Part shown: positions 1 to 64,000 of the stretch, piece by piece
Layout of the letters: every line of letters starts with the position of its first letter
How positions within the stretch are numbered: position 1 is the first letter of the stretch
Assembly: GCA_010909165.1 (NCBI GenBank)
Contig: VJWM01000011.1
Coordinates: 868,001-932,000 of the forward strand
Direction of reading: 5' to 3'
Source: Anthoceros angustus
Taxonomy: Eukaryota > Plantae > Anthocerotophyta
DNA length: 64,000 nt
The notes under the pieces: model-generated
Database searches by the model: none
What the model was told of the DNA's origin: nothing
What the model saw: only the letters and a program-made list of their open reading frames with translations
Program-made: the position numbers and the translations under genes

Positions 1-1
1 G

Positions 2-1465
2 AAGCGGAGGGTAAGAATCAAGACATTTCTAGGACTTCTGAAGGACCAGTTGGAAAAAGGATTAGCATTCGCAACCAGTACCTTTGCAGGCATGCATATA
101 GCAGTGCTCATGGCAACCAGCCGTGAAGAGTGCCTCCCAGAGGAAAAGCATGTGCAAACCATCCTCTCAGCAGGGACAGGGTCGAGGGTACGAGTGGCCT
201 TCTGCGTGAGGGCCCTGGTGAAGAGGTTGCAGAAGACAAGGAAATGGGCTGTGGCATTGAAGTGTCTCGTGGTCATCCATCGCACACTCCATGAAGGAGG
301 GTTCCTGTTCCAAGATCATCTCGCTGCACTTGCTAACGGAGGCCGTGACTTCCTCAACTTGTCCAATTTTAAGGACGACTCTGGACCTTTGGCTTGGGCA
401 CTCTCTTCCTGGGTGAGAAGGTATGCACATTTTCTAGACGAACGTCTGATCTGCTGCAAGGTGGTGGGCTCGTTTCTGGACAACAAAAGTCGACATGTAG
501 GGGAAAGGGTGCCTTACTTGGCAACGGAGGAGCTGTTGGAGGATGTCTCTGCTCTACAGTCACTCTTGAAGCAAGCTTTTGAATGTGAGGTGGATAGAAT
601 TGCGGCAGAAAATGAACTCATTTTGGAGGCTCTGAGACTAGTGGTTCGAGATAGCTACCTTGTACAGGAGGAACTCAGCTTTCGGCTAAAAGAAATGATG
701 GCAAGATTAGATGTCTTACGGCTTGCTGAGGCCCTGCAGCTCCTCCACGTCTGCAGGAAAGCTTCTGAGCAGACAGAGAGGCTGGTCGAATTCTGTGAAC
801 TATGTGAGGCTTCTGGCATATCAGAGGCTTGCACGATCCCCGAGAGGATTGAGTTTTCAGACCTGGATCTCCGGAAGGTGAATCAGGCTATCAAAGCAGC
901 GTCGACACAGCCTTCGATGATATCCTTGCTGCGAGCTGAAACTCTAAGTAGACACACAGGTGCGACAGGCCGCTTTTCATTCAGCAGTGCTCCAGAGGCA
1001 GTTGTTCAGGGCTTGAGAAGATCCCGCTCAAGTTCAGAAAAGGGGTCGGGCGGCTTTCGAGCTCAGTCATCCCCTCCTTCACAGATCAATGGGGTGTCAA
1101 CGAGGGGAGTTGGAGACAATCATGCAATTCAAGGCAAGTCGGGTGGGTTAGCATCTTCAAGAGGAGACTTGCAGCCTGGAGCAGTGGTACCTCTTGAGGG
1201 TCTACTACCCATGATGCCTCCCCTGAATAGCTATCAAGGTTATGCTGTCCAGCCGTCTCTTGAGGTCCCCCATCGTTCTTCGCAGGGTAATGGAGTGGGT
1301 GTGAGTGATGTTAGAAACTCCAATTTTCCTGTGTTGCATAGGTCACCATCACCATTGGCAGGAAAAACATCTGTTTCTGAAGGAACAGAATGGGAGAGCA
1401 CACTCTTGGAATCTTTGAAGACCTTGGAGTTTGACAACAGGTCCTTCCCATCTCTTAAGCTGTAG
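2..1465 (+). CDS. ANTH/ENTH-domain clathrin assembly protein (PICALM/AP180/CAP family), 5'-partial
   Basis: The frame is open from the window edge (KRRVRIKTFLGLLKDQLEKGLA...). It has plant ANTH hallmarks: IAVLMATSREECLPEEKHVQTIL, LVKRLQKTRKWAVALKCLVVIHRTLHEG, FLNLSNFKDDS, WVRRYAHFLDERL, and a low-complexity C-terminal tail with a EWESTLLE motif. Confidence 0.9.
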   Translation, partial: KRRVRIKTFLGLLKDQLEKGLAFATSTFAGMHIAVLMATSREECLPEEKHVQTILSAGTGSRVRVAFCVRALVKRLQKTRKWAVALKCLVVIHRTLHEGGFLFQDHLAALANGGRDFLNLSNFKDDSGPLAWALSSWVRRYAHFLDERLICCKVVGSFLDNKSRHVGERVPYLATEELLEDVSALQSLLKQAFECEVDRIAAENELILEALRLVVRDSYLVQEELSFRLKEMMARLDVLRLAEALQLLHVCRKASEQTERLVEFCELCEASGISEACTIPERIEFSDLDLRKVNQAIKAASTQPSMISLLRAETLSRHTGATGRFSFSSAPEAVVQGLRRSRSSSEKGSGGFRAQSSPPSQINGVSTRGVGDNHAIQGKSGGLASSRGDLQPGAVVPLEGLLPMMPPLNSYQGYAVQPSLEVPHRSSQGNGVGVSDVRNSNFPVLHRSPSPLAGKTSVSEGTEWESTLLESLKTLEFDNRSFPSLKL

Positions 1466-2149
1466 TCAAGGGGGTATTAGCTTTGCAGGTACATCAAATC
1501 TAAGCTCCACTACAGCACCCCACATCCAACAGGATTCTACAAGTACCACTGAGAGCTTGGAATTTCAGTCCTCTGTACCAGCTCCTCAATCCCAGGCAGG
1601 GCTAGCTCGACGGAAACATCGTTTGAGTCTGCAACACGACCTGGTTGAGGGGCAACGTCAGCAACAGCCAATAGCAGGACCTCTTTTTGCACCTCAACCA
1701 CTGTATCCTGACTATTTCGGATCCGTCCTTGTAGACGGCAATGGGCTGGCTGCTCCTTTGCCTAGATGACATGCCATTTGACGCGGACAGTCTACTAAAG
1801 ACATCTCGCGTTGTAGTCAAGCGCCATTTATTTTCTTCTGCTCAGTTCAGGACTCCTACCGAGGCTCCACAGGGCAGATTAGACTAGGGCTTGAACTCTA
1901 TCTAAGCTTGTCCTGATGCAAGCGAAGATCAGGGCTTGGATCTAGGGGAACGAAAATAGTCCTGAAGAGAATCTGCAGGGATACTGCCGGGGGCAGGTTG
2001 TATAAACCATATATAGAGATGCATTGTAACATTCCCTGTTCATATGACCGCTGCCAAGGAAAGGAGGAACAACTTTTCGGTAAGGAGCTGCAGGCTGCTG
2101 CTGTTGCCAACGAAGGCTTCGGAGTGTGCAGTGGCACCCGGCAATTCTA

Positions 2150-2781
2150 TCAGGTTGCAGTCATCGCTAGAATAAACTCTTCATACTTCAGGCAACCATC
2201 ATGGTCCAAGTCGAGCTCAGAAAATGCCTGGCTCGCTATGTCTCTCCTGAAAAGCGGAGCATGCTTCTTCAGAGTTGACAGGAACTCCTCCTGTGTGATA
2301 GACCCCTGACCTGGCAAGCCATGGCGAGATCAAGCACACAGCACGACAAGACGATGTTGCTTCCACCACACCACCAGCCATATCAATACACAGCTTGCCT
2401 TTGCGGGTCACGAGGGCCTCAAATGCGCTACGGAAGTATTCCTGAGGTTTCACAAACTGCACTCTGTCCACCATAAGCCTCACAAACATGGCCAGATCCA
2501 CCTTCTGGTCGAAGGAAGCTGCAAGAATGGCATGCACTTCGGCCTGCACCGTCTCCGACAAATCATGAGCACATTCTCCTGTGTTCAATGAAATCCGCAC
2601 TTTGAGAGCTAGCAAACCGCAGCTGTGGCACCTTGGATGGTTTGCGTCCGAAAAGCGAGAGCATAGCGCACTTGAGCTGGTGCTTGGACAGGCAGCCGCG
2701 CTTCTCCGTGTCCCAGGTCTCGAAGGCGCTTCTGATGTCGCTCTTACGCACATGCGGACAAACACGCTTGTCTCCCACCAT
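2150..2781 (-). CDS. Small EF-hand calcium-binding protein (EFCAB11/centrin-calmodulin-like), 3 exons
   Basis: Exon 1 reads MVGDKRVCPHVRKSDIRSAFETWDTEKRGCLSKHQLKCAMLSLFGRKPSK. Exon 2 reads AEVHAILAASFDQKVDLAMFVRLM...EYFRSAFEALVTRK. Exon 3 reads GQGSITQEEFLSTLKKHAPLFRRDIASQAFSELDLDHDGCLKYEEFILAMTAT*, containing the EF-loop DLDHDGCLKYEE. Plausible splice sites join the exons in frame. Confidence 0.8.
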
Positions 2782-5700
2782 CTTGTCAGCGCTTGTCAGC
2801 GCCGGTGCCGGTGCCGGTGCTGGCCAGATGCTCGCAGGCGGCAGCTTTCCAAAGCGTGCCGCCCCTTAACGGCGGTGTGCGAATGCTAGTTAGGCGCCGG
2901 GCAGAGCCAAGAAACGGAGCAGGCGGTTAAGAGCCGTTAAGCCTTCAGCTGCAACGGACAGACACGCCACCGGAGCCTCGCCTCCTCCGCCGGCAGTTAT
3001 CTCCCCCTGCGCCTCGTCTTCCCTCCTCCCCTCGCCTTTTCCCTGCGCCACCTTCTCCGTTGCTTCACCCTTGTACATATCCTCCTCTCCCCCCGCCACT
3101 GCTTTCCCGCATCGATCGCCTTCTTTGTACATTCTGTTTTTGAGGGGCCTGTCGGAGCCAGTTGCTCCGGAGCGCGTTTGTTTTTGCGTTTCTTTGCTTG
3201 TTGTTGGAGCTTTTTGTACATACTAGATAGCGGCTCCCGAGGACTTTGCTCCTCACACTTTTTATGCATGTTTCTTCACACTCGTTTGCTTTGCTTGAAC
3301 GTGTACATACATTTGACGACGCGTTTCAAAATTACATGTAGGATCGGTGTAACATAACGTTGTTACCTTTCTTTGTGTAAAGGGTTTCTATGCATGATCG
3401 TCCTGAGGCCTGTGTTGTTTGCTTCCGAGTGACGATCCGGATTGTGTATAAGGATTTTGAGATTCAGGAGTATTGTTTAGGTTCTGAGCAAGCGGTCTCT
3501 GTCTGTTTTTAGGACACTTCATCTTGACCTTGCGCAGAAGTCAGTTTTGCAAAGGAGAACGTAGGAGAAATGCAGAGTGTAACATTTGTCAAAAGAGATT
3601 CACGCTTGTAACATATGTTAGGCGGAACATTTTTTTGAGCACTTGAACTTGGTCTGTTGTTTTTTGTTTGGCTAGATCGACGTTCTTCCAGTCTTTGAGA
3701 CCTAACATGGCATTTGCAGGAAGCATCTTTGTTGCTTTGATCCTTCGTGACTCGGCTAAGCGGTCACCACGATACCATTGGTTTAGGCATTTCGCACACA
3801 ACTGGGATTTAGTAGTATAGGACAACTCACAATAGAGCCTGCTAGTCTGTATGGCTGCAGATGGACATAGGATAGCTTAATGTAGGACTGATTTGTAATG
3901 TCAGCACTTGGGAAATATTGTTGCAAATGGAGATTGGAACGGGCATGAAACCTGGATAGGTTCCTATCGAAGCTCGGTTCCAGTCTGTTGGATTCATGAG
4001 GAATGCTTAGTGTAGCAACGTTGTTGTTGTTTCTTCAGGCCTTGTCTGCATATTTCATTCAGGTCAGCCAAGATTGTAGAATAGATCTCCATTTGCTGCT
4101 GTAGTCTGTAGAGCGTTTGAGTTAGCTACGTCAGTTTAGAGTAGAAATTAGTGTGAAAATTAAGAAGGCATGGATTCTCGGCAACAGCTGCAAAGCTCAT
4201 CTCCGTCGACAGGATGGATTCCGGCGTTGAAGTTCATGTGGCGATACTTGAGGGCCACGCCTTGGCTGTGTGACGGGCTTGTTCTAGGCGCCACCGTTGC
4301 TGCCATCTCTTCCACATCCGCGCTTGCCTTTTCTTCAGCTTTGATGAGGTATCCACATCGATCCCTCCTGTCATTTGTTAGTAATACACCTGTTGCTGTG
4401 GCCTAGAGGAAATTGCAGAGAATGCCATGAAACTTGTTGCAGTGTCGGATTGCAGTCCGTTGAACGAGAGAAAGCAGTCCTGTCATGCATGTAGACATTA
4501 GAGTCGGTGGAGAACTGAAGAGCTGTGTGAAAGGCTCCCCGCCTGATGTGATGTGAACGTAACTTGTGTTGTTGAAGGTTTCCGAAACTGAGCGGTGGCA
4601 CGTCGACATCAAGCGCGACTGCATTGCGGCAGGCGGTGTTTGACACAGCCTGCCATGAATGCAATGCGTTGCGGCTCTTCTCGCTAACCCCCAGACCCTC
4701 GTCCAGCAACTCAGCAGTGTTAGGTGGCCACGTCTCCACTCTGCTGGGATTTTCCACCGACACTCTCATCACCGAGACCTTCATGTCGTTCCTCATTTCC
4801 TTCATCATAGTCACGTTCTCCGTTTTTCTGGTGAGGGAAATGAGATGAGAAGCTTCAGCCGGACTAGCATGCTTCTATGGCCAAGAGAGTCTGCGACAAA
4901 AGCTGATGATACACCCAGGGACAGCATCTCCAGGAATTCGGAACAAGATTGTAATCGTGAGTAGAATGACATCCCTTTTCCTCAGTTAAATGATTTGTTT
5001 GTGCTCAGCTCGTTTAATGCTTTGTCCTAATCATGCCAAGCTACTTTTGCTTGGTTCGCGATCGATGGCATCAGAAAGGAGGCTTTGCATACAGGCAGGC
5101 AGCCAAGATGGAGAAGGACGGCGTGACAGAATCAGAAGCAGAGGCAGAAGCGTGCAACATATGTACACAGCATGTGCCTTTGTGCTCCATCGGGTGAGAT
5201 GAATGGAAACACTTTTGCTGGCAGTGCAGCACTGTGGTGAAGGACTCTGTTGTGTAAGGGTGTGGATCACTGACACCTTGGCAGTTGCATCTGCAGGACG
5301 GAAAATAGATAACATTTAGGTTTTCGTGGAAGGAGTGAAGGCAAGGCAAGGCAAGAAGGCCAGCTTACAAGAGGCCCCACCTGTCGCTGGCCTGGCTGGA
5401 GCAATTGATTTGTGGAGAGAAATTGTTTTCATGAATAGAGTAGCTAGCAGTTTTACTGCAACTGCGCAACGAATGGTGAGGCCAAATACAAAGTGATGGT
5501 CCGCAGGCCGGCAGGGTGGCAGGGACAGGAGGGGTCAACATGCTTGCTTGTCAATGTCACAAGCTCCGCGGGGATTTGGTTCCAGGCTTGGGGACTGCAG
5601 TGCACCGGCCAGCACATGGCCCCGTGGGGTGGGGACCCACGCCTTTGGGGCCGCCTGTGATCCTCCAGAACTTTCGACGCACTACACTTCGCACTGCACA

Positions 5701-6119
5701 AACATGTCTCGCAACTCGGCCAGGGGCGTTGCTTGTAGGTTGCGGCACCTGGGCTTCCAAGCCCCTCACGGACCTCCAAGCTCCTGTCCAGTCCGGTCGA
5801 GTGCAGTGTCCATTGCGAGTCACAAAAGGCCTGGCCCACCCATTCGGGCTGGCTCCAGGACTGGTGCCCAGGAACCCTGAACCTGTGAACTCCTTGTGCT
5901 TGTCGCTGTACACCACATGACATGACTGGACATGCATTGAAGGGAATCATTTTAGCTCCAGTCCGCAATTCGTGCGTCTAATGTGTACTGTCTAATATGA
6001 TAGATTTTAAATTGTTAGTTTAGTATAGGAAAGATGGCTAGTCTAACAGAGGAAAGATGGTTTTAATGACTTGTTAGGTAGTGTATATATCTACCTTATC
6101 TATAGATGTGGTATCCATA

Positions 6120-6870
6120 AGCTACTAAAACTTAAAGGTCAAACTTAAACAAGAGAATCAATCCGACGAGTCTGGGTTAGTCTTAAACTAAAACTCAAAC
6201 AGAAAAATCAATCAACGATTCTTAAGCTAAAACTCAAACAAGAAAATCAATCATTAAGTCTAAAGCTAAAACTCAAACAAGAAAATTAATCATTAAGTCT
6301 AAAGCTAAAACTCAAACAAGAAAATCAATCATTAAGTCTAAAGCTAAAACTCAAACAAGAGAATCAATCAACGAGTCTGGACTACTCTAAAGCTAAAAAT
6401 CTAACGAGAATCTAAAGCTGAAACTCAAACAAGAGAATCAATCAACGAGTCTAGACTAGTCTAAAGCTAAAAATCTAACGAGAATCTAAAGCTGAAACTC
6501 AAACAAGAGAATCAACTAACTCAAATAAGAGAATCAATCAACAAGTCTAAACTCTCGTCTAAAGCTAAAACTCTAACAAGAGAATCAAGTAGACTAGCTC
6601 AAACTCTAATAAGAGAAGCAATCAACGAGCCTGGACTAATCTAAAGCTAAAATTCTAACAAGAGAATAGATCAATGAGTTTGAACTAGTCTAAAGCTAAA
6701 ACTCTAATAGGACAATCAATCAAGCTTAAACTCTAACAAAGGAATGAATCAACGACTTTGGACTACTCTAAAGCTAAAACTCTAACAAGAGAACAAATCA
6801 ATGAACCTGGACTAGTCTAAAGCTGAAACACTAACAAGAGAATCAATCAAACTCTAACAAGAGAATCTAA
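6120..6870. repeat. Degenerate A-rich tandem repeat/minisatellite (~39-50 bp units)
   Basis: Recurring unit CTAAAGCTAAAACTC(A/T)AACAAGAGAATCAATCAACGAGTCTGGACTAGT, with near-perfect 39-bp copies at about 6225-6360. Confidence 0.9.
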
Positions 6871-7109
6871 AGCAGGTTTCGAATGCATAGGCACACTCTG
6901 CGAAGAAAACTTTACTTATCGAATACTAGGTTGGAGGAATTTCTTTTTTTAACTAACAAATAGAAGAAGTTGCAGAGTTAATAGATTCCATTTTATCGGA
7001 TGCTAGTAAAAGAGTTACATGGGATGTGAAGGTGGTGATGCGGTTGCTTTGTGAAATAAAAATATCTAATTGTCTATTACGTACAAATTCAAAATCCTAG
7101 TTTTTTTCA

Positions 7110-8300
7110 GGAGCTCGGTCCTCTTTGCCCCATCATGGCCTCCCGATTCTTAATTTGGGACTCGTGCATTTTGGAGGCGTTCGTCTCGGGGGTTGAGGAG
7201 GGGGTATTTCTCTAACATGCGTCCTTAAGAGCGGCCAGGGTCTCTATCCTCTCAGGCTAGGGCCGCCATGCCTCTTTTCTCCTCCCTCCCCGAGGTTGGG
7301 ATGTGGGGCTTCAAGAATCACTTCTGGAGAAGCATTATGGGCAGGCGCAGTTGGACCTTCTTCGGGATTCCTCCATTCCCAGGCCCACCCGTGCTTCGAC
7401 TTCGCTCTTGTTCGGGGAAGAGAGCAAGTTCCTGGCTTCTGGCTCGTCCCGGTATCCAAGCGTTCCGCATCGCACTAGCAACCTTTTCTACCGCGATGCG
7501 TTTTCGCCTGGGTCAGGTCCAACCTTTGGCCCATTCTCTCTCTGCTTGCGGCTATGGGGTTTCCCTTGATGACCCTGGAACCCATCTGGCTTGCACTATC
7601 CCGCTGGCGGGCAGCGCATTGCTACACATGACGCCATCCGGGACATCATGTTTTCGGTGGCCAAGGAGGGCGGCTTTTTTCCATATAGGCAGCATCCCTA
7701 CACCTTGCTCAATGGTGTGTCTCTCAAGGCTGACCTTTTCTTAACTCGGAGGGACCAGGTTTTTGTCGCCGATGTGGTTGTAACAGAGCCCACCCAGGAT
7801 AGTGTCTGTGAGCACGTTATCCTCAACCCCCTGAGTTGGGTGGCGGAAGGCTACGCGATGACCAAGGTCCACAAGTACTCTCCTATGCAGAACAGCCACA
7901 CTTTTATCCCCCTCGCCATCAAGACTCACGGGACCATGGGTCGGGACTTCTCGAAGTTCTTCAAGGCCTGTGCTAAGGCTTACCACGATCGCAGGAACGG
8001 GGTTGGTCTCCCCCTTTCTTGTATTGTGTCTTTCTTCAGGCAACGGGTGTCCATCGCTCTACATAGAGCGTTGGCGAACGCGGAGTACAGGACAGTGAGT
8101 AGCACAGGGGAGGCGGCTCTCTTCGGCGGCGGTGGTAGGTGGGCCCTTTCTTATTCCCCATCACGAGATTCTTAGAGCGGTAGGTAGTTTTGAGAAAAGC
8201 GATAATGGGAGTTCGTCCCCCTTGGCCTAGTGCCCTTAGTTGGGTTCACCCCTTTTTTCTCATTGTAGATGGTATTTTTGCATCTCTTTTCTTTCTACAT
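7110..8300 (+). mobile_element. 5'-truncated non-LTR retrotransposon with restriction-like endonuclease (CRE/R2-group), C-terminal part
   Basis: Frameshifted ORFs 7268-7744 and 7591-8175 give ASSWLLARP...FSTAMRFRLG, a CxC..H..C knuckle (ACGYGVSLDDPGTHLAC), GGQRIATHD, ADLFL...VADVVVTEP, KVHKY, FIPLAIKTHG and FRQRVSIALHRA. This is the order of motifs typical of CRE-clade elements. Confidence 0.8.
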
Positions 8301-9929
8301 AAAGTCTCCTCGAGTCTCACAAGAAAACACTTGCAAAAAGATATATAGATAGATTTCCTAGACTACATCGCATAAATGCAAGCTGCCTGACCTAACCAGG
8401 TCATTTCAAGCAAAGTTGCTGTTTAGAGATATATTTTAAAGTCCAGAATCCCATGGAAGGATTTTCAGAAGTTCAGACCATAGGTCTCCTAATTCATAAG
8501 CAGTCCCCGTGTGTGAGAGATCCAGCATATGCCCAGCCCTCCTTAGTATCAGTATGTCACATTTGTAGCGTGCACACATATGATTGTGTAAAGGCATGCA
8601 GTGTGTCTGGCGATTTCCCCCGTCAGCCAGTTGGTAAATAGTTAGACAACCTACATCGAATCAGCCAGAAAGTAAACCAGTCTGTCTACAAGCACTCCTG
8701 CATTTTTCAGCATGCTAGCAACCAGGATCTACAGGCAAATAGGAACATCAGCTGTTCATGAGAAAGAAAAATCATGCATGTCACCATTCATTTCGTCGTG
8801 GTATACCAAAGTAGCATAACAGACCAGTTCACCATATGTGGCCCATGGCTGGTATGTCACCCTGGCAAGTTATCAAAAACCTTAACCGCAAGCATCCTTG
8901 TAGCAAGGAAGTGTGTGCATCCATTGCCTGTCTCGTTCTCTCTCCAAACTGCTGACCAGTCTCAATATCACAAACCCACGTGCATCCTTGCAGCAAGCAA
9001 ACAGTGTGCATCATTGCTTGCATTGTTTTCTCTAGGCCGTTCATCAGTCTCAATCATCAAACACCCATGGATTTTTAATGTTGTAGCATTAAATTCAAGA
9101 CGCTTTGCATTTGCTACAGCCTAAACAACTTGAAAGACGTTGGCCCTTCAATCTTCGGAGAGATATTTATGATGCGGGAGAAGTTATGTGGAGATGGCAT
9201 TCGGATTCTTAAAAACAAGTTAACACTTTGGTGATTCCACATATATGTTTTAGTAGCAAAATTTCTTCCTATTTTGAGAGAGAGGTTAATTCATAATCGA
9301 AATGCTCCATGGAACACGCGTACAATTTTAAGAGCGGCTGGCTTTTCCTTCTTAGACTTTAATTGAAGCGGTACAGCATAAGCATCTCCTTCTTTGTAAA
9401 GCCTTGACCATGCTTCCTTTGTGAGAGGGCCTGGTGGCTGTTGGAAATGTGAAAGTTTTCACTGTGTTGTGATGTTTTTCTTTGAGTTTCTAACCACAAT
9501 TGGTCAGCTTTTTAAAGTGTTTTTTGGTTAATTTTTCTTAAGAGTCTTTCCAAAACTCACAAGTCTCTTTGAGGTCTTTCAAAAATTTCTAACCTCGTAT
9601 GAACATCATTTTCTCGACTTCTTCATATTAGTTTAGGTTGTAGACCTCAAAAATAGCTCCCCAAACATAATTATGTACTTGGGCACTCAAAATGAGGCTT
9701 GAAGATACAAGGGAGACTTCTATTTTGAAATTTTATCGAGGTAAAAAATTGATGGAAAAAGCCCATCTTGCAGAGGACGATCGAAGGGACCTTGAGGGTC
9801 AAGATGAAAAGGAGCAACTAAGCTTCCTGACATAAGTCACCGATTGCAGCTACGATGTCGTATGTGTGAAAAGTTAGTTAAAGAGCAATTGAGACTCGCT
9901 ATCTAAAGAAAGCTGTGAAGTAAGAAAGG

Positions 9930-10270
9930 GACAGCCCCGCACCGTGCAGGCATGATAAGCCTTGACGCAAGCATGATAAGCCTTGACGCAAGACTTGATA
10001 AATGTATGAAAGTCCTTAAGTAATGCCCAATACGTTCAAAGGCGAGTGGAATGAATTGTTGGCCCGCTTGCATCCTGCTATACTTCTTGACTAGTGGAAT
10101 GAATTGGTGGCTCTCTTGCATCCCGTTATACTTCTTGACTTTGAGAGTCGGCACTCTGGCAGCAGCCCAACATAGACGGGTAGTGATAACTTGAGCAGCC
10201 CAACATGGACGGTTAGTGATAACTCGAGCAGCTCAACATGGACGGTTAGTGATGACTCGAGCAGAGATGG
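9930..10270 (-). mobile_element. Decayed fragment of a related CRE-type RLE retroelement with internal tandem duplications
   Basis: KVKKYNGMQESHQFIPL and KKYSRMQAGQQFIPLAFERIG match KVHKYSPMQNSHTFIPLAI of the 7.6-kb element. There are ~30-bp tandem repeats at 10160-10262. Confidence 0.6.
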
Positions 10271-10399
10271 TGTCGCGTGCCACACCCGCCACCGAAAGCT
10301 ACCCGACATCTGTTACACACTTCTATTTGACATTGAGATGAAAAGTATGGGTGACCAATCCATACGGAGTTAATGTGTAGCATGATCTGGGTGTGGTTT

Positions 10400-10580
10400 T
10401 GGATTGTGTGGTATGTCATGATGTGACTTGAAGAGTCCTTGAACATATGATATGGTTTTGGATTGGGTGGTACATATGTCATGACGAGACTTGAAGAGTC
10501 CTTGAATATGTGCTGTGGTTTTGGACTGTGTACTATGTCATGTCATGATGGACTTGAAGAGTACTTGAATATGCGATGTG
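10400..10580. repeat. Degenerate tandem repeat (~60-65 bp, 3 copies)
   Basis: Repeated GACTTGAAGAGT(C/A)CTTGAA(C/T)AT core. Confidence 0.7.
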
Positions 10581-11062
10581 ACTTAAATGACCGGTCTTTG
10601 TGTCGGAACGTTAACATGATAAAGTCATTTTGACGTACATGTAACGAGATGATGTTCCTTCATATATGTACAACCATACGTACCTATTTTGAATCTTTGA
10701 GTTGTCGGGACCCATACGTTCCTTTCTGAATGGACAACCATATGTGCCTGTTTTAAATCTATCCGTTGTCGGGAACCATATGAACATAATCCATGATAGA
10801 TGTACAACCAAATACATACAGTACATATATATAACTTCGTACATGTTTTGAATTTATGGTTGTCGGGACTCATACGAACATAGTACAAAACAAAACAATA
10901 GAACATTTATTTACGTATCATTGATATTGTACGCCATCTAACGGTTACATATTGGGAGTGATCGTGCATTGTACATGTGGAAGATTAACTCAAAAAGTGA
11001 AAGGTCAACTCACGCAAACCTTCGCCCACAAAAAGTGGGACTTGTGCATTCCACAAACCGCA

Positions 11063-11215
11063 GATGACTATAGCTATGATACTTTGGGACAATCAATAAC
11101 TTGAATAAGAGCCCGAGTGACTATAACTATAACAGTTTGGGGCAATCAATAACTTAAATAAGTTCCCACATGACTGTAACCACGACAGCTTGGGGCAATC
11201 TATAACTTGAATAAT
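11063..11215. repeat. Degenerate tandem repeat (~53 bp, 3 copies)
   Basis: Repeated TGACTATA/GTA...TTGGG(A/G)CAATC(A/T)ATAACTT(G/A)AATAA. Confidence 0.7.
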
Positions 11216-11734
11216 AAACGGACATGCCCCCACTCATTTGCCATGGCTTTTCTCCTCATCTCTAGAGACCAGGAGAAACAGAATCATCGTTTCCATTGCG
11301 GACTTTGCACATGAATAATCCCCTAAACAGAAAGAGAGAAATACGTTACCCATTTATGTCTTGTAGTGTATTAAAACCTAATTAAGTATTCTGAGAATGG
11401 CTGGGTCCAGCAGTGTAGGAGAGGCGGACATGGTGCATGTAAAAGTATGCGTGTACATAAGTACGTAAGGTGGCAGAGCCGGTTGCGGGTTGCCGACAGG
11501 TCGCTTTACAAGACCCCTGAAGACGGGTGGTGAGTGGGGGAGGGGGGGCTCCGGGCCCCGGGCCCCGGGGTCCGGGGCCCGCTCGGCGTGCTGTGCCGTC
11601 GACGTCGTCCAGTGGCATTTATGGGTGGCACTGTTGGGGATAAGACCCGAGGCCACTGCAAACTCTGGCACTCGCCATCATCACTGTACCTCCACCTCTG
11701 CTTTGCTGTGTCTTTGTGTGCGAAACGCAACGCC

Positions 11735-11850
11735 GGACACGGACACGGACACGGACACGGACAAAGACACGGGCTCGCCTTGTCTGCCTAACCGCCACCC
11801 TCGCATATGCATATATGTATGCCTATGTATATGTATATGCATATGCTTAT
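11735..11850. repeat. Adjacent hexamer microsatellites (GACACG)n and (ATATGY)n
   Basis: Read directly from the sequence. Confidence 0.85.
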
Positions 11851-14016
11851 GCTTTGCTGTGTATGGGACACCCCCTGTTTTCGCTTCCGCTCAACTTCAC
11901 TACCCGAGCCCGGGCTCTCCCCGGTCGGGACTCGGAAGGGAAGGAAAGGAAGTCGGAACAGAACAGAGCGCTCCTTCTATCCAGCTCCAGCTCCCGCGAG
12001 CTCTGCGCTACTTCGCTCCGCTCTAGGGCTACCTGATTGCTGGCCTCCTGCTCGACGTTGGGCATTGGCCCACATTTACCCTTGGATCCAGGCAACCACG
12101 TGATGCCGTGTGTCAGTCACGTATGGCCCACCCGATTCCTCCTTCGCTTTACTTCCAGAAGGGAAGGGAAGAGAAGAGAAGGCAAGCAAGCAATGCCTCT
12201 TCTTTGCACGAGCTCCCAGAGCATCATGCCACACACATGCTACCGCTTCTACTTCCACTTCCGCCAGACCAGGACCTCCGCAGTAAATCAGGCGCAGGCT
12301 CCCAGATAGGAGAACCCGGTTGTCGTGTACTTCGCCCTGCTTTTGCGCTCTGCTCCGCCTTCACCTACCACCCCTCGCACGGGCCACCCTGCCACCCGGC
12401 CCGGCCCGGGATTCATTCAATTGGGCCACTGCAGGATCGCATCCCGGATGTGGACAAGCTGCCCGCTGCCCGCTGCCCGCTTCACTTACTGTGTATTAGT
12501 GTGCGCCAATTATCTTCATATCCTGCCTTCCATTCCTCATCATTATGCGTATGGCGAGATTCGAGCCCCACCCGGCTTGGACCGAGTCCGGGAGCTCTAC
12601 CATGCGGCTGCCGCAATCTTACATAGTTTATACCCGACGTTAAACAAAGCATGCAGATCCGGTCTCTTAGCATCAAATCTATACAAGCATCTTCGCTGCG
12701 GCCGCCGCAAACAAAGCCGTCTCGGACGTATATACAACCCTCTAATCCCGGACTGATCTTCCAGTCTATTTTTTTAATAATAATAATTTACTTATAGTAT
12801 TAGTCTCGGCTGGCGCTAGCTCCCTGGACCGACTTACTCTCTTTCCTCCATACCGGAAGCTTTCCGTTGCCGGTGGTACATGCCTTGGCCGCATCCGGCC
12901 ATGCCAGGATTCGGTTCAAGTTTAGCATGGACATCATTTGGCCATCCATCCCTCTCAAATTTAGCATGGGCCATCATCTGCCCCATCACGGCATGACTTT
13001 GCCATCCATCCCTAACCCCTAAATCGAACCGAATTAGAAGGGAGGGAGCATTGAAATAGAATTTTGTAGGGTATTTGAGGGAGTTTTGATATAGAATTTT
13101 GTAGGAATTTTGAGGGAGTCTCTTCCACACAAATCTGTTTGCTCGTCGGCGGCACCATGGTGGCTAGAGCATGGTAGCATCGCTTTTATGCACATGGGCC
13201 CCATGTGCATAACCGCTTGAGGGGAGAGAGGATGTGGGTGGTGGGGTTCACTTTATCAAGGTAAGCCCGTATTAAACCCTGACGCGCTGTAGTGACCGGG
13301 GCTCCCTGGTGCCTGCTGCTGCTGCTGCTGCCTGCTGGCCTGGAGTTTGGTGCCTCGAATACTTGAGGAAGTATGTGGCCACGGTGTAGCACCGGCGTCC
13401 CAGCGCGCTACCCTCCTGCTCCCTTTCTCGCCTGCTTGCCTCGCCTTTCCTGTTCGCCGCAGTGAGCGCTCCGGCCACGCTTCTAGAAATTCGGCGCTTC
13501 CGCACCTTCTTCCTGCTGCGTCTTTGCTCCTCACTCTCCTGTGACCTGTCCTGCCCCGGTTGCAAGTGGCGTCGGTGAGCTGCGGAGCGGAATTGGAGCC
13601 TGCAAATTTTGCTCATTCCTTTGCGCGCTGCTGTCGGAGCGAGCTGCCAAGGCTGCGGCATTGCCTTGCAGCACCGAAGTTTGGAGCCTGTGAGGAGAGC
13701 GGGAACCTTGGCAAGGTTGCTAGAAAGAATCTCTCGATTGTGTCCGGCAATCTCTGCTGCTGCCGCTGCTGCTGCTGCTGTTGTTGCCCTTGGCGGTGGA
13801 ATTGACTTGTTTGTTTTGGTTGTTAGGAATTGCTGCTGTCCTGTTTCATCTACTCCAGTGTCGCCTGAGTTTTTGCTTCTTAGATCTCGGGCATCTGCTG
13901 TCGAGGGGAATCCCGACTCCGCCCCGCTGTTCCGCTCTGCTTTGGAAACGCGCCGGCTTTTCATTGGGATGGCAGCGGCCCTTGCTGCCTTCCACGCCAG
14001 TATCAGAGGCTACAAG

Positions 14017-14905
14017 ATGCGGAGCACTCTCGAATGCAAGCAGATGTTGAGGGAGTTCCTGCTCCGGCCACGAGTCTGGTGGTAGCCGTGACATCGACCT
14101 TCATCCTGCTGCGTACCTGCTGAGGCAGACTGTGGTATGTTTCTTCTTTCAACTCTGCGGCCCGACTTCCTTGCTTGGCTGTCTCTGGTTTGCCTTCATG
14201 AGCTACTTGTGTTCTGTCCTCCAGCCTCCGTGCCTGCAGGCACCTGTTAATTAAGTGCAGTCACCTCTCTTTCAGGACGTTCATCTCTCTTTGCCTGCTC
14301 CCTCTTGTGATGAGTTGAGCGTTGCGCTGAGAGAAACTTGTGTGAAGCTTTGAGATATGAGGCTGAGCACCTCAAGGTCTAGCCTGCACCAAGATTGTAA
14401 GTGTTAAGTCACCTTATATATGCCTGTGCAGTCCCTCTGTACGTAGGGATCACGTCCTCGCAAATCTGTCTGTTAGGCTCAGTTCAATGTCTTGCTGTTA
14501 CAGTGCTCGTTTCTGTGACCAGAGGAGATGAGAGTGATCGCGCCAATGTAAAAGCTCAATTGAAAGCTTAGAGAGCGACGTCGCTTGCTGGCCCAAGCTC
14601 CCTCATCTTTCAAGGCAGGATTTGTTCCTCTTTCCACCACTGTCTGTCGTACGTACGTGAATCTGGTGTCGTGGGCAATGGCAGCTAGCTACCTTATTCT
14701 GGTCACTGTCGAATCACGGCCAGGATCTCCCGTTCTCATTTCTTATGTCCTTACTTTCTACTGTATTGTAAGCTCTGACCACTTTGCTAGGTCCTACTCA
14801 GGCAACACTTCGAAGCATTCGATTCAATTCCCCGTTCTCTGTCTTGCCTCTATTAGTCATTGAAGAGTGGTGTGCAAAATTTGTCATTTGCTCGGGCTGT
14901 TCAAG
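14017..14905 (+). repeat. Dispersed duplicated segment, copy A (copy B at ~18611-19245)
   Basis: Colinear similarity, e.g. GGAGCACTCTCGAATGCA.GCAGATGTTGAGGGAGTTCCTGCTCCGGCCACGA and GTAAGCTCTGACCACTTTGC...GGTCCTACTCAGGCAA in both copies. Confidence 0.85.
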
Positions 14906-15208
14906 CGAAGTGGTCGCAGCCGTAGGCCAGAATCCTCATGTCTCATGCCGTCATTATAACTTGGCTGACGCTTTCCGAAGGACTTAGCCCCTTGTATGTT
15001 CCACCATTTGTCTCCAGCTCTCCAGTTTTAACAGCGATCATGAATGCAGTGATTGGCTCACCTGCCTTTGGAAAGCTGTCTAGATCTGTATGGGAGCGGT
15101 TTGTTTGTCACCTGTCTAGAGAGTGATGCCGTGGCTATCTGCAGAGCTGTGGAAGACGTTGGCTCTCAGTTCAGCACAGAACCGGCACTCACTCCGAAGC
15201 TTGATCAA

Positions 15209-15631
15209 ATGGCTGTGAAAACAAACTATGAGATCAGATCTCATTCCTTTCCAGGCAGGTCAAGCTCTGCCATTCCTCCTGCTGGCAGCAGGACTAGGAG
15301 CATGTCCGCCATCCCTGCTGTGGGACAGAACGCCTCCTACACTTCACTGCGGGATCTGATGCCCTCTGCGGCTCTCTATTCCTGCCACAACCGCAGGGAG
15401 CCTGGGCTACTGGATCTGAAGCAGCTCCGTTTGCGAGACCGTCTGGTCGAGCACGCAGTCAGAGCTTACCTTCATCCCCAGTGGCAGCCAAGGACTCGGC
15501 CACGTACTTCTCGGAGCTTCTGCAGCTTTCTGAAGATCATTACGGTGCCATTGCAGACAACTCACAACCTGCTTCAGGCGTTCTTCCACGAGGCAGGGGT
15601 ATGGTTCCGCAGGATGTATGTCTCCATCTGA
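15209..15631 (+). CDS. Small land-plant protein of unknown function (YTSL.DL.P / RLV..A..AYL.P family)
   Basis: SYTSLRDLMP...LRLRDRLVEHAVRAYLHP resembles the two conserved motifs of a widespread uncharacterised plant family, recalled as YTSLKDLLP ... IRNRLVKQAAWAYLQP. The start codon is uncertain. Confidence 0.65.
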   Translation: MAVKTNYEIRSHSFPGRSSSAIPPAGSRTRSMSAIPAVGQNASYTSLRDLMPSAALYSCHNRREPGLLDLKQLRLRDRLVEHAVRAYLHPQWQPRTRPRTSRSFCSFLKIITVPLQTTHNLLQAFFHEAGVWFRRMYVSI

Positions 15632-16897
15632 CGATGACCCTGCATGCAATTCCGGCTGTCATCAAGTGCAGGGCGGCCGACTTTTAATTGCCAGCAAGGG
15701 AGTCAGGATCAACTGAAGAGTATTTGGAGCCGATGGTGGTTAAGTCGAGGCTGCATCGAACAATCCCAGTTCTGCTAGGTGGAGAGAGGGTTCCGGCAGC
15801 CTTATTCCACACGTTACCGATACGAGTTGCTCTGATACTAGAAATCTGGACTCTAGATACCTCAGGTCTTCAAAGACATTTTCCTGCTCCGTTACCGGGC
15901 CTTCTGGGGATCTGCATTTTGTAGTGAGGGACTTGGATGTAGCTTCCAAGCGGACACTGAACACTGCAGATTAGTCTCAAGATTTTGTCGTCCAAGTGGT
16001 CGTGACTGTCTGAGTATAGTCACCTCGTAAAGGGGACCAGTCTGTTGGCATGGGAACCTGGTGAAGTGCTCAAGGCCTGCGAACACCTGGCACAGCCTGC
16101 CCCTTAGTCACCCCCAGATGTCTGGCCTTCGACAATAAGTTATCCTCAAGGTAGAACCTAGCCAAATGGAGGTGCATTGCTTATAAGCGCCGTTCAGGTA
16201 GGAATATGAAGATTCCTCGATGGCCTCGTACCGTTCTCCGGAGTTCCGATTGTGTCCACCATCCTTCCATAGCTGCCAGGTGGAATAACTTGACCACAAA
16301 TAGTTTTCATGTGTTTGAGAAATGAAGACCGCTTTGACCATTCGTACACCTGCTTCTCGAATGCGCTGCTGTGACCTACATCTCGCACTCACATGTTGCA
16401 CAACTTGCAATGGCGAAATCATCGTCTCATTTCAACAAATTCGTAGTTCCAGCCACTAACCTATCCGCTCAATATACCTGTACAGCTCGGTCACATTGTT
16501 ACGTTCTTTTCAGCACGACCACTCCGCTGTAAAAGGGATCGCCAATACTCTATCACATATATTTATCTTTCATATTGATAATTTTGAAGATTCTATACTC
16601 ATTAACACAACACAAGCCATTAAAACACCGGCTTCAGCATAAACGTGTTCAATACTAAAAGGGATTCTTTTTTTGGATAAAAAACCTTAAAATATAAATT
16701 ATTTTTATTTTTCTTCAAAGACCCAAATACTAAAATATTGGTAGAGAGATTATAGGATTTTTATTTTTATTTAATTATTTAGGATTTAATTATTATATAT
16801 TTAATTACTAGAATAAGGATAGAAATTATTAAGTTTAGTCCAGTGTAATATGGATAGCAGTTATTAGTTCTAGGTCTATGAAGTTTTGGTAGGAGTA

Positions 16898-16975
16898 CTT
16901 GGTTGATTTTCGATCTTGCACATAATAAGTACTAATCATAAGACTAATTATGTGCAAGATCGAAAATAAACCAAG
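16898..16975. repeat. 29-bp inverted repeat with 20-nt spacer
   Basis: CTTGGTTGATTTTCGATCTTGCACATAAT (16898-16926) pairs with ATTATGTGCAAGATCGAAAATAAACCAAG (16947-16975) with 1 mismatch. Confidence 0.9.
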
Positions 16976-17827
16976 GATATTCAGTCATTTTTCTCAAATG
17001 TTAACTATGCATAGTACCTAAGCAAATGTGCTGCATCCCGTGCTCGATTCCATGACCCCATTCTTTGACCTAGAAAAAAGCTAATGCAAGCATGAGCAGC
17101 CGAAAGTTTTTTTAAGGACATGAGAGGATAGAGAGAGGATTGTGAACTTGAGCACTCCCCAAATTATTTTCTAAAATTAATCGATATTTAAAACGTTAAT
17201 CAATAAAATACTAAAAACCTGCTTATGTGGGGATGAAAAGGATATGGAATATGGAAACTATTCCTCAGGAGTCAAACGATTTAGGTATGTATTCCATACC
17301 TCTGTCTCCCCACTAGCAATGAGCCTTTATGAAGGGGCATAGGCTACCTAACTTAGAACGATAATATATTGGTAGTATTATTTTTCTATGCTTTAAACTT
17401 CTTGCTTTAAATTATTCCTCCTTAAATGAGATAATTAGGTTATTTTCTTTGAAAAATTAATAAAAGATAATAGACATCCAAGTTCCTTTTTATTCCTTGG
17501 GTCGTCAGGATCAAGCAGCTGTCGGGAGGCTTGCCTGATCGTGGGTAAATTTGCTTACGTTCAATTTCATTTTAGGGTTACCTCCGATCGAGCGACGAGG
17601 CCATCGGCCTGATCGGGTCGATGAAGTGGCGACATAACGGAATCACGCCCCGGCCAAAATTTATTTCACACAAACTTGACAATGTTAGGCATTCCATTAG
17701 CCATATCACCTCTTGGGAACAGATGTCACACACCGCTTGGCATCGAAGGCATGATCATCGCACCCTGCAGACAAAGACACAACAGAACGTCAATCCCCAG
17801 TTGTTGATTCTTAATTCCAATCTCTTC

Positions 17828-17951
17828 TCCTTGCTCCTTGCTCCTTGCTCCTTGCTCCTTGCTCCTTGCTCCTTGCTCCTTGCTCCTTGCTCCTTGCTCC
17901 TTGCTCCTTGCTCCTTGCTCCTTGCTCCTTGCTCCTTGCTCCTTGCTCCTT
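17828..17951. repeat. Heptamer microsatellite (TTGCTCC)n, ~17 copies
   Basis: Perfect tandem run. It produces the spurious LLAPCS/ARSKEQG ORFs. Confidence 0.97.
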
Positions 17952-18610
17952 GTGCGATCCTGCCCTTCCATTCCAATAGCAGGCCGGTCAGGCCGTGGAG
18001 CCGTGCAGCCAGCGCGAGCGCACCCGGCTGGAGAAGATTGGATGTCGTTGCCGACGCAGATCTTGCCCGGACCCTGCTCCATCTCCTGCTCGCGTTGGCA
18101 AATTCCCCGCTTGCGTTTGCGGCCACGCCGCGTCCAGCTGCAGACCTGCTTGTCCCAACATTATATCAGAATGTGGATTAATATCGGTTTCTGGCAGAAG
18201 ATCCGCATGTTCTATCTGATGCAGAGCTTGATCAAGAAGCTTAATTCTTGTCTCGACACAGCTGGACCATCCACGTGCAGGGGAAACTTCCCTAGTCGCG
18301 GTCGCTACGCCGAAGAGCTTGCTGCTAACTTGTTGGCTCGATTCGATGAGTGCCACTGCCATGACAATTTTGCCGCAAGGCTCCGCCCGTCTCCATCTGC
18401 TCGGAGGCCTCCACCAGCTCCGAGAAGGGGAAGGGGCTCCACCTTGCCGCTGTCTAGGAAGCGTGTGAGCTGTGGAAGCAGTATGCCGGTCCGTTGGAAA
18501 CGACTATGAATCTGGTGGCAGGGGGGGCGGGGGGAGTGGAGCCGAGGGACCAGCGCTCCAGTGAGAGCCACAATTCCACCCTTCACTCCCTTGGCTGATT
18601 CGGACGCCAA

Positions 18611-19245
18611 GATCCGGAGCACTCTCGAATGCACGCAGATGTTGAGGGAGTTCCTGCTCCGGCCACGAATCTGGTGGTAGCCGCAACATCGATCTTCATC
18701 CAGCTGCGTACCTGCTTAAGAAGACTGTGGTAAGCTTCGTCTTTCAACTCTGCGGCCCGACTTCCTCGCTTGGCTGTCTCTGGTTTGCCTTCATGAGCTA
18801 GTTGAGTTCAGTGCTCCGGCCTCCGTGCCTGCACCTGGCTCTAATGTATACTAGTACAGTCACCTCTATCTCTTACAAGAATTAACTTCATCTCTGTTTG
18901 CCTGCTCCCTCTTGTGATGAGTTGAGCGTTGCGCTGAGAGAAGTGTGAAGCTTTGAGATATGAAAGCTCCCTCATCTCTCATGGCAGGATTTGGTCCTCT
19001 TTTCATCACTGTCTGTCGTGAATCTGGTGTTGTGTGCAGAGGCAAACAACAATGGCGTTCAGCATCTCTCATTCTCATTTCATATATCCAGCTTGAAGGC
19101 CCTTCTAGTGTAGATATTGTAAGCTCTGACCACTTTGCGTGGTCCTACTCAGGCAAGACTTCGAAGCACGTGGTCCAATTCCCCATTCCCTATCTTACCC
19201 CTAGATTTCATTCAAAATTTGTCATTTGCTCCAGCTGTTCAAGCT
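18611..19245 (+). repeat. Dispersed duplicated segment, copy B (with internal deletion relative to copy A)
   Basis: See copy A. About 240 bp after GAAGCTTTGAGATATGA is missing in this copy. Confidence 0.85.
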
Positions 19246-20123
19246 CAGTTGATCGCCATGGGGGTTTCCAGTTGGCGTGCCCACGGCGCTCCGCATGCTG
19301 GCTCGTATGGGAGGTGCATTCCTTAGTCACCAAGGTGGAGGTCTCGCACGGCGAACCGGGGCAGCTAGTGCTCCAGTAGCACCCTATCGGCCTGATGAGC
19401 AAGCCGCAATCGGGCCGCGACCGCATCACAGATTGTCACCTTCTCCTTGCTCCAACATCCGGGCACACGTCTCACTTCTTCAGGCTTCTACTACCCTATC
19501 CAACAAACGGATAGGAACCCCATGCCAGTCACGGGAGTTTAACCACCCCTGGCACTTCGCATCCAGCGAAAGGAGTTCGGGGACTGACCAAGTCGTTTCG
19601 ACTTGTGCTTCCTCTACTACAGCTCAGCTGCAACACCGACATCCTCTGAAGTCCCGGAGTGCCTAGTAAACAAACAGGGCTGTTGTTTTTCTTGTAAGTA
19701 TACAGACCTGATTAAAAAAAACCAACTACCCACATGATAATTAAGTCATAATAATTACAATGGCTGGAAATTTTGACGACTGACAGATTCCAAGTTCATC
19801 GTCCGTCATTGCCAGACCGATCAAGGAAAAACCACAAAAGCTGAAGGGCAACAGCATCCCAAGGTGCAAAATTTTGGTGATGTCACTCTTGCGAAGTTTG
19901 AGTTGTCTTCAAGTTTGCCGCTATGAACACTAATATCCTCAACATGCCTACCATCTGAAATACAAGGCGAGATGAAACGAGTGTGAAACAGTTGAAACAG
20001 TTGCGAGAGAAGGGTATCAAATGAAGCAATCAGGTGCTCCGTACCATCGGTTGCTGCAATTGCTGCAGATGGTAGTCCAGCTGTTCGCCATTTCTAGCAC
20101 TACCAGCACAGCTCCAGCGCCCG

Positions 20124-23100
20124 TCAGGGTTGATATACGTAAGTGCAACTCTCCATAGAGAGTTCTGAGCTACCATGAGAAGCTCTCTCCATCTTCTTCA
20201 CGACTGCTAGTTCCTGTTCCCGCTGGCGTTTGATCTCCATCTTCACTCTCCCCAACTTTTCCAACTTCCACTCCATGTTCATCCGCAGTCTCTGTGCTTC
20301 TTCTTTCTCTCTCATCCTGTCCACCAAGGTGCTGTTGTACTTATCAAGTTCAGCCTGCAAGGCCATGGCATATTTTCTCCTCTCAAAGGCATCTGAGGCA
20401 GGCGGAAATAGACTACATACTTCCCTCTCAGCATAAGGGACAGTCGCATACAGCAGTCCCACATCAGAGCTGCAGACAGTATGCACAGCACTGAGAGTGA
20501 GAACAGCTTGTATCAGTGGAAGCAACATACCCTGTGCAAGAGAACATACCTGCTACTGCGACCCAATTCCTGACGCCCATTGCTCCTGAATATTGCTTTA
20601 TCCAGTGATACTGCTCCTTGAAGCTGCCTTCCAACTCTTTGCAAAGCCGATTTGAAGGCCAGTATGTTGTGTTTCGAATCAAAGACCATCAGATGCTTGT
20701 AGATATCAAAGAACAAGGACTCCCGCAAACCCACGTCTTTACCCTCGACTCTTACACGGAGTTGCTCCTCCCTCAAATGAATCAAGTTCACAGCATAGCC
20801 TAAAAACCCTGGTGGACATTGCCCAGTGTTCGGCATTTGAGGGAGATCTATGTTTAATAGCTGTTGAGGATGTCCTCTGAGCACCGTGTCCTGATTATCA
20901 TGTCGTCTGTAGCAACTGTTTCATAACCACAAGGACAGTGTGTTGTTGTTCCGTCTTCTCCACAAGATTTCAAAGCCACTCAAGGGAATTTCAGGTCCTT
21001 TACCTTATATCGTCGAGAGCCAATGCTGTATACCTCCCTCGGAGTTCGAAACCCTTCATCCTTGCAGTGGCATGAAGTGACTGCTCACCGTTAAGCCCAC
21101 TCATTTCCAGTGCATTCACACCTCGCTGGGTCTTGCACACGATCATTAGCATGCTTGATCCACTAAACTCCGCCAGTATCCTGCACAGAGAAAATTTTCA
21201 GGCTTCTGGCTGGCCAGACCATGGGAAACCTTCAAACCTACAAAGCATATCAGCATTTCCTACAGTGTCAAGCAGATTACATGTTCAGCGAGTCGTCCTC
21301 TACACGGCCAAGCGTTGCCACCACCCCAAGAACGTCAGTACCGGCTTCATAACCACCACGCGCGAAAAGATAGCCGCCCTCCATGCGTGCAACCAAGCAG
21401 GCTAACGAAGCAGCATAACCTCTCCTTTCCCTTCTCCTCTGCAGATCGACGAATATTTCTTTTTCAGATCGGTGGGTTTTCTGCCTCTCAGCTTCCAGGA
21501 CGGCTGCATCATCCTGATGGCTTTCAGTAAGCCTCTCAAACTTGTGCTTCACCATCCTCATCGCAGCTGTGGGTGCACAAGAGCGATACATGCAAACCCA
21601 TCAGGCTGCCAGGTTTTTGAAACTCGTCAGCTTAAGTCTTGCTGCGTGTCAGCTTAGTGTGGTACCTTGTGTTTCTGCCATGTACAGATCCCGCAACGTC
21701 TCCGCCTCATTAATAGCAGCTATCTCACGCATCGCCTTGTTGGATCCATCCTCAATTTCTAGGATTGTCTGTTACAACAGAGACGTTAGAGGATTCTCTC
21801 TTAGAAGACACATTACTCTGATTCCTTCAACAAAACACCGTCTCCTAAAAGAAAAAGCATTCCGAGTCCATCAACCAACCTTTCGATGATCCTCTGCTGT
21901 CTTGAGATGCTGTGCAATCCCCTGGGTACTGGTACGAATGATTTCAAACTTAGCCTCCAGTAATGGTGTGTGCTGTGGGTTCTCTTGCCTCGACGAAAAG
22001 GCTCGAAACTGACACCAAGTGCTTGGGAGATCAAGGTAGAGAAGTTCGCCGAAGGCTGCAAGCCCATTGTATACAGTGGCAGTTGAGATTTCTGCCCCTT
22101 CACTGTATTCTAGAGTCAGCTGCAGCCCCGAAAATCCTTCACAGAGATTGCCATGTTTGTCAAACACTTTCACTGTTAACCCCTGCTGGTGCCAACCTGC
22201 TGCTAAGCTTGCTGGAGGTCCATGAAGCACTTTAAGAGGAAGAAAAACTGGGGAAACCACTGCCCCGCTCCACACGGAAAATTTCACGCGATACTGTCCT
22301 ACACCGATTGGAGCAGGAATCCTTGAAAAGCTCTCCACAGATGAGAGTCCTCCATTATATCGAGCAGGTGCTACCAGCTCTCCTAGCTGTTGCACATCGC
22401 TGCTGGTGACATCTCTGTCGTGAGGGATTATCCAAGCCACAACAACTCTCTCCTGCATAGCCATGCTATCCGCTGCCTCGACAAGTACCTCCATGTGCGG
22501 CAGGTACTGGACGTCTTTGCCATCCAGACTGACAACCAAAGGTTGAGTAGCTACATGTAACGCAACTGGATAATTTCCAGGAACTACATCTACTGTAAGA
22601 CGAGCTGCTGCACATACCAAGTTGTCAGCTGGCTTGATCGAGACGCTGTAGGTCCCAGTATCAACAGTTACAGGGAAAGGCTCAAAACATGCTTTTCCAC
22701 TTTCTAATGCAGCTGTTCCAGCGCCCCAACCTTTGCAATCTGTTGGAGACATTCTGAGAACCGATTTTTCACAGTGGCTGCACACGTTTCCAGCCTCATC
22801 TACCACATAGACATCCAGGGCAGGATGCATCTTCAACCTTGCAACCTTCACCTGTAACAGAGGCTCAGGCTCTACCTTTTTGTCAGGCCCCCCTCCCATA
22901 AAAGCTAAGAGCTTGTGAGGTGCACCAGCTCTTAAGCGGACCGTGCGCTTGATAAAATTTGCATTTCCACCCGACTTGATTGAAGGGTCTGTCAAGAAAA
23001 CATCATAGACTCCAGCAGGGCCTGTAAGCCACAACTTAGCTGCATATCCTACATCGCTTGGTTCAATACCACGAATCCTGACCTTGCACAGTCCTATTGG

Positions 23101-26100
23101 GAGCACATTGCTTGCCGCAGTTGAACTCTTTACAATCTCTGCATGAGCTTCAAACTGCAAGATCCACACTATGGAGCACCGAATAAGGAACTCTCAAGGG
23201 TCCTGAATGGGAGATACGTATTAAGAAACAGAAGTCAAAGAAAACAAAACAAACTGGGCTAGTGCCACATGCCTTTTCAATTCTACTTATGGAGAGGGTG
23301 CCTGGTTGGCCGTTTGCTGCAACTGGGGTGAATTTCAGGACAAACGATTCTTGATTTCGGGCCTTGATTGCTTCTTCATGCTTCCTTTCATCTTCTGCTG
23401 TCAGCCGCACAGCAGTAGCCATCACCATCTCAATCTACAAACAGCTGTGTCAATAAGCTGATCACCTGAGCAGTCAGAAAAAAAAGACACAAAGATCACC
23501 ATAACCATACCGTCAATGTAATAGTCATGATTGAACTCTGTGAATGCCTGATTTCGCCACACCAGTATCCAGGAACTGATGGTAAATGGAATGGTGGAAG
23601 GAGGCACTTCCCAGCCTTAATTGGAAACAAACTGCTCTGGTCCCAGTCAAATTGTAGGCAATGCAGGCCTCCATTAATTGAAGTATCTAAATTTCCCTCC
23701 TCATCTATGACCTCGATCACAAGGCCTTTTAGCTCTTGACCCAAGAAGCATTTCTTTGGAACCTAAACAAAATAGAAGAGACAAACTGTTTTACAGCTAG
23801 CGAAGGAAGAGGTTTACACATCTCCAACGCATCCCACAAATGAAATGCCACAGCGATTGCATATTGCATGAACTGAGAGAACAGAAAATGAGAGACTGCC
23901 TCAGAAGAAAATCGTAGCATCCTTGACACTATGCTGAAGGGAACTTCCAGCAACACAATTCCTGCTGCTGTCTTGATAACCACCGAGCCTACAATAACCA
24001 CCACGATCTTGCAAAGTCTAAGAAGTTAGGCAGGGCAGGCACTAGACTAAGCCACGGCTGCATCAGAAATCTAAAACCTGAAGAGCCGTAGTCGCCGGTA
24101 ACTTTCAGGAGGTCTCCAAGGTCCAATGAGCCATCATCTTCGAGCTGAAACTGTGAAGTTGGACACACACAGACAGGGAATAAGATGATCAGAACAGTAG
24201 TAAGAGCATTAGGTACGGTAACATCCCTAGATCCTCTAGTTCAGCAGATACCTTGCCTTCTCTACTTTGCTTATTCATGAACTCTAGTCCATCCAACTCC
24301 ACAAGCATGCTCTGGCTGCTGTCAGCAGTGTTTCCAGCCATATCAAGGCCCTGGAACAGAAGCTCTGTAATCACATCACCTGGACTCCAAAGTGTATTCG
24401 AAATCTCTGTTTCGATAGTCTTCATCTCCATTGATACCAATCGTCCAGGAAGAACTAAGCACATACATCCGAATGAATGCCAAAAACTTATCTCAACTAG
24501 CAAGCCCAGACTCTCAATAAAAGGCTCTGGAGTATAGATAGGCAACCTTTGATAGGAAAAGGGCTAGAATTTTCTCCATTGGGAAGAGAGAATAGCAAAG
24601 CTGCTTCATATCTTGGCTTGATTGCTTCTTCATGCTTCCTTTCATCTTCTGCTGTCAGCCGCACAGCAGTAGCCATCACCATCTCAATCTACAAACAGCT
24701 GTGTCAATAAGCTGATCACCTGAGCAGTCAGAAAAAAGACACAAAGATCACCATAACCATACCGTCAATGTAATAGTCATGATTGAACTCTGTGAATGCC
24801 TGATTTCGCCACACCAGTATCCAGGAACTGATGGTAAATGGAATGGTGGAAGGAGGCACTTCCAGCCTTAATTGAAACAAACTGCTCTGGTCCCAGTCAA
24901 ATTGTAGGCAATGCAGGCCTCCATTGAAGTATCTAAATTTCCCTCCTCATCTATGACCTCGATCACAAGGCCTTTTAGCTCTTGACCCAAGAAGCATTTC
25001 TTTGGAACCTAAACAAATAGAAGAGACAAACTGTTTTACAGCTAGCGAAGGAAGAGGTTTACACATCTCCAACGCATCCCACAAATGAAATGCCACAGCG
25101 ATTGCATATTGCATGAACTGAGAGAACAGAAAATGAGAGACTGCCTCAGAAGAAAATCGTAGCATCCTTGACACTATGCTGAAGGGAACTTCCAGCAACA
25201 CAATTCCTGCTGCTGTCTTGATAACCACCGAGCCTACAATAACCACCACGATCTTGCAAAGTCTAAGAAGTTAGGCAGGGCAGGCACTAGACTAAGCCAC
25301 GGCTGCATCAGAAATCTAAAACCTGAAGAGCCGTGATGCCGGTAACTTTCAGGAGGTCTCCAAGGTCCAATGAGCCATCATCTTCGAGCTGAAACTGTGA
25401 AGTTGGACACACAGACAGGGAATAAGATGATCAGAACAGTAGTAAGAGCATTAGGTACGGTAACATCCCTAGATCCTCTAGTTCAGCAGATACCTTGCCT
25501 TCTCTACTTTGCTTATTCATGAACTCTAGTCCATCCAACTCCACAAGCATGCTCTGGCTGCTGTCAGCAGTGTTTCCAGCCATATCAAGGCCCTGGAACA
25601 GAAGCTCTGTAATCACATCACCTGGACTCCAAAGTGTATTCGAAATCTCTGTTTCGATAGTCTTCATCTCCATTGATACCAATCGTCCAGGAAGAACTAA
25701 GCACATACATCCGAATGAATGCCAAAAACTTATCTCAACTAGCAAGCCCAGACTCTCAATAAAAGGCTCTGGAGTATAGATAGGCAACCTTTGATAGGAA
25801 AAGGGCTAGAATTTTCTCCATTGGGAAGAGAGAATAGCAAAGCTGCTTCATATCTTGGCTTGATTGGGCTCAGATCCGCCGTGTTGAAGCAGAGGTGCTG
25901 CACTCACAAAAGCCACATCATGATGATGGTCAGACTAGAGATAATGCATCTTCATGACTTTGAAGAAGACAGCGTCATTAGGCAAGGGTTTTCAACAGTG
26001 AATGTCAGAGGGGAGAAAGACCCACCTTGATCATTAAGATCTGCTTGTCTGCTGTAGGAGCTAGTGCTTTCCAGACGGCCTGAATGTTGAGATCATCATC

Positions 26101-29100
26101 AAAACGTGTCAGAACCTTGATAGCCAGGTTCACATTAGCCTGATCTTCAAAAGACTGATAGTTGCCAAACCCATCAAGTTTCCGCAATCCAAAGCCTGGA
26201 TCGGCCATCTCCTCCCCGAGTCTGTACAAAAAGCCTCAAATTGCTGTCACCCAGCATAGGGGAGCTAACCAAAACAGCAAATGCCAAATCATGTATGTAC
26301 CTGAACTCTGGAGGCGATTCGGGAGGGAAAATTTCCCACTTCACTGTTGCATCAGCAGGTTTGACTTTCAGCTGGTGTTCCAGTGGCGCAACTTCTTTGT
26401 ACTTCTCACTGACCTACGCAGGAGTGAATACCAAAGCCAATTTCACAACCCGCCAAACAAAAAGCAGTTGTACAAGTAAGACTACGATCCTAAGAACATG
26501 ACAAGATTGGCACTCACAAGTGAGAACTGAAAGACGTAGTGGCCTTGTGTTTCGAGGACTTGGCCCAGTCTTGCATTCTTAGTGCTGAAAAGGTAGAGGC
26601 CTTTCACGCCTTGCAGTGTTTCCGCCTCAGCAATGACCTCATATACCTCCGGGTTACAATTTTTCCTTGATGGAAACGTTACAGTCATTTTTAACTGCAG
26701 GGCTTCGGTACAAATAGAAGCTTGCTTGCTGGATCCACTGACATGCTTTACTCGAACCACAGCCAAAAATTGAGATGGCAAAACATAGCCAGCATTGACC
26801 ACTCTCTGTCCTACTGGAAATGCCTGCAGAATCAAACACACAAATCACAATCAAGCAATGGTTGCAAAAGCTTTTCTATCTACCTAGTGGTAGCATGCAA
26901 GTTCTTCAGATTCGTAATCATTCTACCTACCTGGTGGTGCAGGGACATGCAGGAGGATCTTGGATAAGTTTTGCATTTAGACATACCTCATTTATCCCTA
27001 GTGACCGACTCTCTTGCACATCCAGCAGCGCGAGTCGGCTCGGAGATTTGTTTCGAATATCCTCAATTCTTCTTTCCCACTGTTGCTCACTGACCCTTTG
27101 GCACTGATCACGAACTTCGTCAGTAACAATCAGGTCCTGTAAGAACCATTCGTTGAACTTGCTCGAAATCCCAAAATGTGTACTTTGTCAACAAACCTTG
27201 TCAGAATTGAGAACAGCGACGGGAAAGACTGTGGACTGTTTTAAGTCAAAAACCATATCCAGTATTCTGAGAGAGCATCCAAGAGTATCTGGAACATCCA
27301 TTGGTCTGCCATTCAACCAGAGCAATTGATGAGACACGTGTACTGGACAGGGAAGGCAAAATATGAAGGGAAGAGAGAAATACCTGCAGACCATCCAAAC
27401 ATCACCTGCATCTCAGTTAAGTCAGTCAGATGCAGCTATGTCATGCGTCAAGCTATTTGATATTCCGAGAGCATAGAAAGGGGACTGAAATCACGGACTG
27501 GGATTGCTTGAGATCTTACAATCAACAATGTCATCTCTATTAGAGAACTCGTGGAAAAAGTACTCAATTGTTGCGTAGAGGTCACGTTTGATAGTACTAA
27601 CTGAACCCTTCTGCAACTTTATCCTTGTTGGCACTTTCGTCAAATCCCACTCGTTCTTAGAATCCTTGATGTGCAGATGGAAACGCAATGCTGCAGTTTA
27701 CATCAGATGTCAGAGAAAATATGACGACCATGTACTCATAAGAAATCTGCAAAACAAAAGAAAGGACCTCAGCCAGGGCAGCTCCAAATGTGATTCAAGG
27801 GGTAATTGACAGATTCTTACGTATACCTCTTGGAGGCAAACCATTCCTCGTGGGCAAATTGCTCAGCCCTTCGTGATTCATAACAATCGTTGGCCTATCA
27901 TTCTCACCGAATGTGACCTCTTCATCAAACTTTTCATGCATGAGTTTCAGCCAGCCCATATACTCCTTGGCAAGCTTGTCAGGTGCAAGGAATTTGCCAT
28001 CTCTTCTCAAATAAACCTTTACACCTTCACAAGAGCTCTAGTCAGCATATTCACCCACTCAACTTAAGTCATGCAACACCGGACTAGTGAATAGTAACAG
28101 ACCACATGCCGTTGTTTTTGAAAGCTCCTGCTCAGAAGCACCTAGTTTTTGTGCAGCGACTGTGAACGGATGGTCTCTATCTAACTCTGTCTGCCAACTC
28201 CAAATCGGAAAATTACGGGTCAGTTCCTTTCTAGCCATGCGCAGCTGCATATACTTACAAAGAAACGCCCAACCAATAGCATCTACCACCTTTGATTGAG
28301 TTGGTTGGAAGCCAGCATCAGTATCTGAGAACAAACAAATGGATGTCAGGCTAAAACGTAATCCACAATGTCTACAGTATGTCTGCCTTACCACGAAAGG
28401 ACATCACTGAAGACATCAGCAACAGTAATTAAAAATGACGCTATAACCACCTTACCTAAGAATGCTTTCACTCTCTGTGTCCACAAGGGTCGTACTGTAG
28501 CATGTTGTTTCGGCCGGAATTCCATGAAAGGAAGCAAACCCTGTAACAACAGCGATTCAGATAGCTCAGCCAATCCAAAAGCAATATAAGTGCTCCTAAT
28601 AGCCATAGGACAGATTGACTGAACTTCAATGTACCCATCTCGTTTCTGGCAACAGCCTCCCGAGCCATCGTACTCCAACACGGGCCATCGTTTGGAATGT
28701 CTCCCCAGGCCTGATGCTCCTCACGTCCTCCAAAACAGCATCTAGAGCCTCCTTGCCCTGGCACCAGAGTACTGTGTCAAGTACTCTTATCACATTGACC
28801 CGCACAACCAGAAATTCTCGCGAATGAAAAAAAAAAGGCAGACCTTAGTGTTTGGAAAATAATGGCAACAAAGTCTTGCATTTGCTTCAGTCTCGCAGTT
28901 CACACCAAGAGCTTTTTCTGAAGAACTTTCTGCCAAGCATGCCAGGGTGCTTAGTCACCAAATGCAGCAATTGCCCGTTACAGCTAATCAATATCAGCAA
29001 TCTGAGGGGAGCCAACCTTCAGGTACCATCTTGAAGTTCATATCTATAACAAATGGCTCTCCCGGGCAGGAGTGTTTGTTGGAAGCCGTAACTTCACCTC

Positions 29101-31464
29101 CTTCCACTTCTGTAAGATTTTGACCGTTAACCTGCAAGACGGATGCCTCAGGATCCCTGCTATAGATGAAAAGGAAAGGTTTACAACCAGCTGACCTGAA
29201 ACGAAATCTAGCTTGCCCTACCTCAAAAGTCACTGGGCATGTAGTCCCTCTGCTTTGGTCGCACTGCAACTCCACATGAACAAAATTGATCAAGTATGGC
29301 CAGACAACACTACCGACCAAGCTAGATACACAAGGGTGCCGCCCTGCAGCAATGCAAGGCAAATCTTGACCGGACTTTGAAACCCAGCAGTTAACATGCC
29401 TGGATATATGGTGCATAGATGTCCTTCAGCGTTTGCTTCACATGGTTTTCCTTCCAGAGGTTGCCTTCCTTGTCCCCCCTTCTATCGAAAAAATCATACT
29501 GCTTTTGCAACCCAGTTATCTCTACCTGCAAAGAGTCAAAGATTTACCATCATCTCTCACCACAGGACATGGAGAATGGCTGATGCTAGAAAGAGCTGCC
29601 TGACTGCTGACCTTTGTAAAGCTACCACCGGGTGCTTTCTCATGTTCAGATTTAGACATCTTTCGAAGGTTCCCATTCACCTGGACCAGACCACAGGAGT
29701 GGGTCTATGAGCAAAATGTACGCCGACAAGCCACCTAATTCACTAGATTAAAGCACAGATTTCTCAAGAGCGCAACTTGTTTACCTCCCAAAACCTCTCC
29801 GCAGGCTCTTGCTTCAAGCGTCCCTTCAGCTTCTCGGGATCCAGCACCAGACTGCAAACCATCTTTGACTTGGAAGTCTTGGACCATACAGTCACCTTAC
29901 TGTAGGTGAACGTGTTAAGATATCATCGGGAGCAAGTCCAGCTTCTACAAAGAATCTGCTCCTCATGTACTTGACTGACCTTCCAAGGTGCAGAGCCGAA
30001 GCGACAGCTCCAGCGCCGTACTTTCCCAAGTATGGCTGCGCAGTAGCAAGGACCACGTTTCAAACACTGGGAGCAGTCCGCAAACGCACGAACGTGAAGC
30101 AACTGACTACACCACCCTGAGAATACCAGCAAGAAGGGCGGCGGCAGGTTTCTGCTCCCCATGGCTTGGTGGTGCACCTCTCGATGGCTCGAGCTCCCCA
30201 GAGTGCCCCTGCGTGTGAAACACCCCACTGCCATAAGTTCCCTCCCTGCACTGCCCAGCCCAGCCCAGCCCAGCCCACATCAACCTGTGGGTACGTGAGT
30301 CGAGCACGACAGCTCACCACTTTACAATGCAATTCTCGCCATCCTCAGCAGTCATCCCCTTCCCGTTGTCAAAGATGGTGACCTTGTCCCGTTCTATGTC
30401 CACACTGTAACAGCAACGCCCACATTCACTCAAACAAGAAGTTTCTGGGCTACGATTCAATGCCTGCCACCCAAGCTCCAACGGCCCATGAACCTGATCA
30501 GCCTCTGTATTCCCGTGTTCGTCCAAACGGCTTGGAGTGCATTATCCTGCAAGAAAGAAATTCCAAAACCCAACAGTGAGACACCCACGAATTCCAAGCA
30601 TTCCAACCCAGACAGCTCCCAGGCACGCACCACTTGGTCTGCCAGAGCTGTCTCCATCTTGTACCCCTGAGGTAGCCTCGTAAGCATAGCGGGCTCGGGA
30701 GTGACATTCCACAATTGCTGCACCCGTAGACCCACCACATCATCACACAGGCCACAAGGAACAAGAAAGTGACTAAACCACCTGATTGAAGAAAATCCAC
30801 GCACCTTGTCGCCATAATTAGCATCGGGCTTCCCATCAGCGAGCAGCAACATCCGGCTGCTCTCAGAAGAGGCGCAAAAGGCAGCAAATTCCTCCTGGGT
30901 CCGAATCGCCTCAACACGAGCGTCGCTGGGATCGTCCAGCCACGCTGAACTCCAGTCAATTTCCCTTCCCCGCTCCGAGGGCTCCCCGCTGCAGGACTCG
31001 AACCGCAGCCGGTCCAGAACCTCCTGCAGCGACGCGGGCCTGTCCCTGGCCACCTGCACCTTCACGGACGTGTAGTTGGGCAGCAGCACGTTGAGCTGCA
31101 GCCCGGGCAGGGGTGCGGGTGCGGGCATCAACGCCAGCCTCGCCTTCTTCCTCCTCGCATCCGCCTCCTCGGAATTGCGACCCAGCTCCAGCTTCCTCCT
31201 CGACTCCGAGGCCTCTGGAGTGCTCAGCACCTGCGACAGGCTCATAGTCCCCGGGCTCCCACTGCTCCTCTCCTGCCTGCGGCTGCTGCTGCTGCCAGCA
31301 GCAGCAGCAGGCCGCCCCATCGTCTCCACCCCTCGACCCCGCTGCTCCACACGCCGCCTGGTGTAAGCCCCAGACTGGGACTGGGACTGGGACTGGGACT
31401 GCGACTGGCACCGCCCACCAAGAATGGGCGGAGGCTCCGCTTCCTTGCCGCTCCCATCCTCCAT
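20124..31464 (-). CDS. GMI1: GMI1-like protein (N-terminal GHKL/HATPase, C-terminal SMC hinge; SMCHD1/DMS3-related), multi-exon
   Basis: N-terminus: LWNVTPEPAMLTRLPQGYKMETALADQVDNALQAVW...VTIFDNGKGMTAEDGENCIVKW (GHKL motifs I/II). C-terminal hinge: DVLGVVATLGRVEDDSL, CPPGFLGYAVNLI, GLRESLFF, GAVSLD, followed by a coiled coil. Many short GT-AG introns and several frameshifts are present. The 3' end is approximate. Confidence 0.88.
23362..25865. repeat. ~1.25-kb direct tandem duplication inside the GMI1-like gene
   Basis: 23362-24617 is almost identical to 24618-25865. ORFs 24189-24545 and 25431-25787 translate identically. CTTGATTG occurs at both ends and at the junction. Confidence 0.95.
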
Positions 31465-31973
31465 CGCCGGCTAAATTCCACAATTCAGAATTTACACTTC
31501 CACAATCGAGCAATCGAGCAATCGAGCACTCGAGCTCTGCGCTGCTTTGCCGTACTAGGCTGCGCGCACAGGAGCGGAGCGTAGTGCCAAATCCAGACTG
31601 CCCACAAAGAAAGACGAATAGTTCTACATGGAGCGTAGAGCACTGCAGCAGAGTGGAGCTCAAGTGTGACAAAACTTCCAGACCAGATTCCCTTTCCCAC
31701 GACAGCTGAGAGAAAGATACACTTCACGCTCCGACAGCATGATAGAGAGAGAGGGGATGGTACTGTACATACATTCATGACTACGCCGGCCACCCAGCAT
31801 GCGTTTGCCTGCCTGCCTGCCTCCTGCTCCACTAATTACGAGCAGCGTTATGTAGCGTAAAGTCAGTCATTAGGAGCGGGCCGTCATAAGCGCGGGAAAT
31901 TGAAACGGCACAGTCACATGGTTGCATCATGCATAGCTATCGTATCGCATGTATGTATGTGTTGTACAACATG

Positions 31974-34143
31974 TCATGAGCTTGAGCTTCTCATGTGCTG
32001 CTGCACCATCTCCTGGGAGAAGGGGTAGAGGTGCGCTTCGCGGGTGCCCAGGAAGGTGCTCCAGATGAGGTGCACGCTCTCCAGCTTCGGGCACGCGCGC
32101 TGCAGGCTTGAAAGGTGCTCCAGGGACAGAGGCTGCCTTGATTCCAGTCGAAGCCGTTTCAGGGAAGGCAGGTTCCATGATTCGAACAGGCACAGCTGGA
32201 GGTCCGCGAACACGCCCAACGCTATGGCTGTTAGGGAGCCCAGGCCCTGCGCGCAAGAACACCAGAGCCCACATGACGTTGAGGTGCCTGACATGGGATG
32301 TGGAGTGATGGTATGTGGGAGGAGGGAGGGGGCCCTGGTGGATGGACCTTGAAGTATGAGGCGACTGCGGGAGGAAGGCCTGGGTCCGAAGGGGGCTCCA
32401 AGTCGCTGTGCAGGTCCATGGCCTGGGATGGAGGACGTTGTCAGATGAAGCGGCAGCCCGGACATCGAGTGAGATGTGCATGGAGGGAAGGACCCTGGAC
32501 TGTGCTTCTCACCTCCAGATTGGGGCAGGCTGCGGATAATGCTTCAAGAGTTGCCCCGGACAGTTCACATCGGTTGATTGCTAAGGCTTGGAGTGGTGGA
32601 GGGCCAGCTTGGATCAACGCCATCACTTCCTGCACATGTTGCACCACACACGTCGGCTGGCTCCGTTCCAGAAGGACAGAAACAGAGAGGACACTGCGTT
32701 CACTTGGTGTCTGACCTTGTCACCACACCTGGCGTGCTCGTGCCAAATGATTTCCGACTTCATCGACTGTCCAAAGGATCTGCGGAAAAGCTTGACAACT
32801 TCTTTGGTCAGCACATTTTTGGGGTATCAAGGTAAAGAAAGCTGGTGATGGCCATGACTTACGGCATTCGCAGTTCTATCGAAAGAGTGTTTAGCTTAGG
32901 GAGTGCTCCAAGCTCAGCCAAAATTCTCCGGTACACAGGTCTGAAGGTCACATGCTGGAGCCATTCAATAAGGCACAAGACACATGAGAAGAGGAAGGAA
33001 CTCCGAACACGATAAAGTGACCAGTATTTGTTCGGCACTGAAATCCACATACCTGCAACACAAGGGTCACGGAGGCCAGGTCAGGGCAGAGCTCATGGAT
33101 GTCTGTGAACGCTTTGTCAGAGAGCTGCCCACAGCCGCAGTGTGTCACGAGAGGCCCAGTCCTTTCGGACTGAATGTCTCCATTCTGGAGGAATCCAATG
33201 GTACGATTTGACTGCCGGCCTCCACAAACATGTTGCAGCCGCACTGTGTGCAGGCGTGGGCAGCTCTTCAGAATAAGCCTGTCATCAGAAATTTTTTCGA
33301 GCCATCAAAGAGTCGACCACCCTGGGCGAGCCTGCAACAATACCAAGCTAACCATCTATCACCAGCAACAGCGACAGGGATTTGGTAGACCTCGTGGTAT
33401 CAAGGAGGACAGGAAGCATCTTCATGGTGATGACAAAAACAAGGATGCCAGGAAATGACTCACTGCACTGTTTGATCGCTCAGGCGTGAGGAGCTCACAT
33501 CCACATCTCCCAAATACCTGTTGCGACAGACATTATCAGCCTCTCCATAACGTACGAAGAGGAAGCACACACTTGAACAACCAACACTGGCAGCTTCACC
33601 TCACCTTCCCATAACCATCTTTTCAGCAACAATCTCCAGAAAGTTGTTCCTGTGTACCAAAGACTGCATGGGAGACGGCGTGCGAGGAGAGCAACCAGCG
33701 TCATCCCACTGGGCCGGCAAAACGTCCACCTTCAAAGGCTTTAAAAGGGAACTCTGCAGGCTTCTTGGAGTTTTGAACTTGGCCAGAGGTGAGTGTGCTG
33801 CAGGGTTTATCCACTGCTTTGGAAGGGGCGTCTTCGGGTTCCTGGGAGGCACTGAAGTTTCGAAACCCTCCTTCCTCGGAACATCATCATCCAAAGCCCA
33901 GGACCGGAGCAGCGAGGAATCCAGAGCCACATCTCGCCATGTTCTGCACTTCGGAACCATGGTCAGCTTCCAGCTGCGTGCCGGAGCACTGGCCTGCTGA
34001 AGAAACGCACCACAAAATATCTTGACTTGCCGAGGCAGACAAACATACTTGCAGACAGCGGCCGCTGCCACCAGGTCCCTTGGGGCTGTCAGACGCTGGA
34101 TGATGAACGCCACAACGTCGCGGACACAAACCGCTGTTTCCAT
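31974..34143 (-). CDS. F-box/LRR (RNI-like) protein, multi-exon
   Basis: F-box-like N-terminus RDVVAFIIQRLTAPRDLVAAAAVCK|TWRDVA. LRR-like segments CPDLASVTL, LPKLNTLSIEL, LQALAINRCELS...ACPNLE, LPSLKRLRLE and ACPKLESVHL follow. Confidence 0.75.
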
Positions 34144-34734
34144 TCCTCACCACCGGATGCCTGATCCGAAGATGTGCTCCGGGCGCCTTCAACACCCTAT
34201 CCCGCCGATTCTCCTGACGCTAATCAACCCCACCGCGCGCGCACACATGCCTGCACCTTCCGCCCCAGCCACCATCAAAACGTCGAAACGAAGAAACATT
34301 GCGGTCACCATCCCGACCACACTCCGTGCGGACTTGAGATGAATAACGGCTCCCTCAACGGAAAGCATATTTGAACTGCATCGGTGGATTGACCAATTCA
34401 CCAAAGCCAGAAGTTGGCAACGAGACAGCGTACATGACAACGCTCCCGGGAATCGATCCCTCGTTGTCTGGCGTACAACCGACGCCAGAGGCCAGCGAGG
34501 CCACCCTAACATTCCCACAATTACAATGTTTGACACATGTACATACCTACCTACGTACATACATCCCTTGCTGGATACAGATATTAACTTAAATACTTAG
34601 AAAAAACAAAAACCTTCACCTACTTTACTTAAATTTGGTAGTGGCACGCCTCTCTCATGGGAGTATGCTAAAGAAAAGAAGAACAATTTTATTTAAATCC
34701 ACTAAGGACGGATTTTTGTCATGTGACTGGTACT

Positions 34735-35020
34735 TAACAACTTGTACCATGGTGTGCCTAAGCTACTTGCCCCAAGGACATTCACTCCCTTCAGGCACCC
34801 CATTTAAGTATCGATTTACTTAACAACTTGTACCATGGTGTGCCTGAGCTACTTGCACCAAGGGCATCCACTCCCTTCAAGCACCCCATCTAAGTACCGA
34901 TCTAAGCACAGGATGTTTAATCACTTCTACCATGGTGTGCCTAAGCTACTTGCACCAAGGGCATCCACTCCCTTCAGGCACCCCAGCTAAGTACCAATCT
35001 AAGCACAAGATGCTTAATCA
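34735..35020. repeat. Degenerate tandem repeat (3 copies, ~85-100 bp)
   Basis: Repeated TACCATGGTGTGCCT(A/G)AGCTACTTGC...CACTCCCTTCA(G/A)GCACCCCA. Confidence 0.85.
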
Positions 35021-35206
35021 CGACGTTCTTATAAATGTGTGTCCATTTGGCCTAAGCCATTTGGAGGACAATAATAGACAAAGAAGAAGAATCTCTAGTC
35101 CAATAAGAACGGCTTTTCCATTACAGGACCTAGTACCCGACAAACTTGCACCATGCTATGTCTAAGCTACTTGCACAATGACATCCTTCCCTGCTAATCA
35201 CCTGGT

Positions 35207-35330
35207 ACCCAACAACTTGCATCGAGGTGTGTCAAAAGCTTCTTGTGCGACTGAATGCGTAATAGGGACCCAACAACTTGCATCGAGGTGTGTCAAAAGC
35301 TTCTTGTGCGACTGAATGCGTAATAGGGAC
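35207..35330. repeat. Perfect ~61-bp tandem duplication
   Basis: CCCAACAACTTGCATCGAGGTGTGTCAAAAGCTTCTTGTGCGACTGAATGCGTAATAGGGA occurs twice. Confidence 0.9.
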
Positions 35331-36527
35331 GTTCTTATAAACGTGTGTTTATATGGTCTAAGCCTTTTGAACAAAGCGCTCTTGGGTAAGTCTACTTTAC
35401 TTTACTTTACTTTAAACTTCGGTTATCACTATGGGCTATCTATATGTTTGCACAGTATGAATGCTCTCTTTCACATATTGAAATTTAAGGATTAAAGTTA
35501 CCAGCATCGGTTTAAACGTCCCCTTATAATATTATAGTTATTAAGGGAAGTCTGTGAGCAAGAAAAAAGAATTATGAAAATTCTCTCTCAAGTGGACTAT
35601 AATAGATGACTTCTTCTTCTCTTCTTGGTACATACGTACCCTAACGAACCCTTACTAACCTAAGTGCTAGCAATAGCAAATGGTGGTGGACTTGAAAGCT
35701 GATACGTTGTTGGCTAGGGACCAAAAGAGAGGCGTCGGATCATAAAAGAGAATATGTTCACCTAATGCCATATTCAAAATGGTATTCAAAATACCAAATT
35801 AAAATTTTTTTAACCTAATGCCATAGAATGTTTATCGCCATCAATATACGAGAATTCGACTTGATCTTCGAAGTGAGCCATGGTCTTAGAAATTATCTGC
35901 TTAGGACCTAAAAGAATGGGCTAAACCCCATAGAAAGATATGTATGTACTGAAACTTGAAAACGAACGATGCAGAAACAGGTTCCGTGGACGCAGATCGT
36001 TGGACAATCAATCAATGATGCAGAGCTGGGTTCCATGGACGCTGATCTTCGGAGGTACCCGTTAGAATCCGAAAAGTCCGTCGATACTTGCCGTAGGTAT
36101 GTTCGAAGAGTGTAGGTATGTAAAAAAATTTCAACTCGGGAAGCAGGGCAACAGCTGAGGTCCCCAGCAGCACAGTATCAACCTTCAGGCTCTCAACATG
36201 GAGTTGATTGTGAGGACTTGTAGAAGTCAACAGAGCAATACATGTCTGCAACTACCGGTGGTGAGGAACTGCCGACCTGGCACCTCCTGATGTTGCAAAT
36301 CACTGCATGATGCATTCTTTGACAGATGCTTATGCTTGGTTTGGTTGCAACGGAGGCATCTGAGCAGACACGATGGCGGGAGAAGTCGCTGGCTAACTAG
36401 TGATGATGCCGGTTCAGGTCAAAAAAAGGTAAATTGGGCACTTGTGGTGACGATGCTCATGTGTTTGCACTGTTTGGGGCTGGTGTTTTGATCACGCCAC
36501 AATGCAGGCAGCCCCCAAGTTCCTGTA

Positions 36528-38653
36528 ATGGGTACAAAGCACAGCAAGGGAGGTAAACCACGTGAAGAGGAACATCTGAGTAAGGCCGTTGAGGTCCTGG
36601 ACCTGGTGCAGCCAGGGTGGTATATGTCCGCATCTATCTTCCATCAGGTCATCAAAAGGTGCATCGCACGCAAAGATCTGGTGCTGGCAGGGGTGTGCAT
36701 ACCCTGATTGTCAGAAGTGGGTATGTGGGCAGCAGATTCTTGGCTAATCACGCCATCCGCATGTATGCTGACTATGGGAGGTCGGAGGATGCGTTGCAGG
36801 TTTTTAATGGATTGGCTGCTCCCAATGCTTATTCGTGGTCCTCCATAATTGAGGCACAGGTTGACAATGGACAGGCTAGGCAGGCAATCGAGATGTATTT
36901 GAGGATGCGACAGTCATCCCCTCTGTTGGCAGACAATCATCTGTTTGTGGCAGCACTTAAGGTTTGTGCCCGTGCAGAAGATCTGACATCAGGCAGACAG
37001 GTCCATTCCGATGTCCTGAGTAGTGTGCTTGAGCCTGATGTGTTTGTTGGGAGCTGCCTGGTGGAAATGTATGCAAGATGTGGGAGGTTGGATGATGCTC
37101 GTACAATCTTTGATAAGTTGGACTCGAGAAATGTGGTCACATGGAATACGCTGCTTGGAGGGTATGCTGAGGGTGGGCGTGGGCAAGAAGCCCTTGCGCT
37201 CTATGCAAGTATGGCAAAGGAGGGAATCACTCTGCCTGACCATGTCACGTTTTTGTGCCTCCTCAAAGCATGTGGGTGGTAGCAGTGGAACACTACACCA
37301 GGGAATGCGGCTTCATTCACAAATACAGGAAGCAGGTGTAGGGCATTGGAGCAGGGAAGGCAGCTACATGACCAGTTTCAGGAGATGGGGCTGCAACTTG
37401 ACGTGGTCATTTCGAGCTGCCTGGTGGACATATATGCAAACTGTGGGAGCTTAGAGGATGCCCGCAGGGTGTTTGACGAGTCAGCCACAAGAGATGTCGT
37501 GACTTGGACTGCCATGCTCACTGCGTACGAGGAGCATGGTCTAAGCCAAGAAGCGCTGTCTCTGTACGTGGTTGTGGGCAGCTGCCTGGTGGACATGTAT
37601 GCGAAATGTGGGTGCTTGGATGATGCTCGGAGCGTGTTCGACACTCTGGATACCGGAGCCATCCTGACATGGAATGTGATGTCACCTCGTTCTTTGTGGG
37701 CAGGCTTTCAAACACTCTGCAGGCTCAGTCCAAGCTCCCGCATTTTGCATGCATGTTCACCAGCAGCTGCCCACAACCACATCCGCTTCCAAACATCTCT
37801 CTCGAACCTGAGCATGGAGCTGGTGCCCCGTGTGCAATGCTCCCATGCGAGCATTTGTGGGCTGCAGACGCACTACCAGATCGAAGACTTGTTCTCCGCG
37901 AGAGATACATTACTGTGCTTCCCAGCAGAGACATCAACATGGAAAGGAAAGAGTAGGCTGCATCGGCATACTTGACAAGAGCTCTTCTACCACTGTGAAG
38001 CGTCCGGCACGTACCAGGAGATCTATCATACAGGCATAGTGCTCAGCTCTGGGAGCTATCGCGTGATATCTGTCCACAAGTTTGAAGTACTGCAGTCCTT
38101 CACACACCAGGCCAGCATGACTGCAGGCAGTGAGAATTGAAAGGAATGTGAAAGAATTGAAAGGAATGTGGAATCGCCTGGACGCCTGCCATCACCATTT
38201 TGTCGTAGCACATGAGAGCTTCCTGACCCATCCCGTGCTGACCATACGCTGCAAGAAGAAGACGGGCGAATGCAACATGATCAGCGGGCGTGATTCCACG
38301 GTGATGCATGACGGCATAGAGATCAAGGGCCTCCTGCCCCAGCCCGTGCAAGACATATCCTGCGCAGCATACATGTTGATGTCATAGATGTACGCCGATG
38401 CGGGCCTTCCAGAGGACGCCCATAGGGTGGACAAGCGCAGGAAGACGGAAAGTGCTGCGTGGAAAGAGCCAGGCTGGAGCGGGATAGCGCATCCCGAGAA
38501 AGTGCGCACCTTCTGGCGGGCGGCGTCCAGAACTCACAGCATAGTCAAGTGTATGACATGTTAGCCGAGGTAACCTGTAAGCTTAAGGAGGCAGCACAGG
38601 CAAAGCAGAGCGTGTGCTCGGTATCCTCATCTCTGTCCGAGGGTCCCTCATGA
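36528..38653 (+). pseudogene. PLS-class PPR gene (E/E+ type), disrupted and internally inverted
   Basis: PPR motifs VGSCLVEMYARCGRLDDARTIFDKL..RNVVTWNTLLGGY and DVVTWTAML. About 37680-38360 encodes PPR/E-domain pieces on the minus strand. The E-domain tail MYADAG...KEPGWS resumes on + at 38388. In-frame stops are present. Confidence 0.85.
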
Positions 38654-39345
38654 TGCGTCCCTCTGCCTTCTACCACGTGCAGGTCTTGAGAAATGGATGG
38701 TGAGCAGTGTTCGAGGGTCCCTCATGATGCGTCCCTCTGCCCTCTACTACGTGCAGGTCTTGGGAAATGGATGGTGAGCATTGCTTCTGGGAAGCTACGT
38801 GCATCCACGCAAAGACAGCTCACCTTGAGAGCATCAGGTGGCACAGGAATATACCTGTTCTGTTGCACATAGCAGTCTTGGTGAGATGAAGAGCATTGCT
38901 TGACGTGGTGAAAAACGAGCCCAGCAAACAGTGTACGGATTCGGGCTGGACATCTCGCCTCCTCGAAACTATGGAATTCAGACACAGCTTGTCAGGAGTC
39001 GGTCTCATCCGATTCCTTTCATGAAAGGGCCATCTTCATGGACGAAAGAGAGAGAGTGCAGCGCTCCTGTAGTCCAAAATGTAGTCCGAAACCACTGGTG
39101 TCAGGCATGCCTCGTCGTGCAAAGTCTACAGTGGAGGCAGCTGCTTTATAACAAGTAGCTAGAGAGGCGCCTTTGCAGGCGTGCAGAAGTCGGGGGCGTG
39201 CAGCGCACGCCTCTCCGCGCCGCTGGCCAGCACTGGCCCAGCAGGAGTGGATTCGACTCTCTCTGGAGTGGGACGCCGTTGGTTCTGATTGCCTTCTTTT
39301 GCAAGTCCTCCAGACAGGGTGAGACGTTGTTGTGAAGGTTGGGCT

Positions 39346-42300
39346 ATGGCGGATCCATCTCTTCCTGCCGGCGCCGCGCCGGTGGACCTGCTCCAGAGCC
39401 TCGAGTCCCGCTCGCCGCACCTGCGTGCTTTGCTTGCAGACCTGGAGTCCCACTCGCGAAAGCCGTCGGAACTGCCGTCTGTCGATTCGTGGGGAAGCTA
39501 CTTCAATTGCGACTGCGAGGACGGGGAATGTCACCACCGCGAGGAATGGCACTGGGAGGTGCGCTTGCGTCTGCTCACAGCTATGGGCAGATGCCGGTCG
39601 CTCAGGACAATTCAACTGAATCCTCTGCGGAAGAGGGGTCACAGCGTGAGGCAGAACGAGGCGGTGGCGCTCTTATCAGGCTTGCAACACAACTTTGGGC
39701 TGAGGGAGCTGGATCTGTATGGCTACAAGGGTTTTGGGACGGCAGAAGCCTGCCTGACGGCACTGATTGCCGTCATCGACAGAACTTTTTCCTCACTGGA
39801 ATCCCTCGGTCTGCAATATGTGGGATTGAGTGTAGAAGGCCTGGGTGCCATCGCTGCAGCCCTTGGACGCAATGCCAGCTCATCAGTGCTGTCCAGCTTG
39901 TCTCTGTGTGGGAACGACATTGGGAATGCTGTCGGGGCGCAACACTTGGCCGACATCCTTACCAACTCGCCCAAGCTCCGCACACTCTCGATGAGCAACA
40001 TAGGGATGGACGAGGAAGGAGCCGTGGTGATTGCACAGGCCCTGGCGCATACCACACTGGCTGGGCTTAGAATCGGAGATCCTGCGCCCCGGAATCCAAA
40101 CCAGCGCGCGCCCATGTTCCTCGTTCCACTGCTCCATGCTTTGGTGTGGCACACCGTGGCGGATCCTCCAGCTGCTGTTTCTGGCAATCACTCCATCACA
40201 CGGCTTGACCTTGGGTGTCCGGGAGGCCAGGAGGCTGTGGAGCCGGGGCTGGGAGAAGCCCTGGCTCGGGTGCTTCGCACCAACCGGGCTCTGAAAGACC
40301 TCAAACTATCCAGCTTCTTCGTCACACGCGGATTGGGAGCTCTGCGGAAAACAGCAGCATCACCAAACTCCGGGTGATTCACTCGCCGCAGTCGGAGGAT
40401 GATGACATGGATCCCATGCTGACCACCATCCTGGATGAGTGCAAGATTGTTGAGCAGGTGCAGATCCAGTTTGACAAGCCCTTTGGTCCGTCCAGCTTCA
40501 CCAAGGCGTTTTTCCAAGGGTTCCTGCAGAAAAACCGCAGCATCAAGAGGCTGGTGTTGGATGGCTGGGATGGGCTGGACGAGGAGATGTTTGAAGACCT
40601 GATTCAATCCCTGTCCACCAACACCAACAGCTATCTCAGGCTGGATCACATCTCCATCAAGGGCACCTCATGGGAAAAGCAAGGCAGGGGCGAACGTCTG
40701 CAGAAGCGTTGAGATGCATTGCGAGTGCAGCCGGAGCTGGGTGCGTTGCTTGCAGACCTGGAGTCCCACTCGCCAGTGCTGCAGAAGCGTTGGGAGCTGC
40801 GTGCGTTGCTCGCAGACTTGGAGGACCCTGTTGAAGCTACTTCAATTGCGACTGCGAGGACGGGGAATGTCACCACCGCGAGGAATGGCACTGGGAGGTG
40901 CGCTTGCGTCTGCTCACAGCTATGGGCAGATGCCGGTCGCTGAGGAAGATTCGACTGAATCCTCCGGGAGATGGGTCACAGCGTGAGGCAGGACGAGGCG
41001 CTGGCGCTCTTATCAGGCTTGCAACACAACCTTGTGCTGGAGGAGCTGAATCTGTATGGCTACAAGGGTTTTGGGACGCCAGCAGCCTGCCTGCAGTTGA
41101 GTGCCATCATGGACAGAACTCATCCTCACTGGACTTGCTCGGTCTGCAACATCTGGGATTGAGTGCAGAAGGACTGGGTGCCATCGCTGCAGCCCTTGGA
41201 CGCAATGCCAGCTCATCAGTGCTGTCCAGATTGTCTCTGTGGGAACGACATTGGGAATGCTGTCGGGGCGCAACACTTGGCCGACATCCTTACCAACTCG
41301 CCCAAGCTCCGCATACTCTGGATGAGCAACATAGGGATGGACGAGGAAGGAGCCGTGGTGATTGCACAGGCCCTGGCGCATACCACCACACTGGCTGGGC
41401 TCAGAATCGGAGATCCTGCGCCCCGGAATCCAAACCAGCCGCGCCCATGTTCCTCGTTCCACTTGCTCCAAGCTTTGGTGTGGCACACCCTGGCGGATCC
41501 TCCAGCTGCTGTTTCTGGCAATCACTCCATCACACGGCTTGTCCTTGGGTGTCCGGGAGGCCAGGAGGCTGTGGAGCCGGGTCTGGGAGAAGCCCTGGCT
41601 CAGGTGCTTCGCACCAACCGGGCTCTGAAAGACCTCAAACTATCCAGCTTCTTCGTCACACGCGGATTGGGAGCTCTGCGGGAAAACAGCAGCATCACCG
41701 AACTCTGGGTGATTCACTCGCCCCAGTCGGAGGATGATGACATGGATCCCATCCTGACCACCATCCTGGATGAGAGCGAGACTGTTGTGAGGGTGTGGAT
41801 CCGATTTGACAAGCCCTTTGGTCCGTCCAGCTTCACCAAGGCGTTTTTCCAAGGGTTCCTGCAGAAAAACCGAAGCATCGAGAGGCTGGTGTTGAATGGC
41901 TGGGATGGGCTGGACGAGGAGATGTTTGAAGACCTGATTCAATCCCTGTCCACCAACACCAACACCCACCTCAGGCTGGATCACATCTCCATCAAGGGCA
42001 CCTCATGGGAAAAGCAAGGCAGGGGCGAACGTCTGAGAAAGCGTTGAGAGATGCATTGCGAGTGCAGCCGGAGCTGCGTGCGTTGCTCGCAGACTTGGAG
42101 TCCCACTCGCCAGTGCTGCACTATCTGTGGATTTGTGGGAAGCTACTTCAATTGCGACTGCCAGGACAGGGAATGTCACCACCGCGAGGAATGGCACTGG
42201 GAGGTGCGCTTGCGTCTGCTCACAGCTATCGGCAGATGCCGGTCGCTGAGGAAGATTCATCTGAATCCTCCGGAAGAGGGTCACAGCGTGAGGAGGACGA

Positions 42301-45300
42301 GGCGCTGGCGCTCTTATCAGGCTTGCAACACAACCTTGTGCTGGAGGAGCTGAATCTGTTTGGCTACAAGGGGTTTGGGACGGCAGCCTGCCTGCAGGCA
42401 CTGATTGCCGTCATCGACAGAACTCATCGCTCACTGGACTTCCTCGGTCTGCAATCTGTGGGATTGAGTGCAGAAGGACTGGGTGCCATCGCTGCAGCCC
42501 TTGGACGCAATGTCAGCTCTTCAGTGCTGTCCAGATTGTCTCTGTGTGGGAACGACATCGGAATGCTGTCGGGGCGCAACACTTGGCCGACATCCTTACC
42601 AAGTCGCCCAAGCTCCGCAATCTGGATGAGCAACATAGGCATGGACGAGGAAGGAGCCGTGGTGATTGCACAGGCCCTGGCGCATACCACTACACTGGCT
42701 GGGCTTAGAATCGGAGATCCTGCCCCGGAATCCAAACCAGCCCGCGCCCATGTTCCTCGTTCCATTGCTCCAAGCTTTGGTGTGGCACACCTGGCGGATC
42801 CTCCAGCTGCTGTTTCTGGCAATCACTCCATCACACGGCTTGTCCTTGAGTGTCCGGGAGGCCAGGAGGCTGTGGAGCCGGGCTGGGAGAAGCCCTGGCT
42901 CAGGTGCTTCGCACCAACCGGGCTCTGAAAGACCTCAGACTATCCAGCTTCTTCGTCACACGCGGATTGGGAGCTCTGCGAAAACAGCAGCATCACCAAA
43001 CTCCTGGTGTTTCACTCGCGGCAGTCGGAGGATGATGACATGGATCCCATCCTGACCACCATCCTGGATGAGTGCAAGACTGTTGAGGAGGTGCAGATCC
43101 GGTTTGACAAGCCCTTTGGTCCGTCCAGCTTCACCAAGGCGTTTTTCAAGGGTTGCTGCAGAAAACCGCAGCATCAACAGGCTGGTGTTGGATGGCTGGG
43201 ATGGGCTGGACGACGAGATGTTTGAAGACCTGATTCAATCCCTGTCCACCAACACCAACACCCACCTCAGGCTGGATCACATCTCCATCAAGGGCACCTC
43301 ATGGGAAAAGCAAGGCAGGGGCGAACGTCTGGAGAAAGCGTTGGGAGCTGCGCGAGTGCAGCCGCAGCTGCGTGCGTTGCTCGCAGACTTGGAGTCCGAG
43401 TCGCCAGTGCTGCAAGAACTCCCATCTGTGGATTTGTGGGAAGCTATTTCGATTGCCTTTGCCAGGAGGCCTACAGGGAGTGTCAACACCGGGGCAGTGG
43501 CAGTGGTACGTACGCCTGCGCCTGCTCACAGCTATCGGCAAATGCCGGTCGCTGAGGAAGATTCATCTGAATCCTCCGGGAGGAGGGGCACAGCGTGAGG
43601 GAGGTAGAGGCGCTGGCGCTCTGCTATCAGGCTTGCAACACAACCTTGTGCTGGAGGAGCTGAATCTGTATGGCTACAAGGGGTTTGGGACGGCAGCCTG
43701 CCTGCAGGCACTGAGTGCCGTCATCGACAGAACTATCTCACTGGACTTGCTCGGTCTGCAATCTGTGGGATTGAGTGCAGAAGGACTGGGTGCCATCGCT
43801 GCAGCCCTTGGACGCAATGCCAGCTCAGTGCTGTCCAGATTGTCTCTGTGTGGGAACGACATCGGAATGCTGTCGGGCGCAACACTTGGCCGACATCCTT
43901 ACCAACTCGCCCAAGCTCCGCAATCTGGATGAGCAACATAGGCATGGACGAGGAAGGAGCCGTGGTGATTGCACAGGCCCTGGCGCATACCACTACACTG
44001 GCTGGGCTTAGAATCGGAGATCCTGCGCCCCGGAATCCAAACCAGCCCGCGCCCATGTTCCTCGTTCCATTGCTCCAAGCTTTGGTGTGGCACACCCTGG
44101 CGGATCCTCCAGCTGCTGTTTCTGGCAATCACTCCATCACACGGCTTGTCCTTGAGTGTCCGGGAGGCCAGGAGGCTGTGGAGCCAGGGCTGGGAGAAGC
44201 CCTGGCTCAGGTGCTTCGCACCAACCGGGCTCTGAAAGACCTCACACTATCCAGCTTCTTCGTCACACGCGGATTGGGAGCTCTGCGGGAAAACAGCAGC
44301 ATCACCAAACTCCTGGTGTTCCACTCGCGGCAGTCGGAGGATGATGACATGGATCCCATGCTGACCACCATCCTGGATGAGTGCAAGACTGTTGAGGAGG
44401 TGCAGATCCGGTTTGACAAGCCCTTTGGTCCGTCCAGCTTCACCAAGGCGTTTTTCAAGGGTTGCTGCAGAAAACCGCAGCATCAACAGGCTGGTGTTGG
44501 ATGGCTGGGATGGGCTGGACGACGAGATGTTTGAAGACCTGATTCAATCCCTGTCCACCAACACCAACACCCACCTCAGGCTGGATCACATCTCCATCAA
44601 GGGCACCTCATGGGAAAAGCAAGGCAGGGGCGAACGTCTGGAGAGAGCGTTGTTAGCTGCGCGGCTGCAGCCGGAGCTGGCTGCCTTGCTTGCAGACTGG
44701 GAGTTGGGTGCGTTGCTCGCAGACTTGGAGTCCGAGTCGCCAGTGCTGCAAGAACTCCCATCTGTGGATTTGTGGGAAGCTATTTCGATTGCCTTTGCCA
44801 GGAGGCCTACAGGAGTGTCAACACCGGGGCAGTGGCAGTGGTACGTACGCCTGCGCCTGCTCACAGCTATCGGCAAATGCCGGTCGCTGAGGAAGATTCA
44901 TCTGAATCCTCCGGGAGGATGGGCACTTACAGCGTGAGGGAGGTAGAGGCGCTGGTGCTGCTATCAGGCTTGCAACACAACTCTGTGCTGGAGGAGCTGG
45001 GGCTGTTTGGCTACGTGGGCTTTGGGACGGCACGCTGCCTGCAGGCACTGACTGGCGTCGTGGAGAGAGCTTATGTCTCATTGGACTTGCTGGATCTGCG
45101 ATATCTGGGATTGAGTGCAGAAGGACTGGGTGTCATCGCTGCAGCCCTTGGACGCAACGGCAGCTCAGTGCTGTCCAGATTGCGTCTTTGTGGGAACGAC
45201 ATCAGGAATGCTGTCGGGCGCAACATTTGGCCGACATCCTGAGGAATTCGATCGCCCTCCGCAATCTCTGGATGAGCAATATTGGCATGGATGAGGAAGG

Positions 45301-48300
45301 AGCCGTGCTGATTGCAGAGGCCCTGGCGAATACCACCACCCTGATCCGAGCTTAGAATCGGAGATCCTGTGTTCATTGGTCCAATTCTCGAAGCTTTGGT
45401 GTGGCACACCTGGTGGATCCTCCAGCTGCTGTTTCTGGCAATCACTCCATCACAGGCTTGTTCTTGAGTGCCCAGGAGGCCAGCAGGCCGTGGAGCCAGG
45501 ACTGGGAGAAGCCCTGGCTCAGGTGCTGCGCACCAACCGTGCTCTCACTGACCTCAGACTTGCCAGCTTCTTCGTCACACGCGGATTGGAAGCGCTACCT
45601 GAAAACAGCAGCATCACCCAACTCCAAGTAAGTCACACGCGGAATTCGGAGGATGATGACATGGATCCTATGCTGATCACGATTCTTCAGGAGTGCAAGA
45701 ATGTCCAGCAGCTGCAGCTTCAGTTTATAAGCCCTTTGGTCCATCCAACTTCTCCAAGGCGTTTTTCCAAGGGTTGCGGGATAATCGTAGCATCAAGACG
45801 CTTGTGTTGGATGACTGCGAAGGATTGGATGACTACATGTTCCAGAACTTGATGCGGTCTCTGGGACGCAACTGCAACAACGTCCTGGAGAACATTTCCA
45901 TCAAGAAAACAACCTGGGAAAGCGAAGGCAAAGGAATATACATCCAGAATGCTCTCTCAAGGAACATGCGCAGAAGAAGCGCTGCTCCGCATGGTAGGTG
46001 CCCCAAGCCAGTAGCTAGCTACCCTTGTCCTGATTTGTATCTACAGTCAGAACCCACAAACTCAGATGTATACTGACCCCTTCTCACTTGTGCAGGTTCG
46101 GAAGAAGTGCCACCACCGGTCACGGCAACTGTGGCAACCTCTGATGCCGCAGCAGGTAATGAAACTACATGAATCCATGGATTTGATCCAACCACTTCCA
46201 AGCTGTTGTTGTTGTTGCAACTAGTTTGAATGCCTGTACCGAATGCACCACTTGATGCTGCTGCTGGCAGGCAGTCTGATGATTGACTGATTGGCTGTCT
46301 TTGTTTTCACCACAATTTCCAGTTGCTGTTCCTGAGGAGCTCAGTACCCTGCTTGCCGACCTCGACTCACCTTCGCCACACTCAGTAGTCTTCCTCGTGT
46401 GAAGCGTTTGGGCACTTGTTCAAGAGGGACGTGGAACATCCAAAGGTGGAACTTGAACTGCGCATGCGCCTTATGAAGGCTATCGGAAATGCCCCACACT
46501 CAGATTCATAGATCTCGACCCTCTTGGGCGTCGAAATTACAGGGTGACGGTGGCAGAGGCGATGGCGCTGCTGGAAGGCCTGAGCTCGAATGCAATAGTG
46601 GAACGGCTGGACTTGAGTGGCTTCCTTGGTTTTGGAACAGGTGAAGTCTGCGCTGCAATCGCCGCTATCTTGCAATCCAGCCGCACCTTGCAATTTCTGA
46701 ATATGGGATACACTGGCATGACTGTCGAAGGACTGGCTTGCATGCGAAATAATAGCAGCACTGTGCTTCGCACCTTGAACCTTTCTGGAAACACGACTGT
46801 TGGAGAAGGTGTAGGAGCTCAACACCTGGCTAATATCCTGACCAGCACTCCCGCGCTTCGCCACCTGGGGATGTGGGATATAGGGATGGATGAGGCGGGA
46901 GCATTGATGATAGGGGATGCTCTGGCACAGAACACCACACTTGACAGGCTGGACATAGGATTTAATCAAGCGTCAAGGCCAAACCAGGCAGGGATGATGG
47001 CCACGCTGTTAGTTCGAGCATTCCTCCCTACCAAATTTCTTTCTGGTAACAAGTCTGTCACACATCTCGGGCTGAAAGTATGGGAAGCAGGACAGCCTGT
47101 CATCCCTGAATTGCGAGAAGCTGTGGCCGCACGCTTCATGGGAACCATACTTGGAGGCATCTCGATGTATGTACCTGCTTTATAAGGCAGGGATTGGAGG
47201 GCTGTGTGACAACAGCAGCGTTATCCGTGTGACAGTCCGACATGGTAGCTCTAGTGCTGAGGAACAAGGGATGTGCAATCCTGCAGACAGTGGAAAAGTT
47301 TACAATTAGCTCAGAACAGTTTGGGACCTTTGGGATCATCCGACCTCCCAAGACGTTTTCAAATCGTTGCAGGACAATCGTTACCTCAACAGGTTGGTGT
47401 TGGATGGCTGGAAAGGGTTGGACGACAATATGTTCCAAGACCTGTTGCGGGCTCTGCAAGTGAACACCAATTTGAAGAGTATATCGTTCGAGAACACTGT
47501 GTGGAAAAGTCAGGAAAAGGAGCTGCAGTGGATGAACTACTACGCCAAAACAGGGAATACCGGAAAGCTCTGGCAGGGGCTCCAACAATGCCAGTGAAAT
47601 CATGTCGCCTCGTACTTTGTGGATTTCCATATGCAGGTGAGCACATGCTGAACCCAAAGTTTGTACATCCCAAATGGCGTAGTTTGTCAGACTTCACTGC
47701 AGTTGTTTCTGTCTTCTCACATCTGTTTTCTTGTCTTTATTGCCGTTGTTTTCGTCTCCGAGTGTAATCGGTGGTAAATGTTGCTGTTTCAGGAAAACCA
47801 CGATACGGAATACGTTGATGAGTATGCAAACACACGAAAACGATGTTGAGATGGAGGGTGAAACGATTTCGAAGCACATACCTCGAACCCTTGGGTTTGA
47901 GGTTGAGGTGATAAAAGATGGTCCAGCCTTGAGAATTACCGTTTGGGATCTTGCAGGGCACCAGGAGTTTCATGCTCTTCACGATTTCGTCTTTCCTGCT
48001 GTGAATAACTCTTCTCTCTTCTTGTTTGTCTATAACCCGTTCAAATTTGGTGGTAATTATTCAAGTGCGGAAATGAAGGATAGAAAGGATTTTCGAGATG
48101 AATTTATTTATTGGCTTAAATTTATTGCTTCCAACTCGCGGTTAGCTCAACAGGTGAAACCTTATGTTCATGTGGTGGTAACATTTGGTGACAAGCTTGA
48201 AGGTAGGATGTCTTCTTGAAATCTGAGGAAGTGTTGGTGATGAAGAAAAGTTCATGGCTGTTGTGGAAACATCCAATGAACCCACTTTCATCAATGGACA

Positions 48301-51300
48301 AAGTTGGAAAGATGTGTGTATACGCAGCCTTATAGAGGAAAAGCTACAACAACGTATTAGCATTGGCCCCAATTCCCAATATTTGTGAGCAGACCCGTAC
48401 ATGTACAAAGATGGGCTGAGGATCAACAAGGTATGCCAATCATTTCTGAGAAGTTTAGTGAGTTGTTTTAGCACATGTAAGGTGGCAGCATCCACTCATC
48501 TCGGAGGATTATGAAGATTTCTTAGAGACTTCATGGACAAAAGAGGATAGCTGGAAAGTAGTAGCATCATATCTCAAGGATTCAGGGGAGATCATATATT
48601 TTCAGATGTCGGAACTGATGGTCATCAATCTCCAATGGCTAGGAATGGGAGTTTTGGTCAGCTGATTAGTATATTTGGTGAACGGACAATAGCAGATTGG
48701 CTTCAAGTTCAAAATGGGTTTATCAGCAAATATGGGTTGAGTAGCCTTCTAAAATGTCTTTGAACAAGGTAGGGCTTGATGAAACCATTGTGAGCGAGGA
48801 AAAATTCATCCAACTGATGTGTGAGTTGCACCTTTGCATGAAAGTGGAGATGAGGAAGGAGAAGTGCGTTATTTTGTTCCAATATGTATGTATAAAGAAG
48901 AAGATTTATTAGGAGTTGATCAGCTTAGTATGGCCTTCACACGGTGGTAATCTTCATGATTATATCTTTATGGGTTTGCGTCTACAATGTGATGATCAAG
49001 ATTGTACATTCCTCACACCAGGATTTTTCCCTAGGTTACAGGTTGTAACTTTTCTCAAGTTGAATATCTTTTGTTTTATGTCCTGAAACTTCTTCTTTGT
49101 TTTATTATTATTAACTAGTCTCATTGTTCCTATATATTGTAGGTACTTTTATACACATATTGTTTGAAAATGAAGTGGGTTGATGAGGATAGACGAGGTG
49201 ATTCAGGAATAAAACTACAGCCTAATGTCCTTTTAATATCTGCAGAGGCAATGGATATCTTTGTGGAATTTAATGCCAAAGTGGGTTGTTACATAGATAT
49301 ATTGGCCCGATCTACTCAAGGCTATTTAGAGTCCATGTCATTTTGAAGGAACATATTGTATCTCGATTCGGGCATTTTGTGCTTCGCATGAGGGTTGTGC
49401 AGGGGTCACACTAGTTGAAGGTGTTCTTCGACATGAATGTGTAGCGTCCCTCACTCTATGCAGATACAGGAGATACGAGTGTATCCTGACGAACGAGCTA
49501 GTTGAAAGGGTGGCTGCTGCAAAAGATCAACGTCGTGCACACTCCACGCAATCTTGGAAGCCTGTTAGCGACAGCAACACCCTGGGCGATCCAATCATTT
49601 TAAAGGCCAACCATGAGTATGCAACGGTGGTGGATGGCCATGTCATTTTGGGACGAAAAGAGGACCTTGCCAAAGCCGAAGCAGAGTTCCAAGGTTTGAA
49701 GCTCTCAATTCTGTGGATAGTTTGTGTTGCAGTAGGTGTCCTTCTTCTCTTCACAAGTAGTTTCTAAGTAGCTTTGCACAAGTAGGCCGTTTCTTGCATA
49801 CTCTAAGGCTATACCTGTTGCAGGATTGAAATCCAGTAGTAGTTGCTTTGGTGGAACTCCTACACAGCTATCCCCGCAAGTAGGGAAGCTTGTGCGAAAG
49901 AGCAACTTGTTGAGTAGCCTTCTAAAATGTCTTTGAACAAGGTAGGGCTTGATGAAACCAATGTGAGCGAGGAAAAATTCATCCAATTAATGTGTGAGTT
50001 GCACCTTTGCTATGAAAGTGGAGATGTGGACGGAAAAACTCAATATTTTGTTCCAATAAGTATGTATAAAGAAGAAGATTTATTAGGAGTTGATCAACAG
50101 TTAGTATGGCCTTCACAGAGTCTGGATCATGATTATATCTTTATGGGTTTGCGTTTACAATGTGATGATCAAGATTGTACATTCCTCACACCAGGATTTT
50201 TTCCTAGGTTACAGGTTCGTAACTTTTCTAAAGTTGAATATCTTTTGTTTTATGTCCCTGAAAACTTATTCTTTAGTTTTTATCATTATTAACTACTGAC
50301 TAGTCTCATTGTTCCTATATATTGTAGGTTTTTTATACAAATATTGTTTGAAAATGAAGTGGGTTGATGAGGATAGACGAGGTGATTCAGGAATAAAACT
50401 ACAGCCTAATGTCCTTTTAATATCTGCAGAGGCAATGGATATCTTTGTGGAATTTAATGCCAAAGTGGGTTGTTACATAGATATATTGGCCCGATCTACT
50501 CAAGGCTATTTAGAGTCATGTCATTTTGAAGGAACATATTGTATCTCGATTCGGGCATTTTGTGCTTCGTATGAGGGTTGTGCAGGTCACATTGGTTGAA
50601 GGTGTTCTTCGACATGAATGTGGCATCCCTCACTCTATGCGACATAGGAGACACGAGTGTATCGACATAAGCTAGTTGAAAGCGGTGGCTGCAAAGGATC
50701 CGTCTGCACACTCCACGCAATCTTGGAGCGCACTGGGCGATCACTATTTTAAAGGCCAACCGAGAGTATGCAACGGTGGTGGATGGCCGCGTCATTTTGG
50801 GACAAAAAGAGGACCTTGCCAAAGCCGAAGCAGAGTTCCAAGGTTTGAAGCTCTCAATTCTGTGGATAGTTTGTGTTGCACTAGGTGTCCTTCTTCTCTT
50901 CACAAGTAGTTTCTAAGTAGCTTTGCACAAGTAGGCCGTTTCTTGCATACTCTAAGGCTATACCTGTTGCAGGATTGAAATCCAGTAGTAGTTGCTTTGG
51001 TGGAACTCCTACACAGCTATCCCCGCAAGTAGGGAAGCTTGTGCGAAAGAGCAACTTGATTTGAGTAGTTATCCTAACTCTAGCAGTATGGAAGAAGGTA
51101 ATCGAAGAGGTTTGGCAGTGGTTGTGAGTGCGGAAGAGGACAGACCGGGAGGATCTGTAGACAGAGGGCGACTTGATTTTCTTTTCAACACATTGGGCTT
51201 TCATACTGATTTTTAGTGGACAGTTCTGACAGTGTCAAAGCACACATGAGGAAAGTTGCCGATCTCTCTGCCCTTGAAAAGGACGATTGCTTTGTGTGTT

Positions 51301-51848
51301 GCATCAATGCTCATGGGGGGATTGAAGAAAATGGCAGAGACTACATTGAAATTGGAAAACCACCCCGGGAGAAGCTATATGTTTACGATGACATCGTGAA
51401 GCCCATTTGTGAATCCAAGTGGTTGAAAGACAAGCCTAAGGTGTTTCTGATCAATGCTTGTCGAGCCATCCAAAGTGGGAAAGCTAAGGACTCTGAAGTC
51501 GAGGGTAGCCAAATTGTGAGTGAGAGAGCCGGAGAAGATCTACGCCTGCTTTCTGAGAAGGATTGTCTCACCTTCTTCTCGACCAGTCATGGACAACAAT
51601 CGTTCAGAGATGTCAACAATGGCTCAAACTTTATCATAGCTTTGATGGAAGCCATCATTCAGGGGTCGGAAAGAAAGGATGATATGTTCAGCATTTTAAC
51701 ATCAGTGATTGCCAAGGTCACGGAGATGCCATGTTGGCTCCGAAATCAAGAAGGGTCCTATGAGAAGATACCCCAGTGTCCGGTGTTTTCCTCCACACTC
51801 ACGAGAAAGCTTTGGTGGTGGCCTCGGTGTGGCCATGTTCCTTCATAA
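39346..51848 (+). CDS. Giant TORNADO1-like ROCO protein: (LRR module)x6 - Roc GTPase - COR (duplicated) - caspase (peptidase C14A-like); frameshifted in this assembly
   Basis: ATG at 39346 (MADPSLPAG), then RI-like LRR modules. The Roc has P-loop CGFPYAG|KTT across intron 47637-47792, G2 RTLG, G3 WDLAGHQEFHALHD and YWLKFIASNS...VVVTFGDK. The COR has GLRLQCDDQDCTFLTPGFFPRLQV, a TRN1-like motif. The C-terminus is a caspase. All parts are on one strand and colinear. A continuous frame requires correcting many 1-2 nt indels. Confidence 0.75.
39420..45970 (+). repeat. Five tandem ~1.3-kb coding repeats (each ~430 aa of ribonuclease-inhibitor-like LRRs)
   Basis: Units start at about 39420, 40740, 42075, 43370 and 44705. 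Each runs LRALLADLES...VRLRLLTA.G.CRSLR.I.LN...GAQHLADIL...GMDEEGAVVIAQAL...EDDDMDP...ISIKGTSWE. A diverged sixth unit lies at about 46330-47560. Confidence 0.95.
47590..48300 (+). other. Roc (Ras of complex proteins) GTPase domain
   Basis: GxxxxGKT split by an intron (GFPYAG/KTT), RTxG switch I, WDLAG G3, and a TFGDK G4-like motif. Confidence 0.88.
48737..51068 (+). repeat. ~1.17-kb tandem duplication of the COR-coding region
   Basis: 48737-49910 matches 49911-51068. TTGAGTAG occurs at both ends and the junction. The copies differ by real substitutions (GDEEGEVRYF vs GDVDGKTQYF). Confidence 0.93.
51061..51848 (+). other. Caspase (CASc, p20+p10) catalytic domain
   Basis: RGLAVVV...DRPGGSVDRGRLDFLFNTLGF; DCFVCCINAHG (His codon 51312); LKDKPKVFLINACRA (Cys codon 51459); DCLTFFSTSHGQQSFRDVNNGSNFIIAL; ILTSV; PQCPVFSSTLTRKLWW. 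One -1 indel lies in a T-run at about 51210. Confidence 0.92.
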
Positions 51849-52435
51849 TAACCGGATTGTAATAGAATCATCGTTCCCAGCAAGACACTGTTGGTGCAGC
51901 GAATTGCTTCTAATATGGTCTTCTCATTTGTCCTTTTCTGTTCATTTCTTATTTAGGTTCGCACACAATTTGGATGATAAACGACTCCTTCTGTGGATGA
52001 ACCTGTAGGTGAGAGCTCATGGACTGTAAGGAGGAAAGAATGAGGGAGTTGTGGAGCTGTAGTTTAAGAAAGCAAGTCCAGATTTAAGCGTTCCTCTTAT
52101 CGAATGACTTCTAGTCCTTTTGCATACAAGATGTGTGTTCCATCTTCCTGAGCAGTCCATGCATGAACAGGATGTCCCTCACTTAAATCGCGTCTGAGGC
52201 TTGCCATCCTGTCCCTCACTTAAATCACGTCCGAGGCTTGCCTTTCTTTCACGAGGACAAAAGACAGAGCGCGGACAGTAGGTCATATGGTGCCAAACCA
52301 TCGTCTCCGGTGTTAGGGCTATGGAATTTTCGCTGTTGAAATCTGGATTAGGTTACTTTTCATGCATCACCGACAACACGAACTTGTTTGTAAGGTAGTG
52401 CTGTCCTTCCGGTTGTGCTGACGTCATCCATCATC

Positions 52436-54005
52436 TGCATGTATGCTGCCTGCGGGAGGTTGGAGGATGCGTTGCAGGTTTTTAATGGATTGGCTGCTCC
52501 CAATTCTTATTCGTGGTCCTCCATAACGGAAGCAGATGTTGGCAATGTACAGGCCAGGCAGGCAATCGAGATCTATTTGAGGATGCGACAGTCATCCCCT
52601 ATGCTGGCAGATAATCATCTGTTTGTGGCAACACTTAAGGCTTGAGCCAGTGCAGAAGATCTGACATCAAGGAGACAGGTCCATGTCGATGTCCTGAATA
52701 GTGTGCTTGAGCCTGATGTATTTGTCAGGAGCTGCCTGGAGGAAATGTATGCAAGATGTGGGAGGTTGGATGATGCTCGCACGATCTTTGACAAGTTGGA
52801 CTGGAGAATGTGGTCACATGGAATACGCTGCTTGGAGGGTATGCAGGGTGGGCGTGGGCAAGAAGCCCTTGCGCTCTATGCAAGTATGCAAGAGGAGGGA
52901 ATCACTCTACCTGACCCTGTCACGTTTTTGTGCCTCCTCAAAGCATGTGGTAGCAGTGGAACACAACACCAGGGAGTGCAGCTTCATTCACAAATACAGG
53001 AAGCAGGTCTCGGATCTGAGGTGATGGTGGGAAGCTGCCTCGTAGATATGTATGCAAGATGTGGAAGCTTGGATGATGCCCGGACTGCCTTTGACAACAT
53101 GACCAGAAGAAATGTGGTGACCTGGAACGTGATGCTCGCAGCATATGCTGATCGTGGGCTAGGTGAAGAAGCCCTGTCTCTTTATGCAACAATGCAACAA
53201 GAGGACGTTACTTCAGCAGATGACATAACTTTTGTGTGCATTCTGAAAGCATGTAAAAGCATCGGGCCATTGGAGCAGGGAAGGCAGCTACATGACAAGT
53301 TTCAGGAGATGGGGCTGCAAGTTGACGTGGTCATTTCGAGCTGCCTGGTGGACATATATGCAAACTGTGGAAGCTTAGAGGATGCCCGCAGGGTGTTTGA
53401 CGAGTCAGCCACAAGAGATGGCAGTGTATGGTCAGCACGGGATGGGTCAGGAAGCTCTCATGTGCTACGACAAAATGGTGGTGGTAGGCATCTGGTGTGG
53501 GAAGGTTTGCAGTACTTCAAATCCATGAACAGATATCACGGGATAGCTCCCAGAGCTGAGCACTATGTCTGTATGATAGATCTCCTGGGACGTGCTGGAC
53601 GCTTCAAAGTGGTAGAAGAGCTCTTGTCAAGTATGCCGATGCAGCCTACTCTTTCCTTTCCATGTTGATGTCTCTGCTGGGCTTCCTGCAGGAAGCACAG
53701 TAATGTATCTCTCGCGGAGAACAAGTCTTCGATCTGGCGGTGCGTCTGCAGCCCACAAATGCCGCAGCATACATGTTGATGTCATAGATGTACGCTGATG
53801 CGGGCCTTCCAGAGGACGCCCATAGGGTGGACAAGCGCAGGAAGACGGAAAGTGCTGCGTGGAAAGAGCCAGGCTGGAGCTGGATAGCGCATCCCGAGAA
53901 AGTGTATGACATGTTAGCCGAGGTAACCTGTAAGCTTAAGGAGGCAGCACAGGCAAAGCAGAGCGTGTGCTCGGTATCCTCATCTCTGTCCGAGGGTCCC
54001 TCATG
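52436..54005 (+). pseudogene. Second copy of the PLS-class PPR (E-type) gene, with stops and deletions
   Basis: Paralogous to 36760-38650. Motifs include MVGSCLVDMYARCGSLDDARTAFDNMTRRNVVTWNVML, PRAEHYVCMIDLLGRAG and KEPGWSWI. In-frame TAA and TAG stops occur in the E domain. Confidence 0.85.
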
Positions 54006-54019
54006 ATGCGTCCCTCTGC

Positions 54020-56107
54020 CCTCTACTACGTGCAGGTCTTGGGAAATGGATGGTGAGCATTGCTTCTGGGAGGCTACGTGCATCCACGCAAAGACAGCTC
54101 ACCTTGAGAGCATCAGGTGGCACAGGAATATACCTGTTCTGTTGCACATAGCAGTCTTGGTGAGATGAAAGAGCATTGCTTGACGTGGTGAAAAACGAGC
54201 CCAGCAAACAGTGTACGGATTCGGGCTGGACATCTCGCCTCCTTGAAACTATGGAATTCAGAGACAGCTTGTCAGGAGTCGGTCTCATCCGGTTCCTTTC
54301 ATGGACGAAAGAGAGAGATTGCAGTGGCACTCCTGAGGCTGAAAGCCACTCACAAGGCAGCCGACGAAGCACAGAAAAATGTAGTCCGAAACCACTGATG
54401 TCAGGAATGCCTTGTCGTGCAAAGTCTACAGTGTACACAGGTGTGTAACAAGTGGCTAGAGAGGCGGCTTCGCAGGCGTGCAGAAGTTGCTCCACTGCAC
54501 GCTTCTCCGCGCCGCTGGCCAGCACTGGGCCAGCAGGTGTGGATTCGAGTCTCTCTGGAGTGGGATGTTGTGGGTTCTGCTTGGCTTCTTTTGCAAGTCC
54601 TCCTGACAAGGTGGGACGTTGTTGTGAAGGTTGGGCTATGGCGGATCCATCTCTTCCTGCCGGCGCCGCGCCGGTGGACCTGTTGCAGAGCCTCGAGTCC
54701 CGCTCGCCGCAGCTGCGTGCTTTGCTTGCAGACCTGGAGTCCTCCTGCCGTCTGTCGATTCGTGGGAAGCTACTTCAATTGTGACTGCGAGGACGGGGAA
54801 TGTCACCACCGCGAGGAATGGCACTGGGAGGTGCGCTTGCGTCTGCTCACAGCTATGGGCAGATGCGGGTCGGTCAGGAGGATTCGACTGAATCCTCTGC
54901 GGAAGAGGGTCACAGCGTGAGGCAGGACGAGGCGGTGGCGCTCTTATCAGGCTTGCAACACAACCTTGGGCTGAGGGAGCTGGATCTGTTTGGCTACAAG
55001 GGTTTTGGGACGGCAGCAGCCTGCCTGCAGTTGAGTGCCATCATGGACAGAACTCATCCCCCTCTACTACGTGCAGGTCTTGGGAAATGGATGGTGAGCA
55101 TTGCTTCTGGGAGGCTACGTGCATCCACGCAAAGACAGCTCACCTTGAGAGCATCAGGTGGCACAGGAATATACCTGTTCTGTTGCACATAGCAGTCTTG
55201 GTGAGATGAAAGAGCATTGCTTGACGTGGTGAAAAACGAGCCCAGCAAACAGTGTACGGATTCGGGCTGGACATCTCGCCTCCTTGAAACTATGGAATTC
55301 AGAGACAGCTTGTCAGGAGTCGGTCTCATCCGGTTCCTTTCATGGACGAAAGAGAGATTGCAGTGGCACTCCTGAGGCTGAAAGCCACTCACAAGGCAGC
55401 CGACGAAGCACAGAAAAATGTAGTCCGAAACCACTGATGTCAGGAATGCCTTGTCGTGCAAAGTCTACAGTGTACACAGGTGTGTAACAAGTGGCTAGAG
55501 GCGGCTTCGCAGGCGTGCAGAAGTTGCTCCACTGCACGCTTCTCCGCGCCGCTGGCCAGCACTGGGCCAGCAGGTGTGGATTCGAGTCTCTGGAGTGGGA
55601 TGTTGTGGGTTCTGCTTGGCTTCTTTTGCAAGTCCTCCTGACAAGGTGGGACGTTGTTGTGAAGGTTGGGCTATGGCGGATCCATCTCTTCCTGCCGGCG
55701 CCGCGCCGGTGGACCTGTTGCAGAGCCTCGAGTCCCGCTCGCCGCAGCTGCGTGCTTTGCTTGCAGACCTGGAGTCCTCCTGCCGTCTGTCGATTCGTGG
55801 GGAAGCTACTTCAATTGTGACTGCGAGGACGGGGAATGTCACCACCGCGAGGAATGGCACTGGGAGGTGCGCTTGCGTCTGCTCACAGCTATGGGCAGAT
55901 GCGGGTCGGTCAGGAGGATTCGACTGAATCCTCTGCGGAAGAGGGGTCACAGCGTGAGGCAGGACGAGGCGGTGGCGCTCTTATCAGGCTTGCAACACAA
56001 CCTTGGGCTGAGGGAGCTGGATCTGTTTGGCTACAAGGGTTTTGGGACGGCAGCAGCCTGCCTGCAGTTGAGTGCCATCATGGACAGAACTCATCCCCCA
56101 CTCTACT
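54020..56107. repeat. ~1.04-kb direct tandem duplication (upstream region plus first part of LRR gene)
   Basis: 54020-55060 matches 55061-56107. CTCTACT occurs at both ends and the junction. Confidence 0.93.
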
Positions 56108-56600
56108 CCCTCGGTCTGCAATATGTGGAATTGAGTGCAGAAGGCCTGGGTACCATCGCTGCAGCCCTTGGACGCAATGTCATCTTATCAGAGTCTGGAA
56201 GCCACAGTGGGCTGTCCGCATTGTCTCTGTGTGGGAAGGACATCGGGAATGTTGTCGGGGCGCAACACTTGGCCGACATCCTTACCAACTCGCCCAACCT
56301 CCGCAGACTCTCAATGAGCAACATAGGTATGGACGAGGAAGGAGCCGTGGTGATTGCACAGGCCCTGGCGCATACCACCACACTGGCCGAGCTCACAATC
56401 GGAGATCCTGCGCCCTGGAATCCAATGTGGCCACGTGGAGTACGCTGCTTGCAGATTAATGCTCAGGGCGGCCGTGGGCAAGAAGCCCTTGCCCTCCATG
56501 CTAGGATGCAAGAGGAGGGAATCCGTCTGCCTGGTCAGCCATGTCATGTTTGTGTGCCTCCTAAACGCATAGAGCCCTACACCAGGGGCGGCAGCTTCAT
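54638..56600 (+). pseudogene. Truncated paralogues of the ROCO LRR N-terminus (starts at 54638 and 55673); the second is fused to a PPR fragment
   Basis: Identical MADPSLPAGAAPVDLLQSLESRSP start. LRR homology stops at about 56424, where PPR-derived sequence (NVATWSTLLA / QGGRGQEALALHARMQEEGI) begins. Confidence 0.85.
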
Positions 56601-58099
56601 TCACAAATTTATGAAGCAGGAGTGGGATGAAAGAGCGGATTCTCGACAAAGCAGGTGCTTGACTCCGATGTGAGATGAAAGAGCGGAAGATGCGTCACGT
56701 TTCTGAATCCAGTTCGCAGTGTTCAGTACGGATAGGATGGATAACACGAATTCCTGACCAGACATCTCCTTGCAAGAATGTATCCTTTCCTGGAAGGCCC
56801 AGTCATCCACGAGACATAGTTGGTAGTGGAGCTGTCCTCCCAAGTCCGAACCCCTTGCTCCACTCACAAGATGCTGCATGCCTCCGGTTGTCTGTTGACA
56901 GGAATCTTCTTGACTATACTGCGGGCTTGGTGGTGAGAGATTGAAAGAGCGGTGCTTGACAGACTCGGCAAAGAGATGAACTCTTCAAGTTCTGATCCCG
57001 GTTCAGAGTGTACTGTACGGATTGGGTGAACAATATGGAATTCGGACAACACCTGGCAGCGATTCATCCCTTGATGGAAGACCGGTTGCCACCAGAGACA
57101 TCGTAGTGGAGCCCTCCTCCGAAGTTGAACCCCTTTCTCCACTCACGAGATTCTGCAGGCCTCGTACTGTATGTATGTAACCTGCACACGTAGTGAGATG
57201 TTGACTTGAATGAATTACGAGGACTGGTTGTGAAAGTGTATTTTTGAAGCTTTTGGCTGCAGATTTGAGGTGCTTAGGCAGGGAGGTACATGGGAGGGAA
57301 ATTTGAATGGTCAGCCTGAGTCAAAGCCTACAGAACGACTCTCTGCTTCTTTCCCAGTAGAGGAGGCACTACATCAATTTCCATATTTGCTGCTGTCCCA
57401 GCCATAATTCTCATAGCAAATTTGTCGTTGAACGGTTCAAGTGTGGAAGCGTCTCTTCTCATAGCCCTGCACTAAGCATATCAGGCTTTAAACTCTGCCA
57501 AGCAGACGTCCAATACGAATTGCAAATGTTCATTACATATACCTACCAGAACAGATCGGCGGGGCCGATAAACATGTATTGCTTCATCCTTCATCCGGGT
57601 GTGCGCAGGGCCGCAGGCTGCATCCGATTTATTTGCGAAGCATCTCCAGGGCTGGTAGGCTGGTTGGAGCGCATCCAAATCTGGTTGGACCAGAGCCCGG
57701 TCCTCATTTCCTTTATCAGCGCCACCACATACTGCGACAATAAGCTCACCATTGTGGTGCTGCTGTGGAAATGCGCAGAGGAAACAAATGATGTTTGATG
57801 CCTTTGCTCTTCATTGAAATGTAACCAGCGTACCTAAGGCTCGCTATACACGTATGTACACCTAGTCTACTTCAAAGTGATAAAGTGATTGCTGCCGGCA
57901 GTTCAGCGTGTGCAAGCACTGATTGCTTTCTGAAGATCGCAGGCCCTGTAAGGAATGGAAGCCGGCTTTTGGGACGGATGGACAGGGTGGACAATATCGA
58001 AATCAGACAACACCTCGCAGGGGTTCGTCCTTCCCTGGAAGGCCCCGCCGTCCACAAGAGACATAGTAGGCCGGGGAGCCCTCCTCCGAAATCCCCAGC

Positions 58100-59470
58100 T
58101 TGGATAAGCTAGATGTGCAGGGAGTTGAGGTGAGCGTGGAAGGCCTGGCTCATATCTCCGCAGCCTTGCGAGACAACAACAGTGGCTCATTTCTCCGCAA
58201 GTTGTGCCTCGATCGCACCTACATAGAGAATGCTGCAGGGGCGGGGCACGTAGCCGGCATCCTCACCCACTCGCCTGTGCTGCGAACCTTGGGGTTGTCC
58301 GGGATAGGAATGGATGATGCGAGCGCCGCGGTGATTGCCAACGCTGTGGCCCGCAGCACCACACTAACAAGGCTCGCCATCGGGTATGACCGGCATGCGC
58401 AGGAGAACCTTGAGCAGGCAGCCAGGTTGATTCCTCTCTTGACAGCCTCCTCCAGCTCGGACGCGGAGCCCAGACTATTCAACCAATCCATCACCAATCT
58501 CTGGCTCTGGCTCTAGCTCGAGGTAACCGGGGTGCCAGGAGGAGGCAAGGATAGCGCTGCGGAGGCTGTGCTCGCGGAAGCCATGGCTGTAATGCTTTGC
58601 TCCAACACCACTTTGAAGGTTCTGAATATACATATCCAGCTTTCTTGTGACCCTCGGCTTGTCCGCACTGCCTCACATCAGCAGCATCCTTGGCACTTCA
58701 ATTGCACCACCACCATTCCCTGGATGAGGAGGAGCTGGATCCTGCGCTGCTGCAAATCCTGCACAGGTGCGCGAACCTGGATATGCTGGGACTCCAGTTC
58801 ATGAAACCCTACGGGAGCAAGTCCATCAAGGAGCTGTTCACGCACAACAACCCTAGCATCGAGGTGCTGGCGTTGGATGGTTGGGATGGCCTGGACGACC
58901 ACATGTTGGAGGACCTAGTTCGATCTCTTTCCACCACCTCTCCGGCGTTGGCACTCTTATCGAGCTTGCAACACAACCCTGTGCTGCAGCAGCTGGGTTG
59001 GAGTGGCTACATGGGCTTTGCGACGACACCAGCTTGCGTGCAGGCACTGTCGGCCGCCATCCACAAATCTTCTCTCTCATTAGTGTACCTGCGTTTTCAG
59101 GGTGTGGGATTGTGTGCACAAGGGCTGGGTGACATCGTTCCACCCCTTGGACGCAACGGCACCGTAGTCCTGTGCAAATTTGCTCTAGATCCGAGTGGGA
59201 ACGATCACGCCGGATCACAATCGTCCTCCGGATCCTGCATTCCATCGCTCAATCACACAGCTTTTTCTTGAGTGTCCGGGAGGCCAGCAGGCCGTGGAGC
59301 CGGGGTTGGGAGAAGCCCTGGCTCGCGTGCTTCGATCCAACCGTGCTCTGGATCAGCTCTCAATTGACAGATTCTTCGTCACGCGGATTGTGGGAACTGG
59401 CTTTGTGCAGCTGAAGCTTCTTCAGGATGACACTTACCTGTACCTGGAATCGTTTGTGCTGAATTTTACA
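58100..59470 (+). pseudogene. Diverged, internally deleted LRR modules of the same TRN1-like family
   Basis: VEGLAHISAALRDN...GAGHVAGILTHSPVLRTLGLSGIGMDD, LALDGWDGLDDHMLEDLVRSLST and ECPGGQQAVEPGLGEALARVLRSNRAL. No Roc or COR follows. Confidence 0.8.
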
Positions 59471-59639
59471 ACCTGTTGTCAGAGCTTGATCGAGGTTGAA
59501 GGCCGAGATCAATCACCTCGAAGGAAGAGCGAAACCCTGACACGATCCCAGCGTGCTCCGAGAGCGAGAGCAAGTTGCGGAACTGTGTAAAGCATGATTG
59601 TGGCCAATACCACAGAACTCGGTTAGCACCCTGGCGCCA

Positions 59640-61436
59640 CCAGCCGGTAAGGGTAATGTGCTTGATGAAAGTTTTTGGTGCTGTCCGCTGACGCTTCTTG
59701 TCCTTCGTGTTCGACGATGGACGAGAAGCTAATTCCCAAAACTGGATTATGGTGGCTTTGACATGCGGCGAAAGAATGTCAGATCTTGGTTTCCTCCCGG
59801 CACCCAACCAAGTTTTCTCACTTGGAATATGCGCTTCCTGCCTTGTGCCCAGGGCTCGATGGATCTGCTTCCTACTCACATTGGTCAGGGCTCGATGGAT
59901 CTGCTTCCTACTCACACCAATGTGCCGCGAAAGCGTTGAAACCAGGTGGTTGCCTTGGATATCCTCTACCAAGATGACGTTAAATAGGGTGTTCCTCGCT
60001 CGCAGATGGTCGCCAACTTGAACTGCCTTCATGCTTGTGCAAGCCTCACGCACATTGTTCAGCAACAATGCTCCCAACTGGTGCTCTTTTGCTTTCTTTG
60101 CAGCTGCTGGCTGGTACATCTTCAGCAATGGAACGCAGCTGAACATCTCCAGAATGTCTTTCCGGCACTGGCCTGTATATGAACTTGTAAGGTCAAGGAA
60201 TTGGTGGGCTAAGTTGCGACCCACATCCTGCTTCCGACGCACAGAGCATTCTCGAATATCAAAATTTGCAGCAAGAGCCCGCTGACGCTCTCTATGCCTC
60301 TGCACTCTGACACTTGACGTCTTCACACCTGCATTTTGTGGCATGACTGGAGCGGCAGGTACACCTGCCCTCTGTTCATTTTGTGCTGCTTGAGGCTCCT
60401 CCACTGATCTCTGCTCCTGTGGCATTTGCAGATGGATTGCTACTCTCCTCCCTTGGGACTCCAGAGAACTTGCTTCAGTGCGAGCTGCTTCTGTTTGTAG
60501 GGCAAGTGCTTGCCGTTCTCGCTGACGCCGTTTATTCGCGGCCCAACGACTGGGATGATGGTGACCGAGCCATATGAACCTTCAAAACCACTGAAACCTC
60601 CACATACGGTAACAAGGTCAGGTCGCCCCAAATAAAGAGCAGCAAAAAGAACAGCCCTTTACCGGCACTCACAGATACAGTGTGGAAGTACCGGGCTCCC
60701 AACACTGCTAGCAGCACATGCAGCCCACGTCCGGCTGGAATCCTCCTGCGCTCTCAATTGACCTCACCACTGCAACGCCTGCACACAAAAAAGCAACCAC
60801 ACCATCATTTGACTACCAGTGCAGGCTGCAGCCTAGGAGTAGGACCAGCCCAGCGCCAGACTGGCAGAAGCATTAGCGGCAGCAATGGAAGGCACTATGC
60901 AAACCCTCACTCTGTGCTCTATCCTCGAGAGAAAAGAAGCCCTTGAATGCGGTGCCTATCTCATATGCCTCGAATGCCTATTTTGCTGGATGTTGGGCTC
61001 CTCACTTTCGTGGCATCACGAACCAAGTCCACTTCGTCAAGGCAGGCGGTGTGCCGCGAGAATTTGGATCATTGAATTAAACGGTGCTGACCCCGTTACC
61101 CATGTTAAAAGTCCAAAAAAACTGTTTTGAACTTGAGCGCGGGCAAGCCGGTTCCCCAAGTTCATAAAACCAGCGTGACAAATGGTTGCTTAGTGAAACA
61201 ATGCCCGTCCCCAAAAGTTACCAAATTCATAACTTAATTTCTTAATATTTTAATGATTATTTTAAATCTAAAATTTAACCTTAGATGAAAATAATCTATT
61301 TCTGTAACCTGTAAAAAAATCATATAGTATGGACAAGAAATAAATTAGGTAAATTATTAACGTGATGTGATGACAAAATAACAACGTTTCAGCCGTTTCT
61401 CACTAATGTGTGCACCAAACTGTGCTTGCACCCGTA
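59640..61436 (-). mobile_element. Truncated putative DNA transposon (N-terminal transposase-like ORF; possible terminus at 61436)
   Basis: ORF 59466-60425 has an HTH-like LSRHIGVSRKQIHRAL and RKPRSDILS...IIQFWELASRPSSNTKD, a pattern recalled from uncharacterised eukaryotic DNA transposases. The minus-strand end reads TATA-CGGGTGCAAGC. The superfamily cannot be determined. Confidence 0.5.
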
Positions 61437-61438
61437 TA

Positions 61439-61452
61439 CACTACTAGAAAAA
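61439..61452 (+). mobile_element. Possible CACTA (En/Spm) terminal inverted repeat
   Basis: CACTACTAGAAAAA is close to the CACTACAAGAAAA TIR consensus. No matching right end was found in the window. Confidence 0.4.
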
Positions 61453-61741
61453 GGGGAGAGGGCGGGGCAATGTAACATAATTTTGTAACACTTTGCACAC
61501 ATAATGCTACATTAACAAAGGAGCACCTTTATTGCAATGCTTGCCAAAAAGTATCACAAAATTTTGTTTGGTGTCTGGCCCAAGCACGTAGGTGTTATAA
61601 AAGTGTTACACTTGAGCTCCGAGTGTTATAAGACTGTTATAACGCTGACATGGGTTGAGGGTCCGGGTGTTACATGCATGTTACATGTGGCCGAATGGGT
61701 TATGGTCTCATCACGTTGTCATCCCAATAATTTTGATTTAG

Positions 61742-61889
61742 CTTTTTCTTTAATGACAAGTTCAACATCACATGTCCCTTTTTAGCCACTAAGAGTTACC
61801 TTCAAGATATCACGCTTTTTCTTTAATGACAAGTTCAACATCACATGTCCCTTTTTAGCCACTAAGAGTTACCTTCAAGATATCACGCT
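61742..61889. repeat. Perfect ~74-bp tandem duplication
   Basis: CTTTTTCTTTAATGACAAGTTCAACATCACATGTCCC...GATATCACG occurs twice. Confidence 0.9.
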
Positions 61890-63003
61890 TGGCCGCAATG
61901 ATGGCCGTCGTGCAGGCAGTAGGTGTGTAGGGTAGCCCCAAAGACATGGGACTATGTTTTTGGGATTGCCCTTCACACCAGCTGCCCGCTCGACGGCCAT
62001 CCACCGACATGGCTGCGGCAAAAATGATCGCAGCGTGGCCACTCTCCTTGGCGTGGGAAGCCGGAAAATGTGCCCGCCTCGCTTGCACATGGGTATCCAT
62101 AACATGCTATACCTGTGTAGATTCATTATGTATACTATTTGCCAATATATACGGTATGCTGGAAAGTGTATGTACCCGCAATATTTGGTATGTATATATA
62201 TATATTTACGCTGATAGGATACCTCAGATATTATACATGGCGTCCCTTTCGTGTATTTCATGTGATGTCTTCTGTCATCTACGGTGTTCGGGTAGCAATT
62301 TCGGCCATGTCTAACGTCTAAGTAGAATCCTCTTCAAAACGATAACTGGACAAACAATAGCAATGTGCTTTGGAGTCCGCTCAAAATGAGACCAGCACGC
62401 TTAGCAATTCATGCACGTTCAGTTCTGTGTGTACTGTTTTGATCAAAGTCGTACTACGCACAAAGCCTCATACAGGCCAAGACTGCAACAGCTCTATTGA
62501 AGCCTACCACCTTCATCTCAAGGTGAGACCTTCGCTCACGAAATAGCTTTTACGAGCTAGGCATGTGGACTAGTTTTTGCATGTGCTAGTGGATAAAGTA
62601 GATCTCCGCTTTTGGTACTAGCAGCAGTGTAAGCTGACACATGAGTTTGTTTGGAATAGCAAACTTGAATGCACGGTGGAGCAAGTGGTGGCTAAGGCTT
62701 TGGAAATCCCAGACATGTATGTGGCTCTAGATCTCCCAATTGCAACAGATAGAAATGCTTATATTCTTGCAACAGAATAATCAGAGATGCGTTTGTGTTG
62801 TTTCTAACATCGACAGCAGCTGGGCATCTTGTATATGACTTTGGGCAGCCCAAGGGCATACATGCAAGCACCAAGTGAAGTTGCTTATGTTACTTCAAAC
62901 GCTTGTTCTGATGCTTTTACTCGTGCAAGAGCTGATGCATATATAGTAAGTCTCATGAGCAGATACAAGATAAAGGAACACTTTAACTTTTGCAGCAAGA
63001 GGT

Positions 63004-63117
63004 ATGCCACAATCTGGCTGGTCAGGATACAATCATGAATAGAGTGGTGTTATTGAAGCGGGATGCCACAATCTGGTTGGTCAGGATACAATCATGAATA
63101 GAGTGGTGTTATTGAAG
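63004..63117. repeat. ~59-bp tandem duplication
   Basis: ATGCCACAATCTGG(C/T)TGGTCAGGATACAATCATGAATAGAGTGGTGTTATTGAAG occurs twice. Confidence 0.9.
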
Positions 63118-64000
63118 AAGTTGTTGAGAACACGAGTTTGGATGTTTCTGGTGAACAAGCTATAACTCAATTGACTCATAGTTTGGATAGGTTGCAATCC
63201 CTTGTTTGGACATGCTGCACTTTCCCTTGTTTGCGTATTGTGTGCGCTTTCCCTTATGTGTTTTCCCTTGTGTGCGGATTGATAAGTTGATGGAGCAGAA
63301 ACCCTAAAGCCCCAAATGATAGCCGTTGAGTAGGACATTACCTTTGAGCACTATGAAAGGTAAAGAGGAACCAACTGCCGGAGAGTTGGTAGCCACGAAA
63401 GAAGAGCAGGCTGCCGGCCGCATGGCACCTCAGGGTATGCAGCTACACACGAAATATTGTGAGCAGGCGCTTTGATTTCCCGATGAGGTTTAGGCGATGG
63501 GGTACATAATAGGTCTGCACAAGGCAAACTAGCCGTAATCACTCTAACTTTTATTCGAGTACATAATGTGATTCATGAAATAAAAAAGAGAGCAGGAACC
63601 TCACAATGCAAAGTCACTCCACGAGTCTACACAACACTACCTGTGGCCGATTAAACTCTATTTTTCTATATTTTTTTAATTGATCAGGACCAGCCTTTTT
63701 ATTCCACATATTGAGAGAATTGTATGCCACAAATACCTCTAGCAACAAAGAGATCACCATGTTACTGTGAGCAGGGCACCCGTTGGAGGAAAGCCCCTGA
63801 CTTCATATCTCAAGCTCCTTATCGTATGAGAGCAGTATGGGATGCTTATCCTGTTTGGCTTCCGATTCAGCTCCTTTTCCTAGAGGGACTACATATTTAT
63901 CCCTTTCATTTCATTTGTGGGCCGTAGAGATTGCTTATGACTTAAACCATCGTCTCATAAGCATCATAACTAGAGATGGCAGATCTTGAAGAGCAAGGCA

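Follow-up and report, generated by a model that had tools for sequence, protein, structure and literature searches.

Background

According to reviews, plant genomes lack caspases (PMC9950082) and contain just one or two Roco genes (PMC11378527), and the sole plant Roco that has been studied, Arabidopsis TORNADO1 (TRN1), acts in patterning (PMC4104024). TRN1 resembles the gene described here in that ribonuclease-inhibitor-like LRRs are followed by Roc-COR in a plant (PMC4104024, PMC11378527). The same order of parts is found in bacteria, in published LRR-AP-GTPase(Roc)-COR-effector systems with a predicted counter-invader role (Kaur et al. 2021, PMC8195603, Fig. 6D), in which fast-evolving LRRs, Roc and COR precede a variable C-terminal effector, a caspase is among the at least 24 effectors listed, and several paralogues occur per genome. 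Among eukaryotes, the ROCOs of brown algae and other SAR lineages are LRR-Roc-COR proteins proposed to be variable immune receptors, and their group 3 ends in a protease (PMC11378527; PMC3341825). That protease, however, is IPR009003 and not a caspase, and their diversity comes from shuffling of LRR exons, not from multi-repeat modules. We take IPR009003 to be the trypsin-like clan PA. Plant NLRs and animal inflammasomes or apoptosomes are alike in their working, as they combine a repeat sensor, a nucleotide switch and induced proximity of an effector.

The window analysed here is a stretch of 64,000 nucleotides from the hornwort Anthoceros angustus. We consider, with a probability of roughly 0.6, that the locus at 39346-51848 belongs to a transcribed and expanded gene family which, in a non-seed land plant, encodes single-chain LRR-Roc-COR-caspase (Roco-caspase) proteins, which we infer to be immune receptors. 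In contrast to the bacterial systems, the gene is eukaryotic and contains introns, its LRRs form macro-repeats of ~1.3 kb, and its protease is of the animal type (p20+p10) with an Arg-lined S1 pocket. Whereas TRN1 is a developmental gene present in one or two copies and has no protease, the family described here is expanded, its present copy has six LRR modules, and a caspase follows COR where the protease-free C-terminus of TRN1 would be. The gene differs from NLRs in using a Roc GTPase switch instead of a STAND ATPase and in having its effector covalently attached at the C-terminus; membership of the NLR family itself was rejected, since a Ras-like Roc, not NB-ARC or NACHT, serves as the nucleotide domain. 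The original prediction knew of no account of this architecture in plants, and we likewise found no description of an LRR-Roc-COR-caspase in plants in the literature, but the architecture has already been catalogued in bacteria (PMC8195603).

Organization of the locus

All parts lie on one strand (Table 1), and both the strand and the order that had been proposed, six LRR modules, Roc, COR and caspase, were borne out by self-BLAST and domain profiles. Homology searches of the spliced gene model were run by exon and by piece.

Table 1. Features of the Roco-caspase locus in the window. Module starts are approximate and were placed by self-BLAST and anchor alignment.
Feature	Position	Strand	Remarks
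LRR macro-module 1	39346..40780	+	probable start ATG 39346; ~12 ribonuclease-inhibitor-like repeats
LRR macro-module 2	40781..42066	+	approximate boundaries (start ~40780); self-BLAST
LRR macro-module 3	42067..43360	+	self-BLAST
LRR macro-module 4	43361..44704	+	self-BLAST
LRR macro-module 5	44705..45993	+	self-BLAST; more divergent
Putative phase-1 GT-AG intron	45994..46322	+	would link module 5 to module 6 in frame; predicted from sequence
LRR macro-module 6	46323..47596	+	most divergent; Pfam LRR_6 E 1.8e-6
Roc GTPase domain	47597..48330	+	P-loop split by intron 47637-47792; G3 WDLAG; G4-like TFGDK
COR copy 1	48331..49693	+	contains intron 49042-49142, spliced in RNA
First copy of COR-caspase intron (49694-49823) and linker exon	49694..49908	+	continues into COR copy 2
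COR copy 2	49909..50842	+	tandem duplicate of 48736-49693, 91.6% identical; intron 50215-50327
Phase-1 intron, COR to caspase exon	50843..50972	+	paralogue transcript spliced at same place
Ser-rich linker	50973..51087	+	1-nt break at ~51058
Animal-type caspase domain (p20+p10)	51088..51848	+	PF00656; stop 51846-51848
Caspase residues	51142; 51312; 51453; 51459; 51606		Arg179-equivalent; His; Asn for Gln283; Cys; Arg341-equivalent

Modules 1-5 share 78-94% identity, with no fewer than 11 LxxLxL strands in each, and the many substitutions that separate them indicate that they are real repeats. None of the 249 substitutions between these five modules is a nonsense change, against 7.2 expected (P = 7e-4). 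Variation is concentrated at exposed LRR positions, 21 of 55 being variable compared with 34 of 295 elsewhere (P = 6e-6), and pairwise dN/dS values among modules 1-4 were 0.8-2.0, from small counts.

The Roc domain matched PF08477 at 47791-48216 (E 7.6e-6; 26.6 bits, slightly below the 27-bit cut-off), its best PDB match was the Roc domain of LRRK2, and the G1, G3 and G4 motifs are all present. Splicing of the intron that the P-loop (GFPYAG|KTT) spans was seen in RNA, which also implied that one G is absent from the assembly at its acceptor. For COR, matches to Pfam COR-A were weak (E 0.003 and 0.2). The domain is nevertheless collinear in sequence with two other contigs, L001 and L002, and the Roc-COR exon of L002 was placed by Atlas among Roc/COR-A clusters at 0.95 and classed as Roco. 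The C-terminal half of COR (COR-B) gave neither a profile match nor a fold match of its own; in the model of the relative P0011 this part was likewise of low confidence and without a fold match, and an Atlas match of the C-terminal piece to a lectin, being below threshold, was discarded. Roc with COR directly behind it constitutes a Roco-type module, for which GTP binding and hydrolysis and a nucleotide-dependent dimer cycle can be predicted. The COR motifs may resemble those of TRN1, which we treat as a lead.

Condition of the gene copy

The assembled gene contains ~50 frame-breaking indels; the cores of modules 1-5 account for 28, and module 6 through the caspase for at least 12 others. The leading alternative, which we regard as a serious possibility that still falls well short of even, is that the fusion family is functional elsewhere in the genome and that the window holds a recently dead, rearranged pseudogene, whose COR was doubled by unequal crossover and which stands in a birth-and-death array with broken PPR genes between its members. 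Besides the frameshifts themselves, this would be consistent with the true substitutions which, together with many small deletions, separate the two COR copies, and with the surroundings of the gene, where the flanking PPR genes are broken and two truncated repeats of its 5' end lie at 54.0-56.4 kb. A base inserted at 47512 was furthermore seen in only 6 of 303 depth units of run X2, at a position where gap placement is ambiguous. Some deletions are common to modules 3 and 4; these fit systematic error and also fit inheritance after decay. Against a pseudogene stand the lack of nonsense changes between the modules and a strong deletion bias typical of a long-read consensus, as 23 of the 28 indels are deletions of 1-2 nt, mainly in short runs. 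Moreover, RNA contigs are identical to the window over 49374-49685 in COR copy 1 and over 51300-51601 in the caspase core, and nearly so over 47792-48186. RNA contigs also restore a base at many of the breaks, and these contigs are mostly paralogues with further differences. The breaks are probably for the most part unpolished long-read deletions in repeated DNA, and for the window copy, doubled COR included, we put the chance of being functional at about even odds.

A second alternative, which we consider doubtful, is that the COR duplication, and perhaps some of the LRR modules, resulted from a mis-assembly that merged two paralogues, so that a single COR would exist in reality; the architecture would then stand and the copy numbers would not. 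In run X2, DNA depth was 1.5 in the bin of the COR junction and 0.7-1.3 over 50628-51025, compared with 15-17 in copy 1. Exact RNA matches exist for copy 1 and are absent for copy 2 at 50123, 50127 and 50782, and the relative L002 has one COR. However, runs X1 and X2 possibly come from a different individual, stretches that are identical may be credited to just one of the copies, the junction carries short microhomology as in real tandem duplications, and the LRR modules are real repeats, given the many substitutions between them. The linker does run in frame into the second COR, as the original prediction had noted, but it lends little weight to the proposed phase, since such a frame is expected by chance in one case of three and X2 hardly covers the bin of the junction.

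Proposed function

A Roco-caspase of this kind may act inside the cell as an immune receptor, comparable to the NLR or inflammasome but based on a GTPase. In such a scheme the variable LRR surface would bind a ligand derived from an invader, binding would shift the nucleotide cycle of Roc and hence the monomer/dimer balance of COR, and two C-terminal caspase domains, once brought together, would cleave themselves in the inter-subunit linker, where a candidate site (KAKD|S) is present. The active protease might then cut substrates at Asp sites and lead to cell death or defence. The best-studied Roco, that of C. tepidum, is monomeric with GTP and dimeric without nucleotide or with GDP (PMC6337361), and the simple chain from ligand to COR dimer to active caspase therefore needs qualifying. 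A role as an immune sensor is supported indirectly, by the variation at exposed LRR positions and by the presence of the same caspase family on NLR-like genes.

Alternatively, the protein could serve in development, as a scaffold or switch of the TORNADO1 kind, and its caspase could be a protease for processing that does not kill the cell, or help in dimerisation, instead of acting as an immune executioner. Such a role would accord with the patterning function of Arabidopsis TRN1 (PMC4104024), with the relative P0014, in which the catalytic Cys is lost, and with the good representation of family members among the contigs of one RNA run, contig depth being no measure of expression. We nevertheless consider it unlikely, because expansion of the family, tandem amplification of LRRs and surface-biased variation are typical of arms-race receptors and because the same caspase family is carried by NLR-like and hydrolase genes.

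The immune-receptor reading could be extended to the proposal that non-seed land plants keep a branch of true Asp-specific caspases, old and so far undescribed, as modular immune effectors, attached to Roco proteins, NLRs and hydrolases, and that the present Roco-caspase is a self-contained, GTPase-gated, cell-killing inflammasome analogue, possibly acting via a plant gasdermin; we advance this only tentatively, as somewhat less probable than its opposite. Expressed, expanded Roco-caspases in a plant-wide branch (hornworts, liverworts) would overturn the absence of plant caspases for non-seed plants, and the old plant-caspase question would become directly testable. They would also add a case from eukaryotes to the LRR-Roc-COR-effector defence systems, which have so far been predicted in bacteria, and would offer a simple protease read-out for the debated point of whether Roco proteins (the LRRK2 family) signal as monomers or as dimers.

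The join between COR and caspase

The proposed intron from GT 50843 to AG 50972 was confirmed in a paralogue RNA contig (depth 484), in which the end of COR is joined to the linker in the proposed frame, with exactly the predicted 40-letter spacing and the frame open. An alternative acceptor at 51016, which would bring COR and caspase into frame without the base missing at ~51058, was rejected, as the paralogue RNA takes the upstream acceptor. The claim that one intron and one missing base suffice for a continuous frame did not hold in full, because a second frameshift lies at ~51213 within the caspase. The bases missing at 51058 and 51213 were absent among the RNA indels listed, and none of the RNA contigs listed bridges COR and the caspase core of the window copy. 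An independent short-read contig, L002, is organized as LRR|Roc-COR|COR-end+caspase and shares two intron positions with the window gene (the P-loop and RLQ|V), and in both L001 and L002 the end of COR and the caspase fall within one ORF. Given the paralogue splice and the intact relative L002, the one-gene fusion is real at the level of the family.

It is accordingly very unlikely that the caspase is a separate gene starting from ATG 51088, next to a Roco gene that ends in a retained intron (stop 50914-50916). An ATG does stand just ahead of the first strand, unspliced read-through would give a short hydrophobic tail and a stop, and stand-alone plant caspase ORFs exist (P0005, P0008, P0017); however, only ~245 nt separate the two domains, RNA depth drops across the intron, and the paralogue RNA and the single ORFs of L001 and L002 unite what this explanation would divide.

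The caspase domain and its relatives

The caspase domain matched PF00656 with an E value of 1.6e-23. It keeps the catalytic dyad (NAHG and NACR) and a basic S1 pocket in which both Arg residues align, the first lying upstream of the break at ~51213. The top 50 Foldseek matches of its model were caspases throughout, and the domain folds like caspase-8/9/3; in a structural comparison of the L002 relative (VIA), caspases scored Z 24-28, MALT1 22 and metacaspases 18-19. An identity as a metacaspase was rejected, as the S1 positions are Arg and not acidic and the structural scores of the L002 relative were lower. With the animal caspases (MEROPS C14A; caspase-8, -9, -3 and -7) the domain shares the fold, His-Gly, A-C-R, the Arg179 and Arg341 equivalents and the p20-linker-p10 arrangement, but it has NACR in place of QACRG, is without CARD or DED, has its own sensor and switch attached, and belongs to a branch separate from those sampled. 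Gln283 of QACRG is Asn here and in most members of the plant branch, and some animal-type caspases of metagenomic origin have NAC as well; because of this Asn, specificity for Asp is a prediction. The domain may thus be called caspase-type in the animal sense, and from sequence and model it would be expected to cleave after Asp and to be activated by dimerisation.

In an unrooted IQ-TREE phylogeny, computed with a subset of the animal rows, without two long rows and without a bacterial outgroup, the domain fell into a group of hornwort, liverwort and further plant-like caspases, separate from every animal row, with support of 100/99; in FastTree, also unrooted and with the two long rows included, the plant branch had a support of 89. 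The searches for protein homologues returned no full-length Roco-caspase, the only long proteins being liverwort hydrolase-caspases, and other such searches gave just P0011 and P0014 or just the query. No relatives were found in bacterial genomes, plasmids or viral contigs by searches that detect close relatives only, and the matches from metagenomes were animal-type caspases without Roc or COR. The same caspase branch also sits in front of NB-ARC-LRR and is fused to alpha/beta-hydrolases in liverworts. These hydrolase-caspases, such as Marchantia Mp6g00900, which UniRef names automatically 'Caspase family p20 domain-containing protein', have a different N-terminal partner; we found no papers on them, and they are known by database labels only. 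That the caspase came by animal contamination or recent gene transfer, as its best structural and many of its sequence matches to animal caspases might suggest, is largely refuted by this grouping and by its position within a spliced plant gene set among plant ANTH, F-box and PPR genes.

A probable single LRR-Roc-COR-caspase gene

LRR, Roc, COR and caspase belong to one gene at the level of the family, because RNA of a paralogue joins COR to the linker and because, in L002, an independent contig of other DNA, the end of COR and the caspase share one frame. The paralogue RNA contig (depth 484) passes from the final codon of COR to the linker and keeps the open frame of our spliced model; the COR-linker spacing is 40 letters in both, 24 of them identical, as expected from the splice and frame of the original prediction. 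L002 (a Logan contig from an unrelated run) contains the LRR end, the P-loop intron, a Roc-COR exon terminating at the RLQ|V intron, as in the window, and then a 459-codon open frame that encodes the end of COR followed by a complete caspase whose catalytic His-Cys dyad is intact. In L001, a second paralogue, the catalytic Cys is lost. The predicted fusion thus stands for the family; for this copy, RNA contigs identical to the window cover COR copy 1 (49374-49685) and the caspase core (51300-51601), and none of the contigs listed bridges COR and the caspase core.

The six predicted LRR modules were recovered in series, and modules 5 and 6 would be linked in frame by a phase-1 intron (45994-46322). 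Roc (Pfam E 7.6e-6) has the LRRK2 Roc as its best solved-structure relative; its P-loop intron is spliced in RNA run X1, and the RNA implies one G absent from the assembly at the acceptor. The COR that follows gave weak COR-A profile matches, and the 3' two thirds of it is duplicated together with the intron and linker (91.6%), with genuine substitutions as well as deletions between the copies. The single missing base proposed for the last exon was found at ~51058, but that account was incomplete, as a second single-base break lies at ~51213; both are absent from the RNA indels listed. A possible alternative acceptor at 51014-51016 would keep COR and the caspase in one frame even with the base at 51058 absent; the paralogue RNA uses an acceptor upstream of it. 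If the COR-caspase intron were retained (50843-50916; also 49694-49767), the frame would close with a short hydrophobic stretch and then a stop, which could represent a caspase-less, membrane-anchored isoform or no more than a T-rich intron.

Features of the locus, its surroundings and related contigs
Feature	Position	Remarks
LRR macro-modules, six	consecutive from ATG 39346	+ strand; each ~1.3 kb
Roc GTPase	start ~47597	P-loop split by intron
COR duplicated block	48736-49917; 49909-51068	
Ser-rich linker and caspase	after intron 50843-50972	single exon
Tandem pair	53987-55070; 55060-56425	99% identical; 3' end of PPR, upstream region and first part of LRR module 1
LRR-module relic	57900-59590	same family; far more diverged and broken
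Tandem duplication	23363-25866	1.25 kb, near-perfect (98.9%); inside multi-exon - strand gene
Caspase exons directly before NB-ARC-LRR exons	L003:1855-5564; 7538-12643	plant branch; JGI 3300056830
Same	L036:591-6749	plant branch
Same	L033:10001-18614	plant branch
Caspase, then helical C-terminal extension	L034:932-2047	plant branch; SRR33208241
Caspase P0122 (divergent), preceded by TPR-like exons	L035:2907-8867	same JGI sample as L033

Identity and origin of the caspase

The ORF 51216-51848 matched PF00656 (E 1.6e-23), and its PDB sequence and fold matches, among those listed, were all animal caspases. His, Cys and the equivalents of Arg179 and Arg341 of the Asp pocket (animal caspase numbering) are kept, and the Gln283 equivalent is Asn. 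In structural ranking, the intact L002 relative P0011 scored Z 24-28 with caspases, 22 with MALT1 and 18-19 with metacaspases. Nevertheless, the nearest of 150 matches in a search of 1.8 billion representatives were non-animal, namely two transcripts of the hornwort Nothoceros (the highest-identity relative), Marchantia and Riccia proteins, and further contigs. These form one branch with the window caspase (IQ-TREE support 100/99, two long rows omitted; FastTree 89, all rows kept), and animal contamination is excluded as the source. Since the tree is unrooted, the branch could derive either from shared ancestry or from an old transfer.

The layout itself is already known in bacteria, whose LRR-Roc-COR proteins carry at least 24 C-terminal effectors, caspase included (Kaur et al. 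2021, PMC8195603), whereas brown-algal ROCOs end in a different type of peptidase (PMC11378527). Its occurrence in a plant is surprising for plant biology; reviews state that plants encode no caspases (PMC9950082). Literature searches, with most subscription papers outside reach, found neither a plant Roco-caspase nor any paper about bryophyte caspases; liverwort proteins bear the automatic UniRef label "caspase p20 domain-containing".

Possible immune role

Inter-module LRR variation was enriched at exposed strand positions (21/55 versus 34/295, P 6e-6; buried positions 1/33), which is the signature of ligand-binding immune repeats. Furthermore, caspases of the same branch are fused behind alpha/beta-hydrolases in liverworts, and in several other contigs they sit immediately ahead of NB-ARC-LRR exons. 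Hydrolases are known effector domains of bryophyte NLRs (PMC10952240, PMC11218826), suggesting that the plant-branch caspase acts as a mobile effector in immunity. The liverwort proteins (P0020, which is Marchantia Mp6g00900/Mp6g00860, P0066, P0159-P0163 and P0073) have two or three SERAC1-like hydrolase domains before a C-terminal caspase with an intact dyad, and the Marchantia genes offer a test object at hand in a model plant. The arrangements in L003, L036 and L033 are candidate caspase-NLRs, some with an alpha/beta-hydrolase-like exon in between; in L003, a possible GT-AG splice would bring caspase and NB-ARC into one frame, and the second caspase has lost its catalytic His. A caspase as an NLR N-terminal class was not found in the NLR literature examined. 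Sequencing run SRR33208241 carries three or more caspase genes of the plant branch, of which L001 and L002 are fused to Roco and one (L034) bears the helical extension. The tree placement of P0122 is unsure, owing to its long branch.

It is established that induced proximity switches on initiator caspases. Roco dimerisation is mediated by COR (PMC4104024). Ligand reception by the locus product would come first and trigger Roc, whose altered nucleotide state would produce a COR dimer, followed by caspase dimerisation and self-cleavage and, finally, cleavage of substrates. The direction of the switch is uncertain, because the C. tepidum Roco is a monomer with GTP and a dimer without nucleotide (PMC6337361).

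State of this copy and genomic setting

The 249 substitutions that separate LRR modules 1-5 include no nonsense change (7.2 expected, P 7e-4). Of the 28 frame-breaking indels, 23 delete 1-2 nt, for the most part within short runs, and RNA contigs restore the base at many breaks (at 6 of 12 listed sites, every covering contig does). This argues for repeats that diverged while constrained as coding sequence, and for breaks that are sequence errors or very recent. However, the contigs that restore the frame come mostly from paralogues, modules 3 and 4 have some deletions in common, and COR copy 2 is without exact RNA support; we put the odds that this copy is alive rather than dead at about even. 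Breaks of 1-2 nt abound in the repeated regions of the window, unlike its single-copy ORFs of 430-470 aa, which are open.

The window is nuclear DNA of a plant, probably a hornwort in view of the Nothoceros relative, and the locus is flanked by an intact ANTH gene, an F-box fragment and PPR genes. The PPR and Roco genes appear to have been duplicated as one unit (36754-37337 matches 52432-53008), and in the second copy of the tandem pair a single ORF (55666-56673) passes from LRRs into a PPR fragment. The - strand gene with the 1.25-kb duplication has exons (21871-23169, 30457-31464) with no Pfam match, which we take to resemble GMI1/SMC-hinge proteins. A diverged tandem array of ~39-bp units occupies 6133-6867.

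What the first reader, a model, noticed from the sequence alone, without database searches (positions are those of the whole stretch)
39420..45970. LRR macro-repeats vary mainly at solvent-exposed xxLxLxx positions
Seen: the units are near-identical in scaffold and linker regions, but the beta-strand residues change between copies. Examples are LRTIQLN/LRKIRLN/LRKIHLN; LRELDLY/LEELNLY/LEELNLF/LEELGLF; LESLGLQY/LDLLGLQH/LDFLGLQS/LDLLDLRY; LRTLSMS/LRILWMS/LRNLWMS; TRLDLG/TRLVLG/TRLVLE; LKDLKLS/LKDLRLS/LKDLTLS/LTDLRLA; ITKLRVI/ITELWVI/ITKLLVF/ITQLQVS; VEQVQIQ/VVRVWIR/VEEVQIR; IKRLVLD/IERLVLN/INRLVLD. Established: hypervariability on the concave LRR face marks diversifying selection in immune receptors. 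Inference: each ~430-aa module is a distinct ligand-binding variant, giving a multi-specificity sensor.
Basis: partly seen in the sequence, partly recalled or inferred. Interest (0 to 1): 0.85.

Follow-up and report, generated by a model that had tools for sequence, protein, structure and literature searches.

The report
Repeated sensor domains with fast-changing faces
A gene of a hornwort-like plant carries five tandem copies of a whole sensor domain whose likely binding face has changed much faster than chance allows, as in immune receptors, but the gene is broken as assembled and no binding partner is known.

Summary
Observation confirmed; interpretation partly supported. Five head-to-tail ~1.3 kb units (U1-U5, 39346-45993) each encode a whole ribonuclease-inhibitor-type LRR domain. 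Downstream lie a diverged sixth unit, Roc-COR and a caspase domain. All nine quoted motif series are in the sequence. In U1-U4, 23/60 exposed beta-strand sites vary against 43/342 elsewhere (p 6e-6); 0/36 buried leucine sites vary. My own codon models give dN/dS 3.1-3.8 at these sites against 0.6-0.8 elsewhere (M8 vs M8a p 9e-10). Simulated neutral evolution, gene conversion or double hits reach this in at most 0.2% of runs. Frameshifts are mostly 1-2 base gaps, and short-read contigs fill several; no aligned codon is a stop. Limits: U3 and U4 differ at only 3/60 face sites, so not every unit is a distinct variant. U2's variants are not shown read-covered, and one U1 variant is contradicted. 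No ligand is known, so 'multi-specificity sensor' is inference. The signature is textbook for NLRs and known in brown-algal ROCOs; I found no paper on it in land-plant TORNADO1-like genes or on whole-domain copies inside one gene. The scan already noted this architecture and this variable face at other loci of this genome.

The parts
39346..40729 (+). U1: start codon, N-cap and about 13 RI-type LRRs; first copy of the whole LRR domain
   Evidence: AF2 model pLDDT 84.6; RI/NLR-type LRR fold
40730..42066 (+). U2: second copy; differs from U1 at 19/60 face sites, three of them changes to Trp; its variants are not shown covered by short-read contigs
   Evidence: AF2 model of its 3' part pLDDT 79.6
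42067..43360 (+). U3: third copy; 3' half nearly identical to U4
   Evidence: contigs over LRR2-4
43361..44704 (+). U4: mosaic copy, N-cap like U5 and remainder like U3; the U3-U4 junction is in frame and lies in short-read contigs
   Evidence: records 4 and 13
44705..45993 (+). U5: older, more diverged copy (81-86% nucleotide identity to U1-U4)
46096..46155 (+). Inferred 60-base linker exon between two GT-AG introns (45994-46095, 46156-46322) that keep the frame from U5 into U6; not tested with RNA
   Evidence: read from the sequence
46323..47560 (+). U6: diverged sixth LRR domain next to Roc (45% amino-acid identity to U1 over 228 residues)
47600..48215 (+). Roc GTPase; P-loop split by an inferred intron (47637-47792)
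   Evidence: Pfam Roc E 9e-6, 26.4 bits against cut-off 27; tblastn E 2e-24 to P0153 and P0155
48216..51068 (+). COR and following region; frameshifted as assembled, with a 1.2 kb internal tandem duplication (48736-49917 / 49909-51068, 91%)
51088..51848 (+). Caspase domain with His and Cys dyad motifs; one frame break near 51213
   Evidence: Pfam Peptidase_C14 E 1.6e-23; best PDB matches caspase-8, -6, -7, -3
55675..56425 (+). P55: truncated paralogue (N-cap to LRR7) that runs into a PPR-like fragment; a shorter copy of it lies at 54640-55060
   Evidence: a contig carrying P55's letters was laid on U1 (record 10)

Best explanation
The array is the sensor end of one large cytoplasmic LRR-Roc-COR-caspase protein (roughly 3,700 residues if the breaks are assembly errors). 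Unequal crossing-over multiplied the whole capped LRR domain, and gene conversion mixed segments between copies and paralogous loci. Positive selection then changed the exposed residues of the concave beta sheet while the core stayed fixed. The likely driver is a changing foreign ligand (pathogen or symbiont molecules). Binding to any one horseshoe would release or cluster the Roc-COR switch, whose dimerisation brings two caspase domains together. SHOWN: unit structure, fold type, position and excess of amino-acid changes, mosaic ancestry, order of domains. INFERRED: one intact protein, ligand binding, different specificities, dimer-driven caspase activation, an immune role.
For: dN/dS 3.1-3.8 at x against 0.6-0.8 elsewhere for U1-U4; x>1 with p 1e-4 to 4e-7 under shared dS and p about 0.03 when x gets its own dS; holds with segment-wise trees and double hits. 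M2a/M1a p 1e-8, M8/M7 p 1e-8, M8/M8a p 9e-10; 11/60 x sites against 8/311 others have posterior above 0.8. Null simulations reach the observed pN(x)/pS of 3.8 in at most 2 of 1000. Synonymous change is not raised at the strands' own L codons (2/36 against 10/241), which argues against imported diverged tracts. No stop among aligned codons or in about 400 aligned Roc-COR residues. Relatives carry one such domain before Roc-COR. Concave-face selection in ROCO LRRs of brown algae: PMC3341825, PMC11378527. COR-mediated dimerisation: PMC4104024.
Against: The gene is broken as assembled: at least 25 one- or two-base gaps in the array and 9 frameshifts in Roc-COR, plus an internal COR duplication. 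Reads fill only some gaps and no contig spans the array. U3 and U4 have nearly the same face. With U5 included, dN/dS at x falls to 1.7-2.0 (p 0.002 and 0.049). Only 4-6 related sequences; own model code, not PAML. No ligand or activity data.
Confidence: 0.55

Rival explanations
1. Variant pool or by-product: the faces were diversified by selection across a family of paralogous genes, and this array is a recombination product that stores or trades variants by gene conversion. It may be decaying, or only some units work.
For: Mosaic units: U4 is U5-like at the N-cap and U3-like after it; U2 shares a codon deletion and neighbouring changes with P55. Contigs show further variants not in the window (records 1 and 9). 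Truncated paralogues lie at 54.6-56.4 kb and remnants at 58.1-59.4 kb. dN/dS outside the face is high, 0.6-0.8.
Against: No stop codon in the aligned units; the U3-U4 and U4-U5 junctions are in frame; the three x differences between the youngest pair U3/U4 are still enriched (3/59 against 2/261, p 0.045).
Confidence: 0.25
2. One ligand class, many grips: the copies raise avidity for, or track variants of, a single fast-changing target, or act as decoys, rather than recognising unrelated ligands.
For: U3 and U4 are near-duplicates; LRR7 and LRR13 faces are invariant in U1-U4 and 37 of 60 x sites do not vary.
Against: U1, U2 and U3 differ at a quarter to a third of face sites, with radical changes such as Ser/Trp, Arg/Trp/Leu and Asp/Val.
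Confidence: 0.13
3. Relaxed constraint only: exposed strand residues drift neutrally while the rest is conserved.
For: Exposed sites usually vary more; few synonymous changes make dS uncertain; the own-dS test is only p about 0.03.
Against: Rejected by the shared-dS test, M8/M8a and simulations; polar non-strand sites vary far less.
Confidence: 0.05
4. Assembly artefact: false duplication plus consensus errors create the units and their differences.
For: The assembly is error-rich here; the runs hold only 35-41% of sampled words; U1's Thr at LRR2 is not backed and U2's variants are not shown covered.
Against: Errors would not follow the beta-strand register. Short-read contigs span the U3-U4 junction with no mismatch and carry different face variants of U1, U3, U4 and U5.
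Confidence: 0.02

Closest known systems
TORNADO1 (TRN1)-type plant Roco proteins
   Same: RI-type LRRs before Roc-COR (PMC4104024). The single-unit relative P0153 scores 0.99 to a 'protein TORNADO 1' cluster in the Atlas, and the window matches P0153 along LRR, Roc and COR.
   Different: TRN1 has one LRR domain and is known from leaf patterning. Here the domain stands six times, its face is under positive selection, and a caspase follows.
Brown-algal LRR-ROCO genes (Ectocarpus, Saccharina)
   Same: Roco proteins with positively selected sites on the concave LRR face, proposed as immune receptors (PMC3341825, PMC11378527).
   Different: They shuffle single 24-residue LRR exons. Here the unit is a capped domain of about 13 repeats, there is no intron in the 6.6 kb array, and an effector protease is fused.
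Plant NLR and LRR resistance genes
   Same: dN/dS above 1 at xxLxLxx x positions, unequal crossing-over and gene conversion (established knowledge; e.g. PMC3113787 came up, abstract start only).
   Different: No NB-ARC; the switch is Roc-COR. The variants sit inside one reading frame rather than only in separate paralogues or alleles.
Bacterial AP-GTPase (Roco) conflict systems
   Same: Rapidly evolving N-terminal LRRs, Roc-COR, and a variable C-terminal effector (PMC8195603).
   Different: Eukaryotic, intron-containing, multiplied LRR domain; descent from these systems was not tested.

Membership tests
Roco, TRN1-like | N-terminal ribonuclease-inhibitor-type LRRs | tested here: met
Roco, TRN1-like | Roc GTPase followed by COR | tested here: met
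   broken by frameshifts as assembled
Roco, TRN1-like | single LRR domain, about 1,400 residues, no enzyme tail | tested here: not met
   six LRR domains and a caspase
Roco, TRN1-like | orthology to Arabidopsis TRN1 by phylogeny | not tested
   only an Atlas name for relative P0153
Plant NLR | NB-ARC domain | tested here: not met
   the slot after the LRRs holds Roc-COR
Plant NLR | positive selection at xxLxLxx x positions | tested here: met
Brown-algal LRR-ROCO | one LRR per exon, exon shuffling | tested here: not met
   U1-U5 align codon for codon without introns
Brown-algal LRR-ROCO | selected sites on the concave face | tested here: met
   facing direction taken from the motif register, no solvent-accessibility computation
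Multi-specificity immune receptor | units bind different ligands and trigger a response | not testable with these tools
   needs binding and activation assays
Caspase (C14A-like) | His-Cys dyad in a caspase fold, closest to true caspases | tested here: met
   the usual Gln before the catalytic Ala-Cys-Arg is Asn here; activity untested

The most novel reading that the evidence does not exclude
A land-plant, non-NLR immune receptor in which several independently diversified whole LRR domains in one chain feed one Roco GTPase switch and a true caspase, so that one gene detects several ligands and executes the response itself.
Probability: 0.3. Interest if true: 0.85.

Novelty: new variant of a known kind. 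Interest (0 to 1): 0.6.

Why it matters
Plant Roco proteins are known only as developmental regulators, and plants are said to lack true caspases (own knowledge). A firm arms-race signature on the LRR face is sequence-level evidence that these hornwort Roco-caspase genes are receptors for something that changes. It also names the residues and units to test. Near-identical scaffolds with different faces are a natural swap series for finding the ligand and for asking how ligand binding gates a Roc-COR switch, an open point for the whole Roco family. The selection signature itself is ordinary for LRR receptors.

Tried and rejected
The search for homologous proteins gave nothing for U1, for P0153 1-480 or for the caspase piece; it sees only proteins of similar length, so these blanks say nothing. 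Top HMMER hits to U1 are fish NLRC5-like and RI-like proteins matching generic repeats; not taken as close kin. Paper searches found nothing on hornwort or bryophyte TRN1-like or Roco-caspase genes. The first null simulation had too high a pS and was redone. Contig depth was not used as copy number or expression. Run X2 is only guessed to be RNA and no intron lay in the stretch laid, so transcription is not claimed.

Full report
What is there. Self-comparison shows five tandem units of about 1.3 kb from 39.4 to 45.9 kb, partial copies at 54.7 and 55.7 kb, and weaker matches at 46.8-47.4 and 58.9-59.4 kb. Downstream lie a diverged sixth unit (45% identical to U1), a Roc GTPase and COR and a caspase domain whose best solved relatives are animal caspases 8, 6, 7 and 3. 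PPR genes flank the locus. The one named plant protein among the ten U1 hits looked up comes from the hornwort Nothoceros aenigmaticus, so the genome is probably a hornwort (inference).

What a unit is. Full-coverage relatives P0023, P0071 and P0067 carry one such domain directly before Roc-COR. They share the N-terminal cap and the C-terminal helix with each unit here. The relative P0153 is TORNADO1-like by Atlas features. So each repeat is the entire sensor domain with its own caps, not a run of extra LRRs. AlphaFold models of U1 and of U2's 3' part give alternating helix and short strand, the strands falling on positions 3 to 5 or 7 of each LxxLxLxx. The closest structures are RI, NLRP, NOD2 and designed LRR solenoids. 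That the x side chains face the concave side follows from the established LRR register; I did not compute solvent accessibility.

The observation. All nine motif series are present. Among U1-U4, 23 of 60 x sites vary, none of 36 L sites, and 43 of 306 others (x against all 342 others: p 6e-6). Positions 3, 5 and 7 carry most of it. The excess holds after masking uncertain zones, against polar non-strand sites, and without U2 or without U1. A sliding mask peaks in register with the two-residue alternation of a strand.

Selection. I wrote GY94 codon models, since PAML is not available. For U1-U4, dN/dS is 3.1-3.8 at x and 0.6-0.8 elsewhere. The test of x above 1 gives p 1e-4 to 4e-7 with shared dS and about 0.03 when x has its own dS, with one tree or segment-wise trees, with or without double hits and P55. 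Adding the older U5 lowers x to 1.7-2.0. Site models blind to the labelling give M2a/M1a p 1e-8, M8/M7 p 1e-8 and M8/M8a p 9e-10, with about 18% of sites at 6.7. Of sites with naive posterior above 0.8, 11 are x sites and 8 are not, most of the latter in loops where the alignment is uncertain. Because recombination inflates such tests, I simulated neutral x sites with conversion tracts, short tracts from a diverged donor and double hits: at most 2 in 1000 runs reach the observed ratio of 3.8. Synonymous change at the strands' own leucine codons is not raised. Selection on these residues is therefore the best reading. The sample is small and related.

Is it an artefact? The frame breaks are almost all one- or two-base deletions. 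Ten of 25 touch a run of three or more equal bases against 17% by chance, and several recur at the same column in different units, as long-read consensus errors do. Short-read contigs put letters back at 42559, 42620, 43437, 43490, 44470 and 44825 and restore the frame around 43577-43616. No aligned codon is a stop, nor any in about 400 Roc-COR residues that hold 9 frameshifts, while the ANTH gene at 50-1465 is intact. Contigs of both runs (one sample) cross the U3-U4 junction without mismatch. They also carry U1's LRR4, U3's LRR2-4, U4's LRR2 and LRR7-11 and U5's LRR6 variants with no listed difference at those sites (table 8 read with table 3). Against this, no contig backs U1's Thr at 39607-39609, the listed pieces do not cover U2's variants, none spans the array, and the runs hold only 35-41% of the words. 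So polishing does not remove the differences where it could be checked; intactness of the whole gene is likely but unproven.

How it arose and works. U4 is U5-like in its cap and U3-like beyond; U2 shares a codon deletion and neighbouring changes with P55; contigs show further variants. This is unequal crossing-over with conversion inside the array and between loci. The most likely function is a sensor-switch-protease: ligand binding on a horseshoe relieves or clusters Roc-COR, COR dimerises (PMC4104024), and the caspase domains are brought together, as initiator caspases need (own knowledge). U6, diverged and next to Roc, may be the regulatory copy and U1-U5 the free sensors (inference). I put this model at 0.55, a variant pool or by-product at 0.25, avidity for one ligand class at 0.13, relaxed constraint at 0.05 and artefact at 0.02.

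Comparison. It works like plant NLRs and brown-algal ROCOs, where selected sites map to the concave face (PMC3341825, PMC11378527), and it has the layout of bacterial AP-GTPase conflict proteins (PMC8195603). It is a Roco protein of TRN1-like type but not a plain TRN1 (six LRR domains, caspase), not an NLR (no NB-ARC), and it does not shuffle single-LRR exons. I found no paper on this in land plants; the library is incomplete. The scan's own unchecked notes report the same architecture at many loci of this genome and the same variable face between other paralogues. These agree but are not independent support.

Verdict. A real, statistically firm signature of diversifying selection on whole LRR domains repeated inside one Roco-caspase gene: a new variant of a known kind, interest 0.6. 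The multi-specificity claim remains a testable inference.

Noticed in passing
window 51088-51848: Caspase domain closest to animal caspases, with dyad motifs and Arg residues at the usual Asp-pocket places by eye, but Asn in place of the usual Gln before the catalytic motif.
   Followed up: partly
window 48736-49917 and 49909-51068: 1.2 kb tandem duplication inside the COR region (91%, 38 mismatches, many short gaps); real or a false duplication of the assembly.
   Followed up: partly
window 36754-40099 and 52432-56425: A block of PPR gene, upstream DNA and first LRR unit is duplicated (85-97% in pieces); the second copy breaks off after LRR7 into a PPR-like fragment.
   Followed up: partly
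window 54019-55068 / 55060-56107 and 23350-24624 / 24604-25866: Near-perfect tandem duplications (99% and 98.5%), possibly assembly artefacts.
   Followed up: no
window 58097-59400: Two fused, decayed LRR-unit remnants; tblastn shows one in-frame stop.
   Followed up: partly
window 39502-39545 and equivalents in each unit: Cys/His-rich loop in the N-cap (three Cys and one or two His within about twelve residues), absent from the single-unit relatives aligned; possible metal site; occurs in two block versions.
   Followed up: no
window 41690-41810 (U2 LRR10-11): Dense cluster of in-frame changes that puts two Trp on the face; not shown covered by short-read contigs.
   Followed up: partly
window 50-1465, 33601-34143: Intact ANTH-domain gene; weak F-box-like match.
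   Followed up: no
window 21871-31672, minus strand: Long ORFs without Pfam match (432 and 335 residues), probably exons of one large gene; from memory they resemble GMI1/SMCHD1-like proteins, untested.
   Followed up: no
window 17827-17952: Perfect 18-copy array of a 7-base unit.
   Followed up: no
L001, L002, L004: TRN1-like relatives with one LRR domain and Roc-COR; no caspase match in the C-terminal parts scanned.
   Followed up: partly

What the first reader, a model, noticed from the sequence alone, without database searches (positions are those of the whole stretch)
51061..51848. Animal-type (Asp-pocket) caspase domain in a plant genome
Seen: the full caspase motif series RGLAVVV; DR.G...D...L..LF..LGF; DCFVCCINAHG; KPKVFLINACRA; D.L...ST..G..SFRD...GS.FI..L; ILT.V; Q.P...STLTRKL. 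The catalytic His (51312) and Cys (51459) are intact. Arg residues sit at the positions of caspase-1 Arg179 (51142) and Arg341 (51606), and QACRG appears as NACRA. The p20-p10 linker contains candidate self-cleavage Asp sites (KAKD/S, AGED/L). Established: plants are held to have only Arg/Lys-specific metacaspases (DxCHSG-type motif, acidic S1 pocket) and no true caspases. Inference: a predicted Asp-specific caspase, from horizontal transfer or a retained ancient lineage.
Basis: partly seen in the sequence, partly recalled or inferred. Interest (0 to 1): 0.95.

Follow-up and report, generated by a model that had tools for sequence, protein, structure and literature searches.

The report
Bryophyte caspase ending a Roco gene
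A plant gene for a repeat sensor with a GTPase switch ends in a protein-cutting domain of the animal caspase type, which plants are said to lack; this copy reads as broken, but intact relatives exist in liverworts and a hornwort.

Summary
The domain is real and caspase-type: Pfam Peptidase_C14 E=1.6e-23, best solved matches caspase-8/-6/-7/-3, with His, Cys, Arg179 and Arg341 at the stated positions. It is neither an animal contaminant nor a metacaspase. It groups (100/100) with a divergent clade that includes Marchantia polymorpha, M. paleacea, Riccia fluitans and the hornwort Nothoceros. An intact relative's model ranks caspases (Z 27) above MALT1 (22) and metacaspases (19 or less). Here it is the probable last exon of an LRR-Roc-COR gene, and a second plant dataset has the same order and two shared intron positions. 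In relatives it sits with alpha/beta-hydrolases or before NB-ARC-LRR. Likely mechanism (inferred): Roc-COR dimerisation activates an Asp-cutting protease in immunity or cell death. Activity, splicing and reads are untested. No bacterial or viral donor and no paper were found; UniRef already labels the liverwort proteins 'Caspase family p20'. This scan found the family before on other DNA of this genome.

The parts
39289..47540 (+). Tandem ~1.3-kb LRR modules (ribonuclease-inhibitor-like), many frame breaks as assembled; probable sensor region of the same gene
   Evidence: Repeat families with 1.30-1.34 kb spacing; LRR_6 hit in 46544-47182
47592..48219 (+). Roc GTPase; P-loop GFPYAG-KT split by a GT-AG intron at 47637-47792
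   Evidence: PF08477 E=9e-6; Atlas features Roc; intron ends
48736..49917 (+). First copy of a 1149-bp tandem duplication of the COR exons
   Evidence: 92% identical to the second copy over 1200 columns
49909..50842 (+). COR exons, second copy (intron 50215-50327); frame breaks as assembled
   Evidence: tblastn matches to the COR regions of L006, L007, P0011; L007 region has a weak COR-A hit; intron ends
50843..51016 (+). Candidate GT-AG intron (174 nt) whose removal keeps COR and the caspase exon in one frame; not tested on RNA
51017..51213 (+). Linker and N-terminal part of the caspase domain (first strand, Arg179 equivalent at 51142, first helix)
   Evidence: 51043-51201 matches P0011 residues 167-222 at 46%
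51210..51214 (+). Run of five T where the reading frame shifts by one base
51216..51848 (+). Main caspase ORF, 210 codons without a stop: His 51312, Cys 51459 (NACRA), Arg341 equivalent 51606, p10 to the stop codon

Best explanation
This is a native plant member of an undescribed bryophyte clade of true-caspase-type (C14A) domains, encoded as the last exon of an LRR-Roc-COR (TORNADO1-like) gene. Shown: caspase fold and pocket residues, the plant clade, gene order, shared introns. Inferred: in a working copy the LRR array senses a ligand, Roc-COR dimerises, and this brings two caspase domains together, as with animal initiator caspases. They then cut a substrate after Asp to trigger defence or cell death. 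The family is a mobile output domain of bryophyte immune receptors, since relatives also sit before NB-ARC-LRR or after alpha/beta-hydrolases. This copy is broken as assembled; whether the breaks are real is open. Confidence: about 0.9 for the native clade, 0.75 for the fusion, 0.5 for the mechanism.
For: Pfam and PDB matches. Tree: window domain plus 11 plant-like rows against 20 animal-type rows, 100/100; SH-aLRT 91 and 94 in larger quick trees. Named members: Marchantia polymorpha Mp6g00900/Mp6g00860 on a 28-Mb sequence, M. paleacea, Riccia fluitans on a 56-Mb sequence, Nothoceros transcripts. Model of intact relative P0011 (pLDDT 84): caspase-9/-8/-3 Z 27, MALT1 22.1, AtMC4 19.3, Yca1 15.6. 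Arg179 in 13/18 rows (3 gaps), Arg341 in 14/18, Cys in 16/18. P0011 and P0014 carry COR and caspase in one ORF behind Roc-COR sequence, with introns at the same two places as the window. Caspase ORFs with splice donors ahead of hydrolase/NB-ARC-LRR in L002 and L026. COR-mediated dimerisation of Roco proteins: PMC4104024.
Against: Frameshift inside the domain and many breaks upstream. The COR-caspase join rests on a predicted intron; no RNA was examined. Gln283 is Asn in 15/18 rows, and several members lack His or Cys (P0014, P0016, P0025, second caspase of L002), so part of the family is inactive. Identity to the nearest relatives is only 33-41%. No activity data and no substrate in the window. 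The L006 P-loop lacks the Lys.
Confidence: 0.62

Rival explanations
1. This particular copy is a real pseudogene in a decaying tandem array; only paralogues and relatives work.
For: Frameshift in the domain; 27 indels between the two COR copies and 12-19 between LRR modules; flanking PPR genes also broken; the ANTH ORF (471 aa) in the same window is unbroken, so errors are not uniform.
Against: Near-identical copies differ by almost as many indels as substitutions (27:40, 12:14), which suggests consensus errors rather than neutral decay (inference). The caspase break is a single base in a T-run. The 210-codon ORF has no stop and keeps every catalytic and pocket residue.
Confidence: 0.45
2. The caspase is a stand-alone small gene (Met at 51088) next to, but not fused with, the Roco gene, and is activated in trans.
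For: An ATG lies just before the first strand; in-frame stops separate COR from the caspase unless the intron is removed; P0008 and P0122 look stand-alone.
Against: Similarity to the COR-caspase ORFs P0011 and P0014 starts 45 bases upstream of that ATG; a GT-AG intron restores the frame exactly.
Confidence: 0.15
3. The clade has the caspase fold but is not an Asp-specific protease: altered specificity, or a scaffold or decoy like cFLIP.
For: Gln283 replaced by Asn; Gly after the catalytic motif replaced in this copy; repeated loss of His/Cys in relatives; no conserved linker Asp.
Against: Both pocket arginines and the dyad are kept together across liverwort, hornwort and unnamed members at about 30% identity. 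Asn at this site also occurs in 13 of 135 animal-type rows.
Confidence: 0.22
4. Contaminating animal DNA joined into the assembly, or a recent transfer from an animal.
For: The top phmmer hit is a mussel caspase; no reads could be examined.
Against: The domain groups with bryophyte proteins at 100/100, not with animals. Relatives lie on chromosome-scale liverwort sequences. GC 0.47 and GC3 0.51 match neighbours. A PPR gene starts under 1 kb downstream. Intron positions are shared with an independent dataset.
Confidence: 0.02

Closest known systems
Animal caspases (clan CD, family C14A; caspase-8, -9, -3, -6, -7)
   Same: Single-chain p20/p10 fold (Z 27, rmsd 1.9-2.7 A for a relative's model), His-Gly and Cys motifs, Arg179 and Arg341 pocket residues, KPK motif before the catalytic Cys.
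   Different: Separate plant clade; NACR instead of QACR; no CARD or DED; no conserved linker Asp; joined to Roc-COR, hydrolase or NB-ARC-LRR; activity untested.
Liverwort proteins auto-named 'Caspase family p20 domain-containing protein' (Marchantia polymorpha MARPO_0108s0037, Mp6g00900, Mp6g00860; Riccia fluitans R1flu_002472)
   Same: Same clade, same dyad and pocket residues.
   Different: C-terminal to alpha/beta-hydrolase domains in Marchantia rather than LRR-Roc-COR; database labels only, no paper names these genes.
TORNADO1-type plant Roco proteins
   Same: N-terminal ribonuclease-inhibitor-like LRRs followed by Roc-COR (PMC4104024).
   Different: Amplified 1.3-kb LRR modules and a C-terminal caspase. 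Orthology to TORNADO1 rests on my recollection of its sequence and was not tested.
Brown algal group 3 ROCO proteins with a C-terminal peptidase (PMC11378527)
   Same: LRR-Roc-COR followed by a protease; proposed immune receptors.
   Different: Their peptidase is IPR009003 (trypsin-like clan by my knowledge), not a caspase.
Metacaspases and the paracaspase MALT1
   Same: Caspase-hemoglobinase fold and His-Cys dyad.
   Different: Lower structural scores (Z 22 or less) and identity (10-19% against 24-30%); acidic S1 pocket and Arg/Lys specificity (established knowledge), whereas this clade has two Arg.
Reticulomyxa caspase-like proteins (PMC5982838)
   Same: A published case of caspase-type sequences outside animals, argued to be ancient.
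   Different: Rhizarian; relation to the bryophyte clade not tested here.

Membership tests
Caspases (C14A) | Caspase p20/p10 domain by profile | tested here: met
   PF00656 E=1.6e-23; clade profile against caspase-6 E=4e-33 over 241 positions
Caspases (C14A) | His-Gly and catalytic Cys dyad | tested here: met
   51312 and 51459
Caspases (C14A) | S1 pocket Arg179 and Arg341 | tested here: met
   Both present and conserved in the clade; Arg179 lies before the frameshift in this copy
Caspases (C14A) | S1 pocket Gln283 (QACxG motif) | tested here: not met
   Asn in the window and 15/18 clade rows; NACRA. Also Asn in 13/135 animal-type rows, so the departure is tolerated elsewhere
Caspases (C14A) | Fold closer to caspases than to MALT1 or metacaspases | tested here: met
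   Model of relative P0011: Z 27 against 22 and 19; the window copy itself was not modelled
Caspases (C14A) | Cleavage after Asp; dimer activation; processing into p20 and p10 | not testable with these tools
   Needs an assay; linker Asp not conserved
Caspases (C14A) | Nested within animal caspases (orthology) | tested here: inconclusive
   Separate from 20 animal-type rows at 100/100, but the tree is unrooted and has no MALT1, metacaspase or protist outgroup
Metacaspases (C14B) | Acidic S1 pocket, DxCHSG-type motif | tested here: not met
   NACR motif and two pocket Arg; no metacaspase among the best 60 PDB matches shown
Paracaspases (MALT1) | Acidic S1 pocket, Ig/death domains, closest fold | tested here: not met
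   Pocket Arg residues; 16% identity and lower Z; no Ig or death domain seen
Roco proteins | Roc domain followed by COR | tested here: met
   PF08477 E=9e-6, just under the curated cut-off; COR by similarity to L006/L007; frames broken as assembled
Roco proteins | Caspase in the same transcript as Roc-COR | tested here: inconclusive
   In-frame candidate intron and fused ORFs in relatives; no RNA examined
TORNADO1 family | Orthology to Arabidopsis TRN1 | not tested
   Only the domain order was compared

The most novel reading that the evidence does not exclude
Bryophytes have an old clade of active Asp-specific caspases used as the output domain of several immune-receptor types (Roco, NLR, hydrolase fusions). 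The Roco-caspase acts as a one-gene inflammasome and may cleave the gasdermin-like proteins that other scan notes place on this chromosome.
Probability: 0.35. Interest if true: 0.95.

Novelty: new variant of a known kind. Interest (0 to 1): 0.78.

Why it matters
A June 2026 review still calls it an established fact that plants have no true caspase orthologues (PMC13272413). A caspase-type clade with the Asp-pocket arginines in liverworts and a hornwort would overturn that for non-seed plants. It bears on whether caspases predate animals (PMC5982838) and adds an output domain to plant immune receptors that a survey of NLR N-termini does not mention (PMC11218826). It is directly testable because Marchantia polymorpha, a genetic model, has intact members (Mp6g00900, Mp6g00860). 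This locus itself is a poor experimental entry point because it is broken as assembled.

Tried and rejected
The search for homologous proteins with the window ORF was blank and with the clade profile gave only four proteins; the word index and length limits explain this. No relative in GTDB genomes, IMG/VR, plasmids or phages; the first two are pattern-limited. The JGI metagenome scan gave only 23-39% matches; the three of them included in the tree fell among the animal-type rows. A 59-nt GT-AG stretch at 51158-51216 could hide the frameshift as an intron; rejected because it would remove the first helix, which matches relatives. No gasdermin or other Pfam family except an F-box in 47 other window ORFs. 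I sent the caspase ORF to one more protein search and then used relatives' ids for all later caspase searches. One search of earlier findings failed. Ten paper searches found no description of the clade or the fusion; subscription journals are mostly not covered. The host species was not identified.

Full report
Observation. The motifs are at the stated places, and the four named codons read Arg, His, Cys and Arg. The 210-codon ORF 51216-51848 matches Pfam Peptidase_C14 at E=1.6e-23, and its best solved relatives are caspase-8, -6, -7 and -3. The domain is not in one frame: the first strand, Arg179 and first helix end at a stop at 51214-51216, and the frame shifts by one base at a run of five T, 51210-51214.

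What kind of domain. A phmmer search of 1.84 billion representatives gave 578 hits at E<=0.001; the best 150 mix animal caspases with a distinct set sharing an NACR motif and a C-terminal Trp. In a 147-row tree the window domain fell in a 16-row group apart from 127 animal-type caspases (SH-aLRT 91). A careful 32-row tree separated the window plus 11 such rows from 20 animal-type rows at 100/100. For the trees I joined the two pieces locally with X at the break. The 'animal' label was checked by name for only four proteins and otherwise rests on sequence type, and the trees are unrooted. Named members of the window's group are Marchantia polymorpha (MARPO_0108s0037; Mp6g00900 and Mp6g00860 on a 28-Mb sequence), M. 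paleacea, Riccia fluitans (56-Mb sequence) and the hornwort Nothoceros aenigmaticus. UniRef names the M. polymorpha and Riccia proteins 'Caspase family p20 domain-containing protein', so databases hold the domain under an automatic label.

Caspase, paracaspase or metacaspase. Among 18 clade rows Arg179 is kept in 13 (3 gaps), His in 12, Cys in 16 and Arg341 in 14, while Gln283 is Asn in 15. The clade profile matches caspase-6 at E=4e-33 over its whole length. An AlphaFold model of the intact relative P0011 (pLDDT 83.8) aligns to caspase-9, -8 and -3 at Z 27, to MALT1 at 22.1, Arabidopsis metacaspase 4 at 19.3 and yeast Yca1 at 15.6. The model was built from an alignment of clade members only, without templates. 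The domain is therefore caspase-type. Asp specificity follows from the two arginines by established caspase structure but is not shown. The proposed self-cleavage sites are not conserved.

Gene context. Upstream on the same strand lie 1.3-kb tandem LRR modules from 39.3 to 47.5 kb, a Roc domain whose P-loop is split by an intron at 47637-47792, and COR exons duplicated at 1149 bp. Removing a GT-AG intron at 50843-51016 keeps COR and the caspase exon in frame. I did not build or search a spliced model; the pieces were searched apart. An independent dataset, run SRR33208241, has LRR, Roc-COR and a single ORF that runs from COR into an intact caspase (L006, P0011). It matches the window in the COR, linker and caspase regions and has introns at the same two places, in the P-loop and after the RLQ motif. 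The closest relative of the window's ANTH gene (62%) comes from the adjacent run SRR33208242, which suggests a related plant. A PPR gene follows within 1 kb, and GC and GC3 are like the neighbours'. The host is a land plant, probably a bryophyte; I could not name it.

Other architectures. In Marchantia the caspase follows alpha/beta-hydrolase domains. In L002 and L026 caspase ORFs precede NB-ARC-LRR ORFs, with or without a hydrolase-like ORF between; splice-donor-like sites sit right after the domain in L026 and in the first L002 copy. L001 also has NB-ARC and LRR pieces downstream. Hydrolase-NLRs are a known non-seed-plant class, and the survey that describes them mentions caspase only for animal CARDs (PMC11218826). 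The domain thus recurs where immune receptors carry their output domain (inference).

Broken or mis-assembled. Near-identical repeat copies in this array differ by nearly as many indels as substitutions: 27 to 40 for COR, 12 to 14 and 19 to 66 for LRR modules. That suggests consensus errors, but the ANTH ORF is unbroken and real decay of a tandem array is also plausible. An earlier scan note (s1-285826) says RNA reads another copy intact; I could not test it.

Mechanism. Roco proteins dimerise through COR (PMC4104024), and initiator caspases are activated by induced proximity (established knowledge). The most likely working model is LRR sensing, Roc-COR dimerisation, caspase activation and cleavage after Asp, leading to defence or cell death. 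The domain identity, clade and order are shown; the splice is predicted; activation, specificity and role are inferred. Other scan notes place gasdermin-like genes 87-130 kb upstream. I found none in this window and did not test those claims.

Origin. No relative with the clade motif was found in GTDB, IMG/VR, plasmids or phages. Presence in liverworts and a hornwort at about 30% mutual identity rules out a recent animal source. Two members from JGI sample 3300060284, one at the base of the group in the quick tree, come from an unidentified eukaryote. Ancient transfer and ancient retention (as argued for Reticulomyxa in PMC5982838) cannot be told apart here.

Verdict. A real caspase-type domain of an undescribed bryophyte clade, here at the end of a Roco gene and broken as assembled. 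A 2026 review says plants have none (PMC13272413), and ten searches found no paper on it. New variant of a known kind; interest 0.78.

Noticed in passing
L002:1855-12643 and L026:591-6749: Tandem caspase-(hydrolase)-NB-ARC-LRR genes in plant-like contigs: a possible undescribed NLR class with an N-terminal caspase; the second L002 caspase has lost the catalytic His and both pocket Arg.
   Followed up: partly
L008:10001-13642 (Marchantia MARPO_0108s0037; Mp6g00860, Mp6g00900): Hydrolase-hydrolase-caspase genes with intact dyad and pocket in a genetic model plant; no paper names them.
   Followed up: partly
L001 and L024 (JGI 3300060284): Two clade members from one unidentified eukaryote with about 50% GC, near NB-ARC/LRR or ATPase/TPR pieces and a tyrosine-recombinase retrotransposon-like element; identifying the host could date the clade.
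   Followed up: no
window 39289-47540: About six 1.3-kb LRR modules in tandem, with partial copies again at 54000-59600.
   Followed up: partly
window 36600-39450 and 52270-54750: A PPR gene plus the start of an LRR module is duplicated about 15.3-15.7 kb apart, bracketing the Roco-caspase gene like a segmental repeat unit.
   Followed up: no
window 54019-56064: A second local tandem duplication of about 1040 bp, like the 1149-bp COR duplication; may be assembly artefacts.
   Followed up: no
window 24189-25787: Two identical 118-codon ORFs 1242 bp apart on the minus strand, inside a multi-exon gene (about 20000-31500) without Pfam hits.
   Followed up: no
window 59466-60581: Minus-strand ORF of 320-370 codons with no Pfam hit; looks transposon-derived by eye.
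   Followed up: no
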